This document shows, one piece after another, positions 1 to 64,000 of a DNA stretch of 64,000 nt; the first letter of the stretch is position 1, and each line of letters starts with the position of its first letter. Below the pieces are notes generated by a model. It saw only the letters and a list, made by a program, of their open reading frames with translations, did no database searches and was not told where the DNA came from. This DNA comes from Synechococcus sp. Lineage in GTDB: Bacteria; Cyanobacteriota; Cyanobacteriia; PCC-6307; Cyanobiaceae. Made by a program: the position numbers and the translations under genes. The stretch is taken from positions 448,136 through 512,135 of the forward strand of contig JBJBDC010000001.1 in assembly GCA_047285535.1 (NCBI GenBank). The letters run 5' to 3'.

Positions 1-243
1 TATATGAAATCGGTGGCGAATCTCTGCTTCTACCTTGGAACGCAACTATCAGCCGTTTTTGAATCACATAATCGAGTTGATGCCCGCGGTATTACCACCA
101 GCGAATGCAAGGGCTCTGGCCATCCGACTGATTGAGCCTTGGGAAGAGATGCCCAACAACAGAGGTAAGATTGGGGCCTCACCTTTTGTCTTCAACATCC
201 CTGTAGTCAGAGAGAACTGCAGCCTTAACGCCTCATTTATCCT

Positions 244-804
244 CTAATCTTTGATATCAGGACAGGCCCTCCGTGCTGCTGTGCAATTTACTTTCAGGTC
301 ATTGTGAAGGTCGACTCTTCCATTGCAGTGTTTATTCTGACCACTGGTCTGAGCCCACACTTTGACCCGCACATTGTTCTCTGGTCGGTATGGATATGAT
401 TCATGATTGCGGCAACATACTTCAGCATCAAGACGCTTTTTAAAGTCTTTCTTTGCGATTGTCCCGAAGCTGTAATCGTAATTTTTCATGCTGTTACATT
501 CACTCGGAAACTCGGGTGGATTGTCAGCTGAGGTATATGCATTGCGATGCGCCGCAAGGCATCGAATGATCGTAGCTTTTGCTCGTTGCCGGCACTTATT
601 GGCTTTGGCCTTGCCGCATGTTCCAGGTGCCGAAAATGGCTGGTCCTTTAAGTGACTTGCCATTTTCTTTGCATAATTTCCAGATACTGAACCCCCAGTG
701 GTTTCCCAATGGATCTTTGCGTCGCAATGTCTCGTGATCTTGCCTGCTATTGCTGGAGCAGCTATGGAAATAAAAATAGCAGTAGAAAGAATGATTCTTT
801 TCAT
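244..804 (-). CDS. Secreted cysteine-rich hypothetical protein (186 aa)
   Basis: Signal peptide MKRIILSTAIFISIAAPAIA; 10 Cys in the mature part; clean ORF. Confidence 0.75.
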   Translation of the reverse strand: MKRIILSTAIFISIAAPAIAGKITRHCDAKIHWETTGGSVSGNYAKKMASHLKDQPFSAPGTCGKAKANKCRQRAKATIIRCLAAHRNAYTSADNPPEFPSECNSMKNYDYSFGTIAKKDFKKRLDAEVCCRNHESYPYRPENNVRVKVWAQTSGQNKHCNGRVDLHNDLKVNCTAARRACPDIKD

Positions 805-2897
805 GAAAATCCTGGGTGTCGTGTCCTTTGGATTTGCGGCCTAGAAGCATTTAATGTCCCATTGATAAGCTGTGGTGTGGGACAAACTCATCAGTGGAAT
901 TAGCTCGTCAATCATTTTATTTAAGAACTGGAATAAGGAATCTGCCTGAGAACCTATCTGGCCTTACTTCATCATAGGGTTTTATTCACTCTTACATTTT
1001 GATAATCGAAAGCCGTGAGCTGAGCCCTTAGTACTGGATGAGTATTTTCTTAATCTTGGCTGAGGAGGATTGACTTTATTTGCTTTATTGCATTGTTTGA
1101 AAGTATGGATTTTGCTATGAAGTGGTTGGGAAGTGAGCGCATTATTTGTATTTTATGTTTAGCGTGTAGTATTTGGTAGAGAATTGTTGTTAGTATTTTT
1201 GTGTTTTAAGCTAGCGAAAAGCAACTTTGTCCCAGCCTCTTGCCTTATGTTTTGGCAAGTCGTAAGTTTTCCATAAACTTCTCGCCAGATACACTGTATC
1301 GATAGTGGCAATCTCGATAACGATTACTGGATGGTGACTAATCCAATGATGGGTCCAGCAAGCTTCTTCATTTCTGATCGATATTTTCCCTCTATTCAAC
1401 CAGTTGGCTTCACTCTTTACATCTCTCATTCAGGTGGTCTTCTCTGCGGCCCTATCCCCCAACCGGTGAGACCAACTCACTCGAAAGGTTGAGACACATG
1501 GCCCTTATGGATGAGCCCTGTTCCTTCAGCCCTACGTCTTCCAAACTCGGTATATCGCCCAAACCAACAAAGTTACCCAAAATGCGGCAACCCATAACAC
1601 AGTTGGACCAACTAAAGTTGTCGGCAGCATGTAGAACAGATCCCATAGGGGCCTCCTGCTGAAGGCTTGCCAAGCGATGTTTGGGATGACAGAGCATGCC
1701 CATGCAAGAGCTGCTGTGAAAATGGTTTGATGGTAATTGTTGTTTGCTCTTCCTCGTGAAACATTCGCCTCGGCATAGAGCTTGCCTGTGCCTGATGGTT
1801 TGAACCTGCCGTAGTTCTTGAGGCAAATTTCATCGTTTGCCCCAGTGATTCGGCAATATTCGCGACAGGCAGGTTCTTGCTAGGGCTCAACTCTTGGATC
1901 TTGAGTTTGTTTTTTTGCGCTTTGAGACCTGTCAGCTAATGGCTAGCACTCAAGTGCAGATTAGAAGTTCACTCTTTTTTTAGTTGATGTCATTTTCAAT
2001 TCGAGCTTTAACACCAGAAACTTCATCAAGATTCTTGAAGTTCTCTGCTTCTTGCTCGCAAGCATGATGGTAAAAACTACCACTGATGATAATCAATGGC
2101 TTGGATCGTTTTAAGATCAGGCTCGTGAATTGTTTTAGTTATGCTCCGTAATTACTATTTGTCAAGGAAACATTGCCTCAGCTATAGCTATACTCCCTAA
2201 TGGTTATTCGTCCATAGACGCTCGCACCCCATGGGTCGCTTTGTTGGTCTGCATTCACAGCAACCTGCTGGAAGAACGGTGTTTATCAGCTAGGACTTCT
2301 ATGCCTTTGGTCCTTGTGCCTGTTGCCATTGGTCGGCTGTCATGTCCGGCATTATTGCCATCCCTCTGCCTTCATCACTATTGAACCAGCGTTGGGCGGG
2401 CGTTGTTCTGCTCAGCAGGAGGAAGGCCGCCCTTCCTGGTGGAAAGACGGCCTAACTCGCTCGTTTATGCATGGCTCAACCCATCACGACAGATAAAGAT
2501 GAAAGGTCGAAGCTTCTGGCTAGAGGCGCCCTGGGGCCATGGCTCTAGGTGTTGGGTCGGTTTCTCCTAGGGCACCTAGGGCGGTGCAAGCGGAGCGTCG
2601 ATGGCGTGACGTATCTGATGTGTACCTACCAAGCGATCAACCCAGGTCATTGTTGAGACTGTTGGAGCAGGGGCCAGAAAGTCAGTCTGCTTCTGTGATC
2701 TGCGCTGGTGGAGTGTCGGCTGTCATCAGCTCCTCCGATCTCGTTGCTCATACTTTCCACCCTCAGCAGGGTTCTTGCCATCGGTCAAATCGCGCATTGC
2801 CTTCAATGGCAAAACCTCCAATAGTGGGAATGGTGTGCCCAGACTCTGTTGCAGGGCAGAACTGATGTGACTTCGACCCATTGCAACCGGATTGGCA

Positions 2898-3188
2898 ATG
2901 ATGCTTCTGGGGGCTTCGACCCTCTCCTTGGCAATGCCAATCGTGACCATCCGTGACTTCTACGACGGCGATACCTGTCGTACGACAACTAGATAGAAGA
3001 TCATGCTGGCGTGCATCGATAACCCAGAGCTCAGGGGCAGGAGTGCCGATCCGATACCAGTCCTGCCTGTCGCGCGTGATCATCTCCGAACCCTGGTCAT
3101 GGGTCGTCGTGTTGGCCTGCGCAGGATCACCAACGACAGCTATGGCCTAACTGTGGGAGAGCTGCCCATGGATTCAATGACTCAATAA
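2898..3188 (+). pseudogene. Thermonuclease (SNase-like) pseudogene
   Basis: Reads ...VTIRDFYDGDTCRTTTR*KIMLACIDNPELRG...RRITNDSYGLTVGEL; in-frame TAG at 2994-2996; truncated C-terminus. Confidence 0.75.
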
Positions 3189-3946
3189 TCTCTCACAATA
3201 ATGATTCTCACAACACATTTCTCAGCAGCTCTTGCCCTCGGGCCTTGGCTACTCGATCACCTTCTGGCCCTATTCCCCTTAGGACTCCCCCCCTACGCCA
3301 CCTCAAAACACAGGGCGCAGTGGCATGAAGGTTTCTCCAGTGAGATACATAATGAGTACATGATCTTTACAGCACTTTTTGCATCCGCGTTAGTTTTTGG
3401 ATACTCCGGCCAAGGGGCTTCGCCCGGCGTCCTGGTTGGTATCAAACCTGGGCGATGAAAGTGTAAGTGCAGCCAGATTGCAGTAAAGACTTTCTTTGCC
3501 GTTGTTTCGTCCATTGAAATACAGCAGCTACTGTCTGCGTTGATCATCAGTACAGCGGCGAAATATAGACCGTTGGAGAATCTGGCTGGAGACTGGATAA
3601 CGAATAGTCAAATTGCATCCGTGGTCTCTCACTACCCTGTTTGTGTAGGGGGAAAATAAATCTTGATCCTCAGGTTTGATCATTGAATCCTGATACTCAG
3701 CTTTGGCCTGTGGTTTTAGTTTCAGCAACAGTTGTTTTTTTGTTCGTGGCCTTATCTGCTTCAAGCACAGGCACTTTTGAATGTGTAGGAGCTTGCAAGT
3801 GCATGATTGAATGCCCTGGAACTTGCCTTTGTTGAAAGTTATATGTGCATAGTTCTGGGCTTTCTGACATCCTGTGAGCAAGCTCAAGGTTCCGACTCAA
3901 CTCGCTGAGTGGGCAGTTTCAGCATTACTGTTATTTAGTAGGAAAT

Positions 3947-3967
3947 AAAACCCCGCTCGTGGCGGGG
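3947..3967 (-). terminator. Rho-independent terminator of the porin gene
   Basis: CCCCGC/GCGGGG stem followed by a T tract on the minus strand, ~60 nt after the som stop. Confidence 0.75.
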
Positions 3968-4028
3968 GTGGTGATTTGTTGTTGATTCAGGGACGAGCGA
4001 CAAGCCTCGAATCAGTTTGATCGGAAAT

Positions 4029-5735
4029 TCAAAATTTAAAAGTAGTTTTGATCAGACCGCCAAAATTGCTGAAGGTGTCGTTTCTACTTTCGTTAAGAGC
4101 GTAAGAGAATTGTCCAAGAGGACGGCTGAGATAGTAAAGCGCAGGGGTGATAGAAATGTTGTCTGTAATTTGAAACATATACCACCATTCCCAGGCGTAG
4201 TTTCCGTCGCCGACCCAGAGGTCTGTCCCATCAGCTTCGATAGAAGTCACGAAAGTGGGTTGACCAACTGCCAGGCCAAGGGTATTGCCCTTCACGAAGG
4301 CATCAGCCCACTGAAGACCTAAATACCATGACTGAGAAGTCGTGGTGTTGTAGGAGGGAAAACGGTCTACATCCAGTTTGGTGGAGTTGAGCCCCCAGCC
4401 GGTGCTGACACTGGGTATCAAGCCGGACTTTTGAGGAGACCAGTATGCGCTCACACCAACAGAATTAGTGGTGCCAAGTTGTGAAAGGCTTGATGCAAAA
4501 GGGGTGCTGTTAGTTAAAGATAAGCTCATGCCATTATCGCCAGCTGCGTAGTTATACGCAGCTGCAATGCCCCACTGATCAGCCGTATAAGCCAGCTGAA
4601 TCGTTCCGCTAGATGCGGAACAGTCAGTGGCAATTCCTCCGCAATTGTCATCAACATCCTGCCCTAGGACATTGGTATTCTCAAGCCAATCATAGCCAGT
4701 AAAGTTATTCGTACTACTCTTGTTTGGATTCGAAACGTTACCGTTAGCGCTGACATAATTTGCGCTAATGCTCCAACCATTGTTCGACCAGCTCAAGCCT
4801 GCACCGGGACCAAGCGCCAGGTTGTAAGCACCCGGCGCGCCAGCGTAGGTAAAGAAATCAAGAACCGTATCTGCCGGATAGACACTGGGCCAAACAGCCA
4901 GCATGTCGTCTTGACGGACCAAACCACCAACGGTTGCAGTGAAATTGTTGCCAATGGGGAACTGGTACCACAAACGGTTCACAGCAACACTGTTAGCACC
5001 TGAAGGCTCTTGGAAGGTAGTCTCCAATGCTGTCAGGCCAGTGGCAACGATTGGGAGTATTCCTCTGAATGTATTGCCTCCGACTTCACCAGCACCTCCA
5101 AAGACAGATTGATCGAAGTTGCCGGCACGCAGCATGGTGCGGAGAAGATCCTTGCCGGTGAAGCTGGTGTCGAGGAAGAGACGAAGGTCGTAGTTGAAAA
5201 CTGTGCCTCCCCAGTTGCCGTTGTAGTTCTTGGTGGCTGCGCTTACGTTGCTCGAGGCTTTTGGAGCCCCAAGCACGAAGCTGGCTTGACCTTTCAGCTT
5301 GGTGGTGGTGGAGAACTGAGTGGCTTCCAGTTCACCAACGCGGGCTTCCAGTCCGTCCACACGGCCCTTGAGGATCGCGAGTTCCTTCTCGAACTCTTTC
5401 ATCAGACGCTTGAGCTCTTCGGTCACTTCAGTAACGCGATCGAGACAGGCATTCAACAGAGCCGCCGCTTCAAAGCGGGTCATCGCTCTGTTGCCGCGGT
5501 AGGTGCCGTTGGGGTATCCAGCGACGCAGCCGTAGCGCTCGATCAGGTTGCTCAGTGCCTGATAGGCCCAATCGGTGGGGTACACATCAGAAAACTGAGC
5601 GATGCTGGTGACTTGCTCACCAGTGGCGGTGTAGTCAGACACACCGTTGATGTTCAGCTCAGTGGCGTTGGCAGCCACAGGGGCCAGAAGGCCCAGTACC
5701 GCTGGAGCCACCAGCAGTTTGCGGAACAGTTTCAT
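4029..5735 (-). CDS. som: Som-type outer membrane porin (SLH domain + OprB-like barrel)
   Basis: Signal peptide, FSDVYPTDWAYQAL SLH motif, ATQFSTTTKL, C-terminal FKF. Confidence 0.95.
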   Translation of the reverse strand: MKLFRKLLVAPAVLGLLAPVAANATELNINGVSDYTATGEQVTSIAQFSDVYPTDWAYQALSNLIERYGCVAGYPNGTYRGNRAMTRFEAAALLNACLDRVTEVTEELKRLMKEFEKELAILKGRVDGLEARVGELEATQFSTTTKLKGQASFVLGAPKASSNVSAATKNYNGNWGGTVFNYDLRLFLDTSFTGKDLLRTMLRAGNFDQSVFGGAGEVGGNTFRGILPIVATGLTALETTFQEPSGANSVAVNRLWYQFPIGNNFTATVGGLVRQDDMLAVWPSVYPADTVLDFFTYAGAPGAYNLALGPGAGLSWSNNGWSISANYVSANGNVSNPNKSSTNNFTGYDWLENTNVLGQDVDDNCGGIATDCSASSGTIQLAYTADQWGIAAAYNYAAGDNGMSLSLTNSTPFASSLSQLGTTNSVGVSAYWSPQKSGLIPSVSTGWGLNSTKLDVDRFPSYNTTTSQSWYLGLQWADAFVKGNTLGLAVGQPTFVTSIEADGTDLWVGDGNYAWEWWYMFQITDNISITPALYYLSRPLGQFSYALNESRNDTFSNFGGLIKTTFKF

Positions 5736-5741
5736 TTTCGG

Positions 5742-5750
5742 TCCTCACAC
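5742..5750 (-). promoter_or_regulatory. Yfr1 sRNA seed site GTGTGAGGA over the som ribosome-binding region
   Basis: Complementary to the conserved Yfr1 motif ACUCCUCACAC; 6 nt upstream of the ATG; som mRNAs are known Yfr1 targets. Confidence 0.7.
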
Positions 5751-6090
5751 CAAAAACTTGCGTTACTCAGACGCACTGCTTCGATCCTCAACAGTGCCAA
5801 CGAACCATCCCGTTTACGCATCCTGCGTGCAATCGATTGGGGTCAGTTTCATCTTTGCCGGTTATTTCTCAAAATTAAAGACGAAGTTGATTGGTGCGTA
5901 GCGTTGCCAACCGATCTTTTGCAGGATGATCCTCATCTCGATGCCCTGGTGACACACCCTCTGTTTCTGTCTGAGGTCTTGCCCACTAGTCGTGAGTGGC
6001 GACAGGAGGTAACCATTCCGCATTGATCGTGCAGGGTGGGGGTATCGCGTCGGATTTGGATTAGCTGCTGTGTTGTTGCTGATCAACTCG

Positions 6091-6354
6091 TCAGCCCTCA
6101 CCCCCGGGCTTCTCTTTAGGCAGGGTTTGAATCAACGACTTAAGAATTCGATGTCTGTCTTTGTAGTAGGCCTCTATTAATAACCACCGAAGCGCAAAGC
6201 AAGCTCTAAGGCTCCATAACCAAATAGGAAAGTGCTTCCAAGCAGTGCTATCTCTTTTTTTGAGCTTGCCATAAAGATCAGGGTTGACTCCATCACCAAC
6301 GACCGAAAGAATCCAAAGGAAATCTGAAGGCTCAACGTTTCGAGATTTTTCCAT
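6091..6354 (-). CDS. Hypothetical protein (87 aa)
   Basis: ATG-started ORF with no recognised motif. Confidence 0.35.
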   Translation of the reverse strand: MEKSRNVEPSDFLWILSVVGDGVNPDLYGKLKKRDSTAWKHFPIWLWSLRACFALRWLLIEAYYKDRHRILKSLIQTLPKEKPGGEG

Positions 6355-6474
6355 TCACCTGTCCCAAGGACCTCTGTTTACGTAATTTCAGGAAACAGGC
6401 GTAACAGCAACTTTTGGGTCCTGGCGCTCTATTCCTTTATCTTCCCCAAACAAAAATAACTGCTGAAATTTATT

Positions 6475-6702
6475 TCACCCCTCTAGGTGTCCAGTCTGCG
6501 GTGCTCGCCATGAGGCTGCCCAGAGATTGCAGGTTTGGGTGAAGTGTTGCCCCTGCTGGAGAAGTTCCTGCCAGATGTTGCACGCCATCATGATGTGGCA
6601 CTGCTGATTCACGCCATCCCTGACTTGCTGGCAAGCCTCGAAACCACTTGAGCAAGGACAGTTTATGAGTTTCCTCTCGTCCCCATTGCTCCACTCCTCC
6701 AT
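6475..6702 (-). CDS. Small Cys/His-rich picocyanobacterial protein, degenerate paralog of 9003-9233
   Basis: Aligns end to end with 9003-9233 (MEEWS..ER.L.NC.CSS...LLQQGQH.T.TCNLWA); first Cys of the CxxC is lost. Confidence 0.65.
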   Translation of the reverse strand: MEEWSNGDERKLINCPCSSGFEACQQVRDGVNQQCHIMMACNIWQELLQQGQHFTQTCNLWAASWRAPQTGHLEG

Positions 6703-6796
6703 GGCTGCTGGTTAGTAGGCGTGTGTTGACACAAGAGGCGGCAGATGGTTCACCACCAACACAGAAATTGGCTACAGCAGCAGGTTTCTAGGACCC

Positions 6797-6988
6797 TGTG
6801 AGCAAGATCACAGACTTGGGTGATTGCATTAGCGAGTGTGGCTGTGAATTCAGAGAAGCCGATGGAGTCAGGGGCGGGCAGCACAGCCTTGCACTTCGAG
6901 CTTTTCCTCAGAAGATTCAAGTGGTTTGGCTCTAAACAAAGGGAGGAGCCAGCTCTCCTGTTTCGTTCACTTCAAGACACCGATCACC
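6797..6988 (+). repeat. Peptide-gene upstream element, copy 1 (CRP-type box + ~190-nt leader)
   Basis: Starts TGTGA-GCAAGA-TCACA (6797-6812); ends CACTTCAAGACACCGATCACC-ATG; aligns with copies 2-4. Confidence 0.9.
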
Positions 6989-7108
6989 ATGACGGAACAC
7001 ACGGCACAACTGATGGATGAATCTCAAAGGGATTCAGAGCTAATTGATCAAGAGATCTCTTTTCCAGTGCTTTGTGCAGTCTCTGCGGGGTTCAATGGAT
7101 ATCCATGA
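6989..7108 (+). CDS. Double-glycine-type leader peptide with a very short or truncated core (39 aa)
   Basis: MTEHTAQLMDESQRDSELIDQEISFPVLCAVSAG-FNGYP; leader paralogous to 9526 and 13453; likely decaying. Confidence 0.6.
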   Translation: MTEHTAQLMDESQRDSELIDQEISFPVLCAVSAGFNGYP

Positions 7109-7418
7109 AGAGAATTTCTGTATTAAGTATTGAATCGTTTAAAGCCGTTGATGGGTTAGAACATAAGAATGAAGTTATTGCCTAGTCACTACAAGCGATT
7201 GATTCCTCAAGAGGGCATTCAGGGTTGCTGGATGGTGAAATCAAACGGGAGTCCTTGAGTGAGGAATCAGTTGACTGGGTATGAGATTGTCGTACAGCTA
7301 CTGCTTAGGCTACTCCTATACCCATGCCACTGAAATAAGCAATCAAGACATTCATTGATATCAGTGAGTAACAACCCTGCTCCCAATTTGGTTTTATGAT
7401 TACCTCTTGCTGCCATGA

Positions 7419-7913
7419 TTAGGGGACGTCCCCTTCATTGTTGGATTCGTAATAGTCTTGGTGAGAGTTATCAGAAAAATGATGGCTTTTCTGGTATAAC
7501 GTGTATAGGTTTAGAAGATTAGATCTTCTCTCTTCGTGTTCGTTGCTAACCATCAGTTGATCATACTGAGTAATTACATTTTCGTCTAAACTTTCTTCTG
7601 CCCAGGTCATTAGACTCCAGTATTCGTCATACCCTCCTACAAGATCTTGCAGTTGGTCAATGTAGAAATCTGCTCGCTCTCCATCGACAGAATATTCAGA
7701 GCTTAGCTCTGAATATTCTGTCGATAACTCTCCAATCAGTTCGTTTTGTCGAAGCAGCTCTTTCTCTAATTGGTTGAACTCTTGCAGTATCTGTTCCCGT
7801 GAACCAGCCCATTCAATCTGAGTCTTATCGAAATTGATATGCTCAGCCTCGCTCCCGTTATAGAAGGCTTTGGGATTGATTGTAAGTCCGTTGTACCTAT
7901 CCATTGTTGTCAT
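7419..7913 (-). CDS. Acidic coiled-coil hypothetical protein
   Basis: 164-codon ORF; ATG overlaps an upstream TAA (TAATG). Confidence 0.55.
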   Translation of the reverse strand: MTTMDRYNGLTINPKAFYNGSEAEHINFDKTQIEWAGSREQILQEFNQLEKELLRQNELIGELSTEYSELSSEYSVDGERADFYIDQLQDLVGGYDEYWSLMTWAEESLDENVITQYDQLMVSNEHEERRSNLLNLYTLYQKSHHFSDNSHQDYYESNNEGDVP

Positions 7914-9002
7914 TAGCAAAGTTCGTTAGAATCGCTAAGATCCAAAAGTTTTCCTACTTTGGTTCGATAGTGTCTTAGGTGGTAGCCATTCAGCTAAGAG
8001 TTCTGACGCCCTTGATGCATAGAGTTGTCTGAAAGTAATCATACTCAATGACAATCTAGTGCTTTCAATAAACAGCTTGTAGACTAATGAATTAATTATT
8101 GGTGAGAAAGGCCTAATCGCATGCTCATTGACTCCTCACACTATGACTGAAGTGTGACATTAACGCGATGGCAATAATGAAGGAGTTGTCATTTTTATGT
8201 TGGTCATTATCATTAGATTCTGCATGGACATGCCGTATTTAAGGTTTAATTTGGTTTGTGTCCGCCAAGACGACCTGTCGCCGTTGTGGCGTAGTCTTAG
8301 AGGCATTGAAACTTCCAGTAGCAAAAGACTATCAATACTAAAGTCTTCGTCTGAAATTGAGTGTGTTGAATTCATTTTCTATCTGTTCTACAGGACACCT
8401 TTTTACTGCAGACTGATTTTGTGAAGCCTACCTTCCAAAACAACTAACGAGACTGCGTCCTTGCTAACGGCTGAAGGGATTTAACTTCTTACTTCTCCTG
8501 ATGTCCCAGGTCACAATGTTGATAGAGCAGCTGATGTTGCATCAGTTTCCCTGCTCGCAGAGGTATCGCCTCCCAAGCTCCCTTTGAACCAGTAATTAGC
8601 CTTCGGTAGCTTCGTTCTATCGATTTGGTGATTCGTGCTCTCGCTTCAGGTGAGCATCAGGCCAGCAATGGGACCGAGTTCATGTTGAACTACGAGTACG
8701 CTTATCGATCTCTAAGTCATCCGATTCTGATGCAGCTATGTTTGCTGTATCGAGAAAATGAACAGCCTAAAAAAATTTGTCAACGGCAGCAATTCTTAGC
8801 GCGCTCCAACTGAAAGGAGGGAAAAGTCAATCAACCTGGTGGCTAAGGATTGGCTGACCACCGCGAGCGTGCTTTACAAAGCGTCATCATGGCGATAAAA
8901 TAAACAAACGATTTTGAACACGGGATCGTGAACTCCTCTGGGAAGAGGTTCTCATCACATCAGAAGGTCTCTGTGGAAGGAGATCTTTTTTTATGCCTTG
9001 GC

Positions 9003-9233
9003 TCAACCCATTTCGGGTGCCCAGCCTGCGGTGCTTTGCCATGTGGGTGCCCAGAGATTGCAGGTTTTGGTGAGGTGTTGACCCTGCTGGAGAAGTTGCT
9101 GCCTGATGTTGCACCCCACCAGGGTATGGCAATGCTTGTCCACGCCATGCCTGAAGTGCTGGCAAGCCACGCAAACACTCGAGCAACGGCAGTTTTTGAG
9201 TTCCCTCTCGTCCACATAGCTCCACTCCTCCAT
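9003..9233 (-). CDS. Small Cys/His-rich picocyanobacterial hypothetical protein (76 aa, 7 Cys, CVAC)
   Basis: Intact paralog; ends WAPEMG; LexA box directly upstream. Confidence 0.8.
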   Translation of the reverse strand: MEEWSYVDERELKNCRCSSVCVACQHFRHGVDKHCHTLVGCNIRQQLLQQGQHLTKTCNLWAPTWQSTAGWAPEMG

Positions 9234-9245
9234 GATCAGCTCTCA

Positions 9246-9259
9246 AGTACAGATGTACT
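9246..9259. promoter_or_regulatory. Cyanobacterial LexA (SOS) box
   Basis: AGTACAGATGTACT matches the AGTAC-WNW-TGTACT consensus; 12 nt upstream of the 9233 start. Confidence 0.75.
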
Positions 9260-9334
9260 AGCTCGGGAGAGGGCTGGTCGTCAACAAGAACAGCTGAAGC
9301 TGTCCACCATCGCTTAGTTGGTTGCATTGGACTC

Positions 9335-9525
9335 TGTAAGCAAGATCACAGACCTGGGTGATGGCCATCAGCGAGCGAGGCGGTGAGTTCAGAGAAGCTG
9401 AAGGAGTCAGGGGGGCAGCCCAGCGCTGAACTCTCAGCTCTTCCTCAGAAGATTCAAGCGATTTGGATCTACAAAAAGGGAGGAGCCATCCCTTCTGGTT
9501 CGTTCACTTCAAGACACCGATCACC
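9335..9525 (+). repeat. Peptide-gene upstream element, copy 2
   Basis: TGTAA-GCAAGA-TCACA at 9335-9350; colinear with copy 1 up to the ATG. Confidence 0.9.
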
Positions 9526-9720
9526 ATGACTGACATCAACTCAAAAGCGATGGATGAATCACCCGTGGATTCAGAACAGATGGATCAGGAAATCAAGCCG
9601 GAAGACCTGCATGCGATCTCTGGTGGCTGGGGAAGGAGTTGCTATTACAGCTACAGCAACAACCGTTCTGCTAGCTACACCGCTGCATCAAGTGATGACG
9701 GTAGAAACGGTAGAAACTGA
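9526..9720 (+). CDS. Double-glycine leader precursor peptide, Ser/Tyr-rich core (64 aa)
   Basis: ...DQEIKPEDLHAISGG-WGRSCYYSYSNNRSASYTAASSDDGRNGRN; followed by a hairpin. Confidence 0.85.
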   Translation: MTDINSKAMDESPVDSEQMDQEIKPEDLHAISGGWGRSCYYSYSNNRSASYTAASSDDGRNGRN

Positions 9721-9740
9721 CATCTCTGAGTGACCTGACC

Positions 9741-9762
9741 ACCCCGCTACGAGCGGGGTTGT
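9741..9762 (+). terminator. Terminator hairpin after the peptide gene
   Basis: ACCCCGC-TACGA-GCGGGGT followed by TGTT. Confidence 0.6.
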
Positions 9763-9829
9763 TGATTAAAGCCACTGAGCTCCAACAGATTGTGCTGGCC
9801 AAGTAATCAATACCTTCACGATGCTTAGT

Positions 9830-10261
9830 TTAAAAAGGGATCACGATGGACCATCTATTACGTCTGAACCACCAACGATTGCTGCTCACCTCCCGCTTTG
9901 GAACACTTCCAGAGTTGAATCCGTTCGGATCATCAGCTTGGGGGCTAATTTTCGTCGCTCCGTCCAATGGAATCTCGTACCCCACGTAATGGTCACCTTC
10001 TTTCTGACATGACCTCGAAGGATATTGCGAATACGTCGTCCATATGCCAGTTCTCTTCACGGTGTAATTTTCAGCTGATGATGCCCATTGTTGACAAGCC
10101 CTATACGCAGCTTCTGGAGACTCATAGCGGTTCAAACCCTGGACAAAACCGATAAGATTCGGGATTTGGGTAATGACAAGAGCGGCGAGAAGTAACTGGG
10201 TGATTTGAATAGATCTCATCAGCAATATGCAGTCATTAGAAATGGGAGTTACTAAATCCAT
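9830..10261 (-). CDS. Hypothetical membrane-anchored or secreted protein
   Basis: Hydrophobic N-terminal segment; Cys pair; start probably at MRSIQ. Confidence 0.6.
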   Translation of the reverse strand: MDLVTPISNDCILLMRSIQITQLLLAALVITQIPNLIGFVQGLNRYESPEAAYRACQQWASSAENYTVKRTGIWTTYSQYPSRSCQKEGDHYVGYEIPLDGATKISPQADDPNGFNSGSVPKREVSSNRWWFRRNRWSIVIPF

Positions 10262-11159
10262 TACAATGTCAATGAATCCATCGTAAAGACAAAAAGTGTT
10301 TGATTGCTGCCACCATTGATGCGGTAAATCGATGCGTGCTAGATATGATCATTGGCTAATGCGCGTTTCGCTTAGCTTTGCAGAGGGATTAACCTCATTG
10401 CGATAGACAATCTAAGCAAAACATGTTGGTCCAGCTCCTGCCCCAGCGATCCATCTCAATACTTTGAAATCACAGTTGGCAATTCACCCTGAGTCCTATG
10501 AAGGAGTGATGCATGATGATCATCCAAATGTTCATCCATAAGCTTCAACTCAGACAGCTGTTAAGCTCTCGCCGATTCAATCAGGATATCTAAAAAGATC
10601 ACTATAAAGTTTTTAGTCGCTTTTATGAGGATAAAACGGAAGGCCGACTCGTACACTGTTCCCGCTTTAGCGTCAAAATATAATGCAATCAATACCTATG
10701 AATGAACTGTTGAAATAGCGCGAAATTCATATCGTTATAAAGGCGATCCTCAATTCCAGCGCCAAAGGTTAAGAGCAAGGATCGTAATCGCATAACTTTT
10801 AACATGTATATCAATCTTAAGCCAAAAAACATAGAGAGGTATTCTGAGCTAAAAATTAATAAGATGTTGCGTCAATGGCCCTTTCTAATCACAAGGGTTG
10901 ATTGTTTTTAATTCCAGCTGGAACTGGAGATGTGGGCTGTTAAGTCCTGGTAAAAGTAAAGAAGCTACCAGCACGAATTGGCAATCAGATACTGATTTTC
11001 AAAACCATATTGAGGCTTGTAATCGATGGTTCTAGAATAAAGATTATTGTTTTCCAATCGCGTCACATTTGCTGATGCCCAAGGTCATGAGACTTTCTTT
11101 TTCTATCAAATGTTGTTAATACAGGGTCACCCCAAAACAGAAGCCACACTTTTGAAGTC

Positions 11160-11483
11160 ATGAACAACGCTAGTCCTAGACTCTCAATCCAAATTTGGCA
11201 AGGAGTTCAAGGGACCGTCTTGAGTGTGATTCCTGCTGCTTTTCTTCTTGCAGGTCCACCTCCTCCCCCAATGCTTCCTATTGAAATTGAAAAGCCAGTT
11301 CCAAAAGAGCATCCTGGCTTGAAGGTGGAAAATTTCCAATTTGAAATTGATCAGAAAAATTTTAATTGTTCTGCAGGAGAACTGAATTCAGGTAACAAAG
11401 CACCATATGCCTACAGCCCATCAAACGAGTCTTTTGCTGGCGAACTGCAAATTCATGCAGCTCGATGCAAGACACGTTTTTAG
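11160..11483 (+). CDS. Hypothetical protein with a hydrophobic segment and poly-Pro
   Basis: 107-aa ORF containing VLSVIPAAFLLAGPPPPPM. Confidence 0.55.
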   Translation: MNNASPRLSIQIWQGVQGTVLSVIPAAFLLAGPPPPPMLPIEIEKPVPKEHPGLKVENFQFEIDQKNFNCSAGELNSGNKAPYAYSPSNESFAGELQIHAARCKTRF

Positions 11484-11716
11484 ACGAGAGTAGATGAAAA
11501 CATAATCCGCACGTCACACATCACAACAATCTGAGCTATCAGTCCATGAGCTTTCTAGGTCTGAACGTAGGGACTCATAATGTCAACTCTTTACTTGTTA
11601 ATTAACTACCAGATAAGTTGATCGAGGGTACTCTCATCAACATGAACTCCAGAATTGCTTAAGCCAAATGGATAAGCGACACTGAGACCCACAATGATGG
11701 AAATGCAACGAGCAGG

Positions 11717-12401
11717 ATGATCAGTATTCTCGTCGTTATGACCCCGCACGGATAACTCGGAGAGACGGGCTACACCACTGGCTTCTGGTTCGAAGAATTT
11801 GCTGCTCTATATTTCATATTCAATGAAGCAGGAGCAACGATCCCATTCGCATCCCCGCAAGGAGAGTTGCCGACAATCGAACCCAAGAGCAACAGTTTGG
11901 ACACGGAGACAGAAACCATTTGACGGTTCAAGGCTGATTGTTTAGCCGCTCGATCATTCGCCACTAGCGCAAGGCCGTACTTCCTTTCAGCTCATTACTT
12001 TGACGCAGTTTTTAATCCCCGAGGACTCGCTCCTCTATAAGCCTTTGTAGACAGCGAATCATCGATTCAACTGATTGAAGATTTCTGGGCAGATTGCAAG
12101 TCTATCTTCGCTGTATGCCATGCTCCAATCGTTTTCATCATCGCTAAAGATCAGAATGGTGAGCCTATTGTCAAAGGACGAGAAGTGACTGGATTCACCA
12201 ATTCTGAAGCAGAGGCTATAGGCCTCAGCAAAATTGTGCCTCGGCTTCCAGAGCCAACAATGATTGCTAATTAATGGTGCCAAATATTCGAGAGGTAGCG
12301 ACTGGCAGTCTTATACATGCCAAGACGGCAATCTGATTACCGGTCAGAACCCGCGATCATTTGAAGCAGTGGCGAAACTCATACTTCGAGCTCTTGCTTG
12401 A
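11717..12401 (+). pseudogene. DJ-1/PfpI (type 1 glutamine amidotransferase-like) pseudogene
   Basis: MISILVVMTPHG*LGETGYTTGFWFEEFAA...ASPQG...AVCHAP...VTGFTNSE...DGNLITGQNP; several stops and a frameshift. Confidence 0.85.
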
Positions 12402-12632
12402 AATCAGTCTAAAAATGAGCGGGATCCAATGGTCCTCACTGATACCTGACTCCATAGATTCTCTGGTTTCACAAGCCAGCCGATGCCGTCAATCAAGCAG
12501 CTCTGTGATTTGGCTCACAGGATCCCAGACATCAGGCACCATTAAGCGGAGGCAGTTTTAGCGTTACCATGAAAGAAATAGCAAGCAACAAACATTCCCA
12601 ACCTATCGTTAGGACTTTAAGTAATAGAAATA

Positions 12633-12926
12633 TCAGCTCTTTCCAGTAATGGCCCCATTAAAGGGATCTTCTTCATCTTTGAAACCATCAATATAACTGG
12701 TTTTGTTCGATCCATCAGAGTCACAGGAGCCACAGGAGTCAAGATTCTGATCGACCGTTTCAAGTTCTTTGAGAATCTTTTTAGCTCCTTTATAGACCAA
12801 ATAACCAATACCTCCAAGAACGAGGGCTGGCAAAATTGGGACAGCACCACCGTTATATGACGCAAGGTCTTCAAGACTTAACTCTTGATCAACTGAGTCT
12901 TGGTTGAGGGTTGTTGTGTCAATCAT
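12633..12926 (-). CDS. Double-glycine leader peptide with a bacteriocin-like hydrophobic core (97 aa)
   Basis: DQELSLEDLASYNGG-AVPILPALVLGGIGYLVYKGAKKILKEL...CGSC. Confidence 0.75.
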   Translation of the reverse strand: MIDTTTLNQDSVDQELSLEDLASYNGGAVPILPALVLGGIGYLVYKGAKKILKELETVDQNLDSCGSCDSDGSNKTSYIDGFKDEEDPFNGAITGKS

Positions 12927-13015
12927 GGTTTTGAATGTAGTAGAAGTGTTTGACTTCGGCATACACAACATCGCTGAGGTCAATCCGAAATGCGATGATC
13001 CAAATCACTAATCAT

Positions 13016-13031
13016 AGTGATATTGATCACA
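13016..13031. promoter_or_regulatory. CRP-type box upstream of the 12926 peptide gene
   Basis: AGTGA-TATTGA-TCACA, one mismatch to TGTGA-N6-TCACA. Confidence 0.55.
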
Positions 13032-13264
13032 ACATCATCAAAGAAACAATGTCTTGCCCAAAGCTGTACTCTTCTCCTGTGTATTCGAGTTCAAAAGGTA
13101 TAACCTATGAAGAATATTGCCTCAGTTAATGCATCCTAAAGTCGATTAGATTCAATCGATCTACTCAAGGCCTGGTTCGTATTGTTGAAAGAACAAATAC
13201 ATGGGTCAAACACGAATGCAGATGGTTCGAATTATCATTTATCTTGCTTAAAGAGCAGTGTCAA

Positions 13265-13453
13265 TTAACCTGAGTTGTTATTGCTACCAGAGTTCGAGGA
13301 GTAGCTCGCGGATTTGCTACTACTGTAACTGGAATAACAGGACCGACCAAAACCACCGCTAATCCTCTTCAAAGTCTCAGGCTTAATTTCCTCGTCAAGC
13401 TGCGCTGAATCTTCAGGTGTCTCTTCTAGAGATTGTGGTTTGGGTTCGGTCAT
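13265..13453 (-). CDS. Double-glycine leader precursor peptide, Ser/Tyr/Asn-rich core (62 aa)
   Basis: ...DEEIKPETLKRISGG-FGRSCYSSYSSSKSASYSSNSGSNNNSG; paralog of 9526. Confidence 0.85.
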   Translation of the reverse strand: MTEPKPQSLEETPEDSAQLDEEIKPETLKRISGGFGRSCYSSYSSSKSASYSSNSGSNNNSG

Positions 13454-13641
13454 GGTGTTTGGTGTCTTGAAGTGTTGGAACCAAAAGAGATGGCCACTCC
13501 CTCTTTAGACCCAAATGGCCTTAGTCTTCTGAGGAAACGATGAGAAATCAGCTCTTTGCTGTACTTCTGAATCCAACAGACTGAACGGATGTGACGGCCA
13601 TACGTGATTCGTGATGATGTTGCTCTGTGATTTTGAATACA
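13454..13641 (-). repeat. Peptide-gene upstream element, copy 3
   Basis: Box TGTAT-TCAAAA-TCACA on minus (13626-13641); shared TTCCTCAGAAGA and CACTTCAAGACACC blocks. Confidence 0.8.
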
Positions 13642-14043
13642 GAGGACAGAATCAGTACAATCGAGAATTTCCGCATTGTCGCTCCGTTAACAGACAATAG
13701 GGTGTGCTATGAATAACCACAGAGCTTTCAATAGGACCCAGTGGTGTAACGAGCAAACAGTCCAGGCTTGATCACAGATCGTTGTTAGTTAGGGGAAGAT
13801 AGGTTTAATCGAGAGATTCGACGCTGTCCAGAACACGGCAAATTCCACTTCGACAACGAATGACATCACATCGTATGATCTTAGTAGTACTTGTCTGACT
13901 ATCAGATAAAGCAAGGTTTGTGGTGACTTCAATTACTCAGGCCAACATAAAATACCGATACTTTGATGATGATTCAGCTGTGCTAAGGGGATAAAAATGG
14001 ATTAGTGAAACTCATTGAACCGCAAATAGCCAATACTTGATCT

Positions 14044-15660
14044 CTAACAAGGATTAGGGTTGGTCTCCATAAATGATGCTAACCAAGGGAATCTCTTCTG
14101 TCGTTCTGATAGGGAACAGAGGGTATGCCAGATAAGGCGATTAGATCCAGGAAGTCCATTGTCAATAATAACATCATCATCAACTACCAAAAGGAATGAA
14201 CTTGAAGAGTCATTGTTTAACAACATACTCCATTCAAAAATACCTTTTGGGAACAGAACACTACCGGAGTTTTGGCGAACTTTGATTGATAGTGATTCAA
14301 AGAAGGATGTAAAGTTTTTATTTTCATCGAAAACCTCATCAGCGTGAATAATCCCAATATCCAAGTCACCTTGACAGCTCCAGAAATCTTCAATAGCAGA
14401 AAGCTCCTCTTTAATCTCTCGTTCGATAACCGACTTGGGATCGTTAAGGTAACCAAAGCCACATGGTATATTCATTTCTAAAATCACACCAGAATCAATT
14501 AATTTTGAGTCTTCATTCTTTAGTATTAGATCTATTCCACAGCTAGGGAACCCTAATGTAGCAAGCATGGACTCAATAGTCTTCACATCGTCCTCATGAA
14601 TCATGGATGACTCCACAAGATGTAATGTTGATGCACTTATCGCTGGAGAAAGAGGAATCGATTTTCCCTTCTCGGGAATACACACGTTCAAATCCGTTAA
14701 GGAATAAACCTCATAGCCAATCGTCCGCTTTAGAAGTTTTTCTCTTAAATGTGTATTAGTCTCGATTTCGTTCATTAGTTGTGGATATTTATCGTGAATC
14801 AGCTTGCCTAGGCTTGAACAACCGTCACCAGTAACTGATTTAGGTTTCCCCCTCCATACTGAGTGGAGCTTACCATTACTAAAATAAACTCGATATTCAC
14901 AACCTTTTACTTCCTCCTCAATAATATATTGATCCATATGACCACCCAAGTTTCTGAGTGCGTGTGTCAATTGCTCTGATGTCTGAATACCAATAAAGAC
15001 CTTTTCAGAATTCGAAGATGTAGGCGACTTGACGACAATTGGCCCCTTCAAGGTTGAGGCTACCTCGTGAGCCATATCATATCCCCAAACTGTTGCTCCA
15101 TCCGCTACAGGTAATCCGAAAGACTTAAGATACGATCTACAAACCGATTTATTTGTGCCAACTAACGAAGAAATACAATTGGATGATGGTCTCATATTCA
15201 TTATAAATAATCTTGCATATCGACCAAAACCCATCATCGTATAAGGAAATGAGCCTAGAAATCCACACGTAACAGGGATTTTATTTTTCTTGCAAAAGTA
15301 GTAATGGATTCCAAAGGTGGCTTCAAAGAGTTCCTTATTGGCCTGAGCCTGATTGACTTTGATAACCTCTGCAGGTGTCAGGCACTCATTAACAATTAAA
15401 TGACAAAGTGTATCTATGTCTAGAAAGTGTGAAAGCTTGCAATAAGCATGTGTGATGCCATCAAAAGAATCACCGAAATGAAGGGAAGATACAAGATTGT
15501 TGTCCGAAAAAATAAGCCATTTGTTATTCAGCTCATCCTCTACACACCCCTTTATCCAAAAATGAGCAATCTGTGATCCTGGAACAAAAGATCTCGATTT
15601 GTGGTAACAACTTTTGATGACTCTACAACGAGGTTGGGAATCCATATTGTTTATTGGCAA
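14044..15660 (-). CDS. Stand-alone ATP-grasp ligase, cyanophycin synthetase/GshF-like
   Basis: NKSVCRSYLKSFGLPVADG, GPIVVK, YIIEEEVKGCEYRV, VTGDGCSSLGKLI, CGIDLI and VILEMN follow the CphA/GshF ATP-grasp motif order; no intact Mur-ligase domain. Confidence 0.85.
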   Translation of the reverse strand: MPINNMDSQPRCRVIKSCYHKSRSFVPGSQIAHFWIKGCVEDELNNKWLIFSDNNLVSSLHFGDSFDGITHAYCKLSHFLDIDTLCHLIVNECLTPAEVIKVNQAQANKELFEATFGIHYYFCKKNKIPVTCGFLGSFPYTMMGFGRYARLFIMNMRPSSNCISSLVGTNKSVCRSYLKSFGLPVADGATVWGYDMAHEVASTLKGPIVVKSPTSSNSEKVFIGIQTSEQLTHALRNLGGHMDQYIIEEEVKGCEYRVYFSNGKLHSVWRGKPKSVTGDGCSSLGKLIHDKYPQLMNEIETNTHLREKLLKRTIGYEVYSLTDLNVCIPEKGKSIPLSPAISASTLHLVESSMIHEDDVKTIESMLATLGFPSCGIDLILKNEDSKLIDSGVILEMNIPCGFGYLNDPKSVIEREIKEELSAIEDFWSCQGDLDIGIIHADEVFDENKNFTSFFESLSIKVRQNSGSVLFPKGIFEWSMLLNNDSSSSFLLVVDDDVIIDNGLPGSNRLIWHTLCSLSERQKRFPWLASFMETNPNPC

Positions 15661-15671
15661 AAGGAATAAAA

Positions 15672-15925
15672 TTAGCTAGGGCAGCACATCAAGCCTGTAT
15701 CACTTGAAGCTGTGCAATTATCGTTACCTTTTAGTTTAGAATCTTTTGATGGCTCAAACTTGTTCGTTTGAAACTGTATTCATGAGCCTTGAAACTCTTT
15801 TCGATACAATTCTTGCTAGTTGCAGACCGCTTAAATTGACCTCCAGAAGCACTATAATCAATTTCTTTTAACAGCTCATTATTGGCTTCGCTGTGAGCTT
15901 CTTCTCTGCTGTCAAAAGTGGACAT
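15672..15925 (-). pseudogene. Frameshifted (or mis-sequenced) GG-leader precursor, paralog of 16490-16765
   Basis: 254 nt, one short of 85 codons; adding one T at 15771-15773 gives ...SASGG-QFKRSATSKNCIEKSFKAHEYSFQTNKFEPSKDSKLKGNDNCTASSDTGLMCCPS. Confidence 0.85.
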
Positions 15926-15967
15926 GACGACTAGACTGTATCAACTAATTAGATTTCTAGCCAATCA

Positions 15968-16357
15968 ATGTTGCAAGCCAACAGAAACTTAACAACTTTT
16001 CAATCATCTATGCCATTCTCAAACTTTCCAGAAATAGATTGTAGCTTGATGCTTTTAAAATTCACTGATGATAGTTGTGGATTATGCTATAAAATGGCTC
16101 ATTTTGACAGTGTAGTGGCCAATAAAATGAGCATCGATATGGTGGAAATTAAAACCAGCTCTAAGGAGTTTGAGCATTATCGTGAGTTGTTTTATTCTTT
16201 TTTCCAAGATTCAGAAGTTGCCGGCTGGCCAACATATATTTTAGTTCGCATCGATGGAGAAAAAGGTATGCCCTTAGGTGTAATCAAGGGAGCATTGCCT
16301 AAGAAAGAGTTTCGAGAAGGTCTAGCCTCCTTTCTTTCCGAGAATCAACTTGAATAA
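15968..16357 (+). CDS. Thioredoxin-family protein (CGLC)
   Basis: LLKFTDDSCGLCYKM...GWPTYILV...KGALPKKEFRE; true start may be 16010 or 16049. Confidence 0.85.
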   Translation: MLQANRNLTTFQSSMPFSNFPEIDCSLMLLKFTDDSCGLCYKMAHFDSVVANKMSIDMVEIKTSSKEFEHYRELFYSFFQDSEVAGWPTYILVRIDGEKGMPLGVIKGALPKKEFREGLASFLSENQLE

Positions 16358-16417
16358 CAAGCCATTACCATAGACACCTTGTAAACCATAAATGGCTTAG
16401 CTGGCTGATAACAGCTA

Positions 16418-16456
16418 TATTGACCCCCATCGATTGATAGTTGATGGGGATCAATA
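16418..16456. terminator. Hairpin between convergent thioredoxin and precursor genes
   Basis: TATTGACCCCCATC...GATGGGGATCAATA inverted repeat. Confidence 0.55.
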
Positions 16457-16489
16457 GAGACTCTTATATTAATTCGATTAAAGTTAAAA

Positions 16490-16765
16490 TTATCCAGGGC
16501 AGCCCATCACTCCAGTATCACTTGTCGCAGTGCAATTATCACCTGCTAGTTCGCGGATTTTAGAAGGATCAAACTTATCGATTTGAAGCTCTAATTCCCT
16601 AGTTTTAAAACTTCTAGCACGAAAAGACTGGCTCGGAGCCATAGGTTTGAAATTGCCTCCTGATAAGCTAGAAAGCTCACTTAAGGTTTCCGAATTAATT
16701 TCTTTGTCTATTTGCTCTGAAGCCTCTGGAGATTGATCAAAGGCTTGTGAGTTGATTTTAGTCAT
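16490..16765 (-). CDS. Double-glycine leader precursor with a C-terminal C-X10-C motif (91 aa)
   Basis: ...DKEINSETLSELSSLSGG-NFKP...DNCTATSDTGVMGCPG. Confidence 0.85.
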   Translation of the reverse strand: MTKINSQAFDQSPEASEQIDKEINSETLSELSSLSGGNFKPMAPSQSFRARSFKTRELELQIDKFDPSKIRELAGDNCTATSDTGVMGCPG

Positions 16766-16952
16766 GGTGTTCAGTATGTGAAGTTAAAAAATCAGAAGGG
16801 ATGGCTGCTACCCGTTGCGGACACAATTGGTTGAGTCTGTTTCGGAAGTGCTGAGAATCAGCGCTGTCCTTTCCCCCTGACTCCCTCAGTTTGTCTGGAT
16901 TCACTCGTCCTACCGATGATCTCTGTCACGTTGGACTGTGATCCTGCTCACA
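16766..16952 (-). repeat. Peptide-gene upstream element, copy 4
   Basis: Perfect TGTGA-GCAGGA-TCACA (16937-16952); shares GGAGTCAGGGG...CAGCGCTGA and AGCCATCCCTTCTG with copy 2. Confidence 0.85.
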
Positions 16953-17617
16953 GGCGCTATTACAGTGGCCTCTACCATGTTTAGGGAGGCTTGTTGTGCG
17001 CAAGTTATATGCAGCGGTGTATGCACTGAATCACTCACAAAGGTATCTAAGGTCCCACAGTGACTAGATAGATAGATTTCAAACCTCAATTCCACAATCG
17101 TTGAAAATACAACTCCTCAATCTCAACAATAAATGTTCAATAATTTTCGGCCTTGTAAGCCATAAATAATACTTAGGCAGTCTATGCTCTTTGTTCACGT
17201 GCAATCCACACATTCAAATATGAGCACATCAAATCCGGCCCTGAGAGACCAGTTCATCAATAAAATTAGAAAATTAGGTTAAATTGAATAACGCAAAAAG
17301 CGCGTAAATACGTATTAAATGAGACTCGAACAATGGTCAGATAGGTCAATATATGTTGGTCTGACAACTTAATAATTGCCTTGAATTGCTAACTTGTTTT
17401 AATCCTGAAGCGTTGAGACCCTGGCTCTTCATGCTTGTCGCATAAGCACAATATGTCTTGTTTTATCACAGGATAGACACATGAATCACAGCTCAAAATC
17501 TCTTCAATCAGATCATCCAAAATGTTGAGTTTATCAACCCTGTGTTTCGATCCTCAAACCACAAGCAAATGGCCACGGTACAACGAGTTACAAACTTATC
17601 TTGGCGGTCGGTATGGT

Positions 17618-18322
17618 TCAAATATTTGACTCGACGAGTCCATGGGTCAAGGCATAAACAGCTGCTTGAGTTCTATCTCTAACCCCTAACTTCTGCATCG
17701 CTGTACTCACATGGCTCTTGACTGTCTCTACTGAAAGAAAAAGGCTTTGCGCAATCTCGTTATTCTTCATTCCTTGAATGATACAACGAATGACTTCTAG
17801 CTCCCTTTCTGACAATGGGTCAACAAGCGTGGGCAATGGCTTTACCTTTGCTGTAGCAACTTCGCGTACAGCTTTTGGGAAGTAAATTCCACCACTAGTG
17901 GTAACAGTTAAGGCTTGAATGAAATCACCTGAGCCAGTACCAATAGAAGAATTAAACATCACTCCATCAGCTCCTGCTTCCATTGCTTCTTGAACAACCT
18001 CTGGCGTCTCCCTATTAAGAAAAATCATGGCCTTAAGTTCTGACGATTTTTTTTTGGCAGTCTCTACGAGCCTAATTCCATAGCCCGTTTCTAATTCTTC
18101 GCTGGTAATCAAGATATGTGGGTTGCTTTCTTGTTGAATTTGTAGCGCTTCATCTTCAGTTGTTGCTCCGCCTACGAGTGATTGCAAAATAGGAGTGCAA
18201 AGGCAAAGCGCGGAGAGCGTCAAGCGGTTTTTTGAACAAACTAATACCCTTTTGTGTGCCAATAATTTCTGACAGACAGCTGAGGCCTTCTTCATTGATT
18301 GTTCAGATGGATTGATCCTCAC
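17618..18322 (-). CDS. NarL/LuxR-family response regulator with an atypical receiver domain
   Basis: LSERELEV...GMKNNEIAQSLFLSVETVKSHV...KLGVRDRTQAA; probable GTG start at 18322. Confidence 0.9.
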   Translation of the reverse strand: MRINPSEQSMKKASAVCQKLLAHKRVLVCSKNRLTLSALCLCTPILQSLVGGATTEDEALQIQQESNPHILITSEELETGYGIRLVETAKKKSSELKAMIFLNRETPEVVQEAMEAGADGVMFNSSIGTGSGDFIQALTVTTSGGIYFPKAVREVATAKVKPLPTLVDPLSERELEVIRCIIQGMKNNEIAQSLFLSVETVKSHVSTAMQKLGVRDRTQAAVYALTHGLVESNI

Positions 18323-19324
18323 GTCTTGATGTTTGTGATTTAACAATCGTAGCTCACATCCTATCTTCAGCAATTTTCCACCGAATAACGAGAGATCACA
18401 ACGTTCAAACCTTGGCAAAGTTTTGATTGGATGCTCACTTGGTGCCAACGTTGCTGGTTTCTATTGATATTGAGAATGACTAAAAATCCGAGAATTCATA
18501 ATGGTGGATTGAGTAATGTTTCAACTCTGCACGTTCGTCGCTACTGAGTCTTGATTTGTTCGATTGCTTTTGCTCTTAGCCCTTGTCCCATCCTTAAGGA
18601 AGGTCTCATGGCGCCCCCTTCGGCCTTAGCCCTCTAAGGACTGCGACCAGTATCAGCTGCATGAAAACCTCGCCTTACCCAGCATCAAATCCAAATGATC
18701 AAGACACAACTCAGCTGCTGCTTACGCGATCGGTGGCCGCCAACGACAAAGCCGATGCATAAGTCAGCCAAATGTGTTATATATAACGTACGCCAAAGAA
18801 CCCAGTAAAGGGACCACTGAGCGCGAACCATAAAGTTGAATCAATGAATCAAACAACACTCATTGCCAAAAGAGGTTTGCCTGCTTCAAGCGACAGTAAG
18901 CAAAAGCAACCCAAGCAAGAACCCGAACTCATCACTTGGGAGGAATTGATCGGCAGACAATAAATGATGCTCACCTAGTTGATCAGATTCCTTTTGAACA
19001 GTCACTGAGAAGGTGGCTTGAGGGTTGAGAGCTGATGAAGAACAGTCTTTATCCCATTGATGTTTTGCTCTATCAACACTATTGATGCGCTTTGAAGGAA
19101 TGGATGATCCATCGTTTCTCATGGCTTGAACTGCCGGCCGACAACACCTGCAGTGGCACCTCACCAGGACTGCCACACGCTGAACAGCCACATGGCTGAC
19201 CACCAAAGACGTTGTTCTGAGATGGATTGAAGGCGGCAGTCATATCCAGCTGCATGAAGAAGGGATTGAGTTACCTGCTGACTGCAAAAATTCGGCACTC
19301 TCAAGTCGTACTGGCAAAGGAGCC

Positions 19325-19879
19325 ATGTCCAAAAGAATCATCGCGGTGTTATTGCTGATGGTCTCATCAACGGCACCTGCAATCGCTCATCCTCGCCACC
19401 ATCGTGGTGCTTACGACCGTCACCATGATGAGGTCCACAACTACCACTATCGTCGCCCTTCAGAGAGACGAGTTGTCAAAACATACAGGCGTCCTCTCGA
19501 GAGGGACGTGGTTACAACCTACAGACTTCCCACAAAAAAGAGGTATCAAAGAATTTACACGCGCCCTTATGAAAGAGATGTCGTGACTAGCTACAGGCTT
19601 CCTGTTGAACAAAGGTCGAACAGGATTTACAAGCATCCTGTTCAACGCGAAGTCATCAAAAGCTACAGAAGGCCTGAAGACAATCGTTATCGGCACGAGC
19701 GCTATGGGACTCAAGTCAGCAGAGCTGATACCAATAGTTGTGTTGAGGGAAGTGTCATTGGTGGACTTTTAGGTGCTGGTCTCGGCGCGGTGTTATCCAG
19801 AGGAGAAGGACGTTGGATTGGAGTACCTCTTGGTGGTGCAGCAGGTGCCCTAGTGGGGTGCCAGGTTGATGGAGGTTAA
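19325..19879 (+). CDS. Secreted glycine-zipper 2TM protein with internal 12-aa repeats
   Basis: Signal peptide; His-rich start; C-terminal DTNSCVEGSVIGGLLGAGLGAVLSRGEGRWIGVPLGGAAGALVGCQVDGG. Confidence 0.85.
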   Translation: MSKRIIAVLLLMVSSTAPAIAHPRHHRGAYDRHHDEVHNYHYRRPSERRVVKTYRRPLERDVVTTYRLPTKKRYQRIYTRPYERDVVTSYRLPVEQRSNRIYKHPVQREVIKSYRRPEDNRYRHERYGTQVSRADTNSCVEGSVIGGLLGAGLGAVLSRGEGRWIGVPLGGAAGALVGCQVDGG

Positions 19880-20257
19880 TGAACTTCAGGAAGGCATGGT
19901 TACCTTCTTGGACTTCAGCCATAAATAGGCCTTAGCTGGAGTCAGCGGAGAGATTCCAATGACTCCTAACTCAACATCTCCTCGTAACGGCCATCAGTTC
20001 TGACATGGAATGGTTCACGCTCCTTCTGCTCAGGATTGAGCAACATGGCCAGCCTAAAAACTAACGAGTTCCTCAAAGTTCTAACCATGAAGCCGGTCGC
20101 GCCAGGGGAGCACAAATGTCCTCTCATCCACGTCTATTAGGGCAAGGTCAAGCTTTTCCAAAAAGCCCATCGTCCATGTGAAACCACGAAACGGAGACAA
20201 TCGACCAAGTCTCAAGTCAACACTTCAGAGTTTCAGCAGGCAATCGAAATGAACCCT

Positions 20258-20343
20258 TGAGGAAGGTTTCTTCACGGAGTGGAAACAAGGAAACATGCCT
20301 TGGGTGAAGCGCAGATGCCCTGTCTTTGGCGGGGTTTTGTTTT
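20258..20343 (+). ncRNA. yfr2: Yfr2-family sRNA
   Basis: 5' TGAGGA; GGAAACA-A-GGAAACA (20281-20295) inside a CTTCAC/GTGAAG stem; terminator hairpin and T tract. Confidence 0.7.
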
Positions 20344-21143
20344 GGCTGATGATTGGCTTAATATCAAGAAAACTATCTCATCATCAGTTTCATTGAACCA
20401 GCGGTGAGTCAGGAGCTGTCAAGACGATTGAACAGCTCAATCAAAGACCTCACTCAAACGTAACCAATCACATCAAGCTGCCATCTGCGGAGTTAACGAT
20501 TCAATCAGCCTTGACAGCAGAAGCAGAGACCACCAAAACCAACTATTGAATCAAATCTGGATTTCAATGAACTGGTTGCTGAACATCTGAAGAATGCGCT
20601 TAACGCTTGAGACAAAACTTGAAAAGAGTTTGATTGGTTTGCTTGGCAAACACTAATCTGAATTTGAAAAGTCGATCACCAGTGGACAGCACAATGCCTT
20701 GCTTTCCTTCAGCTTTGGAACAGAGACTCACGCTTGCGTCAAACGTCACGCCAAATCCTTGATGGTTGTCTCAATTAGATGACACAACTTGGAAACTTTC
20801 GCCTCCTGTCAACTCACCATCTCTGGATTCACGAGTCCACTCGTTGAACTCTCAGACACTCGCTGTGATTTTGCTCCCGGGCTCCTAGCAAACCTGCTGC
20901 AATAGTTAGTTTCAGCTTTGCTTCTGGCAAGTGATTAATAACGGGCCAATGCTGGATGGTCGATGTGATGCACGTTCTAGAGATTGAAAAGACTCCAAGC
21001 TTTCAACAATGCTTCAGGTTGATCATGTTGAGGATGGGACAGGCCTCCGGGTCAATGGCGATTGAGGGACTCCAATCGTCCCGAAGAACTCGACACCACT
21101 ACCACTGCTAGCGGATGGGCTTCTCTTCAACGTTGCGTGGTCA

Positions 21144-22238
21144 TCACGCCGGTGACGCCAACAAAGCAGCACTGGCAATCAAACCCAGATAGGTGCCTCC
21201 TAAATACCCCAAAAGGCCTAGAGCCACCGAAGGTAACGCCAATTCAGGGCGCTTGAATGAGGTAGCCAAAGCCAAAGCCGTGCTCGGGCCTCCAATCGAG
21301 GCCTGCGAAGCAACCAAGGTTTCTGCCAGGGGCCATCGGCGACACCGGCGTAACAGCAACAAACCAACAGCCTGCATCGCCACAATGAGCAAGGCATAGG
21401 TCAGGACCGGCAGACCTTCTCCGAGCAAGCCCCCCACGGGTGAGCTCAATCCGATCACAGTGAAGAACGGTTGGATGAACAACAACCCCACTTCATAACA
21501 ACCGCGGCGACTGAAACGGCCCGGGAATTGCGCAGTGATCAGAGCCACGGTGGTGAGAATCATGATTGAGGGGACTGCAGGCAACAGCAGCTCAAGAAAG
21601 CGCGATGCCGCGAGTACTCCCAACCCCCAAAGCAAAGCAAAGCCATAAACCCTCACTGGCTGTTTCGTCTGAAAGTGGTTCTGAGGTTTCGGTTCACCAG
21701 CGCCTGCCAGCTCAGGTCGTCCCCATCGCTGACCGATCCAGAGGCTGACGCCAAACCAAATTGCAAAAGCCACATGGTCAGCAGCGGTGGCGAGCAGCAG
21801 CAGCGATTTCGGCGGATTCAATGCCCTGGCAACAGAAACAAAATTGAGGCTGCCGCCGGTGAATGTGGCGGTGAACACCCCAGACAAAACACTGCGTTGC
21901 TCACCGAGCCAGGGCCCCAACAAGACTCCGCCCATCAACACAGCCATCAGGGTGAACACAACAGCAGCCACAAAGGGAGTGATCAAGCGGCGGGCATCAG
22001 GCCAAACCCTCCTGAGATCGACCGCCAGGAGTAACTGCGCAATCGCTAAAGAAGTGAGTGGTCCAGTGATCAAGCCGGCTGCTTCGCTATTCGGCTGCCA
22101 GCCTGTGATGTTGGTTACCAAGAGCCCCAACAACAGCACGACCATCGTCATGCCCAGCTTCTGACCCCAGGTGGTAGAGCGGCTCAGCCACCAGCCCAAA
22201 GCTGTCAAAAGCAGGATCATCACCACCACAAGTGCCAT
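21144..22238 (-). CDS. DUF819-type multi-pass membrane protein
   Basis: About 10 hydrophobic segments; TFTGGSLNFVSV and ASQASIGGPSTA motifs. Confidence 0.85.
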   Translation of the reverse strand: MALVVVMILLLTALGWWLSRSTTWGQKLGMTMVVLLLGLLVTNITGWQPNSEAAGLITGPLTSLAIAQLLLAVDLRRVWPDARRLITPFVAAVVFTLMAVLMGGVLLGPWLGEQRSVLSGVFTATFTGGSLNFVSVARALNPPKSLLLLATAADHVAFAIWFGVSLWIGQRWGRPELAGAGEPKPQNHFQTKQPVRVYGFALLWGLGVLAASRFLELLLPAVPSIMILTTVALITAQFPGRFSRRGCYEVGLLFIQPFFTVIGLSSPVGGLLGEGLPVLTYALLIVAMQAVGLLLLRRCRRWPLAETLVASQASIGGPSTALALATSFKRPELALPSVALGLLGYLGGTYLGLIASAALLASPA

Positions 22239-22777
22239 GGCGTCTTCACTCGAATTGATCGTTGTCCTTAAGTCAGAAATCTGAGGGTATCGTCCACAAC
22301 TGTAGGGAAGGGTTAGAGGACGGATAGAGGGTCAATGTCAGCGAGATTGAAAGGTTTGTCTTCTTCGTTTCACTGGCGGCCAATATGCCTGGCAACACAG
22401 AAGTTGTTTGCAATCATTGGAATTTCAATACCTAAGTCCTATTTCCAGTTGGTGATACTGAGAACGAACTCAACTTGCGATCAAGGTAGTGTACTTTCGA
22501 TCCGGAACTGCCGGTGCCGTAAGGAAGATCAATCCCTCGTGTAGGAGATGCCTCTGAATCGTGGAGCAGAAATTTTTTTTAAATTAGATCTTCATGTTGG
22601 AATAACCTGTCAGTCATCCAGGAATTCCTCCTGGATGATTCAATCCAGTGGCGAAGACCACGAGCTGCACTGATGTGGCGCGGAAGATCCACGGAAGTTT
22701 CACTCCCGTTGAAATCATCAGAATTTCTATCCCCGCCATGAGTCTTATCTGAGGCTTCCCAAGAGGACCCTTTCATC

Positions 22778-23029
22778 ATGTTCCATTCTTCTACAACACG
22801 GCTGTTTTTATCAGCAGCACTGTCGGCACTGATAACTCCAGCCTCTGCGATGACGAATACAACACTCCTTCAGGAAAAATTGATCAGCCCTGCTGTTTAT
22901 GAGCTTCTGAACAGCCATGGTGCCACCACCAGTGAGCAACGGTTTCAAGTCATCCGCAGGGCTTGCGCCGCAGGTCAACTTGCTCCCATTGACTGCGAAC
23001 CCTTAATTAGGCACAGATTACGCCAGTAA
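22778..23029 (+). CDS. Small secreted hypothetical protein
   Basis: Signal peptide ending PASA; one Cys pair. Confidence 0.6.
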   Translation: MFHSSTTRLFLSAALSALITPASAMTNTTLLQEKLISPAVYELLNSHGATTSEQRFQVIRRACAAGQLAPIDCEPLIRHRLRQ

Positions 23030-23152
23030 CCATGAAACCAATCAGAACGACTCCTCAATCAAATGAATGAACATGATCATTCTGAGCTGAGAGCCTTGAA
23101 CCCTGACTCACTTCAAAACCAATAATGACTCTCTCAGTCACAGAACAAGGAG

Positions 23153-23167
23153 TGATAATCATTATCG
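23153..23167. promoter_or_regulatory. Fur-family (Zur/Fur) box upstream of the metallothionein
   Basis: TGATAATCATTATCG inverted repeat about 85 nt before the ATG. Confidence 0.6.
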
Positions 23168-23251
23168 CTTTGCTGAAATCATGTAACTCTCGGGCATTTT
23201 TGCCTCGACAGATCAATCCACTGTTAGAAAGATTGTAGACGTAATCAATTC

Positions 23252-23428
23252 ATGACGACAGCAACCATGAAGTGCGCCTGCCCAAGGTGCGACTGCGAAA
23301 CGAGCGGTTCCTCTGCCGTTTTCAAAAATGGACAAAGCTTCTGCTCTGATGCCTGTGCAAGCGGCCATCCCAACAATGAGCCATGCCATGACAAGGCTGG
23401 CGCTTGTGGCTGCACTTGTGGTGGATAA
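23252..23428 (+). CDS. smtA: Bacterial metallothionein (58 aa; absent from the ORF track)
   Basis: MTTATMKCACPRCDCETSGSSAVFKNGQSFCSDACASGHPNNEPCHDKAGACGCTCGG. Confidence 0.92.
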   Translation: MTTATMKCACPRCDCETSGSSAVFKNGQSFCSDACASGHPNNEPCHDKAGACGCTCGG

Positions 23429-23569
23429 CCAAAGGGATTCAACCCACCACTTCATGCACAGGCCAGGATGCGTCGAACCTTAATTGCTGGTATGCCCAGC
23501 GGTATGCCAATGGCTCCGCATCCCAAGCAGTCCGTGTAACTATCAGTTTATTAGATCAATAATCTAGAC

Positions 23570-23758
23570 ATGCAGGAATGGACGGATGAATTCATAACCC
23601 AGGCTCAGCAGGAGCTTGTCAGCATGGTCAAAGACTGGAAATATGATTATGGAGCTGATGACAAGGCATGCTCAGCAATGCTTTTGTGGATGGTTCTGAA
23701 GCTCAATCCAAATGCTGAAATTGATGCAGCGTTGATTCAGCCATTGGATCGCGCGTAG
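23570..23758 (+). CDS. Conserved picocyanobacterial hypothetical protein
   Basis: MQEWTDEFITQAQQELVSMVKDWKYDYGADD pattern. Confidence 0.7.
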   Translation: MQEWTDEFITQAQQELVSMVKDWKYDYGADDKACSAMLLWMVLKLNPNAEIDAALIQPLDRA

Positions 23759-24583
23759 GCAAAGCGCAGGTTGCAATGGGCAACAGTCTTCTCTTCTCAG
23801 GAGTCGACGCGTAAGGTCGAGCATAAAGGCATGATCTATGCAGCTGAACGTCTGTTCGATGCAGTCATCGGCCATGGAATGCATGATGTCTTCGTCGTGA
23901 CGAGCAGCTCACTGCCTCGGTCCTATAACGTGACATCTGAGTGCTGCTGATGAATCAACGACGGCGCCTATCTGAAGCGCTCGCTCAGGCAAGAATCAAG
24001 CCCTTTCATGCATCTGAGACTTCAGATTGCTGATGACGTCAATCCACTAGTTGTTAGACAACATTCTTCATTATCGGTAAATATAGTTTTTTATTCTCTA
24101 CTCATACACTACAAAATCTGAATGTGTCAAATGAAGCAGGCATCGGCCTTTTAACTGCTTCAGTTTTGGTTTGAAGCTAAGCCCTCAGTCATGCTCTGAT
24201 ATTGCACTGCATCAGTTCTCGAGATCGCTGTATTGCTGAAACCACCCCCTGCAAGCAAACTTTCAAGTTGAGGGTACAAGACCATGGAGTGATCAGCGTT
24301 AGTCTGAAGATTTTGGCCTAGCCAATCTTTGGATTTAGGGCCCATTGGAAGCAGCATCAACACCAAATCAGCTAGACATCTGTGGCTTTTAACACTTGCT
24401 TTTGGAGAGTTTATTGGTTCTTGACTTGGAGTTAAGGCGAATATCAATTTTGATGATTACGTGACCTTCAGCAGGGATCAATCCCCAGGATGAGTTCTCA
24501 AACATCTGTTGGGGCGGAGGTTTGTTAATGACAGTGAATTGAGCCACAGCCTCTCGTTTTCGCTGAGAGGTTAAAGAAAGACC

Positions 24584-25492
24584 TTAAATTCTCATGAAGC
24601 TTTCAATACGAGGCCCTACTTTTGTTTTAAGTGCATATACCGAAGTGCTAGCTGTTACAAATAATGTATGCCAATCCGTTCCACCCCAATGAAGATTGGC
24701 GGTGTGCTCTGGGATTTGAATAACGCCTAACTTCTCACCTTTTGGGTTGAAAATCCAGAGACCATTTGGCCCAGTGACCCAAATATTTCCGTATTCATCA
24801 CACTTCATGCCATCGGGAACTCCTCCCTCGAAAGTCCCATCTCCTATATTTTCCGCAAAACGTGTTTTGTCATAAAGGCTTCCATCAGGAGCGACCTTAT
24901 AGACGTCGATCAAGGCCTTTGGTGAATCATTGATATAGAACAATGACTCGTCTGGTGAGAAGCACAAACCATTGGGCTGCTGATAGCAATCTTTCTCGAC
25001 AAGAAGCTCTAGCTCTCCTGGAGTCTTTAAGCGGAAAACACCTTGAAAGTCCAGTTCCTGCGCGCGCTCCTCCCCCGACCAGGGCATGCGTCCATAAGCC
25101 GGATCAGAAAAATAAATGGATCCATCAGATCGGATACAGACATCATTTGGACTATTGAGCTCCTTCCCATCAAAGTGGGACGCCAACACCTCTCGATGTC
25201 CATCTCCCCCTTCCAATACCAGTGACGAACTTAGGTGTTCGCAAACCAAAAGATTCAAATTAGAGTCATAGGTCATTCCATTACATTTTTCTGATGGGTT
25301 ACGCACTTCTAGAGTCGTTCCATCTAGGGAGTATTGAAAGCGTACGTTCCCAGGTATATCCGAGAACAGAAGGTGATGATCGCGAGGATGCCAGATCGGT
25401 CCCTCGGTGAACTCAAAGCCGGATGCAACACGCTCGATTTGAACCTCTTTGTCAATGAGGTCCCACATCCGATTTGAAAAAACCTTGATCAT
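24584..25492 (-). CDS. SMP-30/gluconolactonase family protein
   Basis: FTEGPIW, LNSPND, PNGLCFSPDE and PDGMKCD motifs. Confidence 0.92.
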   Translation of the reverse strand: MIKVFSNRMWDLIDKEVQIERVASGFEFTEGPIWHPRDHHLLFSDIPGNVRFQYSLDGTTLEVRNPSEKCNGMTYDSNLNLLVCEHLSSSLVLEGGDGHREVLASHFDGKELNSPNDVCIRSDGSIYFSDPAYGRMPWSGEERAQELDFQGVFRLKTPGELELLVEKDCYQQPNGLCFSPDESLFYINDSPKALIDVYKVAPDGSLYDKTRFAENIGDGTFEGGVPDGMKCDEYGNIWVTGPNGLWIFNPKGEKLGVIQIPEHTANLHWGGTDWHTLFVTASTSVYALKTKVGPRIESFMRI

Positions 25493-26250
25493 AAAATTGA
25501 CTCCTGCCTATACCCAATGGTGGCGCTTTTCTTTTGGTGGCCAACTGCGAGGGAGCAGCTTTGCGTAGCGGCTGTTGGTTTTAGCCTAAAACCGAAACAC
25601 GAAATAATTTAAGACCATAGCGTCTAGAGCGGTTGGTTTTTAGGACTGAATAGTCTTAATCAGTAAAAAAGCTAAGGTGATCGTAGAGACCTCCGCCGTC
25701 TTTCACTAAATTTATGGAACTAAACATTGGTCTGTTTGTTATCTTTAAAGCTACAGCTAGCAACCTCATTGCAGTACTATTGGATTGCGTTGTTCAAATC
25801 TCCTGGAATCTCTAAAAATAGTATTGATTTCTAGAGGCATCGAATTGAGATTCGAATTGTTTTGCCTTCAATCGAGATAGCTTGCATGGGATTTGATCGC
25901 CTTTCTCCATTCGAATCTTTGTCGATATTGGGAAATCGTTGACCTGATTGTCTCTTGCTGATGATGCCGAAATGCCTGTGACTATCTTTCTACTTTAGGT
26001 ACTTATCTTGGAGTTCATGATGCTGATGGTTAGAAGGCTTGGCTTGCGAATGCCATTAAACTACTTGGAAGTGACGTAGCAGACGAAAGTCCAAGGCAAG
26101 TCTGTTCTAACAATCGTCAGATGAAAAAGGAATGGGAAGATATTCAGCTAAGCATAGGCCATCCACCATAAAAACAAGAATTTGTTAATTCTTGACAGAG
26201 GTGATCAGTATTGAAAATCTGTATACGGCTTCAACCTACAGCTATGAATC

Positions 26251-26474
26251 ATGCGAATGATTTCTGACTTGATTTTCCCTCCTCTGTCCCTCTTCTCGCT
26301 CAGCCTCCGTCGAAGCCTGCCTTCATTGGTGTTGATCTAGACGGTAACGGCTAAATCAGTCTTTCAAAAGCCTATAAAGCTCGAGTTTCTAAAACTGCTT
26401 TCAGAAGAGCTGATCTCGACAGAAGTGGATTCCTGACGTTTGATGAATACGAGTTGATGAATTCGATTGGTTGA
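26251..26474 (+). pseudogene. EF-hand protein pseudogene
   Basis: DLDGNG*ISLS and DLDRSGFLTFDEY loops; TAA at 26352-26354; frameshifted N-terminus. Confidence 0.7.
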
Positions 26475-27284
26475 TGCTGCTCCTGAATGGGCTGGGTGGG
26501 AAGGAATGATCCCTCGGGCATGCAGGTCTACCATCCATCCCGACTGTTAGCTTTGTGAAAACCCGAGAAGACACGCACAAAGGTTTTCCAAACCTAGTGG
26601 GTTCTTATGAATACATCATTTTGTAACACAGTACCCTTGGACATAAGTGATCAAGCTTATTGCAGTCTAAAGGAGCCAAGACAGATTTTTCTTTGAATTA
26701 TCTAGCGAACAAGGCTTAGTCACTTCTCAGTCCTTCAGCATCAATTCATGTGATCTCACTGAAGGTTTTAGTCTCGAACTCATCACGTATCAGGTTTGAA
26801 TTCACAGGATTCATTGATTGTCTCCTGCTCGGTTTTAATCATGGTGATCACACAATCCACTGATGGGTGACGCACCTTGAGGACTGATGCCTACGTCCGC
26901 TGCAGAGTGCCAGTACTCTTCAACTACAGAACAATGCCGTGGAGGGGCCATGGGTTTTGAGAATGAAAGGGCTCTGGAGAATTGACAAAGAGCCCAAATC
27001 GGTTTGACCTTCAGCACATCACCCAAGCGCGGATCTTCATTGCCGAACGATTTTTGGCCTGCCACCTCCACCCGCGATAGCTCCGTCATGGCGGTCATCT
27101 GAACAAGCACTGCTCCTACGGGCACAACCATGGACAAAGGAAGCAGCGTGCGCATCCGAGAAGGAGCGATCAAGACCCAGATACCCTTTATAGTTTCCGA
27201 GAAGATTAAGAAAGATTGCGACAGCGGCCTAAAGCATGGGTCATTACACCTATTTAATGAAGTTGAGTAAACAGAGCTGGCATA

Positions 27285-27470
27285 ATGGGCCAATTGAAAA
27301 GTTTCGAAACGTTGGAACTTCAGATTCCCTTTAGATTCTTTGGATCGTTGTTGGTGGGTTCAACCCTGCTTTTTATGGCAAGTTCAAAAAAAGAGATAGT
27401 ACTGCTTGGAAGCACATTCCTCTTTGGCTATGGAGCTTTAGAACTTGCTTTGCACTTCGGCGGTTACTAA
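27285..27470 (+). CDS. Small two-helix membrane protein
   Basis: Two hydrophobic segments in a 61-aa ORF. Confidence 0.55.
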   Translation: MGQLKSFETLELQIPFRFFGSLLVGSTLLFMASSKKEIVLLGSTFLFGYGALELALHFGGY

Positions 27471-27610
27471 GACTTCCCGTCTCAAAAGACAAAATCAGAA
27501 TTATTTAGTTCAGCTCTAAGCTTTTCTGAGGTGTGGTTATTCCTTTATCTGCGTTCGGTGGAGACTTGTGTGCTGATCAAGACCAGCTCGACACGATCAC
27601 GGTCAGTACT

Positions 27611-27940
27611 TTAGGCAGTTTGAACAGCTGCATCATCAACCCACTCGTCGTAATGATGCAGTCGACGTCAACGCTGTGACCAATTTCAGCTGCTGCAGGC
27701 CTGATCAACATGCTTTAGATCAGGACGATCGGTATTTAAGGCCTGGCGAAATGATTTTCCACTGAGTCGACCTGCAGTGGCTTTGATTGACTTCTTATGC
27801 CGTGGTTCCCAGTACTTCCTTCTTAGGTTTGTGTTCGTTGAGGTTGCAGGGAGGTCATTTTTCCTTCCCATCGTTAACAGTTCGAGAAGGCAGCTGGAGA
27901 GTTCGAACCACCTCCCTGTACTTAGGCCAGGCAGACACAC
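27611..27940 (-). mobile_element. Tyrosine integrase C-terminal remnant
   Basis: Across frameshifts: LRRKYW...SGKSFRQA...AAAEIGHSVDV..HHYDEWVDDAAV, matching the RH..GH..Y catalytic region. Confidence 0.55.
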
Positions 27941-28341
27941 TGCAGTCAGGGCTTTGACTGTTCGCTTGGGTGACGTTTCACTTGCGGGGCATTTCTAATT
28001 CTCAATCAGAAAGACTTTCCTATCAGGGCGGCGGTTTTGCAATTGAATTGGCTGCAATCCGATGAAGCCGCATAAGCTCCATCTTGACTCGGGGAATTCA
28101 ATCAAATGAGCGATCAATCTACCATCAACAGGATGAGAAGAAGATGGAACGCCCTACCTTTCTTGGGTGAGGAGGACTGCTGTTTGATGATTTTACCTAG
28201 AGATGTTTGAATTCATCAGCAACGAAACCATTTTCAGTAGATCGCATTTTAAGTATTGCTTAATACATCTGCTTGTAGCGTTGATAGCTCGCTTTTTGGA
28301 AAGCTAAGTAATATTTTTGAAAGCAACGGTCTTCACATTCC

Positions 28342-28638
28342 ATGAATGACATCGAAGCATTTCGCAAACAGTTAATCGATGCAAATTCTAGCAATGAAAC
28401 TGACGTCATTAACAAATTCACTTCCGATCACCAGAGTGGCTTGATATACGTAGATCTGTTCGTTGCTCATCAAGCCTTAGACAGACTCACTAAAAACCTT
28501 GAAAAGCAGTTAGAAAAAGAACGAAGCAATGATTTTCTTATCCATTATGCACAACTTCGAGGTGAGTTATATTCTTATTTGAATGGACTATCGCTCCTTC
28601 TCCAGGATTATGATGATGCAATTGAGACAATTGCATAA
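28342..28638 (+). CDS. Hypothetical helical protein (98 aa)
   Basis: Clean ATG ORF with protein-like composition. Confidence 0.6.
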   Translation: MNDIEAFRKQLIDANSSNETDVINKFTSDHQSGLIYVDLFVAHQALDRLTKNLEKQLEKERSNDFLIHYAQLRGELYSYLNGLSLLLQDYDDAIETIA

Positions 28639-28687
28639 ATCTTCTCCATGCATTCTCATCCTAATAGCCTATAACCTTGCCAAACTG

Positions 28688-28891
28688 ATGGAAACACAAA
28701 AACATCATCATCAACCCGCAGTTTTTGATGCACAGGAAGAATATCTTTGCAGATCAGACCTGCGCCTACGCAAAGCATCTAACGCGCTGAGTCGCCCTGA
28801 TGAAAACCCGCTCGAACATCAGCTATGCAAGGAACTTATTGACAGTGGTATTGATTTAATCAGCTGGAGTGAATTGATAGGAAGGAAATAA
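28688..28891 (+). CDS. Hypothetical protein (67 aa)
   Basis: METQKHHHQPAVFDAQEEY...; follows 28342-28638 on the same strand. Confidence 0.55.
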   Translation: METQKHHHQPAVFDAQEEYLCRSDLRLRKASNALSRPDENPLEHQLCKELIDSGIDLISWSELIGRK

Positions 28892-29929
28892 ATAAAGATA
28901 CAATTAACAAATACAATATTTACGACAGGAAAATGTATATCGCTTATCTTGTTTGTCTGATTGTTGATCCATTTCCCCCTACCATGCTACGTATTGTATA
29001 ACTGTTGATGGATGGATCGATGAAGTCTTTGTGGATGAGACTTAGAGCACTATCGATGCATCCTTTGGCCTAGGGTTTGCAACATAACATCAAATTGCTA
29101 CTCGCTGTGGTCTAGCCAGATTTTGGTCAATCAGGCATTGGCGTCAGCCACTACCTCAATCACAGAGACCGTCTGCTGGGGATTGACTTCAGCAAAACAT
29201 CATTTTGTGGATCCTTTCTGCTCGTCCAATGTGATCCTCTGGCATTTCTGCAGGAATAATTGCTCAACCATCCTCCTACACACGAAATGACAATGTTCAT
29301 CTACAAAGACTTTTCCTACGACGAAATCTTGACTTGCCCAGATCCCACAGGAGACTTCATGAGCAATGTCAATGTCAGACTACGCTTCTTGCATTAGTCC
29401 TGCATTAGTTTGTAATTAATCCGTGCTCCATTGCGCTGCAAAGACAAGCAGGCATTACCATTGAAGAATGGTCGGTGATTCACAGATTCTGAAGGCTTAA
29501 AGTTAATCCCTGCTGCTAATGCCTCATCTGCAGCTTCAGCAATTTGGACTACAAAACCGGAGTCAGTCTCCCCTTCCCAAATTTGGAAAAATCTTCATAG
29601 CAGATCACATCAGTGACGCCTGCAAAACACAAGTGACTGTTGATGTACAGCCTTATTGTCATCCGATTTGTATTCAATTGAGGGAGCGTGCGGTTATTGA
29701 TATCCTCAGCGGCATAGCCTTCCTTGCAGACGCATTTCAATTAGTCACACTAAGGCAAATGGGCAAGATCATAAGCTGCTATTGGAGCTGATAGCCATTC
29801 ATGATGGATGGACAGAGTATTAAGACTCAGATACGATCAGCGTTTACATTTGTCGTGCCTCTTGGTAGTGAATAATCCCATTCTCATTTCAAGGGAGGTT
29901 AGAATTTATTTGTAAATAAATCATAAATC

Positions 29930-30091
29930 ATGGATTTACGTCTTGTTGAATTGCTTGGAAAATATCAGGCAGAAGAACTTGAAGCAATAGAAAGATGGTT
30001 TAAGCATACGCAGCCATTAGCACTTGAAATAATGGGTGGCATGAAGATTGCTAGGGGAGCCGTGCTCAACGAGGACAGAGATTCTAAATAA
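29930..30091 (+). CDS. Small hypothetical protein (53 aa)
   Basis: MDLRLVELLGKYQAEELEAIERWFKH...; read manually. Confidence 0.5.
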   Translation: MDLRLVELLGKYQAEELEAIERWFKHTQPLALEIMGGMKIARGAVLNEDRDSK

Positions 30092-30482
30092 ATCATAGAG
30101 GCATTGTCATTTCTTGCTGAGATAAGCTATATGGCTTTCTTTTTAATTTGATTCTTTTTGGATATAGAATCTATACACTCTTTAACTGTTGGGCCATCAA
30201 TGAATTCCTATCTTTTAATGATAGTTTTCTTGTATTGATTCCTTGCTGTTTAATCAGTGCGGCTATGGCAGCTTCTAAAAATCAATGATTTTGGTTCTGG
30301 CTACTCACTGGACTGCTATTTGTGGCTAGTGGTCTGATTGCATCTGCTTGTGCCAAAGATAGAGGTTTATAGTCTAATTAAAATCTTTTCTTTCGTTTGT
30401 TGCTGTCTCTTCTTTCCTTTTAGCCTGAACGTTTATTCTTGATCTTGCTGTTCAACACATAGATATTGAGTTTCAAAGTTTA

Positions 30483-31220
30483 CTAGTTGATTGAGATTGT
30501 TGTTCTTAAAATTAGAATTGATATCCATGCTATGCCAGGTATTATTATAGAAAGAGTGAGGATCCAGATCTTCAGAGTCATACCAGTAGGCTTAGAGTAA
30601 AGAAGTTTTTCCACAGATGTTGTTTTGCTGTATCGCAAGTGATCAGAAATAGACATTATTAGCCTGTTGGCTATTAGTTTTTCTTGCCAGTTAAGTCCAT
30701 ATCTTGGATATTTCTGGTATAGAGGTACATCACCTGATTGCTTCCCTGGTAACACGCGAGTTGATTCGCCAGGTGGAATATCATATCCAAATTTTGTCAT
30801 ATATTCTTCACAGTTTAAGATGAAATCTATGAAATAGATGAACCCTTTTTCAGCTATTAAAATCGACAATGCTAATTTTTCTTGCTCATTGTATGCGTTT
30901 CTTCCTAGTGCTCTGGCCATAACTTGTTCGACTAGACGATAGTTGTTATTGCATTCAATATAACCTCTTCTGAAACGGTCTGAAAGAAATAAACCACGCA
31001 CAAAATCACGTACTGTTATTGATTTATTGCGTAATTGTGATTCTAGGTAGAACTCGCGATCTCTCGATGTTATGTGAAAAAATATTTGTCTATAACATTT
31101 TTCTATAAAAGTATCACTTTCCTGCTCTTTAATTGCTTCTTGTCCCTTTTCAGGTAGGCCTTCAACCCTTGAATTTTGTGCTGATCTTGGATAGTATCTC
31201 AGAGGAAGTGACATAGACAT
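30483..31220 (-). CDS. cpcL: Phycobilisome rod-membrane linker CpcL (CpcG2-type)
   Basis: LPLRYYPRSAQNSRV, YRQIFFH, LESQLRN.SITVRDFVRGL linker motifs plus a C-terminal hydrophobic helix. Confidence 0.85.
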   Translation of the reverse strand: MSMSLPLRYYPRSAQNSRVEGLPEKGQEAIKEQESDTFIEKCYRQIFFHITSRDREFYLESQLRNKSITVRDFVRGLFLSDRFRRGYIECNNNYRLVEQVMARALGRNAYNEQEKLALSILIAEKGFIYFIDFILNCEEYMTKFGYDIPPGESTRVLPGKQSGDVPLYQKYPRYGLNWQEKLIANRLIMSISDHLRYSKTTSVEKLLYSKPTGMTLKIWILTLSIIIPGIAWISILILRTTISIN

Positions 31221-31313
31221 GAGTCTTGAATAGTGTGTAAAATTTTAAGCATTTACCATTATGCTTTAGTGATTTATTGGACACATGTAGACGTATAAAT
31301 GTAGTCCATGAGT

Positions 31314-31329
31314 TATGAAATTGGTCACA
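31314..31329. promoter_or_regulatory. CRP-type box upstream of cpcL
   Basis: TATGA-AATTGG-TCACA (one mismatch). Confidence 0.4.
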
Positions 31330-31668
31330 ATTCTTAGTTTCTGGTTTTAAGTTGATTCGCTATTTACTTGCTTGAGATTTTTCTGGCTTGCGATTTTAGA
31401 TAGCCACAAGAATGTCTGGCATTTTTGAAGAATCAATAGATACCTCTAGGCTGTATTTGGCGATGAGGCTGTTGGTGTTTCGGGTAAATCCCATGCAATG
31501 TATTAATGTAGGTTTTAAATAATGTATTGTGTTATCTTTTGGGGTTTGGGATTTTGTCTCTTATTTCTTTATTTATAGTCTAGTCATGTGATAATACTTT
31601 TAAGAAGTGGCAATCAACTAGTCCTGCTGTTTGAGGTTGAAGCTACCATGACTTTATTCTTAAGGGAC

Positions 31669-31779
31669 TTAGCCGTGTAGCTGTATGAACCAGAATCCAG
31701 CAAGCTGCCAAGAGCTCCATAGAAAAATGGCGAGGAATAGCCAGTTGAGCCAGGCTGGACGATCTCGTTTCTCAAACAT
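31669..31779 (-). CDS. Small single-helix membrane protein (36 aa)
   Basis: MFEKRDRPAWLNWLFLAIFLWSSWQLAGFWFIQLHG; read manually. Confidence 0.7.
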   Translation of the reverse strand: MFEKRDRPAWLNWLFLAIFLWSSWQLAGFWFIQLHG

Positions 31780-31861
31780 CGAATCGGTGCATCAAACCTA
31801 TCAATTCTGGCGCATGATCAACTGATTTGATCACTGCTTGGTTCAGCCAGCAGCCCAAGTT

Positions 31862-32089
31862 TCATTGCGTTGGCACTGCACCAAGCCAATTAGCTCTTTG
31901 AAACGACACTTGGGATCCACCTGCGCGCTTCAGATCATGCATACCCTCGAGTTGGCGATAAACCGCTTTCAGCTGTCTCTGAATGTGATCGGTATGGGGC
32001 ATTGCATACAAACTCAACAGAGCATTTTCAATATTGACTTTGGCTTCAATCAGTAACCGGCAATCGGTGCTTCCAGGCTCGTAACTCAT
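31862..32089 (-). CDS. Conserved picocyanobacterial hypothetical protein
   Basis: MSYEPGSTDCRLLIEAK...HIQRQLKAVYRQLEGMHDLKR. Confidence 0.75.
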   Translation of the reverse strand: MSYEPGSTDCRLLIEAKVNIENALLSLYAMPHTDHIQRQLKAVYRQLEGMHDLKRAGGSQVSFQRANWLGAVPTQ

Positions 32090-32166
32090 GATTTTTCTTT
32101 AGTTCTAACCATTCAGCCTTTCTGCTGCGAATAGGATTGTGGCCATTTTTACCAAATGACAAAAGC

Positions 32167-32703
32167 TTATGGTTCTTGCTGTTGATTGCTGGATTCAATG
32201 AGATCCCAAGGTCGCTCTATCCCACCTTCGATGGCCCATATGCCTGCTTTGAATTGCTTTGCTGTTGTTTCCAGGTTTTGGTAGTTCAGATCATCACAAC
32301 GACCCAGATAACCATCGTAAGCAAACACGTGACCTTCGCTTACGAGTGGTGCCGTTACATCTTTTTTATCATTTATAAGTCGTGCAACAATTCTTCCATA
32401 AACATCGCGAGCTCGTAGTTCCATCAGCACGATTGAGCCCTCAGGTAGTTGCTTTCTCAGCGCCGTTTTGGCTTCGTTTGCCCAAGGTTGTTGTTGAAAC
32501 AGGGGGGCTTGTATGCAGGCAAGGCGAACGGCTCTCCCTTCTCCATTCAGTTCAACCAGCACTTCTTGACCATTGTTCACCCTAAGTACAGTGACAGCTT
32601 GGGTGGGATGCGATTCATCTGCGTTTAATGCCTCAGGCGTTCCTCCTATGAGTAAAAGGAAAATTATTACTCCTTTTGCTATGGACATTCTGTTTTCTGA
32701 CAT
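32167..32703 (-). CDS. Thermonuclease (SNase-like) family protein, secreted
   Basis: VRLACIQAP, RDVYGRIVARL, LVSEGHVFAY, AGIWA...RPWD; start uncertain (32721, 32703 or 32688). Confidence 0.85.
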   Translation of the reverse strand: MSENRMSIAKGVIIFLLLIGGTPEALNADESHPTQAVTVLRVNNGQEVLVELNGEGRAVRLACIQAPLFQQQPWANEAKTALRKQLPEGSIVLMELRARDVYGRIVARLINDKKDVTAPLVSEGHVFAYDGYLGRCDDLNYQNLETTAKQFKAGIWAIEGGIERPWDLIESSNQQQEP

Positions 32704-32717
32704 GACCTTCATTTTGT

Positions 32718-34816
32718 TCAACTAACGAACAGCATCTCTCGATATGACGCATGTGGCTAGGCATTGTCATCGACAAAGACTTCAAGATCATCAACAAGTT
32801 TGCGCAGCTCAAGGAGGTGTGGCAGCAAAACAGCATCAGCTTGGCTCATTGAGGTTCTTGGCTCGCCTCGGTGCAGCTCATGGAATTCATCTTCAAGTGT
32901 TGAGGTCTGAGCTGGCCTCCGTGTTTGTAGTTCAGTTACCCGTTGCAGTGAGTGATGATCGGGATTCAGTCCTACAGCTTTTAGCTCTGCATTTGTTCGG
33001 GCATGAGACCTCTGATGTTGTTGAACCGTGGTGCTTATTTGTCTGTCCTCGATGCTATTAACCTTTGGCTTTAACCCTACAGTCTGGGTGTATTGATCGT
33101 TCTAGACCTTGTAACGACTCTCCTGCTCAATCGTAGTCATCAGTCTGTGTCTTTGGATGTGATCTCTTATTTCATCACGTTGCAGGACTGGAAAGTCTTC
33201 GGCTGTGTTCTTGAGATGTTCCAACCCCTGTTGTTTCATTGCTTCTTGATGCCATACGTCAGAATATCCATCACTTTCTAAGACATCAGAAGCGTCTCGA
33301 TAGACTATCAAGTTTTTGGTCGCTGATCCATTCAATTTACGCAGCCATCACAGTATTTATCGCAATGAGCGGTCCAGATAAGGACTCACCTGATCCCATT
33401 GCTCTGATTTCAAATCTATTGACATTAAATGCAAAGGGCGTCATTCGATTCCCTTGCTTGCATCTCTTTTGAACTCGGGAAGGCTGGAGACTCCGAGATG
33501 CATGACATTTCCTGTTCTGCTGCCAGTCACTTAGCCATGTTGAAACTGCTGGAAAAACTTTTCTAATGATGGTCGAGATCCACTGAACTGATCGCCGGTG
33601 ATGCCTCTTTTGCACTATGTCGTTGATCGTCACCAGCGGCTGTGACCATAGCCCTAAGCCATGGACCATTTCCATGAACACCTTGGATTACTGCGGCTTC
33701 GCAAAGCAGGAACTGCAAATTGTTGTGTGCTGTATCTCTAGGATCAAAAAGATTGCCTTGCTTTGTTGTCCTCATATCAATTGACATGTTTTCCAGAATT
33801 TTTAAGTCTTGAAAATGGATTTTCATGTATAACGACTTGAACTCGTGAAGTTTGCCCGCGCAGCTCAGCAGTGTCATGATTATTGGCTGATGATCTGTCG
33901 CGACGTTGCCAGTCTCATGGATAGAGCCATTCTCGAACTGAGCTGGTGCAACTTCGTTAACTCCTCTTTTGCTGGTATTCCGATTTATACAGCTAATTCA
34001 CACATTCTTCATCTACACCTGCTTGTGTTTAGTTATGGCATCAAAATCATGACCGTCGAATTGCTGGCACTTAGGCCAGGGGCTTCCAACTATTGATCTG
34101 CCAGGGAGAGGAAGATCTGGACCGAATTTTGATAATTGATTAGCCATTAGGATCTATTGCTGCTCACCATCGCATGAACCATTATCTGCCTAGCAATTTG
34201 TAGTCCCGAGCGAGCATAGTACTCGCTTTCCTTGTCCATTCATCGCCAAATTCGAGTGTAGCATTGGAATTTGTCTCTAGTGCCACAGTTGTCCATCTCA
34301 CGAATTCACTGTAGATATAATGCCTTACTTCATTTGGCGTATGCATTATGTCTACAGTTCATGTGATGTACCTCGTAGTACAAACACGTGCTTTGGGGTT
34401 TGATCGAATTCCCCGATTTGGAACTGAGTTTGGATCAGGTTCTCTTTCTACGAGTTATTTGTAGGAAAATCATGGAGCGCTGGTGCTTCTTTCTGCTAAC
34501 TGATGATATTAAATCTTTTCTAGTGTTGAGTTTGTCAGGAGATCAAACACGTGGACGTAATAGTGATCTCCGTTGTTAACTACCTATTCTCTCATGGAAT
34601 GAGCCATAGATACTGGATCTTCTATATTCATCTTGCCCATATCGTAGATCTCTCGTCCCACAATTTAGAATACGTCTTTAGTCAGTACGATTTTGATTCT
34701 CTTCAAGTTGATTACATCCCTGTTTCTGACTTATTCAACCGCAATAACTTCCTTACATGTCTTTGGCCTAAATTGTTGAATTGATGGAATATGAGGAGAA
34801 GAGACGGATATGGCCT
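32718..34816 (-). pseudogene. glnN: Glutamine synthetase type III pseudogene (full length, heavily decayed)
   Basis: Ordered fragments HYYVHVFDLLTNST, EPDPNSVPNRGIRS, QGNLFDP..AHNNLQFLL, NRMTPFAFNVNRFEIRAMGSGESLSGPL, DGYSDVWH, YREMLF* over ~2.1 kb. Confidence 0.9.
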
Positions 34817-35145
34817 CGCAAGTTTCCCACGCAGGTGTCTTAATCGTCTTCCCTAAGTGAGACTCTACGCTGAACGCCAACCCATCACATATTTCTAATT
34901 CATCGCATCTGTCAGGAGCATATACAATCTTTTGAATCTACATCATGTTTGACCTGTCTATCTTTATTTGATTGTACAAGTAATGTCTTCTTCGAGATTC
35001 GGTTTGATGATTTGTTTAGATATTAAAACGTGAGAAATATTTCTCAAAAAATACATCCCGAAACATTCTGGCAAGTATAGATTGGCTTATGTTATAGATC
35101 CCGTTTGAATTTAACTTTTTTATTTTGAATCTTTTTTTTTTAATA

Positions 35146-35778
35146 ATGGCTATTTCTTCTGAACATGATCGTCTTTATTTTCCAGCAGCTGAGCGGAACT
35201 GTGTTCCTATTGGGAACGCACTGTCTAAAATCCTGCCAGATACAGGTTCGATTTTAGAAATAGCGAGCGGTAGTGGAGAGCACGCTGTCGTTTTTCAGCG
35301 CCTTTTCCCCTGGATTCTCTGGCAAGCCAGTGATTCTAATCCAGTTCACTGTAAAAGTATTGCTGCTTGGATTCATCATGAAAATCTCTCTTCCGTGATG
35401 CCGCAACCATTGGAACTCGATGTTCTCGACAATTCATGGATGATACCTGAGATCGTATTGTCTCAACTGAAGATCATCATTTCTATCAATCTTATCCACA
35501 TCGCTCCTTGGAGATGTTGTGTATCTGTGATCCAACATTCATCGGAATACCTTCCCGTAGGCGGTCGCTTAGTTTTCTATGGGCCTTTTCGCCGAAATGG
35601 TGAACATATCAGTGTCAGTAATGAGATTTTTGATCACAGTTTACGACAACGTAATTCCTCTTGGGGTGTGCGTGACCTCGAGTCTGTGGTGGAACTCTGT
35701 ACTTACTATGGAATGGAACTAATGGATATTGAAGATTTACCTGCTAATAATATTTTTGTTATTTTCAAAAAGAAATAG
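35146..35778 (+). CDS. DUF938 family SAM-dependent methyltransferase
   Basis: FPAAERN, ILEIASGSGEH, INLIHIAPW, YGPF, WGVRD, LPANN. Confidence 0.9.
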   Translation: MAISSEHDRLYFPAAERNCVPIGNALSKILPDTGSILEIASGSGEHAVVFQRLFPWILWQASDSNPVHCKSIAAWIHHENLSSVMPQPLELDVLDNSWMIPEIVLSQLKIIISINLIHIAPWRCCVSVIQHSSEYLPVGGRLVFYGPFRRNGEHISVSNEIFDHSLRQRNSSWGVRDLESVVELCTYYGMELMDIEDLPANNIFVIFKKK

Positions 35779-37633
35779 TGTTCGTTCTATCAAATTCTGC
35801 CTTCTTGTCAAATATTTACGCTGATACGATTGATACCCTGGTTATCTGTAGATAGCCTTTCGTTATTATGTTCATTTTTATTAACTTAACTTCGCTGTTT
35901 AAGGGTGATACATCGTCTATTTTATGTCTGTTCTTCGTAGTCATAGAGATTTTATTCCCTTCTCAATAAGGTTTTATACGCATTAAGTTACGTCCAATGC
36001 CATACTCAGGTGCTCATCCTTCCAGTCAAGATATAAGTTGATACTTTTCATGCTGTTGTATTATGAGTATTCTTTATTGTGTAATATTCTTAATAATTTA
36101 TATTTTTTGCATTTGGACTCTTCTATCAGATTGAGTCGGATTTCACATTTAGATTGATAAACCGCTAAAAGTCCATTTCCTTAATTAAACAATTTATAAC
36201 CATATAAATATTCACCCAAGTCAACCAAATGACTGATCACTTTTATTTAGCGACTAAAAATATAGTGATTAAGTACCTTTCATTCAATTCAATAACATTG
36301 CAATACTAAGCAATTTTCATTCACGCTGATGACAGCCTTTGCTTGTTGTATTTGTTTTATCTAATGTGAGATCTTTTAATGCAAATTGCAATTAACTAGG
36401 CAAGAATGAATCGTAATTATAGGTGGAAGATATTTATTTTCGTATAGACATCTCTGTATTGGATATGACCCCCCAAGTGGAGGGTTTTTGCAACCGGTGT
36501 GATCCCCATCACCCAGCCCATCAAATATTAGATCGAGTCTTTTCTGGAAGGATGCTTGTTCTCCACCAATTTATGCAGGCACTCCACAAATCGAGCAAGA
36601 CCTTGATCTCTTTCCCACAGCCTGGGGAAAATGCTGGGTAAATAGTGTTGTTTGGCTAATTTTGTGGAAAATAGCGGAATGTATGTCATGCTTGTGGTCC
36701 CCATCACCCACCCCGCTTAGCCTTCGCTTAGCGGGGATTTTTGTTGCAGGATGTTAACTGCCAGTGGCTCTAATGGTATTGAGCAATTTCGGCCATACTT
36801 CCCTCAACGTTGCACTATCGAGTGTTGAGAATAGGAAAACAATAGACCAATTCATATTTATTATCATATATTGAATCTGCATATTTTTAGTTCTATAACT
36901 ATCCACTGATCTAGTTTTTAGTCTCTACGCAGCCATAAGCTTTACTGCTTCGGCAAATATTGATCTATTCTTTTCCGCGTGAACGATATTTGATTTATTA
37001 AATGTATATTAGACTGCCTATTCTCATGAATATATCTGTAAATCTCTAGTTTTTCCGGCACTATGCCTCTAATTAAATGGTAGTTTTTACTTATCACTTT
37101 GCCTTCGGTTGTCATATCACTATTATGATCATCATGGTTTGATTGACTGCAATTAATTTTTAGTTGTGGAATATTTGTTAGGATTGTTAACCTGGCATAT
37201 ACGTCCTTTGTTCTGTTATTTTGCTGTTTAGGTCCTAATTATCCTTGCAAACTTACTCTGTGATTGTTTCTAGTATTGAAATTGAATACATTACTTGCTT
37301 TTCATTTTATCAATATCACTTTATTAACATATTTTGCTAGTGATTTATGTTCTTCATAGGCCTCAATTCCAGCTTATTGTCGATTAAACCAGATTCAATA
37401 TGCAAGCGATTCATGCAACTTTTAATATAACCTTGCTTTAGATCTTTGTATTTGCAAGTATGCAGTCATTGAACTCGTATTTGTTTCTAGTAATGCTGAT
37501 ATCAATTTTTATTTTAGGACTCTAGGCCAAGATTCATGACTATAAGAGCGTAACTCTTGATTTATGTGAATCGTCTTTCACTCAAAAACTAATTGTAATT
37601 ATTTATCTCTAGTATTTAGTAGGTGTCTGCTTG

Positions 37634-37906
37634 CTAGATTTTCTCAGTTTTAGGGCTAATTGATACTGTTTGATTTAATTCAAAAGCTTTATCAGACGTC
37701 TCAGGTTCCGTCACATCCGAGTTGGCATTGATCCAGATAATACCAGAATCTCTGATTATGCATATTAACTCATCGCTTCTAATTAATCTATACGTAGAAG
37801 CATTTTTTGTACAGAGCTCCTTGGCCTCCATGAGCGCAGCATGAATATTGTCGATCTTGGTACAGGATTTCCATCCATCTGGCGTTAGCCTCTCGATATT
37901 GACCAT
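37634..37906 (-). CDS. Hypothetical protein (90 aa)
   Basis: Clean ATG ORF in an AT-rich region. Confidence 0.6.
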   Translation of the reverse strand: MVNIERLTPDGWKSCTKIDNIHAALMEAKELCTKNASTYRLIRSDELICIIRDSGIIWINANSDVTEPETSDKAFELNQTVSISPKTEKI

Positions 37907-38483
37907 GAGTACTTTTACTTACTACATGCAGTTTCTCGCAAGGTTGTGGCAAGAAGCAAGAAAAGTGTTCACATCCATACTGAAAAATCTTGTCGCCTGC
38001 TCATTCTTTATATTTAAGGTCTATATTTACAGAATTTTCGATGTTTTACTGAGATAGCGAGAGCATCTTATCAATCTTCTTTCAGGGTTTCCATGTTCTG
38101 CTATGGGACTAACTTTTTCGATAGTTCTTTGTCAATTATCTAATTTTGCCTTATTTGTTATTGGAAACTGTGTGTCCGAAACTGAGATTTCTTTGATCGT
38201 TTAAATAGTAATATCTTTCTGGTTTAAGGCGTTGATATGTCTATGACTTTTCGGGTTATCAGGCATGACAATACCAATACTTTAGCGATTTCAAATGGAG
38301 TTGATGGTTGGATTCGTCTGGCTTCCTCTAACACTAATGGTAATTATATTTTTAGTGATGATCGACTTACACCATTGATGATTTATTGTTTCAGTTATCC
38401 TCTTCATGTCTTTATTTTTTGCTCGAAGGTATAAGTTATAAGTCGTTTTATATATTGCTTTCTATTTGTTGCCTATTGTTGAG

Positions 38484-38753
38484 ATGCCTTTTCCATCCTC
38501 CATGCTTTTAAAAGAAGTACAGCCCTTTGCTCTTTATCACTCAGCTAGGCGTCGCAGGCAAGCGACAGCTTTCTTGGATGAGGTTGCTAGAAACTTTGTT
38601 CTACGCGATAGGATCAGTGTTGCCAATAATGATGATGATGTAGTCAGAATTGCCAATGAATTTGGTTTTTCTGTATCAACAGCTGATATTTGGCTTTTTC
38701 AAGACAGAGACTTTAAACGAAAAGTGGGAATTCGTGGTTGGTATTCTAGTTGA
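38484..38753 (+). CDS. Nif11-like domain protein without a GG site or core
   Basis: QATAFLDEVARNFVLRDRISVANNDDDVVRIANEFGFSVSTADI. Confidence 0.65.
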   Translation: MPFPSSMLLKEVQPFALYHSARRRRQATAFLDEVARNFVLRDRISVANNDDDVVRIANEFGFSVSTADIWLFQDRDFKRKVGIRGWYSS

Positions 38754-39629
38754 ATTTAACAGATTGAGTTCCTAGGCTTTATGTACTTTTTGTCCCGTTA
38801 TAGTATCTTTTTGGCAAGCAAACTGTATATACCTAGGTCCTTTTCCTTTGCTTTTTCGTATTGATGTTTTCAATTGACTTTTTATTTCCGGATTTTAAAC
38901 GTTTGCTCGCTTAGTAAACTAGACCTAACCCTTTTTTGATATTGGTCCCTTTTTATATTTACCTTGATCTGTATTTAATTATTTTTAGAGAGCTCTCTTC
39001 CACACCTATATTTGCATTTGCCGTAGTCACTATCTTCTTCAATACTATGCGTCAGTTTCTATCCTGATTCTAGTACGCATTATTCGTTGCCTGCTTTTGC
39101 TTCTCTCTTCTGGTAATGGCCGACTGTTTCGGCTTAATTTGGTGTTCAGGTCAATCTGGGATCTCGAGACTCTTGACACCCCGTCGACTTTGATCATTAG
39201 AGTTGTTCTGCTCCAATGATGTGTTGACCTTGGGATCCGCATGTCATCTATTGTTCCTCATAGTGAAATAAGGTATGAGTAGTAATCCTCAATGATTTCA
39301 GAAAAATGGCAATTTTATGGAAGAGGCAATCATTCTTAGGCGTGAGGCCGTTGTGAACTAAGCAATGGCGTTTCCATTTCCTCCTTGATTGCTAATGATG
39401 GAGTGATTCTGGTTATGGTCCATAACATGATGTTTATCAGCGTCCTTGATCCTAGCTATTCACTCTGAGTTGAATGTAATTTGCCCTGATTACTATTGAC
39501 TTTGAATCTTAGATAAGTCTGCCTATGTGATATTGACAAGTTTTTAATACTGTTCAATGTCTTATGCCACTGCCAATTTCTCCTTGATTCGAACCGTGTT
39601 TTATGCTCAATGCTCTGTTTGTTCTAGGC

Positions 39630-39810
39630 CTTATGCCCCGAAGCTGATGATATAGAACTGTATCGTGCACTTTTGGGCAATGATGAATTCCATGATCAGC
39701 AGTCCATCGCCCGTCATTTTTCTTTAGTCGAGCGAGTTCCTTGTCCTTTGGACGATTCCCGATAACTGAATTTGCTTTATGCAGACCTTTTTCAAACCCT
39801 TCCACGCCTC
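39630..39810 (-). pseudogene. Possible high-light-inducible protein (hli) remnant
   Basis: ELARLKKNDGRW then frameshifted MEFIIA resemble a decayed ExxNGRxAMxGF motif; weak. Confidence 0.3.
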
Positions 39811-40070
39811 AAACTGTCGGGGATCAATTCAGTCTTTTGGCTGTGATTGTGGGTTAGCAGCAGTTCTGCAATGGTCGGATACTCTGGTTAAGGTTATTCC
39901 GATGACAGTCTATCTTAGCTTTGAATGAATGATGAAGGGGCAGATTCCTCTCGTATTCACCATAGAGATCAAGTTTTTCTTCTCTAGTCGTCCTTAATGA
40001 TCGCTTGAATCATTCTCGCCAATGCAAATCCCTCATGATCGCCTTAGCCAGCTATTTATCAGTGATAACC

Positions 40071-40259
40071 TCACGATTCTAAGAAGTGTTGTTGTCGTTC
40101 CCCTGTATTGGTTGCTGGCTCAAGATGCTTGGTAATGCACATTGTTACGCAGGCTCCATCGTTGAGTCCGCAACTTGTGACGCACTCCAAATAAGCATCG
40201 ACCGCATCCCATCTTTCTGTGATTGTTTTGCATGCGTGTTCATTCTTGAACGCTCTCAT
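40071..40259 (-). CDS. Small Cys-rich conserved hypothetical protein
   Basis: DAVDAYLECVTSCGLNDGACVTMC (Cx3Cx6Cx3C). Confidence 0.7.
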   Translation of the reverse strand: MRAFKNEHACKTITERWDAVDAYLECVTSCGLNDGACVTMCITKHLEPATNTGERQQHFLES

Positions 40260-41250
40260 TAGATTCTCTCGTCTTCCAATTGCATACGACGGTTTTTCTT
40301 TATTGACAAGTTAATTATTGCGATATAAATAGTTCCTAGGTTGATATGCTCAATTCGAATTGATTTTGGCCTTGTACTAAGCCTTCCTTGAAGCTTTGTT
40401 CTATTTTTTCATTGGCTGTTGACTCTTCACCGTTGTAAGGGAAATCAGACCCTTTTAGCGGATTTAGTCCCGATCGATGTTCAATGCTGGATTATGGATG
40501 ACAAGAAGAGGTGAAAAAATGCGTATATAACAATACCGATTGAGAGTGCTGGAACTGTAAACTTCATGGCTTGTGTTGTCAGTGCTTTCAATTTAATAGG
40601 CGATATTGAGGGGTTTGGCTTCAATAACTACATAATTCTTCTAACTGGTGATAATACCTATTGTAGTGAATGACGAGTTTTCGAGATTAATTCGAGTCGA
40701 TATGCGTTCTCAGGATTAAGTCTTCCTTGTTTTATTTAGAGATAGATTGACTTCAATGATTTCTTTCTGTTGATTTTATGTATACGGCACTAGTCATTAT
40801 GATTCTGTTGTTCAACAAATGTGAGTTGGGTTTGTTGTTCTGGTCTTGCCTTGCGTCAAGGCTTTTTCTCTTTTGTGATTTTACCTAGAACGGATCTTGA
40901 TACCTTTATTTTTATTGTCAGTTTAACCATACTCTTGTTATTCAATGGCTGCGAGGAGATTTAGATTGTGAATAATAAGGCGCTTTTGAATAATTATTTT
41001 GGTATTAATGCTCCTAGGTTACTACATTCTGGCTCGTCTATTCTGTCTCGTCATGTTTTGGGGATTCCTTTAATCTATGTGTTTGGGTTCAATCTCTGTT
41101 TGCATCCTTGTTGTCTTAGGATTTTTGCTCCTGAACCATATTCGCTGTTTTTTCTACTTGATGAGGATTCATGTTTTGGTTGTTTGTAATTATTTTGTAT
41201 GCGATGTCTTGTGACATACTATTGCTCTTTGCTAATTCTTGTTTGTTATG

Positions 41251-41466
41251 TCAGTGGCCATGGGCAGCAAGTATTGATCCACAATCCTTATTGTAGTTCC
41301 GATTTGAGATTCCAAGATTTCTCTTTTTTTGTATCATGCAGGCTGCTACTTGAGGGCTTGGTACAACAAGTGGACCAAACGATACAGTTGCACTCTGATT
41401 TGCAAGTGTTGGTGATGCATTGAACAAATTGATCACTAATCCCATCGATAAGATTGCGAATTTCAT
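41251..41466 (-). CDS. Secreted microprotein, paralog of 44548-44766
   Basis: Signal peptide; TVSFGPLVVPSPQVAAC...KR...NYNKDC. Confidence 0.75.
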   Translation of the reverse strand: MKFAILSMGLVINLFNASPTLANQSATVSFGPLVVPSPQVAACMIQKKRNLGISNRNYNKDCGSILAAHGH

Positions 41467-42651
41467 GTTCGTTTCCTTGGCTTGATGTACTAAGAATCAT
41501 TCATTTCGGTCCTGAATAAATGAGTGCTTGCTGAGGAGTTCACGTGATTGCTTTTAGATGTCGTTCATATGAGTAATCGGTGAGTGTTTAGTATGAGCTA
41601 CTTTAGATGTCTTCAATTGCTCTTTAATGTGTTACTAATAGGCAGGAAGCCGAAGTTAATTGTGTCTGAGATATTCCTTCTGGTTTGTTTTTAAGACCTC
41701 ATACGAGGACCAGAGGCTATTGCTTAGACAAGGCGGTTCTGCATGGTTGTTTCCACCACACCCTCAAATTCTTTGTTCTGCTGTATCGGGACGGACATTC
41801 GCGAGCGACCATCAACATGATTTTTTGCCCTTGAGAATCCAGGCTTAACCCCCAGGCAGGGCTTCGCTTGAGTGGTTGTTGACCCTGTTCGGTCCAGCGA
41901 CTCTTTCAACCTCACCATCACTGATTCATGCTGGACGCAACCCTTCTTCTTGTCCCAGCAGTGCTTTAGGCGAGTTCAGTCCTCGGTTGTTCCATCCACT
42001 TTGACGTCATCAGGATGATTCTTAATGGCCATGACTCCTTGTTTGGCTCATATCACCACCATCGGGAACAGATGAGATGTCCCTTCTCATGAAGCGTGAA
42101 CAGCAATGCATCCTTTAACGTCGCCTTCCGTTTTGGCACCTTGATGATGGCTATTTGATCCGGTTTCCCACTAGTGGATGGATGTTGGTTTGATGGCAAG
42201 GATCGATTCCACTTCAGTTTCAAGCGCAGCTGCACGATATGAATACTGTTCTATTAGGTGTCCAGTGCCTCTGTTGGTTCCAGCCATGCAACGGATGAAA
42301 AGGCATGATTTTCTTCAACTTCTTCAGATGCTGTTCGCACCATGCTTTAGTAATGTTGATTGATCAGAATTTTTTGCTTGACCAGATCCCTGTGTCCTTT
42401 GATTTGGGGATGCATGCAAAGTAGTCCTCACAGTATTTCGCATTGAAGTGGTTTGGGCGATGAATCTCTCTCCCCCTTTGGATGCTTCTTTCTTCGACTT
42501 TCAAATCTTCAATCCTTTCTCATTGGCTAGGTCGAGCGATCTACACCGAGATCCCTAGAACCTTGAAAATTGATGTGTTGCTCGTAGTGGGACGTAGGTA
42601 TGGCTGTTCTGGGTGCTTTCCTGCTCTCTTTTCAGCTGTTCGTCATCAGCT

Positions 42652-43374
42652 TCAGGATGGCATTGACTCCCAACGATGCAGTTCATCTTGAAAGGGTGAT
42701 TTTTCCAGTAGAGGTAGAAGACCTAGTTTTTCCCTCCAGTCGGCCAGGGGGCGTTCCCACCCTTCTTCCCATCGGCACCCTTCGATGAACGTACCAGCAA
42801 GGCCGACTTGAATGCCGAAGCTAATGCCAGCCCAGATCATGCGATGTTCGGTTGGTTCCATGAAGCTGCGTGTCATCCACGTCGCTAGTGGGGCTATTAC
42901 GCCTGCCTCCTGCATTGAGATAGCGTAATACGCGCTAGTTGCTGCTTCCCCAGCAATTGACACAGGGAAACCGAGCACTAAATGATGGATATCATGAGTA
43001 ATCCTTATTCGGCTATTAAAATACTCTTCATCATCACCACGTTTTATAATCTTTTCAACGGATTTGTTTTGCGCTGAAAGCTCATCGATGCCTAGGCCCT
43101 TCATCCTTTGTTGTACGCAGTAGCCAAGACTGTTGATCGGCATAGCGCCCATTTCTACAGGCGATGGCCAGGTCCCGACGTAGCGTTCTTCAATAAGAGG
43201 CTTGACTTGAGGGTGCTCTAGGAGTTTTTTGAACGTCTTTTTCTGTAGGTCCCACTTGAGGATCGTGCCAAGGTACTTGTTGTGTTGGAGAAGATGATCC
43301 GGATCTTTTGCGGACTGAAGGATGCTCAATCCCAACTTCATCGCGTCTTCTCGTAATTCCGTTCGAGTTGCCAT
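42652..43374 (-). CDS. Coq4-family protein
   Basis: MPINSLGY, RITHDIHHLVLGFPVSIAGE (HDxxH..E), RWEEGWERPLADWREKLGL. Confidence 0.85.
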   Translation of the reverse strand: MATRTELREDAMKLGLSILQSAKDPDHLLQHNKYLGTILKWDLQKKTFKKLLEHPQVKPLIEERYVGTWPSPVEMGAMPINSLGYCVQQRMKGLGIDELSAQNKSVEKIIKRGDDEEYFNSRIRITHDIHHLVLGFPVSIAGEAATSAYYAISMQEAGVIAPLATWMTRSFMEPTEHRMIWAGISFGIQVGLAGTFIEGCRWEEGWERPLADWREKLGLLPLLEKSPFQDELHRWESMPS

Positions 43375-44547
43375 CGGGTTTCCGTGCCTGAACTCTTGTC
43401 CTAGATCTGTTCTGCATAGGTGGCGATACCTAAATCCGAGCAAGGATTTACGGTTAACCGCCAGGATTGATGAACTAGCTTTCAGTTGTTTGTGTTCATA
43501 TAGATTTGAGCTGCTCCACTGCCTACGTTAGATCATACTGTTATGAGCTTTCAGCCTTTCCAACTACTTACGTTTTCACTCAGTAAGTCTTGACCACCTT
43601 TCATATTTGTTTTGACAGATAGTATTGATTTTAAAATTATAGTTTGCATAAATCTATCCCTATTCTTGTTGATTGTGATATTTCCTGAACTGGCTCAGTG
43701 CTTTTCTGCTGTCTTTCAATACTGCTACTCACCCTTCCTTATTAATCTCTTTTCATTATGGTGACTGGTATTCTAGCTGTCTAGAGATGTTATGAATTTG
43801 AATACTGTGATCTGCTAGGGGCTGTGATGTTGGTGGAATTGTGTTTTGTTTTCTTTTTTTGCAGTCTTTGTTCAATCCGATACTCCTCTTTTTTGTAATG
43901 ATTTATTTCCTTTTGAGGCAAAATTGATAAATTCTAACTGTTTGATTGTTCTGTGAATTGGATCAAAGTTGTTATCCCGTCATTGTTTTTGCTAAGCCCT
44001 TGATTGAATCTATCTTTCTTTTATTACGTCTCTTTTACGCAAAATTGCAGGCGTCATTTTTTAACTAATTTGTCTGATCTGCTTGGTGTCCACTGCTTAT
44101 ATACATTCATTATTGTCAGAACAATGTTTGATAGTCTTTTTACGCTAGGCCTGTGCATTAAGTCATGGTTGGCTACGTCTTCTCTTAAGGCTGTGGAACA
44201 GGTAGTTGCGCCTGCATTGTCAAACCTTGCAACGCTACTGAAGCGATAAAACCTATAGGAGATAACTTGCCTATGGCTTTTTCCCTTCTAACAGGTTTCT
44301 TTTATGTTGTTTTGAGAATCATTAAGCATGTAGCGTAGTTGCATTCACTTTATAGGTTTCAAGCCTTGCTTGCCTTTGGCTCTGATTTCGGCTCCGTTTA
44401 GTTGTAACTCAAATCTTTTATTTTATTCTGCATTGCCTGGATGCCTCTCTGTTTTTGATTTTATCTCTTTTGTTGTTCGTTTCGCTTTCATCAATTGCTT
44501 TATGTTGTGACTTTTTTGTTCTTTTGATTCGACTCAGTCTTAATAGG

Positions 44548-44766
44548 TTAATTCCCCGAGTATTTGTTGATGATTGTTTTGCATTGTGGATTATAGTTTG
44601 CACTAGAGTTTGGTACGCTTCTTTTCTCTTGAAGAAGGCATTTTGCAACGGCAGGATCTGGAACTTGTATTGGTCCAAATCCAACTGTTCCTTTGGCCGC
44701 TAGTGCTGTAGATGGGGTCGACATTAGCTGCAGAAGCAGAGATAGTGTCAATGCTATTGATTTCAT
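44548..44766 (-). CDS. Secreted microprotein, paralog of 41251-41466
   Basis: Signal peptide; TVGFGPIQVPDPAVAKC...KR...NYNPQC. Confidence 0.75.
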   Translation of the reverse strand: MKSIALTLSLLLQLMSTPSTALAAKGTVGFGPIQVPDPAVAKCLLQEKRSVPNSSANYNPQCKTIINKYSGN

Positions 44767-44894
44767 TTGTTAGACCATTTTTTGGAGGAGACTGTTTTCT
44801 CCGATGTTTTAACCATCGTTTGATTTGCTGTTTTTCTCATCCCCCAAAAGGGCTAATGTTCGTGGTAAAGAGTCCCCCAATGGTGTGAGTCAAT

Positions 44895-44919
44895 AAAAAA
44901 ACCCCGCAGGTGGCGGGGT
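44895..44919 (-). terminator. Strong rho-independent terminator with no obvious upstream CDS
   Basis: ACCCCGC/GCGGGGT stem with a T7 tract on minus. Confidence 0.7.
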
Positions 44920-46395
44920 CAATAAGAGGTTTTTCGTTAGGCGCTGAATGCCTTCTACCTATCTACTTGTACTGATTTAATGATTTACTTCTTTCTCAAA
45001 TGTGGGCGTGGGATGCATGGATGTTTCATCTGAAATGAGTAGCTCTTCTAGAGCAGTTCTATCAGTTGTAGTCCTATTAACGCACTCCATCGTGCCATGT
45101 CTAAGGGAAGAGGCTTCAAACCGGAATGTGGTTATTTCGTGTTTTGGCTAAATTGTCTATGGCGCTGATGGATGACCGCTGTCGTCACCAGGTTCGTCTG
45201 GACAAGTCGGCGTTGATCCAACAGGCTCTTCGCAGACAGGTCCTGGTAGAGGATCCTTTGGATCAAGAGAACCTCCACTATGGGTTCGTAGATCGTTAGA
45301 TCTCGGTTAGCAGCAGGATGGAAAGGCCTCCCTGAGCATTTGAAAGATCTGTTTCGTAGCTTTAGTTCAGTCCAGTAGAACATCATTTGTTCCACTGGCT
45401 GCATCAATGGTCAGGTTGTAACGCATGGTTTGTCACGCAAAGGAAGCTTTCCATCCTGTGGTCTCATTATCGCCCCTTTCAAAGATGCGCGTATTATTAG
45501 AAATCAATGCCTTCAGTGATCCAGTTCACTGCTCCTTTCTGGCTGCGGAAGATTTAATATACAGTTATCCTTATGTTCCTCAACCTACCTTGCCTCCCCC
45601 CATCGACGTTATCCGCTCTGGGACATGCTGGCGCTATCTCGTAGACAGCTTACTTTAGGTGCTAGACCATTAAATAATATCGCCATCGCTTTGCAAATTT
45701 TCATTGCCTCCAGTTTCATAGCTGTTTTCATCAGTTCTTCATCCTATGGAGTTTGATCAAGAGGCTGCTGGTTCAATACGGTCTCTTTAATCCTCAGGAT
45801 CTTCCTATTGATTTCACTGCTCCAGTACGCTTACTTGATGACGACAGAAGGTAATCTCACTATCCAGAATCAACCTTAATTTAGTTGGATTCCTTATCAA
45901 CTGCTCCCTTGACTGGCCCCTAAGTGCAAGACGCAACAGGTTGTCTTTAAGTCGTAGGAGTATGAGAAATGTCATTGTCTATGCGCATTCCAACTGTTGA
46001 CTGTGAGATTGGTTGCCCACGGATTCATCACACTCTACTACCGAACAGTTTGGACATAAGTAGTGCTCACGAGCCTGTTCTGATGATTAAGTTGGTCACG
46101 ATGAGTACTTAAAAGGTTGTGGCCTCTGCTTAATCCTGATTATTCATCTTGGCATACAATGCCTTTTTTAATGACACGGGCCTTTTTTCTCATAAGGGCG
46201 GTATAACCTGTTCAAAAACTGCTTCCTCTGGTTACACAGCTGGCTAGTGACTGCAATCCGGATAAGCATGAGCCAATCTTGCGATGAAGAGTTAACTTCC
46301 ATAAGCAGCGACTTTTTTATGAATTTTTGCTGTCTAGGCGATACTGAAATAGCTCAATTCCCTACCAGAGGCTACTCGTAATCCTTTAATACATT

Positions 46396-46419
46396 AAAAA
46401 TCCCAGTCTGAGACTGGGA
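46396..46419 (-). terminator. Terminator downstream of tRNA-Ser
   Basis: TCCCAGTCT/AGACTGGGA inverted repeat followed by T5 on minus. Confidence 0.65.
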
Positions 46420-46438
46420 ATATTTGGTTATTTAGGAG

Positions 46439-46523
46439 CGGAGAGGGTGGGATTCGAACCCACGGATGCTTTCACATCGCTGGTTTTCAAGACCAGAGCC
46501 ATCAACCACTCGACCACCTCTCC
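46439..46523 (-). tRNA. trnS: tRNA-Ser(UGA)
   Basis: GGAGAGG acceptor stem, CTGGT-CT-TGA-AA-ACCAG anticodon arm, long variable arm, GGTTCGAATCC T loop; 85 nt. Confidence 0.97.
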
Positions 46524-46888
46524 AGTGCATCGATATTATCATCTTGCCAGGTGGCATGAGAGATCTGCTTACTAATTTTCAGAAGCTAATCTGTTGTAAT
46601 AATGAGGATCCCACTTGGTTTGCGTACTAATTTTTTATAGAGGAACAATGAAGATTGTTGATTGAGTCGTAATATGGGTTGCTATGTTGTTTTTTGGTGA
46701 GGCAATATATTTTTCTGTATTCAACGTTCAGACAAGAATTAACTGCTTGAGCCATGCTTTGGAATAAGGCGGTGTTCGTACTGTTCTCAAGGAGGAGTGT
46801 CAGTTTGGAATCTTTTTGTCGATTCCATTTGATCCGCCAATGTGACAAGACTCAAGCTTTTTCTAGAGCTTTTTATTTGTTCTATTTG

Positions 46889-49231
46889 CTAGCTGTTTGG
46901 CTTTGTTAATGGCAAGAGGCATTTATCCGAATCGCATCCCGCTGGACCTGCTTCCTCTAGTTCACCAATATCGTAACGTTGCAGGGCATCAAAGAAATCA
47001 TTATTTACTCTGCGTTCAATGACTTGTTTTTGGAGGGTTTGGTAAGTATCTGCATCGATCGGTTCAAATGGCAGCCTAGGGAAGGTGGCATTTGCGTCAA
47101 AGCGGGCAAGAAGAGCTGCAGATATATACCCACCACTGTGCTCAATTGTCCTGTGAAGAGCATCCGTTAAGGCTTCAATCTCATGCTCGCGAAATTCGAT
47201 TGTTGCGGATGTGTTGTGTGCGGTGTAGTGGGATTGGACCTGCATATAGAAATCAAATTGAGCCAGTGCAGAGAATACATTTATGTCAACTGCATCAGCT
47301 CCAGGAAGATTGGCCCAGCTCACTTCTGTTGGAATTTCTACCAGCCATTCAGTGCAACGTGCATCAAAAGGATCATTGAGCAGACGCCCTTGATCATCCT
47401 TATCTGATTGTGATGGAACAATTGTGTATCCATAATCCATGCAGGCCATAGCGACAGGATCGTTTTTGCGGAATGTGATCCTTCTGATGAAGCGTTGAGC
47501 TTTGGGGGGATGCCATCCAGGTGCAGCACCAGTGAGAAGACTTTTGGTACCTGCGGGTTGAACTGTTGTGCAACGATTTGGACGACGTAAGCCATGCCGA
47601 TCGCAATAATCCCAGACGGTTTCATTGACAATGTTTTTCCAACGCTTTAGGTACGATGCTTCCTGTTGCTTGAAGACAAGACCTTCTGTTGTTTCTGGTC
47701 GACCAGCCTCCCACCACTGCAGCCAGGGTGTTCCAAATGCATGAACGAAAAAGTCAAAGAGTCCTGTAAAACTCACACCTACAATCGGATCCCACTCCCG
47801 ACTCTGACGGTACCGTTCAACTTCGAACCGATGATTGAGCAAACAGGCCACAGAGAGTGCGCCAGCACGAAAGGCTTCCCGTTGTGATTCATCATCGTGT
47901 GGATCAATTTGGTTCAGATGAACTTCTGCAAGATTGCAGTGGAAATCGGCACCAAGAATTTCTCCGCAGGGATTGAGTCCATACCTGCTAAGACGATGTT
48001 CTAGCTCTTCTTTCGGAATTGGCCCATGGTTTTCTTCTAACCAACGACCTGCCTCATCACGTCCTTGATCGCAGTAGATCTCGATGAATTCTCGTCGCAA
48101 CTCCTGCGTTGTCAGTAAGTCTGCATTGGATCGAGCAATGGCTTCAGGGGCAAATTGAATGGCTCCTTCGCCACTGTGGAATTGCCGTGTCACCGCTTCT
48201 AGAAGGACCTCTTTACTGGGACGCGTGTGGTAGACACGCGTGTGATTCGCCATCCGAAGTGCATCACGTTCTGGATCAATTCTCCAATTCCCTTTTGAGT
48301 CTTGCTGCCATAGATTTTCCTTTGCACCGGCTGCTTCTGTGTCGTCAGAGGCGAATTGGCGCATGCCAGCACTTCTCCTGATGTTTCCGGCGACAATCGT
48401 CACTGCCGCTTCATCAATTAATAAACAGCATTCTATTGATGTAAGTTGTCGCCCTACGGCTTTTCCCAGTAATTTTGCTACGCGTCCATAGAGATCTTTT
48501 AATTTGACTGGATTAGCCATTCCTCCAAATCCCTTGAGGGTCTCACCTACTGGACGTACATCGGAAAGATCTATGTTGATTTTTACTGTTTTTCCATCAA
48601 AGCGAGGATCACTACTAAGCTCCAATATCAGCTGATAGCTATCGACCCATCCTCTCCGTGTATCGCCAACTTTGATTGATACTGTGTCCCCAGTTATTGT
48701 ATGAGATGTGGATTCTTGCCTGTTCTGAGCAGGAGTGATTCCGATATCTGAAACACTTAGAATTTGAATTGGGTTACTCACCACCGGAAGTTGATCGATG
48801 AAATGAGGTTCGATGATGGCGCCTGTACCGCAACCCATCATCGCCAGGTCCATCATCAGCCCAAACGCTTCCCAATCAACAAGATTTGTTGAGGTGCAGT
48901 TGTAGGCTCCAGAAAAATTTTCGGGTTGTTCTATCCATGGTGTTCCCCCAATCCATTGCCAACGTCCAGACGGAAGAGCTTTTTTTTCAGCCTGCATCCT
49001 TGCAATCAGCTTGATCTCCTCGGGATTGAGAGATCCCAGTTTTTGAAGACCTGAACGATTCCGTTCACTGACTTCATTCCAGCTTTCCCTCCCCTTGGGA
49101 AGTCGACGGCTGTAAGTCCGATAAAAAACGGGGTTGGCGGCAGGAGCACTTGCAGGGAAATCACCATGGGTTGCAGCGTGTCCTGCCGTTTGAGAAATGG
49201 TCTCTTCTGAACGGGTTGGTGTGAGTGTCAC
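46889..49231 (-). CDS. nrdJ: Adenosylcobalamin-dependent ribonucleotide reductase (class II)
   Basis: YNCTS, GNIRRSA, LNPCGEI, TTVQPAGTKS and C-terminal CDSDKC. Confidence 0.96.
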   Translation of the reverse strand: MTLTPTRSEETISQTAGHAATHGDFPASAPAANPVFYRTYSRRLPKGRESWNEVSERNRSGLQKLGSLNPEEIKLIARMQAEKKALPSGRWQWIGGTPWIEQPENFSGAYNCTSTNLVDWEAFGLMMDLAMMGCGTGAIIEPHFIDQLPVVSNPIQILSVSDIGITPAQNRQESTSHTITGDTVSIKVGDTRRGWVDSYQLILELSSDPRFDGKTVKINIDLSDVRPVGETLKGFGGMANPVKLKDLYGRVAKLLGKAVGRQLTSIECCLLIDEAAVTIVAGNIRRSAGMRQFASDDTEAAGAKENLWQQDSKGNWRIDPERDALRMANHTRVYHTRPSKEVLLEAVTRQFHSGEGAIQFAPEAIARSNADLLTTQELRREFIEIYCDQGRDEAGRWLEENHGPIPKEELEHRLSRYGLNPCGEILGADFHCNLAEVHLNQIDPHDDESQREAFRAGALSVACLLNHRFEVERYRQSREWDPIVGVSFTGLFDFFVHAFGTPWLQWWEAGRPETTEGLVFKQQEASYLKRWKNIVNETVWDYCDRHGLRRPNRCTTVQPAGTKSLLTGAAPGWHPPKAQRFIRRITFRKNDPVAMACMDYGYTIVPSQSDKDDQGRLLNDPFDARCTEWLVEIPTEVSWANLPGADAVDINVFSALAQFDFYMQVQSHYTAHNTSATIEFREHEIEALTDALHRTIEHSGGYISAALLARFDANATFPRLPFEPIDADTYQTLQKQVIERRVNNDFFDALQRYDIGELEEAGPAGCDSDKCLLPLTKPNS

Positions 49232-49618
49232 TAGAGCTTACCGCCGATCTTTCCGAGATACTAACTCCACCCATGGAGTCTTCAACCCTGTCAGAGCACT
49301 ATCAGCAGCGTTTCCATGGCTCGGCTCTGGATCGAATGTTCCATCTGCCTGCCTCTGGCCTGCCTTTCTGTTTTCTCATGGGTGTTGGTACGACCAGTTT
49401 CTTCACTTTGTATTCCCTAGGCCTTTGTTTTTAGGCTTTTGATCGGTTTATTTATGCGTAGATATTTTATTTTTAATCATCTCCTCTTTGTTGTACAAAG
49501 ATCTCTTGTGGATGCGTTTCTATTCCGTCCGCCAATGCTTGCTTGATGTTTTTTTCTGTGTTTTAATGCTGATGCTATTTGTTTTATCCTTTTCATTGCA
49601 AGTTTTACTTTTGTCTGC

Positions 49619-50314
49619 ATGCAACGCATTCCAGAGCCGGAATTGATGATCTCGGCTGATCAGGTTGCTGCCTATGCCGGCGCTAATTTTAGTGAATCCG
49701 ATCAGTCCTTCGTTGATCATTTGTCTGAGCATATTTTTCATCAGGACGATTTTCTTTTGCCAGGTAGCATTGTTCTTGATTTAGGCTGCGGCCCAGGAAA
49801 TATTGCCGAGCGTTTGGCTCCTCTCTGGCCGTTATCGGATGTGATTGGAATTGATGGTGCTTCTACCATGATTGACGTTGCTATCGAGCGCATGAAGTCG
49901 CTTCCTGTTCTTGCTCATAATTTAAGATATGTCCTTGCAGATCTTAAAAATATTGATTTTGACTGTGTCGGTATAAGTAAAGGTGCTTCTTTGATTGTAA
50001 GTAATAGCGTGTTACATCATCTTCATGATCCCCAGCACCTTTGGTTGGCAGTTAAGAAACTTGCCCAACCTGGTGCTTTCATGTTGCACCGTGATCTTCG
50101 CCGTCCTGCAAATGAGCAGGAGGTTGAGGCGCTGTGTCATCGCTACGTCAACAATGCCCCACCTGTTTTAAAGCGCGACTATCGCGCGTCTCTCAAGGCA
50201 GCCTTTCGTGCTGATGAAGTCCGTGAACAGCTCCATGCGACTGGTTTGAGAGATCTCAATGTTGTTGAACTTGGGGATCGTTATCTCGAGGTCTTCGGTT
50301 GGTGGTTTCCTTGA
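49619..50314 (+). CDS. Class I SAM-dependent methyltransferase
   Basis: MQRIPEPELM, VLDLGCGPG, SNSVLHHL, RDLRRP. Confidence 0.9.
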   Translation: MQRIPEPELMISADQVAAYAGANFSESDQSFVDHLSEHIFHQDDFLLPGSIVLDLGCGPGNIAERLAPLWPLSDVIGIDGASTMIDVAIERMKSLPVLAHNLRYVLADLKNIDFDCVGISKGASLIVSNSVLHHLHDPQHLWLAVKKLAQPGAFMLHRDLRRPANEQEVEALCHRYVNNAPPVLKRDYRASLKAAFRADEVREQLHATGLRDLNVVELGDRYLEVFGWWFP

Positions 50315-50368
50315 TTGGCGTTGGAAGAGGCTGTTGCCTGTCAGGCTGGTTCTCTCAACATCGAGATC

Positions 50369-52033
50369 ATGGCTACCAGATTAGAGACTGAGAACAGCAA
50401 TGCCTTCGAATCACGCGGAGGTGAGAGTGATCTCGCAGGGGCAGTGGCTCGGCGTCGCAACTTTGCGATCATTTCCCACCCGGATGCTGGTAAAACCACC
50501 TTGACTGAGAAGTTATTGCTTTACGGAGGTGCGATTCAACAGGCAGGTGCGGTAAAGGCTCGAGGTGAGCAGCGAAAGGTGACCTCCGATTGGATGGAGC
50601 TGGAAAAACAGCGTGGCATCTCAATCACCTCCACTGTCTTGCAGTTCGACTACTCCGGCAGCACCATCAATTTGCTTGATACACCTGGGCACCAGGATTT
50701 CTCTGAAGACACTTATCGAACGCTCGCTGCAGCTGATAACGCAGTGATGCTTGAAGATGCAGCCAAGGGTCTAGAGCCTCAAACAAGAAAGCTTTTTGAG
50801 GTCTGCAAGATGCGCGAGATCCCGATCTTTACGTTCATCAACAAGATGGATCGTCCAGGAAGAGAGCCTTTGTCTCTATTGGATGAAATTGAGTCTGAAC
50901 TCGGTCTTACCCCTTGGGCTGTGAATTGGCCCATTGGCAGTGGTGACTTCTTTAGAGGTGTGATTGATCGTCGTACCCGCCAGGTTGTTCTGTTCAGCCG
51001 TGCTGAGCGAGGTCGACAGTCCCACGAGAAGCAACTTGATTTGGATGACCCTGATTTATTAAATTTAGTAGAGCCAGATCTTTTGGCACAAGCCGTAGAA
51101 GATCTTGAGTTACTCGACGCAGCTGGCGCAGAACTTGATCTCGAATTGGTTCATGCCGGTGAACTCACCCCGGTCTTCTTTGGATCCGCAATGACCAACT
51201 TTGGAGTGCGTCCATTTCTTGATGCCTTTATGGATATGGCCCAAAAGCCTGTTGCGCGTCTCGGTACTGATGGACCTGTTGATCCTTTGCGACAAGATTT
51301 CAGTGGGTTTGTTTTCAAGCTTCAAGCAAATATGGATCCGCGTCATCGTGATCGCGTTGCCTTTGTCCGGGTTTGTAGTGGCCGTTTTGAAAAAGATATG
51401 TCTGTTCGTCATGCCCGTACTGGCCGAACCATTCGGCTTTCGCGACCTCAAAAATTGTTTGGCCAAGATAGAGCCGTTGTTGAAGATGCTTATCCGGGTG
51501 ATGTGATCGGTTTGAATAATCCTGGGATGTTTTCGATTGGAGATACGCTCTATACCGGTTTAAAAGTTGAATACGAAGGGATTCCTTGCTTTAGTCCGGA
51601 AATATTTAGTTGGTTACGCAACCCAAATCCTTCAGCGTTCAAAAACTTCCGTAAAGGCATCAATGAGCTTCGCGAGGAGGGTGCTGTTCAAATCCTTTAC
51701 GACACAGACGAAAGCAAACGCGATCCCATTCTGGCGGCAGTAGGACAATTACAGCTGGAAGTGGTGCAGCACCGTCTTGAACATGAGTATGGGGTAGCAA
51801 CTCGGCTTGAACCACTTGGTTATCAAGTTGCACGTTGGGTTTCTGGTGGATGGTCGTCCCTAGAGGATGTAGGTCGAATTTTCAATTGCAAAACCGTACG
51901 CGACGCCTGGAATCGTCCTGTCCTGCTGTTTAAAAATGAATGGAATCTGAATCAACTCATCGAAGAGCATCCTGATCTTGCTCTGAGTTCTGTCGCACCG
52001 GTGGTCAGCGGTGTCGAACCAATCAGCCTTTAA
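50369..52033 (+). CDS. prfC: Peptide chain release factor 3
   Basis: [39 protein letters not shown]. Confidence 0.97.
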
Positions 52034-52105
52034 TAAGTCGGGAAAAAGCCGGAAAAATTTTCGATTCGGTCACAACATTGCTTCACAATTGCCAGACTGG
52101 TTGCT

Positions 52106-52342
52106 ATGAATCTGCTATTGCACCGTCACGTTTGGCTGCTACGTCCTTGTGCTGATGGAGGCACAGACTATGTCTGCTTTCGCCCCCAGCAGGATCGTGT
52201 TGAGGTCGTTGAGGGATACCACCTTCCTCCTCAAATGCCTCTGATCAAGCGTCGAACATGGCTTGATTCCATTGATGTGCCAGGTTGTTGTCATCAATTG
52301 CAGAACGTTCAAGGTTTTAAACACGGCCAGCCACTGTTTTGA
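52106..52342 (+). CDS. Conserved hypothetical protein
   Basis: GYHLPPQMPLIKRR motif; co-oriented between prfC and the CPP1-like gene. Confidence 0.65.
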   Translation: MNLLLHRHVWLLRPCADGGTDYVCFRPQQDRVEVVEGYHLPPQMPLIKRRTWLDSIDVPGCCHQLQNVQGFKHGQPLF

Positions 52343-52406
52343 TTCAACGCATCTCTCCCGATCCAGCACTTTGCTCGATACGCTCAATACAGAATGAATC
52401 GATCTA

Positions 52407-53096
52407 ATGGCATCGGGGGTTGATCTTGGCTCCAGCTCAGAGTCCCAAGACCCTTATGAAAGGCTTGGAATTTCAGCTGATGCGGGGTTTGAGGACGTTC
52501 AACGAGCTCGTGAAGCATCCTTGAAGGCTGCCGGTGAAGACCCACTGGCGAGAGCTCGAATTGAATCCGCTTACGACGCGGTGTTGATGGGGCGTTTGCG
52601 TCAGAGGCAGTCCGGAACGATTAGTTCTGCAGCGGTCAACGCATCTCGTATCGAAAGTCAAAAAAATGCTAGTCCTTCATCTGCTCAGGGAAATACACCT
52701 GCGCTATTAACGAGGATCCGAAGCTTATCCCTGCCAACCTCATCCTTTAATTCTTCTGGCTTTTTCCCCAGTCTGAGCCTGGTTCAAGGCCAGGGCTTGA
52801 TTGTGAGATTGCTCACAGGAGGCCTCGGCCTGCTGTTGCTGATCTTGGTCCCTACAGGTGTTGACCTTGTACTTGCTCTCGCCACGATTGGCCTCATTCT
52901 TTCTCAGGTCAAACGAGGGCGAAAACCACTGGGTTCTCTTGGTTGGAGTCTGGCCCTTGTGGCTTTGGGTCTGTTTTTAGGTGCGGCTCTGACCAGCTTG
53001 TTGGGTCCCGCTTCGGGGCTACCTCTTAGTCCATTTCAGTTACAAGCCTTACCAGCCTATGTACTTCTTCTTGCTGGTTCATTGTTGTTCCTCTAA
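52407..53096 (+). CDS. CPP1-like (J-like domain) membrane protein
   Basis: DPYERLGI...IESAYDAVLM.RLRQRQ.G plus C-terminal TM helices. Confidence 0.88.
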   Translation: MASGVDLGSSSESQDPYERLGISADAGFEDVQRAREASLKAAGEDPLARARIESAYDAVLMGRLRQRQSGTISSAAVNASRIESQKNASPSSAQGNTPALLTRIRSLSLPTSSFNSSGFFPSLSLVQGQGLIVRLLTGGLGLLLLILVPTGVDLVLALATIGLILSQVKRGRKPLGSLGWSLALVALGLFLGAALTSLLGPASGLPLSPFQLQALPAYVLLLAGSLLFL

Positions 53097-53104
53097 ATCA
53101 GTCT

Positions 53105-54010
53105 TTACAGAGTATTGATTAGCGCCGCTAAAGCTGTTTCATCAAGCTTGTAGACCTCACTGCAAAAATGGCAGGTAAGTTCAGCTCCTCTGTCTTCAAG
53201 TAGCATATTGTTGAGTTCTTCTTTCCCCAGCATCGTCAGAGCGTTAAGACTTCGTTTTCTGCTGCAAGGACAGGAAAATTGTATGGCTTGCATCGATTCC
53301 CCAGCTGGAATCGGTTGTGGGTCTAGATCTGGGAAAACCTCTTCAAGCAGAGTTTCTAGGTGATTTTGGCAATCCCTCAAATGCTTGCTGAAGTTCTTGA
53401 TTTCACGGCAACGATCCTCTAGTAATGCAACAAGAGCAGGTTCCTCCGCGGCTTTGGGTAGTACCTGAACTAGTAGTCCTCCACTACATCCCAGCCCTTC
53501 ATGATTGATTGTTTCACCTACAAATACTGCTGAGGGCGTTTGTTCTGAATGAAGCAGATATGAAGCGACATCTTCTCCGATTCCACCGCGCACCAATTCA
53601 ACCGTGCTGCTGAAGGGTTCCCCTTTGCCTTCGTCTCTGACGACGTGAAGATAGCCCGTTCCTGCTGCAGCCTTGAAATCGAAACTGTAGTGACCAGTCT
53701 CATCCTCAATGGGATCTAATTCCAGTTCTGGATGACCCACATATCCACGCACGCGTCCGTCTCTACCAGCATCAACAAACAGTCCTCCGATCGGTCCATC
53801 GGAACGAATGCGCATATTCACGCGACCATGTTTCACCTTCATTGAACTGGCCAGCAACAGCCCAGCACTCATGGCCCGGCCTAACATCACCGTCGTGAGA
53901 TAAGACAAGCCGTGGCGACGTCTGGCCTCGCGTGTGGTTTCAGTGGTCGTTACAGCAACGAGTCGGATGCCACCGCCCGCGGCAGTGGCCCGTACAAGGC
54001 AGTCACCCAT
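53105..54010 (-). CDS. hslO: Hsp33 redox-regulated chaperone
   Basis: [17 protein letters not shown] and LTCHFC zinc motif. Confidence 0.95.
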
Positions 54011-54019
54011 GGCGTGTGA

Positions 54020-54664
54020 TTATCTCATCGGCAATGGTGACAGAGTGTGGAGACGGCCCTCTTTTAATCTCCAATGCTGGCCTCTCCAACCCTCAAAAAG
54101 ATCTGGTTCATGGGTGACCACAATGAGGGGGCGATCATGGGCAAGATCTTGAAGCAGTTCGAGCACTTCAGATCGGACAGACCAGTCAAGTCCAGCTGTT
54201 GGTTCATCGAGCAGTAGAACTTTGGGACGGCGAAGAAGCTGGACAGCTAGTGCTAATCGTCGCTGCTGGCCTCCGCTCAAGCGTTCTGGTGCCTGTCGCA
54301 CATCCACTTCATCCAGACCGACTCGCCTCAGAACATCACTGCGCTCTTGACTCGTCAGCCTCCGGTGGCCAAGTTTTAATTCCTGAGCAATGTTCAATCC
54401 CAGAAAATGACGTTCTGGAAACTGAAAAACCACACCACAGAGCCACCTCCTTTGCCGTCGCGTTAACGCTTCCTCCTTCCAATGGATGGAGCCTTGCTGT
54501 GCGCTCGCGAGGCCACTAATGACTTCAAGCAAACTTGTTTTGCCACTTCCGCTGTTCCCGGAAATCAGCACTGGCTCCCCTGCGTTCGCTGTCAGGTTGA
54601 TTTTGTGAAGCACCACTCGCTCGGAGGTCGCAGGCCGGAATTGGATGTCGTGAAGCTCCAGCAT
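54020..54664 (-). CDS. ABC transporter ATP-binding protein
   Basis: GNSGSGKT, LSGGQQRR, LLLDEPT, VTH. Confidence 0.93.
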   Translation of the reverse strand: MLELHDIQFRPATSERVVLHKINLTANAGEPVLISGNSGSGKTSLLEVISGLASAQQGSIHWKEEALTRRQRRWLCGVVFQFPERHFLGLNIAQELKLGHRRLTSQERSDVLRRVGLDEVDVRQAPERLSGGQQRRLALAVQLLRRPKVLLLDEPTAGLDWSVRSEVLELLQDLAHDRPLIVVTHEPDLFEGWRGQHWRLKEGRLHTLSPLPMR

Positions 54665-54771
54665 GCCCCTTAGGTGGTTCTCTTGATGGCAGGTCGATTA
54701 TCAGCATGATCGATCAAGGCCGTGGCCGATCTCTTTTTAGACAGCGATGATGCAACAGTCTCCAAGAGGTC

Positions 54772-55221
54772 ATGCACGTTCGTTTCCGAGAGGTCGATCC
54801 CTTCAATTGCTGGGTGTGGCTTCGCTTCAGTGAGATTCCCAGTCAAGGTGAGCGTAATTATGTCGATGGAATCTTTGACAGCTGGTATGTCATTGGTCGG
54901 CTCGGTGGGTTCAATGCTGAAAATCTTCAGGTGCATGAAGAGGCAGAAGATCTGAGTTGGATGAGTTATGACAATGACGAGGCTTCCTCTGTCATGCCGG
55001 CCTTGATGCACAACATGGGTCAGCTTGAGTACCAAGAGGAGTGGGCCCGTTGCTGGTTGGACTTGGGCACGAGTGATGGCATTGGTTTAGATGTTTTGAT
55101 CAACGCTTTACAGCAACTGAATGCTGATGTTGTGAAGATCGATCAATTGCTGATTGGTGGCGTCAATGAAGACTGGCCTGTGGAGGATCACCCTGACAGC
55201 GTGTTCCCCAACCTGAACTGA
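54772..55221 (+). CDS. DUF3531 family protein
   Basis: FREVDPFNCWVW, GGFNAENLQ, MHNMG, DLGTSD. Confidence 0.85.
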   Translation: MHVRFREVDPFNCWVWLRFSEIPSQGERNYVDGIFDSWYVIGRLGGFNAENLQVHEEAEDLSWMSYDNDEASSVMPALMHNMGQLEYQEEWARCWLDLGTSDGIGLDVLINALQQLNADVVKIDQLLIGGVNEDWPVEDHPDSVFPNLN

Positions 55222-55253
55222 CTCTTTGTTAAATTAAGGAGTCCATTTTTATC

Positions 55254-55346
55254 CCGCACACCTGTCCGTTTCGGGTGCTGGATGTTGTGATCTGAGCCTT
55301 TGCTCTTCACACTCCATACCTGGCAGGTGGAGGCGAACCCGAAACC
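55254..55346 (+). promoter_or_regulatory. rpsB leader (t44-like autoregulatory RNA)
   Basis: CGCACACCTG...GGGTGC...CAGGTGGAGGCGAACCC pattern directly upstream of rpsB. Confidence 0.65.
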
Positions 55347-55357
55347 CACAACAAAAC

Positions 55358-56068
55358 ATGGCTGTCGTCACTCTCGCCGAGATGATGGAAGCTGGTGCCC
55401 ACTTTGGACACCAGACCCGTCGTTGGAACCCCAAAATGTCGCGCTACATCTATTGCGCGCGTAACGGTGTACACATCATTGACCTTGTGCAGACTGCTGT
55501 CTGCATGAATAACGCATATAAATGGGTGCGCTCCGCTGCACGCAGTGGAAAACGTTTTCTTTTTGTGGGAACCAAGAAGCAAGCCTCTGAAGTTGTGGCT
55601 CATGAAGCCCTGCGCTGTGGATCCTCTTACGTCAATCAGCGATGGCTTGGTGGAATGCTGACCAACTGGACCACCATGAAGGCAAGGATCGATCGACTGA
55701 AAGATCTAGAGCGCATGGAATCCAGTGGAGCTATCGCGATGCGTCCCAAAAAGGAAGGGGCTGTTTTACGTCGTGAACTCGAGCGGCTTCAGAAATACTT
55801 GGGCGGTCTGAAAAATATGCGCCGTCTCCCAGATGTTGTTGTGCTTGTCGATCAACGCCGAGAGACCAACGCGGTTCTTGAGGCTCGAAAGCTCGACATA
55901 TCGTTGGTTTCCATGCTGGATACCAATTGCGATCCAGACCTCTGTGAGGTGCCGATCCCTTGCAATGACGATGCGGTTCGCTCGGTTCAGTTGGTCTTGA
56001 GCCGCTTGGCTGATGCGATTAATGAAGGTCGTCATGGCGGCCAGGATGGCCGGGGCGATGATGGTTAG
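55358..56068 (+). CDS. rpsB: 30S ribosomal protein S2
   Basis: [33 protein letters not shown]. Confidence 0.98.
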
Positions 56069-56162
56069 GGCTGATCTTCAGCCACTCAATAATGATTCCT
56101 AGCCGTTGCATGTCAATCGCCGCAGCGGCATCCTCATAGATCCCACCACTTAAATTCCCCTC

Positions 56163-56819
56163 ATGGCGGCCGTTTCAGCCAAGCTGGTTAAACAACTGCG
56201 CGACAAGACTGGCGCAGGAATGATGGATTGCAAGAAAGCCCTGGCAGAAACCAGTGGCGACACGACAAAAGCCATTGAATGGCTTCGTCAAAAAGGCATT
56301 TCCAGTGCAGAAAAGAAATCAAGTCGTGCAGCCGCAGAAGGTGCGATTGGCAGTTATATCCACACGGGAGCTCGTGTTGGTGTGTTGCTAGAGCTGAACT
56401 GTGAAACTGATTTCGTCGCTCGAGGTGACCTCTTCCAAGGGTTGCTCCGTGACGTGTCGATGCAGGTCGCTGCTTGTCCGAATGTGGAATATGTCAGCAC
56501 TGATGAAATCCCTCAAGACATTATTGATCGTGAAAAATCCATCGAGATGGGTCGCGACGATCTTGATGGCAAGCCAGAACAAATGAAGGTCAAGATTGTC
56601 GAAGGGCGCATCGGCAAACGTTTGAAGGAATTGTCCTTGTTGGATCAACCATTTATTCGAGACAGTTCGATGTCGGTGGCCGATTTAGTCAAGGAAGTTG
56701 CAGGCAAAATCGGGGAAAATGTGAAGGTACGACGTTTTACCCGCTACACCCTTGGAGAAGGTATTGAAATTGAACAAGTTGACTTTGCCACTGAAGTGGC
56801 TTCTATGACCAACGGCTGA
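56163..56819 (+). CDS. tsf: Elongation factor Ts
   Basis: [26 protein letters not shown]. Confidence 0.98.
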
Positions 56820-56821
56820 TT

Positions 56822-58000
56822 TTGACGGCTGATACGCATTCCACCAGCGATTACGACTCGAACGAACAGCTCCGTCGGCTTCAAATACTAAGCCGACGGA
56901 TTGTTCCCTTGATGTATCGCGAACAAGCTCTTTATTTACAGATTCTGCGGGAGCTGTTGGTTCCAGGTGTCCGTAATGCAATCGGTCATCTGCTTTGTGA
57001 ACGTGGAGAACGGTTGTCGAGGATGTCCTCGGAGCAACAAGCCGAACTTCAAAACAAATTGGACGGACTTGTTCAACGTTGCAATAGCCTTTTGACTGTT
57101 GAGCAGCTCATGGATCTTTCCCGGCGCCTTCAGAAAGAGGCCTTGGAACTTAGGCAGCAGCTCCAGCTTGATGTGAATCAATCTCTTCAGAATGTTTCAG
57201 AGACTGAAAAAAACGCAATCGTTCGAGGAGGTATTGAGCTAAGCCTCACACCTCCTATTGAGAATCCCGATCTCCTAGTTGGATTGCTACCTCGCAACAA
57301 GGATGGATCTGAGAGTGATAATTCTTCCATCCATGCGGCGGATGAACAGCAGCGATCTGTTCAGGATCCGATTGATCGCGACTCATCTGTCGATGGAACA
57401 ACGACTGATTTGGATCTTTTGCGTTCACTTTTCCTAATGGCTGGGGAAGCCATGCATCAGGGAGATCATGAAGTTCAGGCAAGGAATTTGGAATCGGACT
57501 CGGCTGGACTTGATTCATCGGTTGTTCAATCTGAGCAGGTGGCTGAGGAATTGCTTCCCTCAATGCCTTTGGATTTGCTGAACTGGTTTGAAGGCCAAGA
57601 GTTAGCACTGAGCCGCAGGATTCGAAATTTGTCCCATGCTCTAAATGTTGAGTTGCTGAGGGCTGGTTTGATCAGCAGCCTTCTTCCTTCCTCCCTTCTC
57701 GATGCTGCAATCTCAGGACAGCTACAGGCTCTTCCCTCACCTTCTAATCTTCTAAGGCTCAAGCTCCCGCTGCCCATTCCATCCCAAGAACAAAACTTGG
57801 AAATCCTTAGCGTGTTGGTCAAACCTGCGGATCTTGAGTTTGACAACGTTTCTCTGCGGCAAAGTCGTTACCGGTTAGGTCAATATCGCAGCACTTTGCT
57901 GACAATGGTGCGTCAACAGCGGCATTGGCAAAATCGTCTCAACAGTCAGGAGGTGCAGAGTCAGTGGTGGCCCAATCCTCCGACGACACATCAGGACTGA
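56822..58000 (+). CDS. Conserved hypothetical protein between tsf and recG
   Basis: 392-aa helical ORF coupled to tsf and overlapping the recG start. Confidence 0.8.
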   Translation: MTADTHSTSDYDSNEQLRRLQILSRRIVPLMYREQALYLQILRELLVPGVRNAIGHLLCERGERLSRMSSEQQAELQNKLDGLVQRCNSLLTVEQLMDLSRRLQKEALELRQQLQLDVNQSLQNVSETEKNAIVRGGIELSLTPPIENPDLLVGLLPRNKDGSESDNSSIHAADEQQRSVQDPIDRDSSVDGTTTDLDLLRSLFLMAGEAMHQGDHEVQARNLESDSAGLDSSVVQSEQVAEELLPSMPLDLLNWFEGQELALSRRIRNLSHALNVELLRAGLISSLLPSSLLDAAISGQLQALPSPSNLLRLKLPLPIPSQEQNLEILSVLVKPADLEFDNVSLRQSRYRLGQYRSTLLTMVRQQRHWQNRLNSQEVQSQWWPNPPTTHQD

Positions 58001-60498
58001 ATCCGAGGCTCGATCGTCAGCAGTTGGAGTGTTTGCAGGCCTGGATTCGCCCGCTACAGCAGTCCCTCGCCCTTGAGGCTGAACGAGGATTTCTGGACCT
58101 TCAAGGTCGCAATGAATGCTTTCATGCCTTTCTAAGCCGTCAACTGTCGAGCCCGCCCCCTGTGGCTCTGCCAAACGACAGCCTGGTCCGTCTGCGTTCA
58201 TTGGCCAGCGAATTTTCGTCCTATCCCGACCTTGCTGATGCGGGCCGTCGTCGCCTTGTCAGTGGTACGCGTCAGTGGCTCCATGGTTTGCGTGCTCGCA
58301 TGGAACCATCAACCCCGATGGCCCCTCCTCGTTTAAAAGTAGCAACCACTCAGCAAGGTGTTGTCCAACCCGGATCTGGATCAGACACTTTGGGGTTGGA
58401 CTCCCCCCTTGCTCGAGTCCATGGCATTGGTCCCAAATTGGCCGAACGTTTGGCGAGTCTTGGTCTTTTTCTGGTTCGAGATCTAATCCAGCACTATCCG
58501 AGGGACTATGTCGATTACTCGGCTATGCGCAGAATTAACGATTTGGAGGCTGGTGAGACCGCAACGATTGTTGCCACGGTTCGTCGCTCGCATGGCTTCA
58601 CCAGTCCACGCAATCCCAATCTATCGATCATTGAACTGCAGCTTCAAGACCCCACCGGTCGAATTAAAGTCACTCGCTTTTTGGCTGGAAGACGGTTTAG
58701 TAATCCTTCTTATTTGCATGGTCAGACCCGTCAGTACCCCATTGGTTCCACCGTGGCTGTGAGTGGATTGGTCAAAAGTGGGCCTTATGGGTTCAGTTTT
58801 CAAGATCCGTTGATTGAAGTGATGGAGAGCGCCTCTGCACCAGTTCGTTCTCGTCAGATTGGAAGGCTTTTGCCCGTCTATCCCCTTACTGAAGGACTCA
58901 CGGCTGATCGCTTTCGAAGCTTGGTGGACGCGGTTTTGCCAGCAGCTCGTCTTTGGCCTGATCCTTTGCCCGCGCAACGTCGCAAGGCTCGCGGCCTTTT
59001 AGCTCGTGATCAAGCTTTGGTTGCCATCCATCGACCGGAGACCAGCGAGCAACTACAGCAAGCACGTCATCGCCTTGTGTTTGATGAGTTTCTGCTGTTG
59101 CAACTCAGTTTGATGCAACGAAGAGCGGCCATCCGTCAACGTTCAGCCCCCGTGCTACCTGCAGGCTTGCATGGAGAAGGTTTGAGCGGTCGTTTTTTAT
59201 CCCTTCTTCCTTTTGACCTTACGGATGCTCAGAAGCGCGTTCTTTCTGAGATTGAAAACGATCTTGAGCGCCCTGAACCGATGGCTCGCCTTGTGCAAGG
59301 CGATGTGGGTAGCGGCAAGACTGTGGTGGCCATTGCTGCTTTACTCCGCGCGGTGGAAGCCGGCTGGCAAGGGGCAATGATGGCCCCAACAGAAGTGTTA
59401 GCGGCACAGCATTACCGCAGTCTTTGCAGTTGGTTGCCTCAATTGCACGTAACGGTGGAGCTGCTCACCGGCTCAACAACTCGCCGCAATCGACGTCAGA
59501 TTCTGAATGATCTATCTGCCGGTAACTTGCGCATTCTTGTAGGAACCCACGCTCTATTGGAGGATCCTGTCGCCTTCGATCGCTTGGGATTGGTCGTTGT
59601 GGATGAGCAACATCGGTTTGGGGTCCGTCAGCGCAATCGCCTGCTCGATAAGGGATTGCAACCACATTTGCTCACGATGACAGCCACTCCGATTCCACGA
59701 ACGCTGGCGTTATCACTTCATGGTGATCTTGATGTGAGTCAGATCGATGAATTGCCTCCAGGTCGAACCCCGATTCGCACATCGGTGGTGAAAAGCTCTG
59801 ATCGCGAAGAAGCCTACGAGCTCATTCGAGCTCAGGTGTTGCAAGGTCAGCGCGTGTATGTAGTGCTTCCCTTGGTGGAGGAATCAGAAAAAGTCGATCT
59901 TCGCTCTGCCGTCGATGTGCATCGTCAGCTGTCCGAACAGGTCTTTCCTGAGTTCAGTGTTGGGCTTCTGCATGGACGCTTAGCCAGTGCTGATAAGCAA
60001 TCGGTCATTGCTGATTTTGCTAGTGGTGCGACTCAGATTTTGGTGTCCACCACTGTTGTCGAAGTGGGTGTGGATGTTCCTGAAGCCAGTGTGATGGTGG
60101 TCGAACATGCCGATCGTTTTGGTCTGGCCCAGTTGCACCAACTGCGGGGACGGGTTGGACGTGGTGCAGCCGCCTCATATTGCTTGCTCGTCAATGACAG
60201 CCGCAACCCCCTAGCTCGGCAACGTCTTGAGGTCTTAGCCCGTTCGAATGATGGATTTGAGATTGCGGAGATGGACCTTCGGTTTAGAGGGCCAGGACAA
60301 GTTCTTGGGACTCGTCAGTCAGGTTTGCCAGATTTGGCGCTAGCCAGTTTGGCTGATGATGGTGCTGTTTTAGAAGAAGCCCGGGATGAAGCTGCGAGTC
60401 TTCTTCATGAAGACCCAGATTTGTCTGACCATGGTCAAATTCGCTTACTGTTAGAAGATCAACGAAAGCGTGCGGCAGCTGCTGCGCAGCTCAACTAG
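57925..60498 (+). CDS. recG: ATP-dependent DNA helicase RecG
   Basis: QGDVGSGKT, DEQHRFG, MTATPIPRTL, QLRGRVGRG; start uncertain. Confidence 0.97.
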   Translation: MAKSSQQSGGAESVVAQSSDDTSGLNPRLDRQQLECLQAWIRPLQQSLALEAERGFLDLQGRNECFHAFLSRQLSSPPPVALPNDSLVRLRSLASEFSSYPDLADAGRRRLVSGTRQWLHGLRARMEPSTPMAPPRLKVATTQQGVVQPGSGSDTLGLDSPLARVHGIGPKLAERLASLGLFLVRDLIQHYPRDYVDYSAMRRINDLEAGETATIVATVRRSHGFTSPRNPNLSIIELQLQDPTGRIKVTRFLAGRRFSNPSYLHGQTRQYPIGSTVAVSGLVKSGPYGFSFQDPLIEVMESASAPVRSRQIGRLLPVYPLTEGLTADRFRSLVDAVLPAARLWPDPLPAQRRKARGLLARDQALVAIHRPETSEQLQQARHRLVFDEFLLLQLSLMQRRAAIRQRSAPVLPAGLHGEGLSGRFLSLLPFDLTDAQKRVLSEIENDLERPEPMARLVQGDVGSGKTVVAIAALLRAVEAGWQGAMMAPTEVLAAQHYRSLCSWLPQLHVTVELLTGSTTRRNRRQILNDLSAGNLRILVGTHALLEDPVAFDRLGLVVVDEQHRFGVRQRNRLLDKGLQPHLLTMTATPIPRTLALSLHGDLDVSQIDELPPGRTPIRTSVVKSSDREEAYELIRAQVLQGQRVYVVLPLVEESEKVDLRSAVDVHRQLSEQVFPEFSVGLLHGRLASADKQSVIADFASGATQILVSTTVVEVGVDVPEASVMVVEHADRFGLAQLHQLRGRVGRGAAASYCLLVNDSRNPLARQRLEVLARSNDGFEIAEMDLRFRGPGQVLGTRQSGLPDLALASLADDGAVLEEARDEAASLLHEDPDLSDHGQIRLLLEDQRKRAAAAAQLN

Positions 60499-61818
60499 TC
60501 ATGGCTAAGCCCAGTGTTGAACGGTACTTTTTTGTTGGGAATGGTCTCCACCACCTATTGCCTGCGGCCATCAAACAAGACAGATGGATTGAAGTCAGAG
60601 TTAGATTTGCGATCTACTCTTTCTGTGATTAATGTTGACAGTATTCCTGTAGATTTTCGAACTTTCTCGGGTTGATTTGCCTTATTTTCTTTGGATTGAC
60701 GGCTCCTCGGGTAACAGTTCAAAGGGTTTTATTTGTAATACATTTATTTTTTGGAGTGATTTTCGCTCCGGGATTTAAGTTTTTGCTATGTATTTTGTCC
60801 TTTGTTTTCGGCTTGGATCCTAGTCATTGTTTTGCGTTGTTGCGACGTTTTCCTCTTGTGGGATCGAAGTATTCGACTGCGTTTTGAGTCAATACGAATA
60901 AGGGTATGAACTGTTTCTGTCAAGCCTGCCAGTGTCTAGGTATAGTTGGAACTCAGTTGCCTATGACTTTTGTTGGCTCTCGTTTGTAGTATGAATGAGC
61001 TCATGATTTCTCTTGGGTCGATCTGTCGTCGATGAAATGAATCTGGCTATTATTTTTAATGCCTTGAGGGTGGCAGTAGTGATTCTCTGAAGGGGGCTAA
61101 TCGCTTTTTGAAGTGATTGTATGTATGAAGATTAAGTTGTCTCTTGGGAATATTGTTGATTGCTTCTGGGAAGTTGTGTTTCTCAGTTATGGTTCTTATA
61201 GGGAGGGTTTATGTAAATTGGTTTTGTGGGTTGAATGCTTAGCACGCCATTGCTTGTTGATGCTTTGTCGTCAAGAACTCCCATCACAGAAAAAAGTTCT
61301 TTTCTTTGAGTTTTGGTGATAGGCATTGATAGTGTTTGAGGATTAGCTTTTGAATCTATGGCTTTAGCGTTGAAGGTGATCGTGCTTGCTGGCGAATGCT
61401 TCATGTTTGGATTGTTGTGGATTCTATGTTTCTGGCGAACTTGGCTTGTTGTTTGCCGGTCAAGGAGGGGTAGATGGAATGAGGGAGTGAGATCTATTGG
61501 GCTTAGATTGTAAGCCTAATTTCAATTATTTGAAATTCATGGCGACTAAACTGTGGCTTGATTCTACCTTGTGAATGTTTCCATTTTGTGCAAGCTTTTG
61601 TTCGTGTCATTCATCTTATCTTGACTGTCTAAATAATTACTTCGCTAATCCATGTCAGGTTTTACCGGCCGCTTGGTCGGGCTTAATGAGTCCTCTCACC
61701 GCTAAGGTTTTTATCACAAAATCAGAACGGCTGGGTATTGCCTGCTGAGAATCATCTGCAGTTTTTCATTGTTCGACATTTTGTATTCAGACATGGCTTT
61801 CTTAGACATGCTGGCTAC

Positions 61819-62832
61819 ATGTCTTCTTTTAGCCTCCTTGAGCGTGCCAGTGCGGAATTGCTGAACTGGCTCCACGAAACAGCTCAAGTCCAATCGATTG
61901 AAAAAAACACTCCACTCCTAAGAGAGGCCGAGATCAATCAGAAGGTTGTTCTGCTGCTCAAAGGGCAGCTGATCCTCACTTCAACGATCTTGAAAAGAGA
62001 AGTCGATGTTCTGGGAGATCTGAGTATTGGTGACCTTGTTGGAGAGATGAGTTGGCTTGAACAGCAGCCTGCCTTTGCAACTACAACGGCAAAGACAGGT
62101 GCAATGGTTTTAGAGATACCGTTCAAAAGCTTGGATAGCCTTCAAAACAGCAACCCTGCAATCGCGGCCGAACTGAATCGGTTATTAGCTCAAAAACTTG
62201 CGCTTCAAATCCAAGAGCAAAATATCTGGGTGCATCGTCTCAAGGAAAACACACTCCCTGAAGCCCCCCTTCGGAATGTTCTCGTACTCTTTGCCAGCCT
62301 CAATGAACAAGACATTCAGTGTCTTGCTGAACTGGGACAAAGGCAGAAACTTCAACCAGGTGACTGCCTCCTTAAGCAAGGGAACGATGTGGATGCCTTG
62401 TATCTCGTTATGAGCGGGGATGCAGAGATTACCTTCACTCTCTCTGGTGACACTCAACTTGTTGGTAGTGCTTGTAGGGGAGAATTGCTGGGAGACATGG
62501 CCTTTCTCCTTGAGGACCAATCAGGTGCCTCAGCTGACGTTCGCTCGAGGGATGGAATGGATTTGCTGCGTCTTGATCGCAGAGGTTTACGTCAGGCACT
62601 CGACCAAGATCCATATCTTTCCTGTCGCTTCTACAGAGGTTTGGCGTGCATGTTGTCTCAACGCAGTCGACATCAACTTCTCAGCAGGCAGGTCAATACC
62701 GTCAGTCATGAATCTGAATTGTTCGACAATGATCGACTTGACACGATTCAATTGCGAGGAATTAGTCGAGCAGCGCGCCATTTTGATTGGCTTTGCCAGC
62801 ATTTCCAAACTGGGCATCAGGTGCGGTCATGA
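61819..62832 (+). CDS. Tandem cyclic-nucleotide-binding domain protein
   Basis: Two cNMP-like domains (GDLVGEMSWL; GELLGDMAFL); no C-terminal HTH; ATGA overlap with the next gene. Confidence 0.88.
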   Translation: MSSFSLLERASAELLNWLHETAQVQSIEKNTPLLREAEINQKVVLLLKGQLILTSTILKREVDVLGDLSIGDLVGEMSWLEQQPAFATTTAKTGAMVLEIPFKSLDSLQNSNPAIAAELNRLLAQKLALQIQEQNIWVHRLKENTLPEAPLRNVLVLFASLNEQDIQCLAELGQRQKLQPGDCLLKQGNDVDALYLVMSGDAEITFTLSGDTQLVGSACRGELLGDMAFLLEDQSGASADVRSRDGMDLLRLDRRGLRQALDQDPYLSCRFYRGLACMLSQRSRHQLLSRQVNTVSHESELFDNDRLDTIQLRGISRAARHFDWLCQHFQTGHQVRS

Positions 62833-64000
62833 ACTGGAACGCAGGGACTGATGTTCTGTGGCCTTCGGTAGCCTTTCGGATCAAAAAAGGGGAAGTCTTA
62901 CTGGTCTCTAGAGGGAGTAGAGAGTTCGGACTTCTGCGACTGGAGCGAAACCTCGTTTACCCAGGTTTTCCCGATCAGGCTGGAGCACCTATCAGGCTTT
63001 ACCTTCGCGCCATCCAACCCAGTCGTCTGGCCTTGTTGAAGGTTGAAGATGACCTGCCTGGAAGACTCTGGCTCGATCGACATCTCAGTAGTGATCTTGC
63101 ATGCGATAGCTCAACCGAAGCCTTATCAGTCGAGCAGATCCTGCAGAAGCTTAATGCGTTGCATGCCCAAGCAGATGAACTCCACCAGATATTGCTGGAT
63201 GCTCACCGCCCTCTCAATGCTCGTCATGAAGCTCATCTCTTCTCAGAGATGGAGAGTGCTCCTGGTAGTAGTGAGATTCCATCCATACGGGCAAGATCCT
63301 CGTCCAACCAGTTGGCTCAAGACCCTCTCCTAAGCGGACTCACCCTGCTGTTTGGAAAAGACAAGCAACTGCTACCGCTTCCCCCGCATAAAACTGACCC
63401 TGATCCTAAAAAGCGTCTCAAGCAATTTCTCGATCGCACTGATCTCTTTGCCAGAGAAGTCGTTCTCGATCGGGCTGATCTCAACCAGGATTGTGGTGAC
63501 TTAATTGGTTTTGTCGATGATGACGAGAATGCAGTCGTCGTTCTGAAATCAACGTCTCAGGGCTATCTGGCCTGGCGACCTTGCCAAATGCCCCGACCTC
63601 TTCCGATTGAACAATGCTGGGGTTTGTTGGATGGTCTTTCCCCCAGGATGCTCTCCATCAGTCCAGCTTTCGGACCTGACGACCTCAGTACCTTCGGGCT
63701 ACTGCGCTTTGCCTACGGGAAACCCCAAAATACGTCGACGTTTGTGATCGGCGGGTTACTTGTTGGCATCATTTTTGGCTTTCTGCTTGCGATTGGACGA
63801 GAGGTGGGCGCTGCACGCTGGATCTTCGGCATGGGTTTTACCGGTCTGCTGACAGGAACCACTCTTGGGTTTCTCAGCGGTGGCTTTCGATTGGGCGTTG
63901 CCGTCATGCTTCTTTCAACACTTCTTGCGCTCTTAACTCCCACGTTCAACACCGTCATTACCAATCATGCACTCCCAGATCAAGACCTAGGGCTCCTGCT
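62829..64000 (+). CDS. Bacteriocin/NHLP-type ABC exporter, N-terminal part (runs off the window)
   Basis: Open frame from MNWNAGTD to the window end; degenerate C39-like region (AREVVLD...DCGDLIGF) then TM helices ending LLTPTFNTVITNHALPDQD; ATPase domain not visible. Confidence 0.7.
   Translation, partial: MNWNAGTDVLWPSVAFRIKKGEVLLVSRGSREFGLLRLERNLVYPGFPDQAGAPIRLYLRAIQPSRLALLKVEDDLPGRLWLDRHLSSDLACDSSTEALSVEQILQKLNALHAQADELHQILLDAHRPLNARHEAHLFSEMESAPGSSEIPSIRARSSSNQLAQDPLLSGLTLLFGKDKQLLPLPPHKTDPDPKKRLKQFLDRTDLFAREVVLDRADLNQDCGDLIGFVDDDENAVVVLKSTSQGYLAWRPCQMPRPLPIEQCWGLLDGLSPRMLSISPAFGPDDLSTFGLLRFAYGKPQNTSTFVIGGLLVGIIFGFLLAIGREVGAARWIFGMGFTGLLTGTTLGFLSGGFRLGVAVMLLSTLLALLTPTFNTVITNHALPDQDLGLL

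Follow-up and report, generated by a model that had tools for sequence, protein, structure and literature searches.

The window, a 64,000-nt stretch of a Synechococcus sp. genome, carries four colinear copies (c1 to c4) of an element of about 190 nt, at 6797-6988 (+), 9335-9525 (+), 13454-13641 (-), and 16766-16952 (-). These are the positions given by a first-pass annotation, which also correctly described each copy as starting with a TGTGA-N6-TCACA-like box 187-192 nt 5' of an ATG. A genome-wide search, using a model derived from the four window copies, raises the number to six, with further full copies at G000 89030 (+) and 274586 (-). A leader open reading frame (ORF) lies behind all six, as expected from the first description, and one of these leaders ends in SAG. 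Segments of the element share 58-100% identity between copies, and the upstream flanks (43-61%) stay near the random baseline (mean 48%, 95th percentile 54%). The element comprises two layers, a promoter module (first ~72 nt) and a predicted 5' untranslated region (UTR; next ~120 nt), and the features are distributed as follows:

6797..6866 (+): c1 promoter module; box 1 at 6797-6812, box 2 at 6819-6834, -10-like GAAGCC at 6855-6860, start predicted from the geometry at ~6867
6867..6988 (+): c1 predicted 5'UTR, ~122 nt
6989..7108 (+): c1 ORF, 39 aa; acidic leader with SAG at its end and a core of five residues, FNGYP; probably degenerate
9335..9405 (+): c2 promoter module; box 1 at 9335-9350, box 2 at 9357-9372, -10-like GAAGCT at 9394-9399, predicted start 9406
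9406..9525 (+): c2 predicted 5'UTR, 120 nt, constrained
9526..9720 (+): c2 ORF, 64 aa; 34-aa GG leader and core WGRSCYYSYSNNRSASY...
9741..9759 (+): terminator-like hairpin 3' of c2, member of a repeated family
12445..12519 (-): orphan promoter module, not followed by any ORF of at least 35 aa
12633..13031 (-): module-only site; box 1 at 13016-13031, a 34-nt UTR, and an unrelated 97-aa GG-leader peptide (12633-12926) that it is predicted to drive
13265..13453 (-): c3 ORF, 62 aa; GG leader and core FGRSCYSSYSSSKSASY..., homologous to the c2 core
13454..13571 (-): c3 predicted 5'UTR
13572..13641 (-): c3 promoter module, degenerate; box 1 at 13626-13641 with 2 mismatches, box 2 a half site only
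14044..15660 (-): ATP-grasp protein, 538 aa; nearest in fold to cyanophycin synthetase, putative modifying enzyme for c4-type cores
15672..15925 (-): another precursor of the c4 type, lacking the element and with a frameshift near 15777 in the source genome
16490..16765 (-): c4 ORF, 91 aa; GG leader and an unrelated 54-aa core ending NCTATSDTGVMGCPG
16766..16881 (-): c4 predicted 5'UTR
16882..16952 (-): c4 promoter module; box 1 at 16937-16952, box 2 at 16915-16930, -10-like CAAACT at 16888-16893, predicted start 16881
Elsewhere in the genome: near-identical copies of c2, gA (ORF at G000 89221, +) and gB (ORF at 274395, -)

The promoter module consists of two CRP-type boxes 22 bp apart, followed, 21 nt past box 2, by a -10 hexamer reading GAnnnT (often GATGGT). 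Class II CRP sites are centred at about -41.5, and the predicted geometry fits this type of promoter (site at ~-41.5, -10 about 22 bp downstream), in a genome that has crp and whose CRP contains an R-E-T-x-x-R helix. The exact TGTGA-N6-TCACA pattern occurs 22 times in the genome, versus 0-7 times for nine other spacer lengths. A second box at offset 22 is found for 26 of 208 box orientations (1-11 at other offsets), and these 26 tandem sites commonly have A61 (24/26), T65 (22/26), and a purine at 72 (25/26), near-duplicates being counted in both cases. The tandem pattern is present in 34 of 46 genomes of the genus, with none for the reversed control. Among near-complete genomes, it occurs in 20 of 22 crp-positive and 4 of 11 crp-negative ones, leaving two and four exceptions, respectively, and the mean number of tandem sites is 6.9 versus 0.7 per genome, these related genomes not being independent of one another.

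According to the available parts of Xu & Su (2009; PMC2633013), SyCRP1-type or class II promoters have a TGTGA-N6-TCACA site and, some 22 bp downstream of it, a -10-like box. The present module resembles them in box sequence, -10 spacing, and the presence of crp, and differs in having two boxes 22 bp apart and a -10 placed after the weaker second box. That -10 starts with G, whereas TAN3T has been described in CRP promoters of cyanobacteria; this counts against the CRP assignment. A scan for sigma-70 promoters returned fewer sites than in shuffled sequence. No published description of the tandem form was found in a search mostly at record level, and the supplements of PMC2633013 may list some such sites. 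The module precedes many unrelated genes, mostly with secreted products, and the genes for crp, a CHASE2-cyclase, and an NHLP-type C39 exporter lie 2.7-15 kb beyond the window end. Judging from sequence patterns, the distribution of this promoter in the genus suggests a putative cAMP-controlled secretion regulon. The portability proposed by the first-pass annotation holds for the first ~72 nt, found before unrelated cargo, and not for the full 190-nt element.

The second layer, the predicted 5'UTR of ~120 nt, is confined to this peptide family. Its p-distances between copies (0.14-0.37) are below the synonymous distances (0.46-0.86), with Fisher p values of 1e-7 to 0.02 in five of six pairs and 0.55 in the remaining one, and the UTRs of other module genes are mostly 8-61 nt long by the first-ATG rule. 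That the UTR is itself coding sequence was rejected, as indels of 1-2 nt break any common frame. The low divergence and the unusual length would suit a structured cis-regulatory RNA (a switch or an attenuator) as the main reason for the conservation of the element, as would a helix of the UTR 5' end with its 3' third, for which pairing is possible in 97% of cells, and a competing hairpin flagged in c1 ahead of a U-rich stretch. Nevertheless, folding z-scores of five copies range from -1.07 to +0.81, and covariation does not exceed that of shuffles (103/500 to 368/500), for a structure defined post hoc on four independent sequences only. An Rfam search gave no match, and a covariance model returned none in 45 genomes of the genus and six chance-level matches (E 0.02-0.05) in 149 genomes of the taxonomic family. 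This explanation is considered unlikely.

The peptides themselves do not fit the initial view that each copy has a different core: c2 and c3 share 12 of their first 18 core residues, 8 of the 12 being kept through synonymous changes, and four of the six genomic copies have the same core. Between c2 and c3, pN is well below pS in both the core (0.25 versus 0.75) and the leader (0.28 versus 0.76), synonymous sites being saturated. Similarity had also been said to stop largely at the GG, and this proves true for c4 alone (70-73% identity with c2/gA/gB 5' of the GG, 43-47% 3' of it). Identity runs through the GG without a break for c2/c3, and shows no break there for c1, whose DNA identity with c2 is at baseline past codon 23, 11 codons ahead of the AG; c1 is likely a decayed copy. 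The motif [WF]GR..Y.S.....SASY is found in 25 of 30 distinct family sequences (6 of them from the source genome), and a c2-type core occurs in 21 of the 24 alleles from other sources, which were compared on peptide sequence. Taken together, the dominant core is conserved in several copies and, as read from these substitution patterns, kept by purifying selection.

The first-pass model, in which one portable unit of promoter, UTR, and leader takes up unrelated cores systematically, in the manner of prochlorosins or CCRG-2 peptides, is therefore retained in part. Its anatomy (promoter, UTR, and secretion leader) stands, as does some exchange of cargo, illustrated by the break of c4 and by the chimeric allele P0011, in which residues 1-23 are c2-like (20/23, versus 12/23 for c4) and the remainder is c4-type; this one allele suggests occasional recombination within the leader. 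In the same direction, allele P0009 joins a c2-type leader (29/34) to a different-looking core, and the CCRG-2-like genes in G092 combine varied cores with leaders and upstream DNA that they share. The P0009 core is probably homologous to the dominant one, however, because it can be aligned as [YW]G..(.)CY.S.SS.R, and only two clear core types and one stub (c1) were detected. Diversification of unrelated cores is the part left unsupported, and the sampling model as a whole is largely refuted and very improbable. Since four copies retain one core, the locus rather appears to belong to a duplicated family of signal-like peptides.

Copies c2, gA, and gB are ~93% identical from box to terminator, at three distant loci, and the hairpin family of the c2 terminator has 28 matches in the genome (2 for the reversed control). 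Such dispersed copies with sharp ends, one of them (gA) ~190 nt from a tRNA-Ala, could evoke a selfish, non-autonomous MITE-like element carrying a passenger ORF. This is highly improbable: the longest direct or inverted end matches are 5-7 nt, with no terminal inverted repeats or target-site duplication, the ends coincide with a promoter and a terminator, the ORFs are under purifying selection, and the genome has no Y1/TnpA-REP transposase, the one transposase type searched. Outside the genome, two weak matches of 24-32 nt to the element DNA were obtained in 60 relatives (at most 10 candidates scored per genome). The exact 24-nt pattern was absent from the metagenome and viral contigs searched, and the element had no match in phages or plasmids. 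A peptide-alignment search confirmed no related locus in metagenomes or genomes, from which very close genomes may be left out, and the peptide profile gave weak leader-only matches in 9 of 400 genomes of the taxonomic family and 1 of 45 of the genus, none with the UTR.

Double-glycine leaders are acidic and end in an E-x-x-x-x-x-L-x-x-I-S-G-G-like motif. The leaders of c2, c3, gA, gB, and c4 end in SGG, and that of c1 in SAG. The genome has five C39 peptidase (PF03412) matches, and an exporter above the TIGR03796 cut-off, tied to the family by genomic proximity, is encoded 2.7 kb beyond the window. These motifs make it likely that the core is released by cleavage and leaves the cell as a signal-like peptide, a label adopted because of its conservation and copy number. 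Tests of the leaders against known families were negative: they have no match at E<=10 to the CCRG-2 model NF033456 (cut-off 24; two positive controls passed, at 29.5 and 38.8 bits) and none to Nif11 (PF07862), which has 11 matches elsewhere in the genome. Weak Pfam matches (YjbT, TcdB_midN, PARP, DUF808; E>0.02) were treated as noise, and an ESM Atlas search returned unnamed clusters only, at 0.90 or below. One metatranscriptome run, with a small share, gave a single 151-nt contig covering 9490-9632, which is weak evidence and no proof of expression. The reads yielded no new cores, an apparent end at 9593 (X2/X3) being absent on focused re-examination.

As far as the available parts of PMC8120280 and PMC5974335 go, CCRG-2 peptides are small and secreted, with a 13-aa motif ending in Gly-Gly (PMC8120280). 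The present family resembles them by its short acidic double-glycine leader and its multiple copies in marine picocyanobacteria, and the genome's true CCRG-2 genes also follow this promoter module and have a CA-rich start region like the one here. It differs in leader length (34-37 versus ~17 aa), UTR length (~120 versus 34-37 nt), and its conserved dominant core. Prochlorosins (Nif11 ProcA), in the accessible portions of PMC10783134 and bioRxiv 2020.03.09.984088, likewise combine a conserved leader ending in GG with multiple copies, and a LanM-type gene is present here; the family nevertheless differs in its leaders without a Nif11 match, its cores, which are not hypervariable, and a genome without TnpA-REP.

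Modification before export would make these peptides RiPP precursors, the c4-type ones being processed by the adjacent ATP-grasp protein and the WGR cores by a distant LanM or YcaO. This is compatible with the best explanation and, in itself, possible though doubtful. Both c4-type precursors precede the ATP-grasp gene, on its strand, and have NCTA[TS]SDTG in common, the cores are Ser/Thr-rich, and the genome encodes a YcaO as well as a LanM-type (DUF4135) match 1.37 Mb away. On the other hand, the ATP-grasp protein resembles cyanophycin synthetase rather than graspetide/RimK enzymes, a single core Cys is present in 23 of 25 cores and so is not invariant, and no recognisable modifying enzyme was seen near gA and gB (ORFs inspected by eye). 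Searching genomes of the taxonomic family for the ATP-grasp protein gave only partial matches, to proteins of 600-680 aa.

Overall, we favour, with a probability of roughly 0.7, a reading in which all six copies belong to one lineage-specific family of double-glycine peptides, likely under CRP control, that spread by whole-gene duplication and conversion, the repeat being their common front part. In such a scheme, cAMP-CRP would occupy sites at about -41.5 and -63.5 and activate transcription from ~+72 of the element, and a C39 exporter would cut after the GG and secrete a mostly conserved, Ser/Tyr-rich core. The copies may spread and be homogenised by duplication and gene conversion anchored in the repeated promoters and terminators, a route suggested by one chimera and by the shared flanks. 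Occasional leader crossovers would join a different core, that of the c4 type, to this front part, and multiple copies would raise the dose of one peptide.

Picocyanobacterial double-glycine peptides are best known for their hypervariable cores. The six-copy family represents the opposite regime, with many copies and one core retained, and is therefore a tractable candidate for a defined signal. More speculatively, and with low odds, the conserved, multicopy secreted peptide may be a cAMP-CRP-induced, lineage-specific signal between the cells of an open-ocean picocyanobacterium, serving quorum or kin recognition, with a novel 120-nt cis-regulatory RNA as a second level of control; the shared front part would then also drive a precursor on which an uncharacterised peptide ligase, similar to cyanophycin synthetase, acts. 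The family yields exact predictions of start sites, CRP sites, and the mature peptide sequence.

The repeated element is a real feature of this genome, although its first interpretation was partly wrong. Alignment bore out the first-pass description of the four window copies (c1-c4), which are colinear throughout, with a TGTGA-N6-TCACA-like box at one end of the alignment and the ATG at the other. Searching the 3.03-Mb genome with an nhmmer model of these copies gave six at full length, c1-c4 plus gA (89030, +) and gB (274586, -), a count matched by BLAST. Several partial matches were confined to model positions 1 to 60-77, stopping at the predicted transcription start; the other 116-121 nt of the element are specific to the six peptide genes. 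The ~190-nt element had been proposed as one portable unit; this holds for the reused promoter module, but not for the predicted 5'UTR. The gene content of the genome, which includes an SLH/OprB porin, CCRG-2 matches, and Nif11 matches, suggests that its owner is a marine picocyanobacterium.

The reading in which each copy carries a different core did not survive, as one conserved core dominates the family. From box through terminator hairpin, c2, gA, and gB are ~93% identical and encode near-identical peptides, and the c3 core is a diverged, homologous form (12/18 residues identical to c2; pN 0.25, pS 0.75, the same ratio as in the leader). Among 30 distinct family sequences, database homologues included and six from the source genome, 23 are WGR-type, 2 FGR-type, and 3 long c4-type, the others being c1 and the outside allele P0009; the 25 W/FGR cores agree fully at eight of their first 17 positions. 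The expected identity break at the GG is found in c4 (70-73% DNA identity to c2/gA/gB before it, 43-47% past it), but not in c1, where DNA similarity is gone past codon 23 (C-terminus SAG-FNGYP), nor between c2 and c3, whose core is as conserved as the leader. Another outside allele, P0011, has a c2-like N-terminus (20/23, versus 12/23 to c4) but is of c4 type from there on, pointing to a crossover or conversion event around codon 23. This chimera, the c4 break, and the shared W/FGR core together indicate that core exchange occurs, but rarely.

The proposed core swapping had been likened to prochlorosin and CCRG-2 diversification, with CCRG-2 and Nif11 models suggested as a check on the leaders. 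The leaders fail both models; two control sequences of this genome are recognised by the CCRG-2 model. From sequence, the family is predicted to work as picocyanobacterial double-glycine peptides, yet it belongs to neither family. Its conserved core differs from the hypervariable core of prochlorosins, as described in the available portions of PMC10783134 and bioRxiv 2020.03.09.984088. The literature searched, primary CCRG paper not included, contains no description of this peptide family or of the tandem promoter. In a relative (G092), CCRG-2-like genes at loci L024, L036, L038, L040, and L042 have upstream DNA and leader in common and differ in their cores; the c2/gA/gB-type terminator motif also lies 5' of L024 and L042. 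C39 transporter, YcaO, and LanM-type genes cluster at 1820737-1834242 of the source genome, where the DUF4135 open frame has 805 aa, which is short for a LanM.

Constraint on the UTR is real. Its conservation exceeds that of synonymous sites in 5/6 pairs and, in pairs involving c3 or c4, also that of the promoter spacer. A coding role was ruled out because indels break the frame. Fold energy showed no gain over shuffles, covariation was not significant, and Rfam gave zero matches.

In the promoter module, exact boxes are commonest at spacer 6 (22, versus 0-7 at other spacers), and a second box stands at offset 22 in 26 of the 208 orientations of 104 near-exact boxes (other offsets, 1-11). These 26 tandem sites, which include duplicates but not c3, share A at 61 (24), T at 65 (22), and a purine at 72 (25). 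With 60-65 taken as the -10, transcription would start at +72, placing box 2 at -41.5 and box 1 at -63.5, a class II CRP geometry. The predicted arrangement agrees with the ~22-bp box-to-(-10) spacing in the available text of PMC2633013. The tandem pattern occurs in 34/46 genus genomes (control, zero) and, among near-complete ones, in 20/22 crp-positive versus 4/11 crp-negative genomes. Most of the 29 module sites listed lie 5' of genes whose products have, as judged by eye, a signal-like N-terminus or a GG leader, and box 1 precedes GG-leader genes in 4/16 family loci inspected. At 2.7-15 kb beyond the window, the source genome carries crp together with genes for a CHASE2-cyclase and for an NHLP-type C39/HlyD/ABC exporter. 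Features around other modules are listed below.

Window 11720-12400 (+): DJ-1/PfpI-like pseudogene (named by eye), several stops
Window 12445-12519 (-): orphan antisense promoter module facing this pseudogene
Window 12633-13031 (-): 97-aa GG-leader peptide behind a promoter module with short UTR; start hydrophobic, class IIb-bacteriocin-like (TIGR03949, E 0.003, below cut-off)
Genome 510922-527563: cluster of NHLP export trio, CHASE2-adenylate/guanylate cyclase, CHAT protein, ShlB-type transporter, and crp, with a tandem-CRP module at 521014 (-)
Genome 2029777-2031149: a 686-bp unit present three times in tandem, unchanged in sequence, comprising a promoter module and a secreted-type ORF of 150 aa; G009, G015, and G028 have tandem modules of a similar kind

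The copies would most simply have spread through duplication and conversion, acting between promoters and terminators that are themselves repeated. The terminator that ends the three young copies (c2/gA/gB) is matched 28 times in the genome (control, 2), in several cases 38-85 nt 5' of another promoter module. No terminal repeats or target duplications were seen at the c2/gA/gB ends, and no Y1 transposase was found in the genome. Immediately 5' of the element, c1 and c2 have ~310 nt in common, within a block whose third copy lies just before the window. This 300-370-nt block (window 6475-6796 and 8931-9334; genome 447053-447480), directly 5' of promoter modules, holds ~75-aa minus-strand ORFs without Pfam or NCBIfam match. 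CCRG-2-type gene pairs, identical including the promoter at distant loci (444191/1661336 and 1620435/1669101), show whole-gene duplication of the kind seen for c2/gA/gB. A near-perfect 43-nt palindrome lies at window 7683-7725.

Downstream of c4 come a thioredoxin-like ORF (opposite strand), a second c4-type precursor, a 538-aa ATP-grasp, and then c3. In this genome the second precursor has a frameshift near 15777, where a contig from read run X2 has one extra base. Both precursors share NCTA[TS]SDTG[VL]M.CP and lie upstream of the ATP-grasp gene, the whole group spanning 14044-16765 (-). The ATP-grasp has 26 relatives at E<=1e-30 and belongs to a ~530-aa cyanophycin-synthetase-like family, in which about 20 distant relatives are nearly full-length; its structural model is confident, with cyanophycin synthetase as closest fold. 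It is a candidate enzyme for modifying these peptides.

Overall, the proposed cassette stands as an element, but not as a vehicle giving each copy a new core. It is the front end of a new, lineage-restricted family of GG peptides, likely under CRP control, in which the core is conserved and the long UTR constrained.

Follow-up and report, generated by a model that had tools for sequence, protein, structure and literature searches.

What does an enzyme built like a cyanophycin synthetase do beside genes for short peptides with double-glycine leaders? The question is raised by a contig of Synechococcus sp., of which a stretch of 64,000 nucleotides (here called the window) was analyzed. A preliminary description of this stretch had proposed a new RiPP cluster consisting of an ATP-grasp ligase, a thioredoxin, and two precursor peptides. 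The whole set lies in a low-GC island and comprises the following features.

14044..15660, minus strand: CphA2-like ATP-grasp ligase, 538 aa (N domain, residues ~1 to 125; G domain, ~130 to 425; remnant of an M domain, ~430 to 538)
15672..15779, minus strand: precursor 2, core frame, a stop-to-stop frame ending in ...DNCTASSDTGLMCCPS
15731..15925, minus strand: leader of precursor 2, an ORF that contains ...SASGG and stops after 64 aa
15968..16357, plus strand: protein of the thioredoxin fold containing CGLC and W-P-T, encoded between the two precursors
16490..16765, minus strand: precursor 1, an intact 91-aa ORF with a double-glycine leader, a 40-aa spacer, and the core

The leader of precursor 1 ends in LSSLSGG and its C terminus is DNCTATSDTGVMGCPG; an identical protein occurs in the database (P0225). 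When precursor 1 was aligned with seven precursors of other loci, C78, D83, G85, M87, G88, C89, and G91 were invariant. The idea that the window encodes two double-glycine paralogs sharing a near-identical C-terminal block holds for precursor 1, which is intact, but has to be amended for precursor 2, in which a frameshift splits the leader ORF from the core frame, so that this genome has no single ORF for it. In run X2, the probable source, the break is present with no variant at a word depth of about 200. Run X4, which bears another organism label and comes from another study, has one extra base behind position 15777 that gives a continuous ORF of 84 aa spanning leader and core; this base is absent from run X8. 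Precursor 2 is intact in one related strain, and only precursor 1 is intact in this genome. Between strains, 9 of the 10 differences in the leader ORF of precursor 2 alter the residue, 7 of the 12 in the ligase are synonymous, and two changes in the last codon of the precursor 2 core frame in run X5 turn the final Ser into the Gly that is usual in the family. The 11-nucleotide spacing described between a peptide and the 538-aa ATP-grasp ORF on the same strand was confirmed for the core frame of precursor 2, the stop of which (15672) is separated from the TTG start of the ligase by positions 15661 to 15671. The database entry for the ligase is a 533-aa form (P0001) that corresponds to an alternative ATG start at 15645. 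Scans of positions 12400 to 17400 returned 10 promoter-like sites (13.0 expected) and 5 terminator-like sites (3.7 expected).

The C terminus is the part of these peptides that is conserved. Across the family, leaders vary and a core of 14 residues, C-x2-[TS]-x-D-[TS]-G-M-M-G-C-x-G-stop, is almost invariant. A database search returned 50 peptides with this motif, and in all 50 it forms the last residues of the protein, each precursor stopping 1 to 3 residues past the second Cys (the tails are PG in 27, SG in 8, TG in 5, GTG in 4, PS in 3, AG in 2, and VG in 1). Within the core, Asp6 and the Thr or Ser at positions 4 and 7 are likewise invariant in 50/50 peptides. About five precursors, and that of locus L004, carry N termini that resemble Sec signals in place of double-glycine leaders. 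A Shine-Dalgarno-like sequence precedes the ATG of all seven precursors examined at six loci (L001, L002, and L004 to L007). In the six frames of the window, C-x4-D-[TS]-G-x-M-x-C occurs at the two precursor cores only, and since the motif also recurs upstream of ligase homologs in other phyla, it is more than a chance resemblance.

Homologs of the ligase that lack adjacent peptides had been named in advance as evidence against a cluster. Instead, a short gene or two with the same core lies upstream of the ligase, on the same strand, in all eight main-clade loci with readable upstream DNA (the window, L001, L002, L004, L005, L006, L007, and L023), each time as a precursor whose leader varies and whose core is conserved, beside the enzyme, which is the arrangement of a RiPP cassette. 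This count leaves out two loci in which the DNA starts 53 to 101 nt before the ligase (L003 and L008), a 1.7-kb contig matching ligase residues 306 to 504 only (L012), a duplicate of L010 (L011), and loci already counted (L021, L022, L024, L031, and L032); the loci of the nearest homologs of the ligase, P0002 (54% identity) and P0003 (35%), are not among the readable ones. The linked loci include Gemmatimonadaceae and soil metagenomes, and genomes G061 and G062 each contain exactly one precursor match, which adjoins the ligase. A distant ligase clade (L009 and L010/L011) adjoins a different peptide that ends in ...C-P without Gly and has C-x2-T-x-D in common with the main family. A LanM gene is also present at L010, and both observations weigh against the reading preferred below. 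In L005 and in protein P0076, ligase and a GT41/NGT-like glycosyltransferase form one polypeptide, a fusion that may be counted toward the peptide being a substrate of tailoring; no further biosynthetic enzymes were found to recur in the loci. Gene neighborhoods show a link between the precursor family and a dedicated clade of CphA2-like ATP-grasp enzymes, and this link extends across phyla.

The kind of ligase to which the peptides are tied was assessed by sequence and by structure. Its best curated match in NCBIfam, a library that presumably contains dedicated graspetide-ligase models, is cyanophycin synthetase TIGR02068 (E = 7.5e-30), at 103.6 bits against a cutoff of 850; a second cyanophycin synthetase model, NF010623, gives 97.4 bits against a cutoff of 877, so that the protein falls below the curated cutoffs of both. 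The GshF model is the next curated match (E = 4.5e-13). Among the 14 families matched at E values of up to 1, only TIGR00768 is of RimK type, and its score is 15.2 bits where the cutoff is 143.4, which places the ligase outside the RimK-like graspetide ligase families. The AF2 model (pLDDT, 88.8) aligns from residue 12 to 538 with residues 1 to 616 of CphA1 (Z = 18.8 over 496 residues) and from residue 9 to 538 with residues 6 to 580 of the 585 of CphA2 7ta5 (Z = 17.8 over 486 residues), the sequence identity within the structural alignment to cyanophycin synthetase 2 being 15 to 16%. Foldseek ranked CphA1 (E = 5.5e-27) and CphA2 (E = 8.6e-26) above GshF and Ddl, a profile of the ligase family matched CphA1 across the G domain in the PDB (E = 8.4e-32), and the ESM Atlas returned generic ATP-grasp and CphA-like clusters only. 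The early view of the enzyme as CphA-like rather than of the microviridin/RimK type is borne out by these matches. The N, ATP-grasp G, M order is present, the M part being a remnant, like that of CphA2, some 110 residues long. The reported lack of an intact Mur-ligase-like M domain, a feature of CphA1 and not of CphA2, was also seen here: the chain stops at residue 538, its alignment reaches no further than about residue 616 of CphA1 chains that are 870 to 877 residues long, and Pfam finds no Mur ligase domains in it. The ATP-grasp invariants, including R306 and E395-x-N397, are kept in 10 members of the family, and the family loop "ssnSdgv" aligns with DGNHGRGV of CphA1 7lgn, in agreement with the reading of SSNSEK at the place where CphA has GNHGRG.

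The ligase clade is sharply bounded. Among 1.84 billion proteins, scores of 260 bits or more are reached by about 30 representatives, after which the score drops to 190 bits. In a quick IQ-TREE phylogeny (LG+G4) of 65 G domains, 24 of the family and 41 others, a branch of length 0.7 with an SH-aLRT value of 100 sets the 24 full-length members apart from the rest. Grouping with CphA2 had been stated as an outcome that would count against the proposal; the tree instead separates the family, at the same support, from proteins of CphA1 and CphA2 length, groups that were set by protein length and of which only some members bear the name. None of 400 sampled other cyanobacterial genomes contains the ligase, and it is therefore no housekeeping storage enzyme.

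A thiol-disulfide partner was also part of the proposal. The CGLC thioredoxin described between the two precursors is at that position (15968..16357), but its gene is on the plus strand, whereas the peptides and the ligase are encoded on the minus strand. Homologs start at a Met near 16049, and the real gene probably encodes about 102 aa. The protein has the CxxC, the cis-Pro loop, and the thioredoxin fold: CGLC and W-P-T are invariant in six homologs (the window protein and five from cyanobacteria), Foldseek gives thioredoxins and PDI domains as the best matches, from E = 2.8e-4, for a model of moderate confidence (pLDDT, 71.9), and Pfam Thioredoxin_2 matches at E = 1.9e-4 and 22.2 bits, under its cutoff of 27. 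It is a diverged paralog of a patchily distributed cyanobacterial Trx-like family and is of local cyanobacterial descent. Its assignment to the cassette stands in part: thiol-disulfide proteins do recur, as MauE-Trx proteins in five other loci, but the family of the window's thioredoxin also occurs elsewhere without such peptides. The MauE-Trx proteins are CxxC membrane fusions; in L005, L006, and L007 their genes separate the precursor from the ligase, and the C-terminal tails of such fusions are visible in L003 and L008; no recognizable Trx gene was found in the DNA at hand from L001, L002, L004, and L023. BLASTP found no significant similarity between the window's thioredoxin and the MauE-Trx fusion of L006 (E = 59), and the two are therefore treated as analogous, homology being unsupported. 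A role of the window's thioredoxin in the cassette is suggested by its position and by these analogous, nonhomologous genes. The two MauE matches in its own genome are both far from the window.

Export genes fitting the leader type are found as well. In L006, genes for a cNMP-binding protein, HlyD, a C39 ABC transporter, and a second ABC transporter, a full double-glycine export set, directly follow the ligase. In the Synechococcus genome, a C39-peptidase ABC transporter lies 2.7 kb beyond the end of the window (Peptidase_C39 at G000:C1:514820-515206, E = 6.4e-39, in a 735-aa frame), and we infer that it handles the precursor peptide. Three further features of the window are listed as context.

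61738..62832, plus strand: protein with two cNMP-binding domains (Pfam cNMP_binding, E = 2.9e-25), a probable export module about 45 kb away
13265..13453, minus strand: double-glycine peptide of 62 aa with a Ser/Tyr-rich core and a leader resembling that of precursor 1; context, membership in the cassette unsupported
12633..12983, minus strand: double-glycine peptide with a hydrophobic core; context, membership unsupported, its match to NCBIfam TIGR03949 (class IIb bacteriocins, lactobin A/cerein 7B family; E = 0.0037) reaching 17 bits, under the cutoff of 21.5

We consider it somewhat more probable than the contrary that the cassette serves a type of ribosomal-peptide maturation that has not been described, in which the CphA2-like ligase would activate a carboxylate with ATP. 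The precursor would be synthesized in the cytoplasm, where the ligase would bind the conserved core and phosphorylate a carboxylate of the peptide, much as the G domain of cyanophycin synthetase does. Activation of the terminal carboxylate is favored because of the homology of the ligase and the fixed C terminus of the precursors. The preferred site would be the main-chain carboxylate of the terminal Gly, since CphA1/2, GshF, and Ddl activate terminal main-chain carboxylates and the precursors end so close behind the second Cys; for CphA2, a preprint (bioRxiv 10.1101/2023.04.15.537035) describes phosphorylation of the C-terminal main-chain carboxylate of the chain by the G domain. The acyl phosphate might then react with an amine, supplied by a free amino acid as it is in CphA, or with an internal nucleophile, in which case a ring would form. 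The two invariant Cys residues would be managed by the thiol-disulfide oxidoreductase (the soluble CGLC protein here, the MauE-Trx membrane fusion elsewhere), with a 12-residue disulfide loop as the likely outcome, and the double-glycine leader would be cut off on export by the C39-peptidase transporter encoded just past the window. The Sec-like precursors would require that a cytoplasmic ligase act before Sec export. Everything in this scheme beyond the gene linkage, that is, the modification, its site, the loop, and the export, is what we infer from it.

The main rival to activation of the terminal carboxylate is a Thr/Ser-Asp cross-link, the option that the preliminary description named first. 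Asp6 is as invariant as the C terminus, and by analogy with graspetides its side chain is an equally good candidate for the activated carboxylate; the ligase would phosphorylate this side chain and join it to an invariant Thr/Ser or to a Cys thiol, giving a small lactone or thiolactone inside the Cys1-Cys12 loop. The core does offer donors and acceptors of the graspetide type (Thr/Ser/Lys and Asp/Glu, here [TS]4, D6, and [TS]7), the C-x2-T-x-D of the distant L009/L010 peptides retains this part of it, and known RiPP-maturing ATP-grasp enzymes make side-chain lactones and lactams (PMC8939145). We nevertheless regard such a cross-link as unlikely, because activation of a terminal main-chain carboxylate is what the nearest relatives of the ligase have in common, the RimK family gives at best 15.2 bits against a cutoff of 143.4, and the position of the core, always at the end of the protein, would be left unexplained. 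The Thr4-Asp6 and Asp6-Thr7 spacings are also too short for the known graspetide ring sizes.

Two other readings were weighed. One takes the peptide, not as the product, but as a carrier or scaffold onto the C terminus of which the ligase loads an amino acid for processing or storage, as LysX/ArgX do with LysW or RimK with S6. ArgX/LysX complexes are indeed the best single-domain structural matches of the ligase (Z = 16.3; rmsd, 3.0; 234 residues) and the C terminus of the peptide is fixed, but the ArgX match spans only the generic ATP-grasp core, with Ddl and RimK at Z scores close by; export signals (double-glycine leader with C39 transporter, or Sec-like) argue for a secreted peptide, and additional biosynthetic enzymes do not recur in the loci. 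We judge this reading quite improbable. The other, in which an ordinary CphA2-type polymerase or small-molecule ligase stands beside the peptide genes without functional meaning, is in our view highly improbable. It could draw on the N, G, truncated-M layout shared with CphA2 and on the want of a direct sign of binding, cofolding of the ligase alignment with ATP and the precursor alignment having spoken neither for nor against it (scores of 0.13, 0.48, and 0.50, one control likewise scoring 0.48). It is opposed by the same peptide family adjoining the ligase in 8/8 readable loci of distant phyla, by the fully supported split from CphA1- and CphA2-length proteins, and by the 0/400 other cyanobacterial genomes with the ligase.

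Returning to activation of the terminal carboxylate, a 14-residue core that is near-invariant across phyla is unusual among secreted peptides and suggests a conserved ligand or target, for which a metal is an obvious candidate given the two Cys and two Met residues of the core. We offer more tentatively, as possible but doubtful, the fuller proposal of a new RiPP class in which a CphA2-derived ligase extends or cyclizes the C terminus and the Cys2/Met2 product binds a universal ligand such as Cu(I). A ligand of this kind, such as a chalkophore or a metal buffer would bind, is put forward in place of a strain-specific bacteriocin target because the core is conserved from cyanobacteria to Gemmatimonadaceae and Bryobacteraceae and would be exported by double-glycine or Sec routes. 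To our knowledge, ATP-grasp maturases of ribosomal peptides come so far from one lineage, the graspetide ligases, and cyanophycin synthetases are known solely as nonribosomal polymerases. Commitment of a CphA2-like enzyme to a ribosomal peptide, if true, would join these two fields and provide a new enzyme family for C-terminal or side-chain peptide ligation. Precursor 1 and the ligase make a compact two-gene system that is directly testable in Escherichia coli.

The preliminary description did not recognize the combination as a described class, and our literature search, the scope of which stopped short of bioRxiv supplements and subscription-journal papers, likewise found no description of the precursor-ligase combination. 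Several known systems share parts of it. MauE-Trx fusions inside L005 to L007 recall the MauE/MauD-type systems of candidate RiPP clusters; the decRiPPter survey (PMC7794033) places mauE/mauD homologs in Cys-rich candidate clusters of Streptomyces, which have other enzymes and precursors with at least eight Cys residues, whereas the cassette has two Cys residues and a CphA-like ligase, and the thioredoxin of the window is soluble. RimK and LysX/ArgX, as the ligase would in the preferred model, use ATP-grasp chemistry to modify the last residue of a gene-encoded polypeptide, and their structures resemble the G domain (Z = 13.5 to 16.3), but they are single-domain enzymes without N or M domains, and their substrates are not exported and have neither leader nor Cys loop. 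Graspetides of the microviridin type, made by MdnB/MdnC-like enzymes, likewise start from a ribosomal precursor, in which a leader is joined to a core with many Thr/Ser and Asp residues, and are matured by an ATP-grasp enzyme encoded beside it. Their ligases are RimK-like proteins of about 320 aa, whereas that of the cassette belongs to another ATP-grasp lineage and has about 535 aa in three domains; the core of the cassette lacks the Lys/Glu pattern, has two invariant Cys and two Met residues, and is always C-terminal. CphA2 (PDB 7ta5 and 8fxi) comes closest in architecture to the ligase: in both, the N domain is followed by an ATP-grasp G domain and by an M domain that is truncated and presumably inactive, the catalytic Arg and E-x-N are the same, and, by analogy, an acyl phosphate is expected to form on a peptide carboxylate. 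The ligase differs from it in sequence (15 to 16% identity, 103.6 bits against a cutoff of 850, SSNSEK in place of GNHGRG), in its separate clade, and in the tie of its gene to a ribosomal precursor and export genes, its substrate probably being something other than poly-Asp/Arg.

The ligase and the genes beside it are arranged in the window as follows.

16490..16765, minus strand: precursor 1, an intact ORF of 91 aa; leader of the double-glycine type, C-terminal block DNCTATSDTGVMGCPG
15968..16357, plus strand: CGLC thioredoxin-like (Trx-like) protein, between both peptide genes and on the strand opposite to them
15731..15925, minus strand: leader part of precursor 2, an ORF that halts after 64 aa
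15672..15779, minus strand: core frame of precursor 2, in another frame than the leader and ending ...DNCTASSDTGLMCCPS
14044..15660, minus strand: ligase, a 538-aa ORF whose start lies 11 nt past the stop of the precursor 2 core

In the database the ligase is a 533-aa protein (P0001), which points to the ATG at 15645 as a possible other start. The preliminary description had two precursors with a near-identical C-terminal block; both cores are present, but precursor 2 is split here by a frameshift. Contigs from four public sequencing runs were compared over 14044-16952. The probable source run (X2) is identical to the window, at a word depth of about 200, and run X4, from a different study and under a different organism label, has one extra base behind 15777, which by scripted translation fuses the leader and core of precursor 2 into one 84-aa ORF ending in the family motif. 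A marine metagenome (X8, depth 9.4) is without this base. The frameshift is real, yet it is not universal among the runs. Run X5 has 16510 C>T, by which the Val of core 1 becomes Met, as in the family consensus M-M, and two changes in the final codon of core 2 replace Ser with Gly, the usual last residue of the family. Across strains, the ligase differs at seven synonymous and five non-synonymous positions, and 9 of the 10 differences in the precursor 2 leader are non-synonymous.

Loci carrying ligase homologues were taken from genome and metagenome collections (12 loci), and L023 was added from a genome search. The flank scan proposed in the preliminary description located core peptides: in all eight main-clade loci with readable upstream DNA (the window, L001, L002, L004, L005, L006, L007, and L023), one or two short ORFs with the same core at their end lie upstream of the ligase on the same strand. 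The sequences of L003 and L008 begin too near the ligase for a precursor to be visible. The gap between precursor and ligase is 27 to 83 nt in L001, L002, L004, and L023, and a MauE-Trx gene separates the two in L005 to L007; a Shine-Dalgarno-like sequence precedes the ATG of all seven precursors of L001, L002, and L004 to L007. Record titles assign L001 and L002 to the Gemmatimonadaceae and L003 to the Bryobacteraceae. Whole-genome searches of two ligase-bearing genomes (G061 and G062) returned exactly one precursor per genome, adjoining the ligase. Gene linkage is thus established, and the cassette of precursors and ligase is real and conserved.

A profile of eight precursors matched 50 database peptides of 49 to 122 aa. 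The core is invariant in pattern and terminal in position: all 50 carry C-x2-[TS]-x-D-[TS]-G-[MVI]-M-G-C followed by only 1 to 3 residues (PG in 27, SG in 8, TG in 5, GTG in 4, PS in 3, AG in 2, and VG in 1). Inspected by eye, their leaders are freely variable and mostly of the double-glycine type, with N termini resembling Sec signal peptides in about five of them and in the L004 precursor. These Sec-like precursors (P0237, P0268, P0269, P0270, P0272, and L004 4717-5082) bear the same core behind long Pro/Ala-rich linkers. Two unrelated double-glycine peptides of the surrounding island (9463..9720 and 13265..13453) have leaders closely similar to that of precursor 1, which suggests that the core acquired a leader of host type. 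In precursor 1, the spacer that separates the core from the GG site (16560-16600, minus strand; ...TRELELQIDKF...) resembles the end of the L007 precursor leader (...TREELETLSGG); as an idea only, a host-type double-glycine leader may have been added in front of an older unit of leader and core.

The host, a cyanobacterium whose genome is a single 3.03-Mb contig, has a phycobilisome linker and a CPP1-like gene in the window. The G+C content of the cassette region is 39 to 41%, versus 45 to 52% in the flanks, and the cassette lies in an interval (about 6 to 46.5 kb) that is poor in long ORFs and ends at a tRNA gene (46439..46523). What looks like a genomic island (6000-46523) has few ORFs of at least 100 aa, lower G+C (35 to 45%), and an AT skew that is strongly negative between 30 and 50 kb; the tRNA gene, on the minus strand, immediately precedes a B12-dependent ribonucleotide reductase gene. 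Three further double-glycine-leader peptides in the island (9463-9720, plus strand; 13265-13453 and 12633-12983, minus strand) have unrelated cores, two Ser/Tyr-rich with one Cys and one hydrophobic and class-IIb-bacteriocin-like. A possible regulator of the cluster, of the LuxR/GerE type and with a receiver domain scoring below threshold, is encoded immediately upstream of precursor 1 in the same orientation (17618-18448, minus strand). A motif scan also found a small Cys-rich ORF (23228-23428, plus strand; stop-to-stop frame of 66 residues) with many CxC/CxxC pairs and His, which we take to resemble a bacterial metallothionein.

Pfam gave only weak ATP-grasp signals for the ligase (E 0.014). 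The reading of the enzyme as CphA/GshF-like was borne out by NCBIfam, where cyanophycin synthetase (E 7.5e-30; 103.6 bits against a cut-off of 850) ranked before GshF (E 4.5e-13) and then Ddl, and by Foldseek with an AF2 model built from 10 family sequences (pLDDT 88.8), where CphA1 (E 5.5e-27) and CphA2 (E 8.6e-26) led, followed by GshF and Ddl. A second structural aligner matched model residues 12-538 to CphA1 residues 1-616 (Z 18.8, rmsd 6.7, 496 residues) and the model to residues 6-580 of 585 of CphA2 7ta5 (Z 17.8, rmsd 6.9, 486 residues). On these alignments, the ligase has the CphA2 layout of N domain, G domain, and truncated M domain; the absence of an intact Mur domain noted earlier agrees with CphA2. 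The fold and catalytic motifs are established, and the unusual ATP loop was confirmed as family 'ssnSdgv' aligned to DGNHGRGV in CphA1.

Close relatives are few: only 10 occur among 5.8 billion clustered proteins (E 2.6e-27 or better), after which cyanophycin synthetases start at E 5.8e-19. When 1.84 billion representatives were searched with a profile, about 30 proteins reached at least 260 bits and the following one 190 bits, and full-length matches in a local hmmsearch were confined to the family. In a quick IQ-TREE phylogeny (LG+G4) of 65 G domains (24 from the family, 13 from proteins of roughly 870 aa, 16 from proteins of roughly 600 aa, 7 from multidomain proteins, and 5 from short ones), all 24 full-length members fell on one side of a branch of length 0.7 (SH-aLRT 100). 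The ligase, whose grouping with CphA had been posed as a check, does not join the CphA-length proteins; its sister group is formed by short proteins of 385 to 472 aa with a CphA-like G domain (P0119, P0120, P0123, and P0159). The distribution is rare and patchy: the gene was absent from all 60 relatives searched, 36 of the same genus, and from all 400 other cyanobacterial genomes sampled; it occurred in 2 of 201 genomes of the family of G061, G061 included, and in the seed genome alone among 401 genomes of the phylum of G063.

The placement of a thioredoxin in the cluster held in part. Homologue alignment, structure model, and Foldseek agree on a thioredoxin fold for the CGLC protein between the peptide genes, but it lies on the opposite strand and belongs to a cyanobacterial family, as a roughly 35%-identical paralogue of proteins found in 7 of 36 genomes of the same genus and in 9 of 24 from other cyanobacteria. 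No core-type peptides stood beside these homologues in those genomes, and the putative redox partner in the window was therefore recruited locally. In L005, L006, and L007, a membrane protein that combines a MauE domain with a CxxC Trx-like part at its C terminus lies between precursor and ligase, and where L003 and L008 are cut off, the tail of such a gene is still present. That non-homologous thiol-disulfide proteins recur argues, but does not prove, that the two core Cys need such a partner. After the L006 ligase come a cNMP-binding protein, HlyD, a C39-peptidase ABC transporter, a second ABC transporter, and a metallo-beta-lactamase-fold protein; the window genome has a protein with two cNMP-binding domains (61738..62832) ahead of a C39 transporter 2.7 kb beyond the window end. 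Fusion of the ligase to a GT41/NGT-like glycosyltransferase in L005 (7962-11000, plus strand) and P0076 (1012 and 984 aa) suggests glycosylated peptide variants.

Distant ligases (L009 and L010/L011; 24 to 25% identity) follow a double-glycine peptide of another kind, with the end ...C-x2-T-x-D-V-T-C-P, which broadens the link of the enzyme family to ribosomal peptides. In L010 that peptide adjoins a LanM gene; the distant ligase and this class II lanthipeptide synthetase (domains DUF4135 and LANC_like) lie side by side, at 3504-6728 (minus strand) and 7330-9000 (plus strand), and both enzymes may act on a common precursor.

[quoted passage not shown] The main rival would have the ligase activate the side chain of Asp6 (core position 6) in the manner of graspetides; the distant ligase clade leaves both candidate carboxylates, the Asp and the C terminus, in play. 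Activation of the terminal carboxylate has its counterpart in CphA2, whose G domain, according to passages of bioRxiv 10.1101/2023.04.15.537035, first phosphorylates the main-chain carboxylate at the C terminus of the chain, which an amine then attacks, the N domain being non-catalytic and the M remnant inactive.

The supposition that this combination is not a described class stood: in the full-text literature, with subscription journals and bioRxiv supplements outside its scope, no description of a RiPP cluster with a cyanophycin-synthetase-like enzyme was found, and 0 papers in a full-text search contained the core motif. The main text of a graspetide phylogenomics paper (PMC8939145) is without mention of cyanophycin, thioredoxin, or disulfide, and passages of the decRiPPter paper (PMC7794033) report that MauE/MauD homologues occur in other candidate clusters rich in Cys. 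Judged by its genes, the cassette is best filed as putatively encoding ATP-grasp-matured ribosomal peptides of a new sort, built on the cyanophycin-synthetase lineage.
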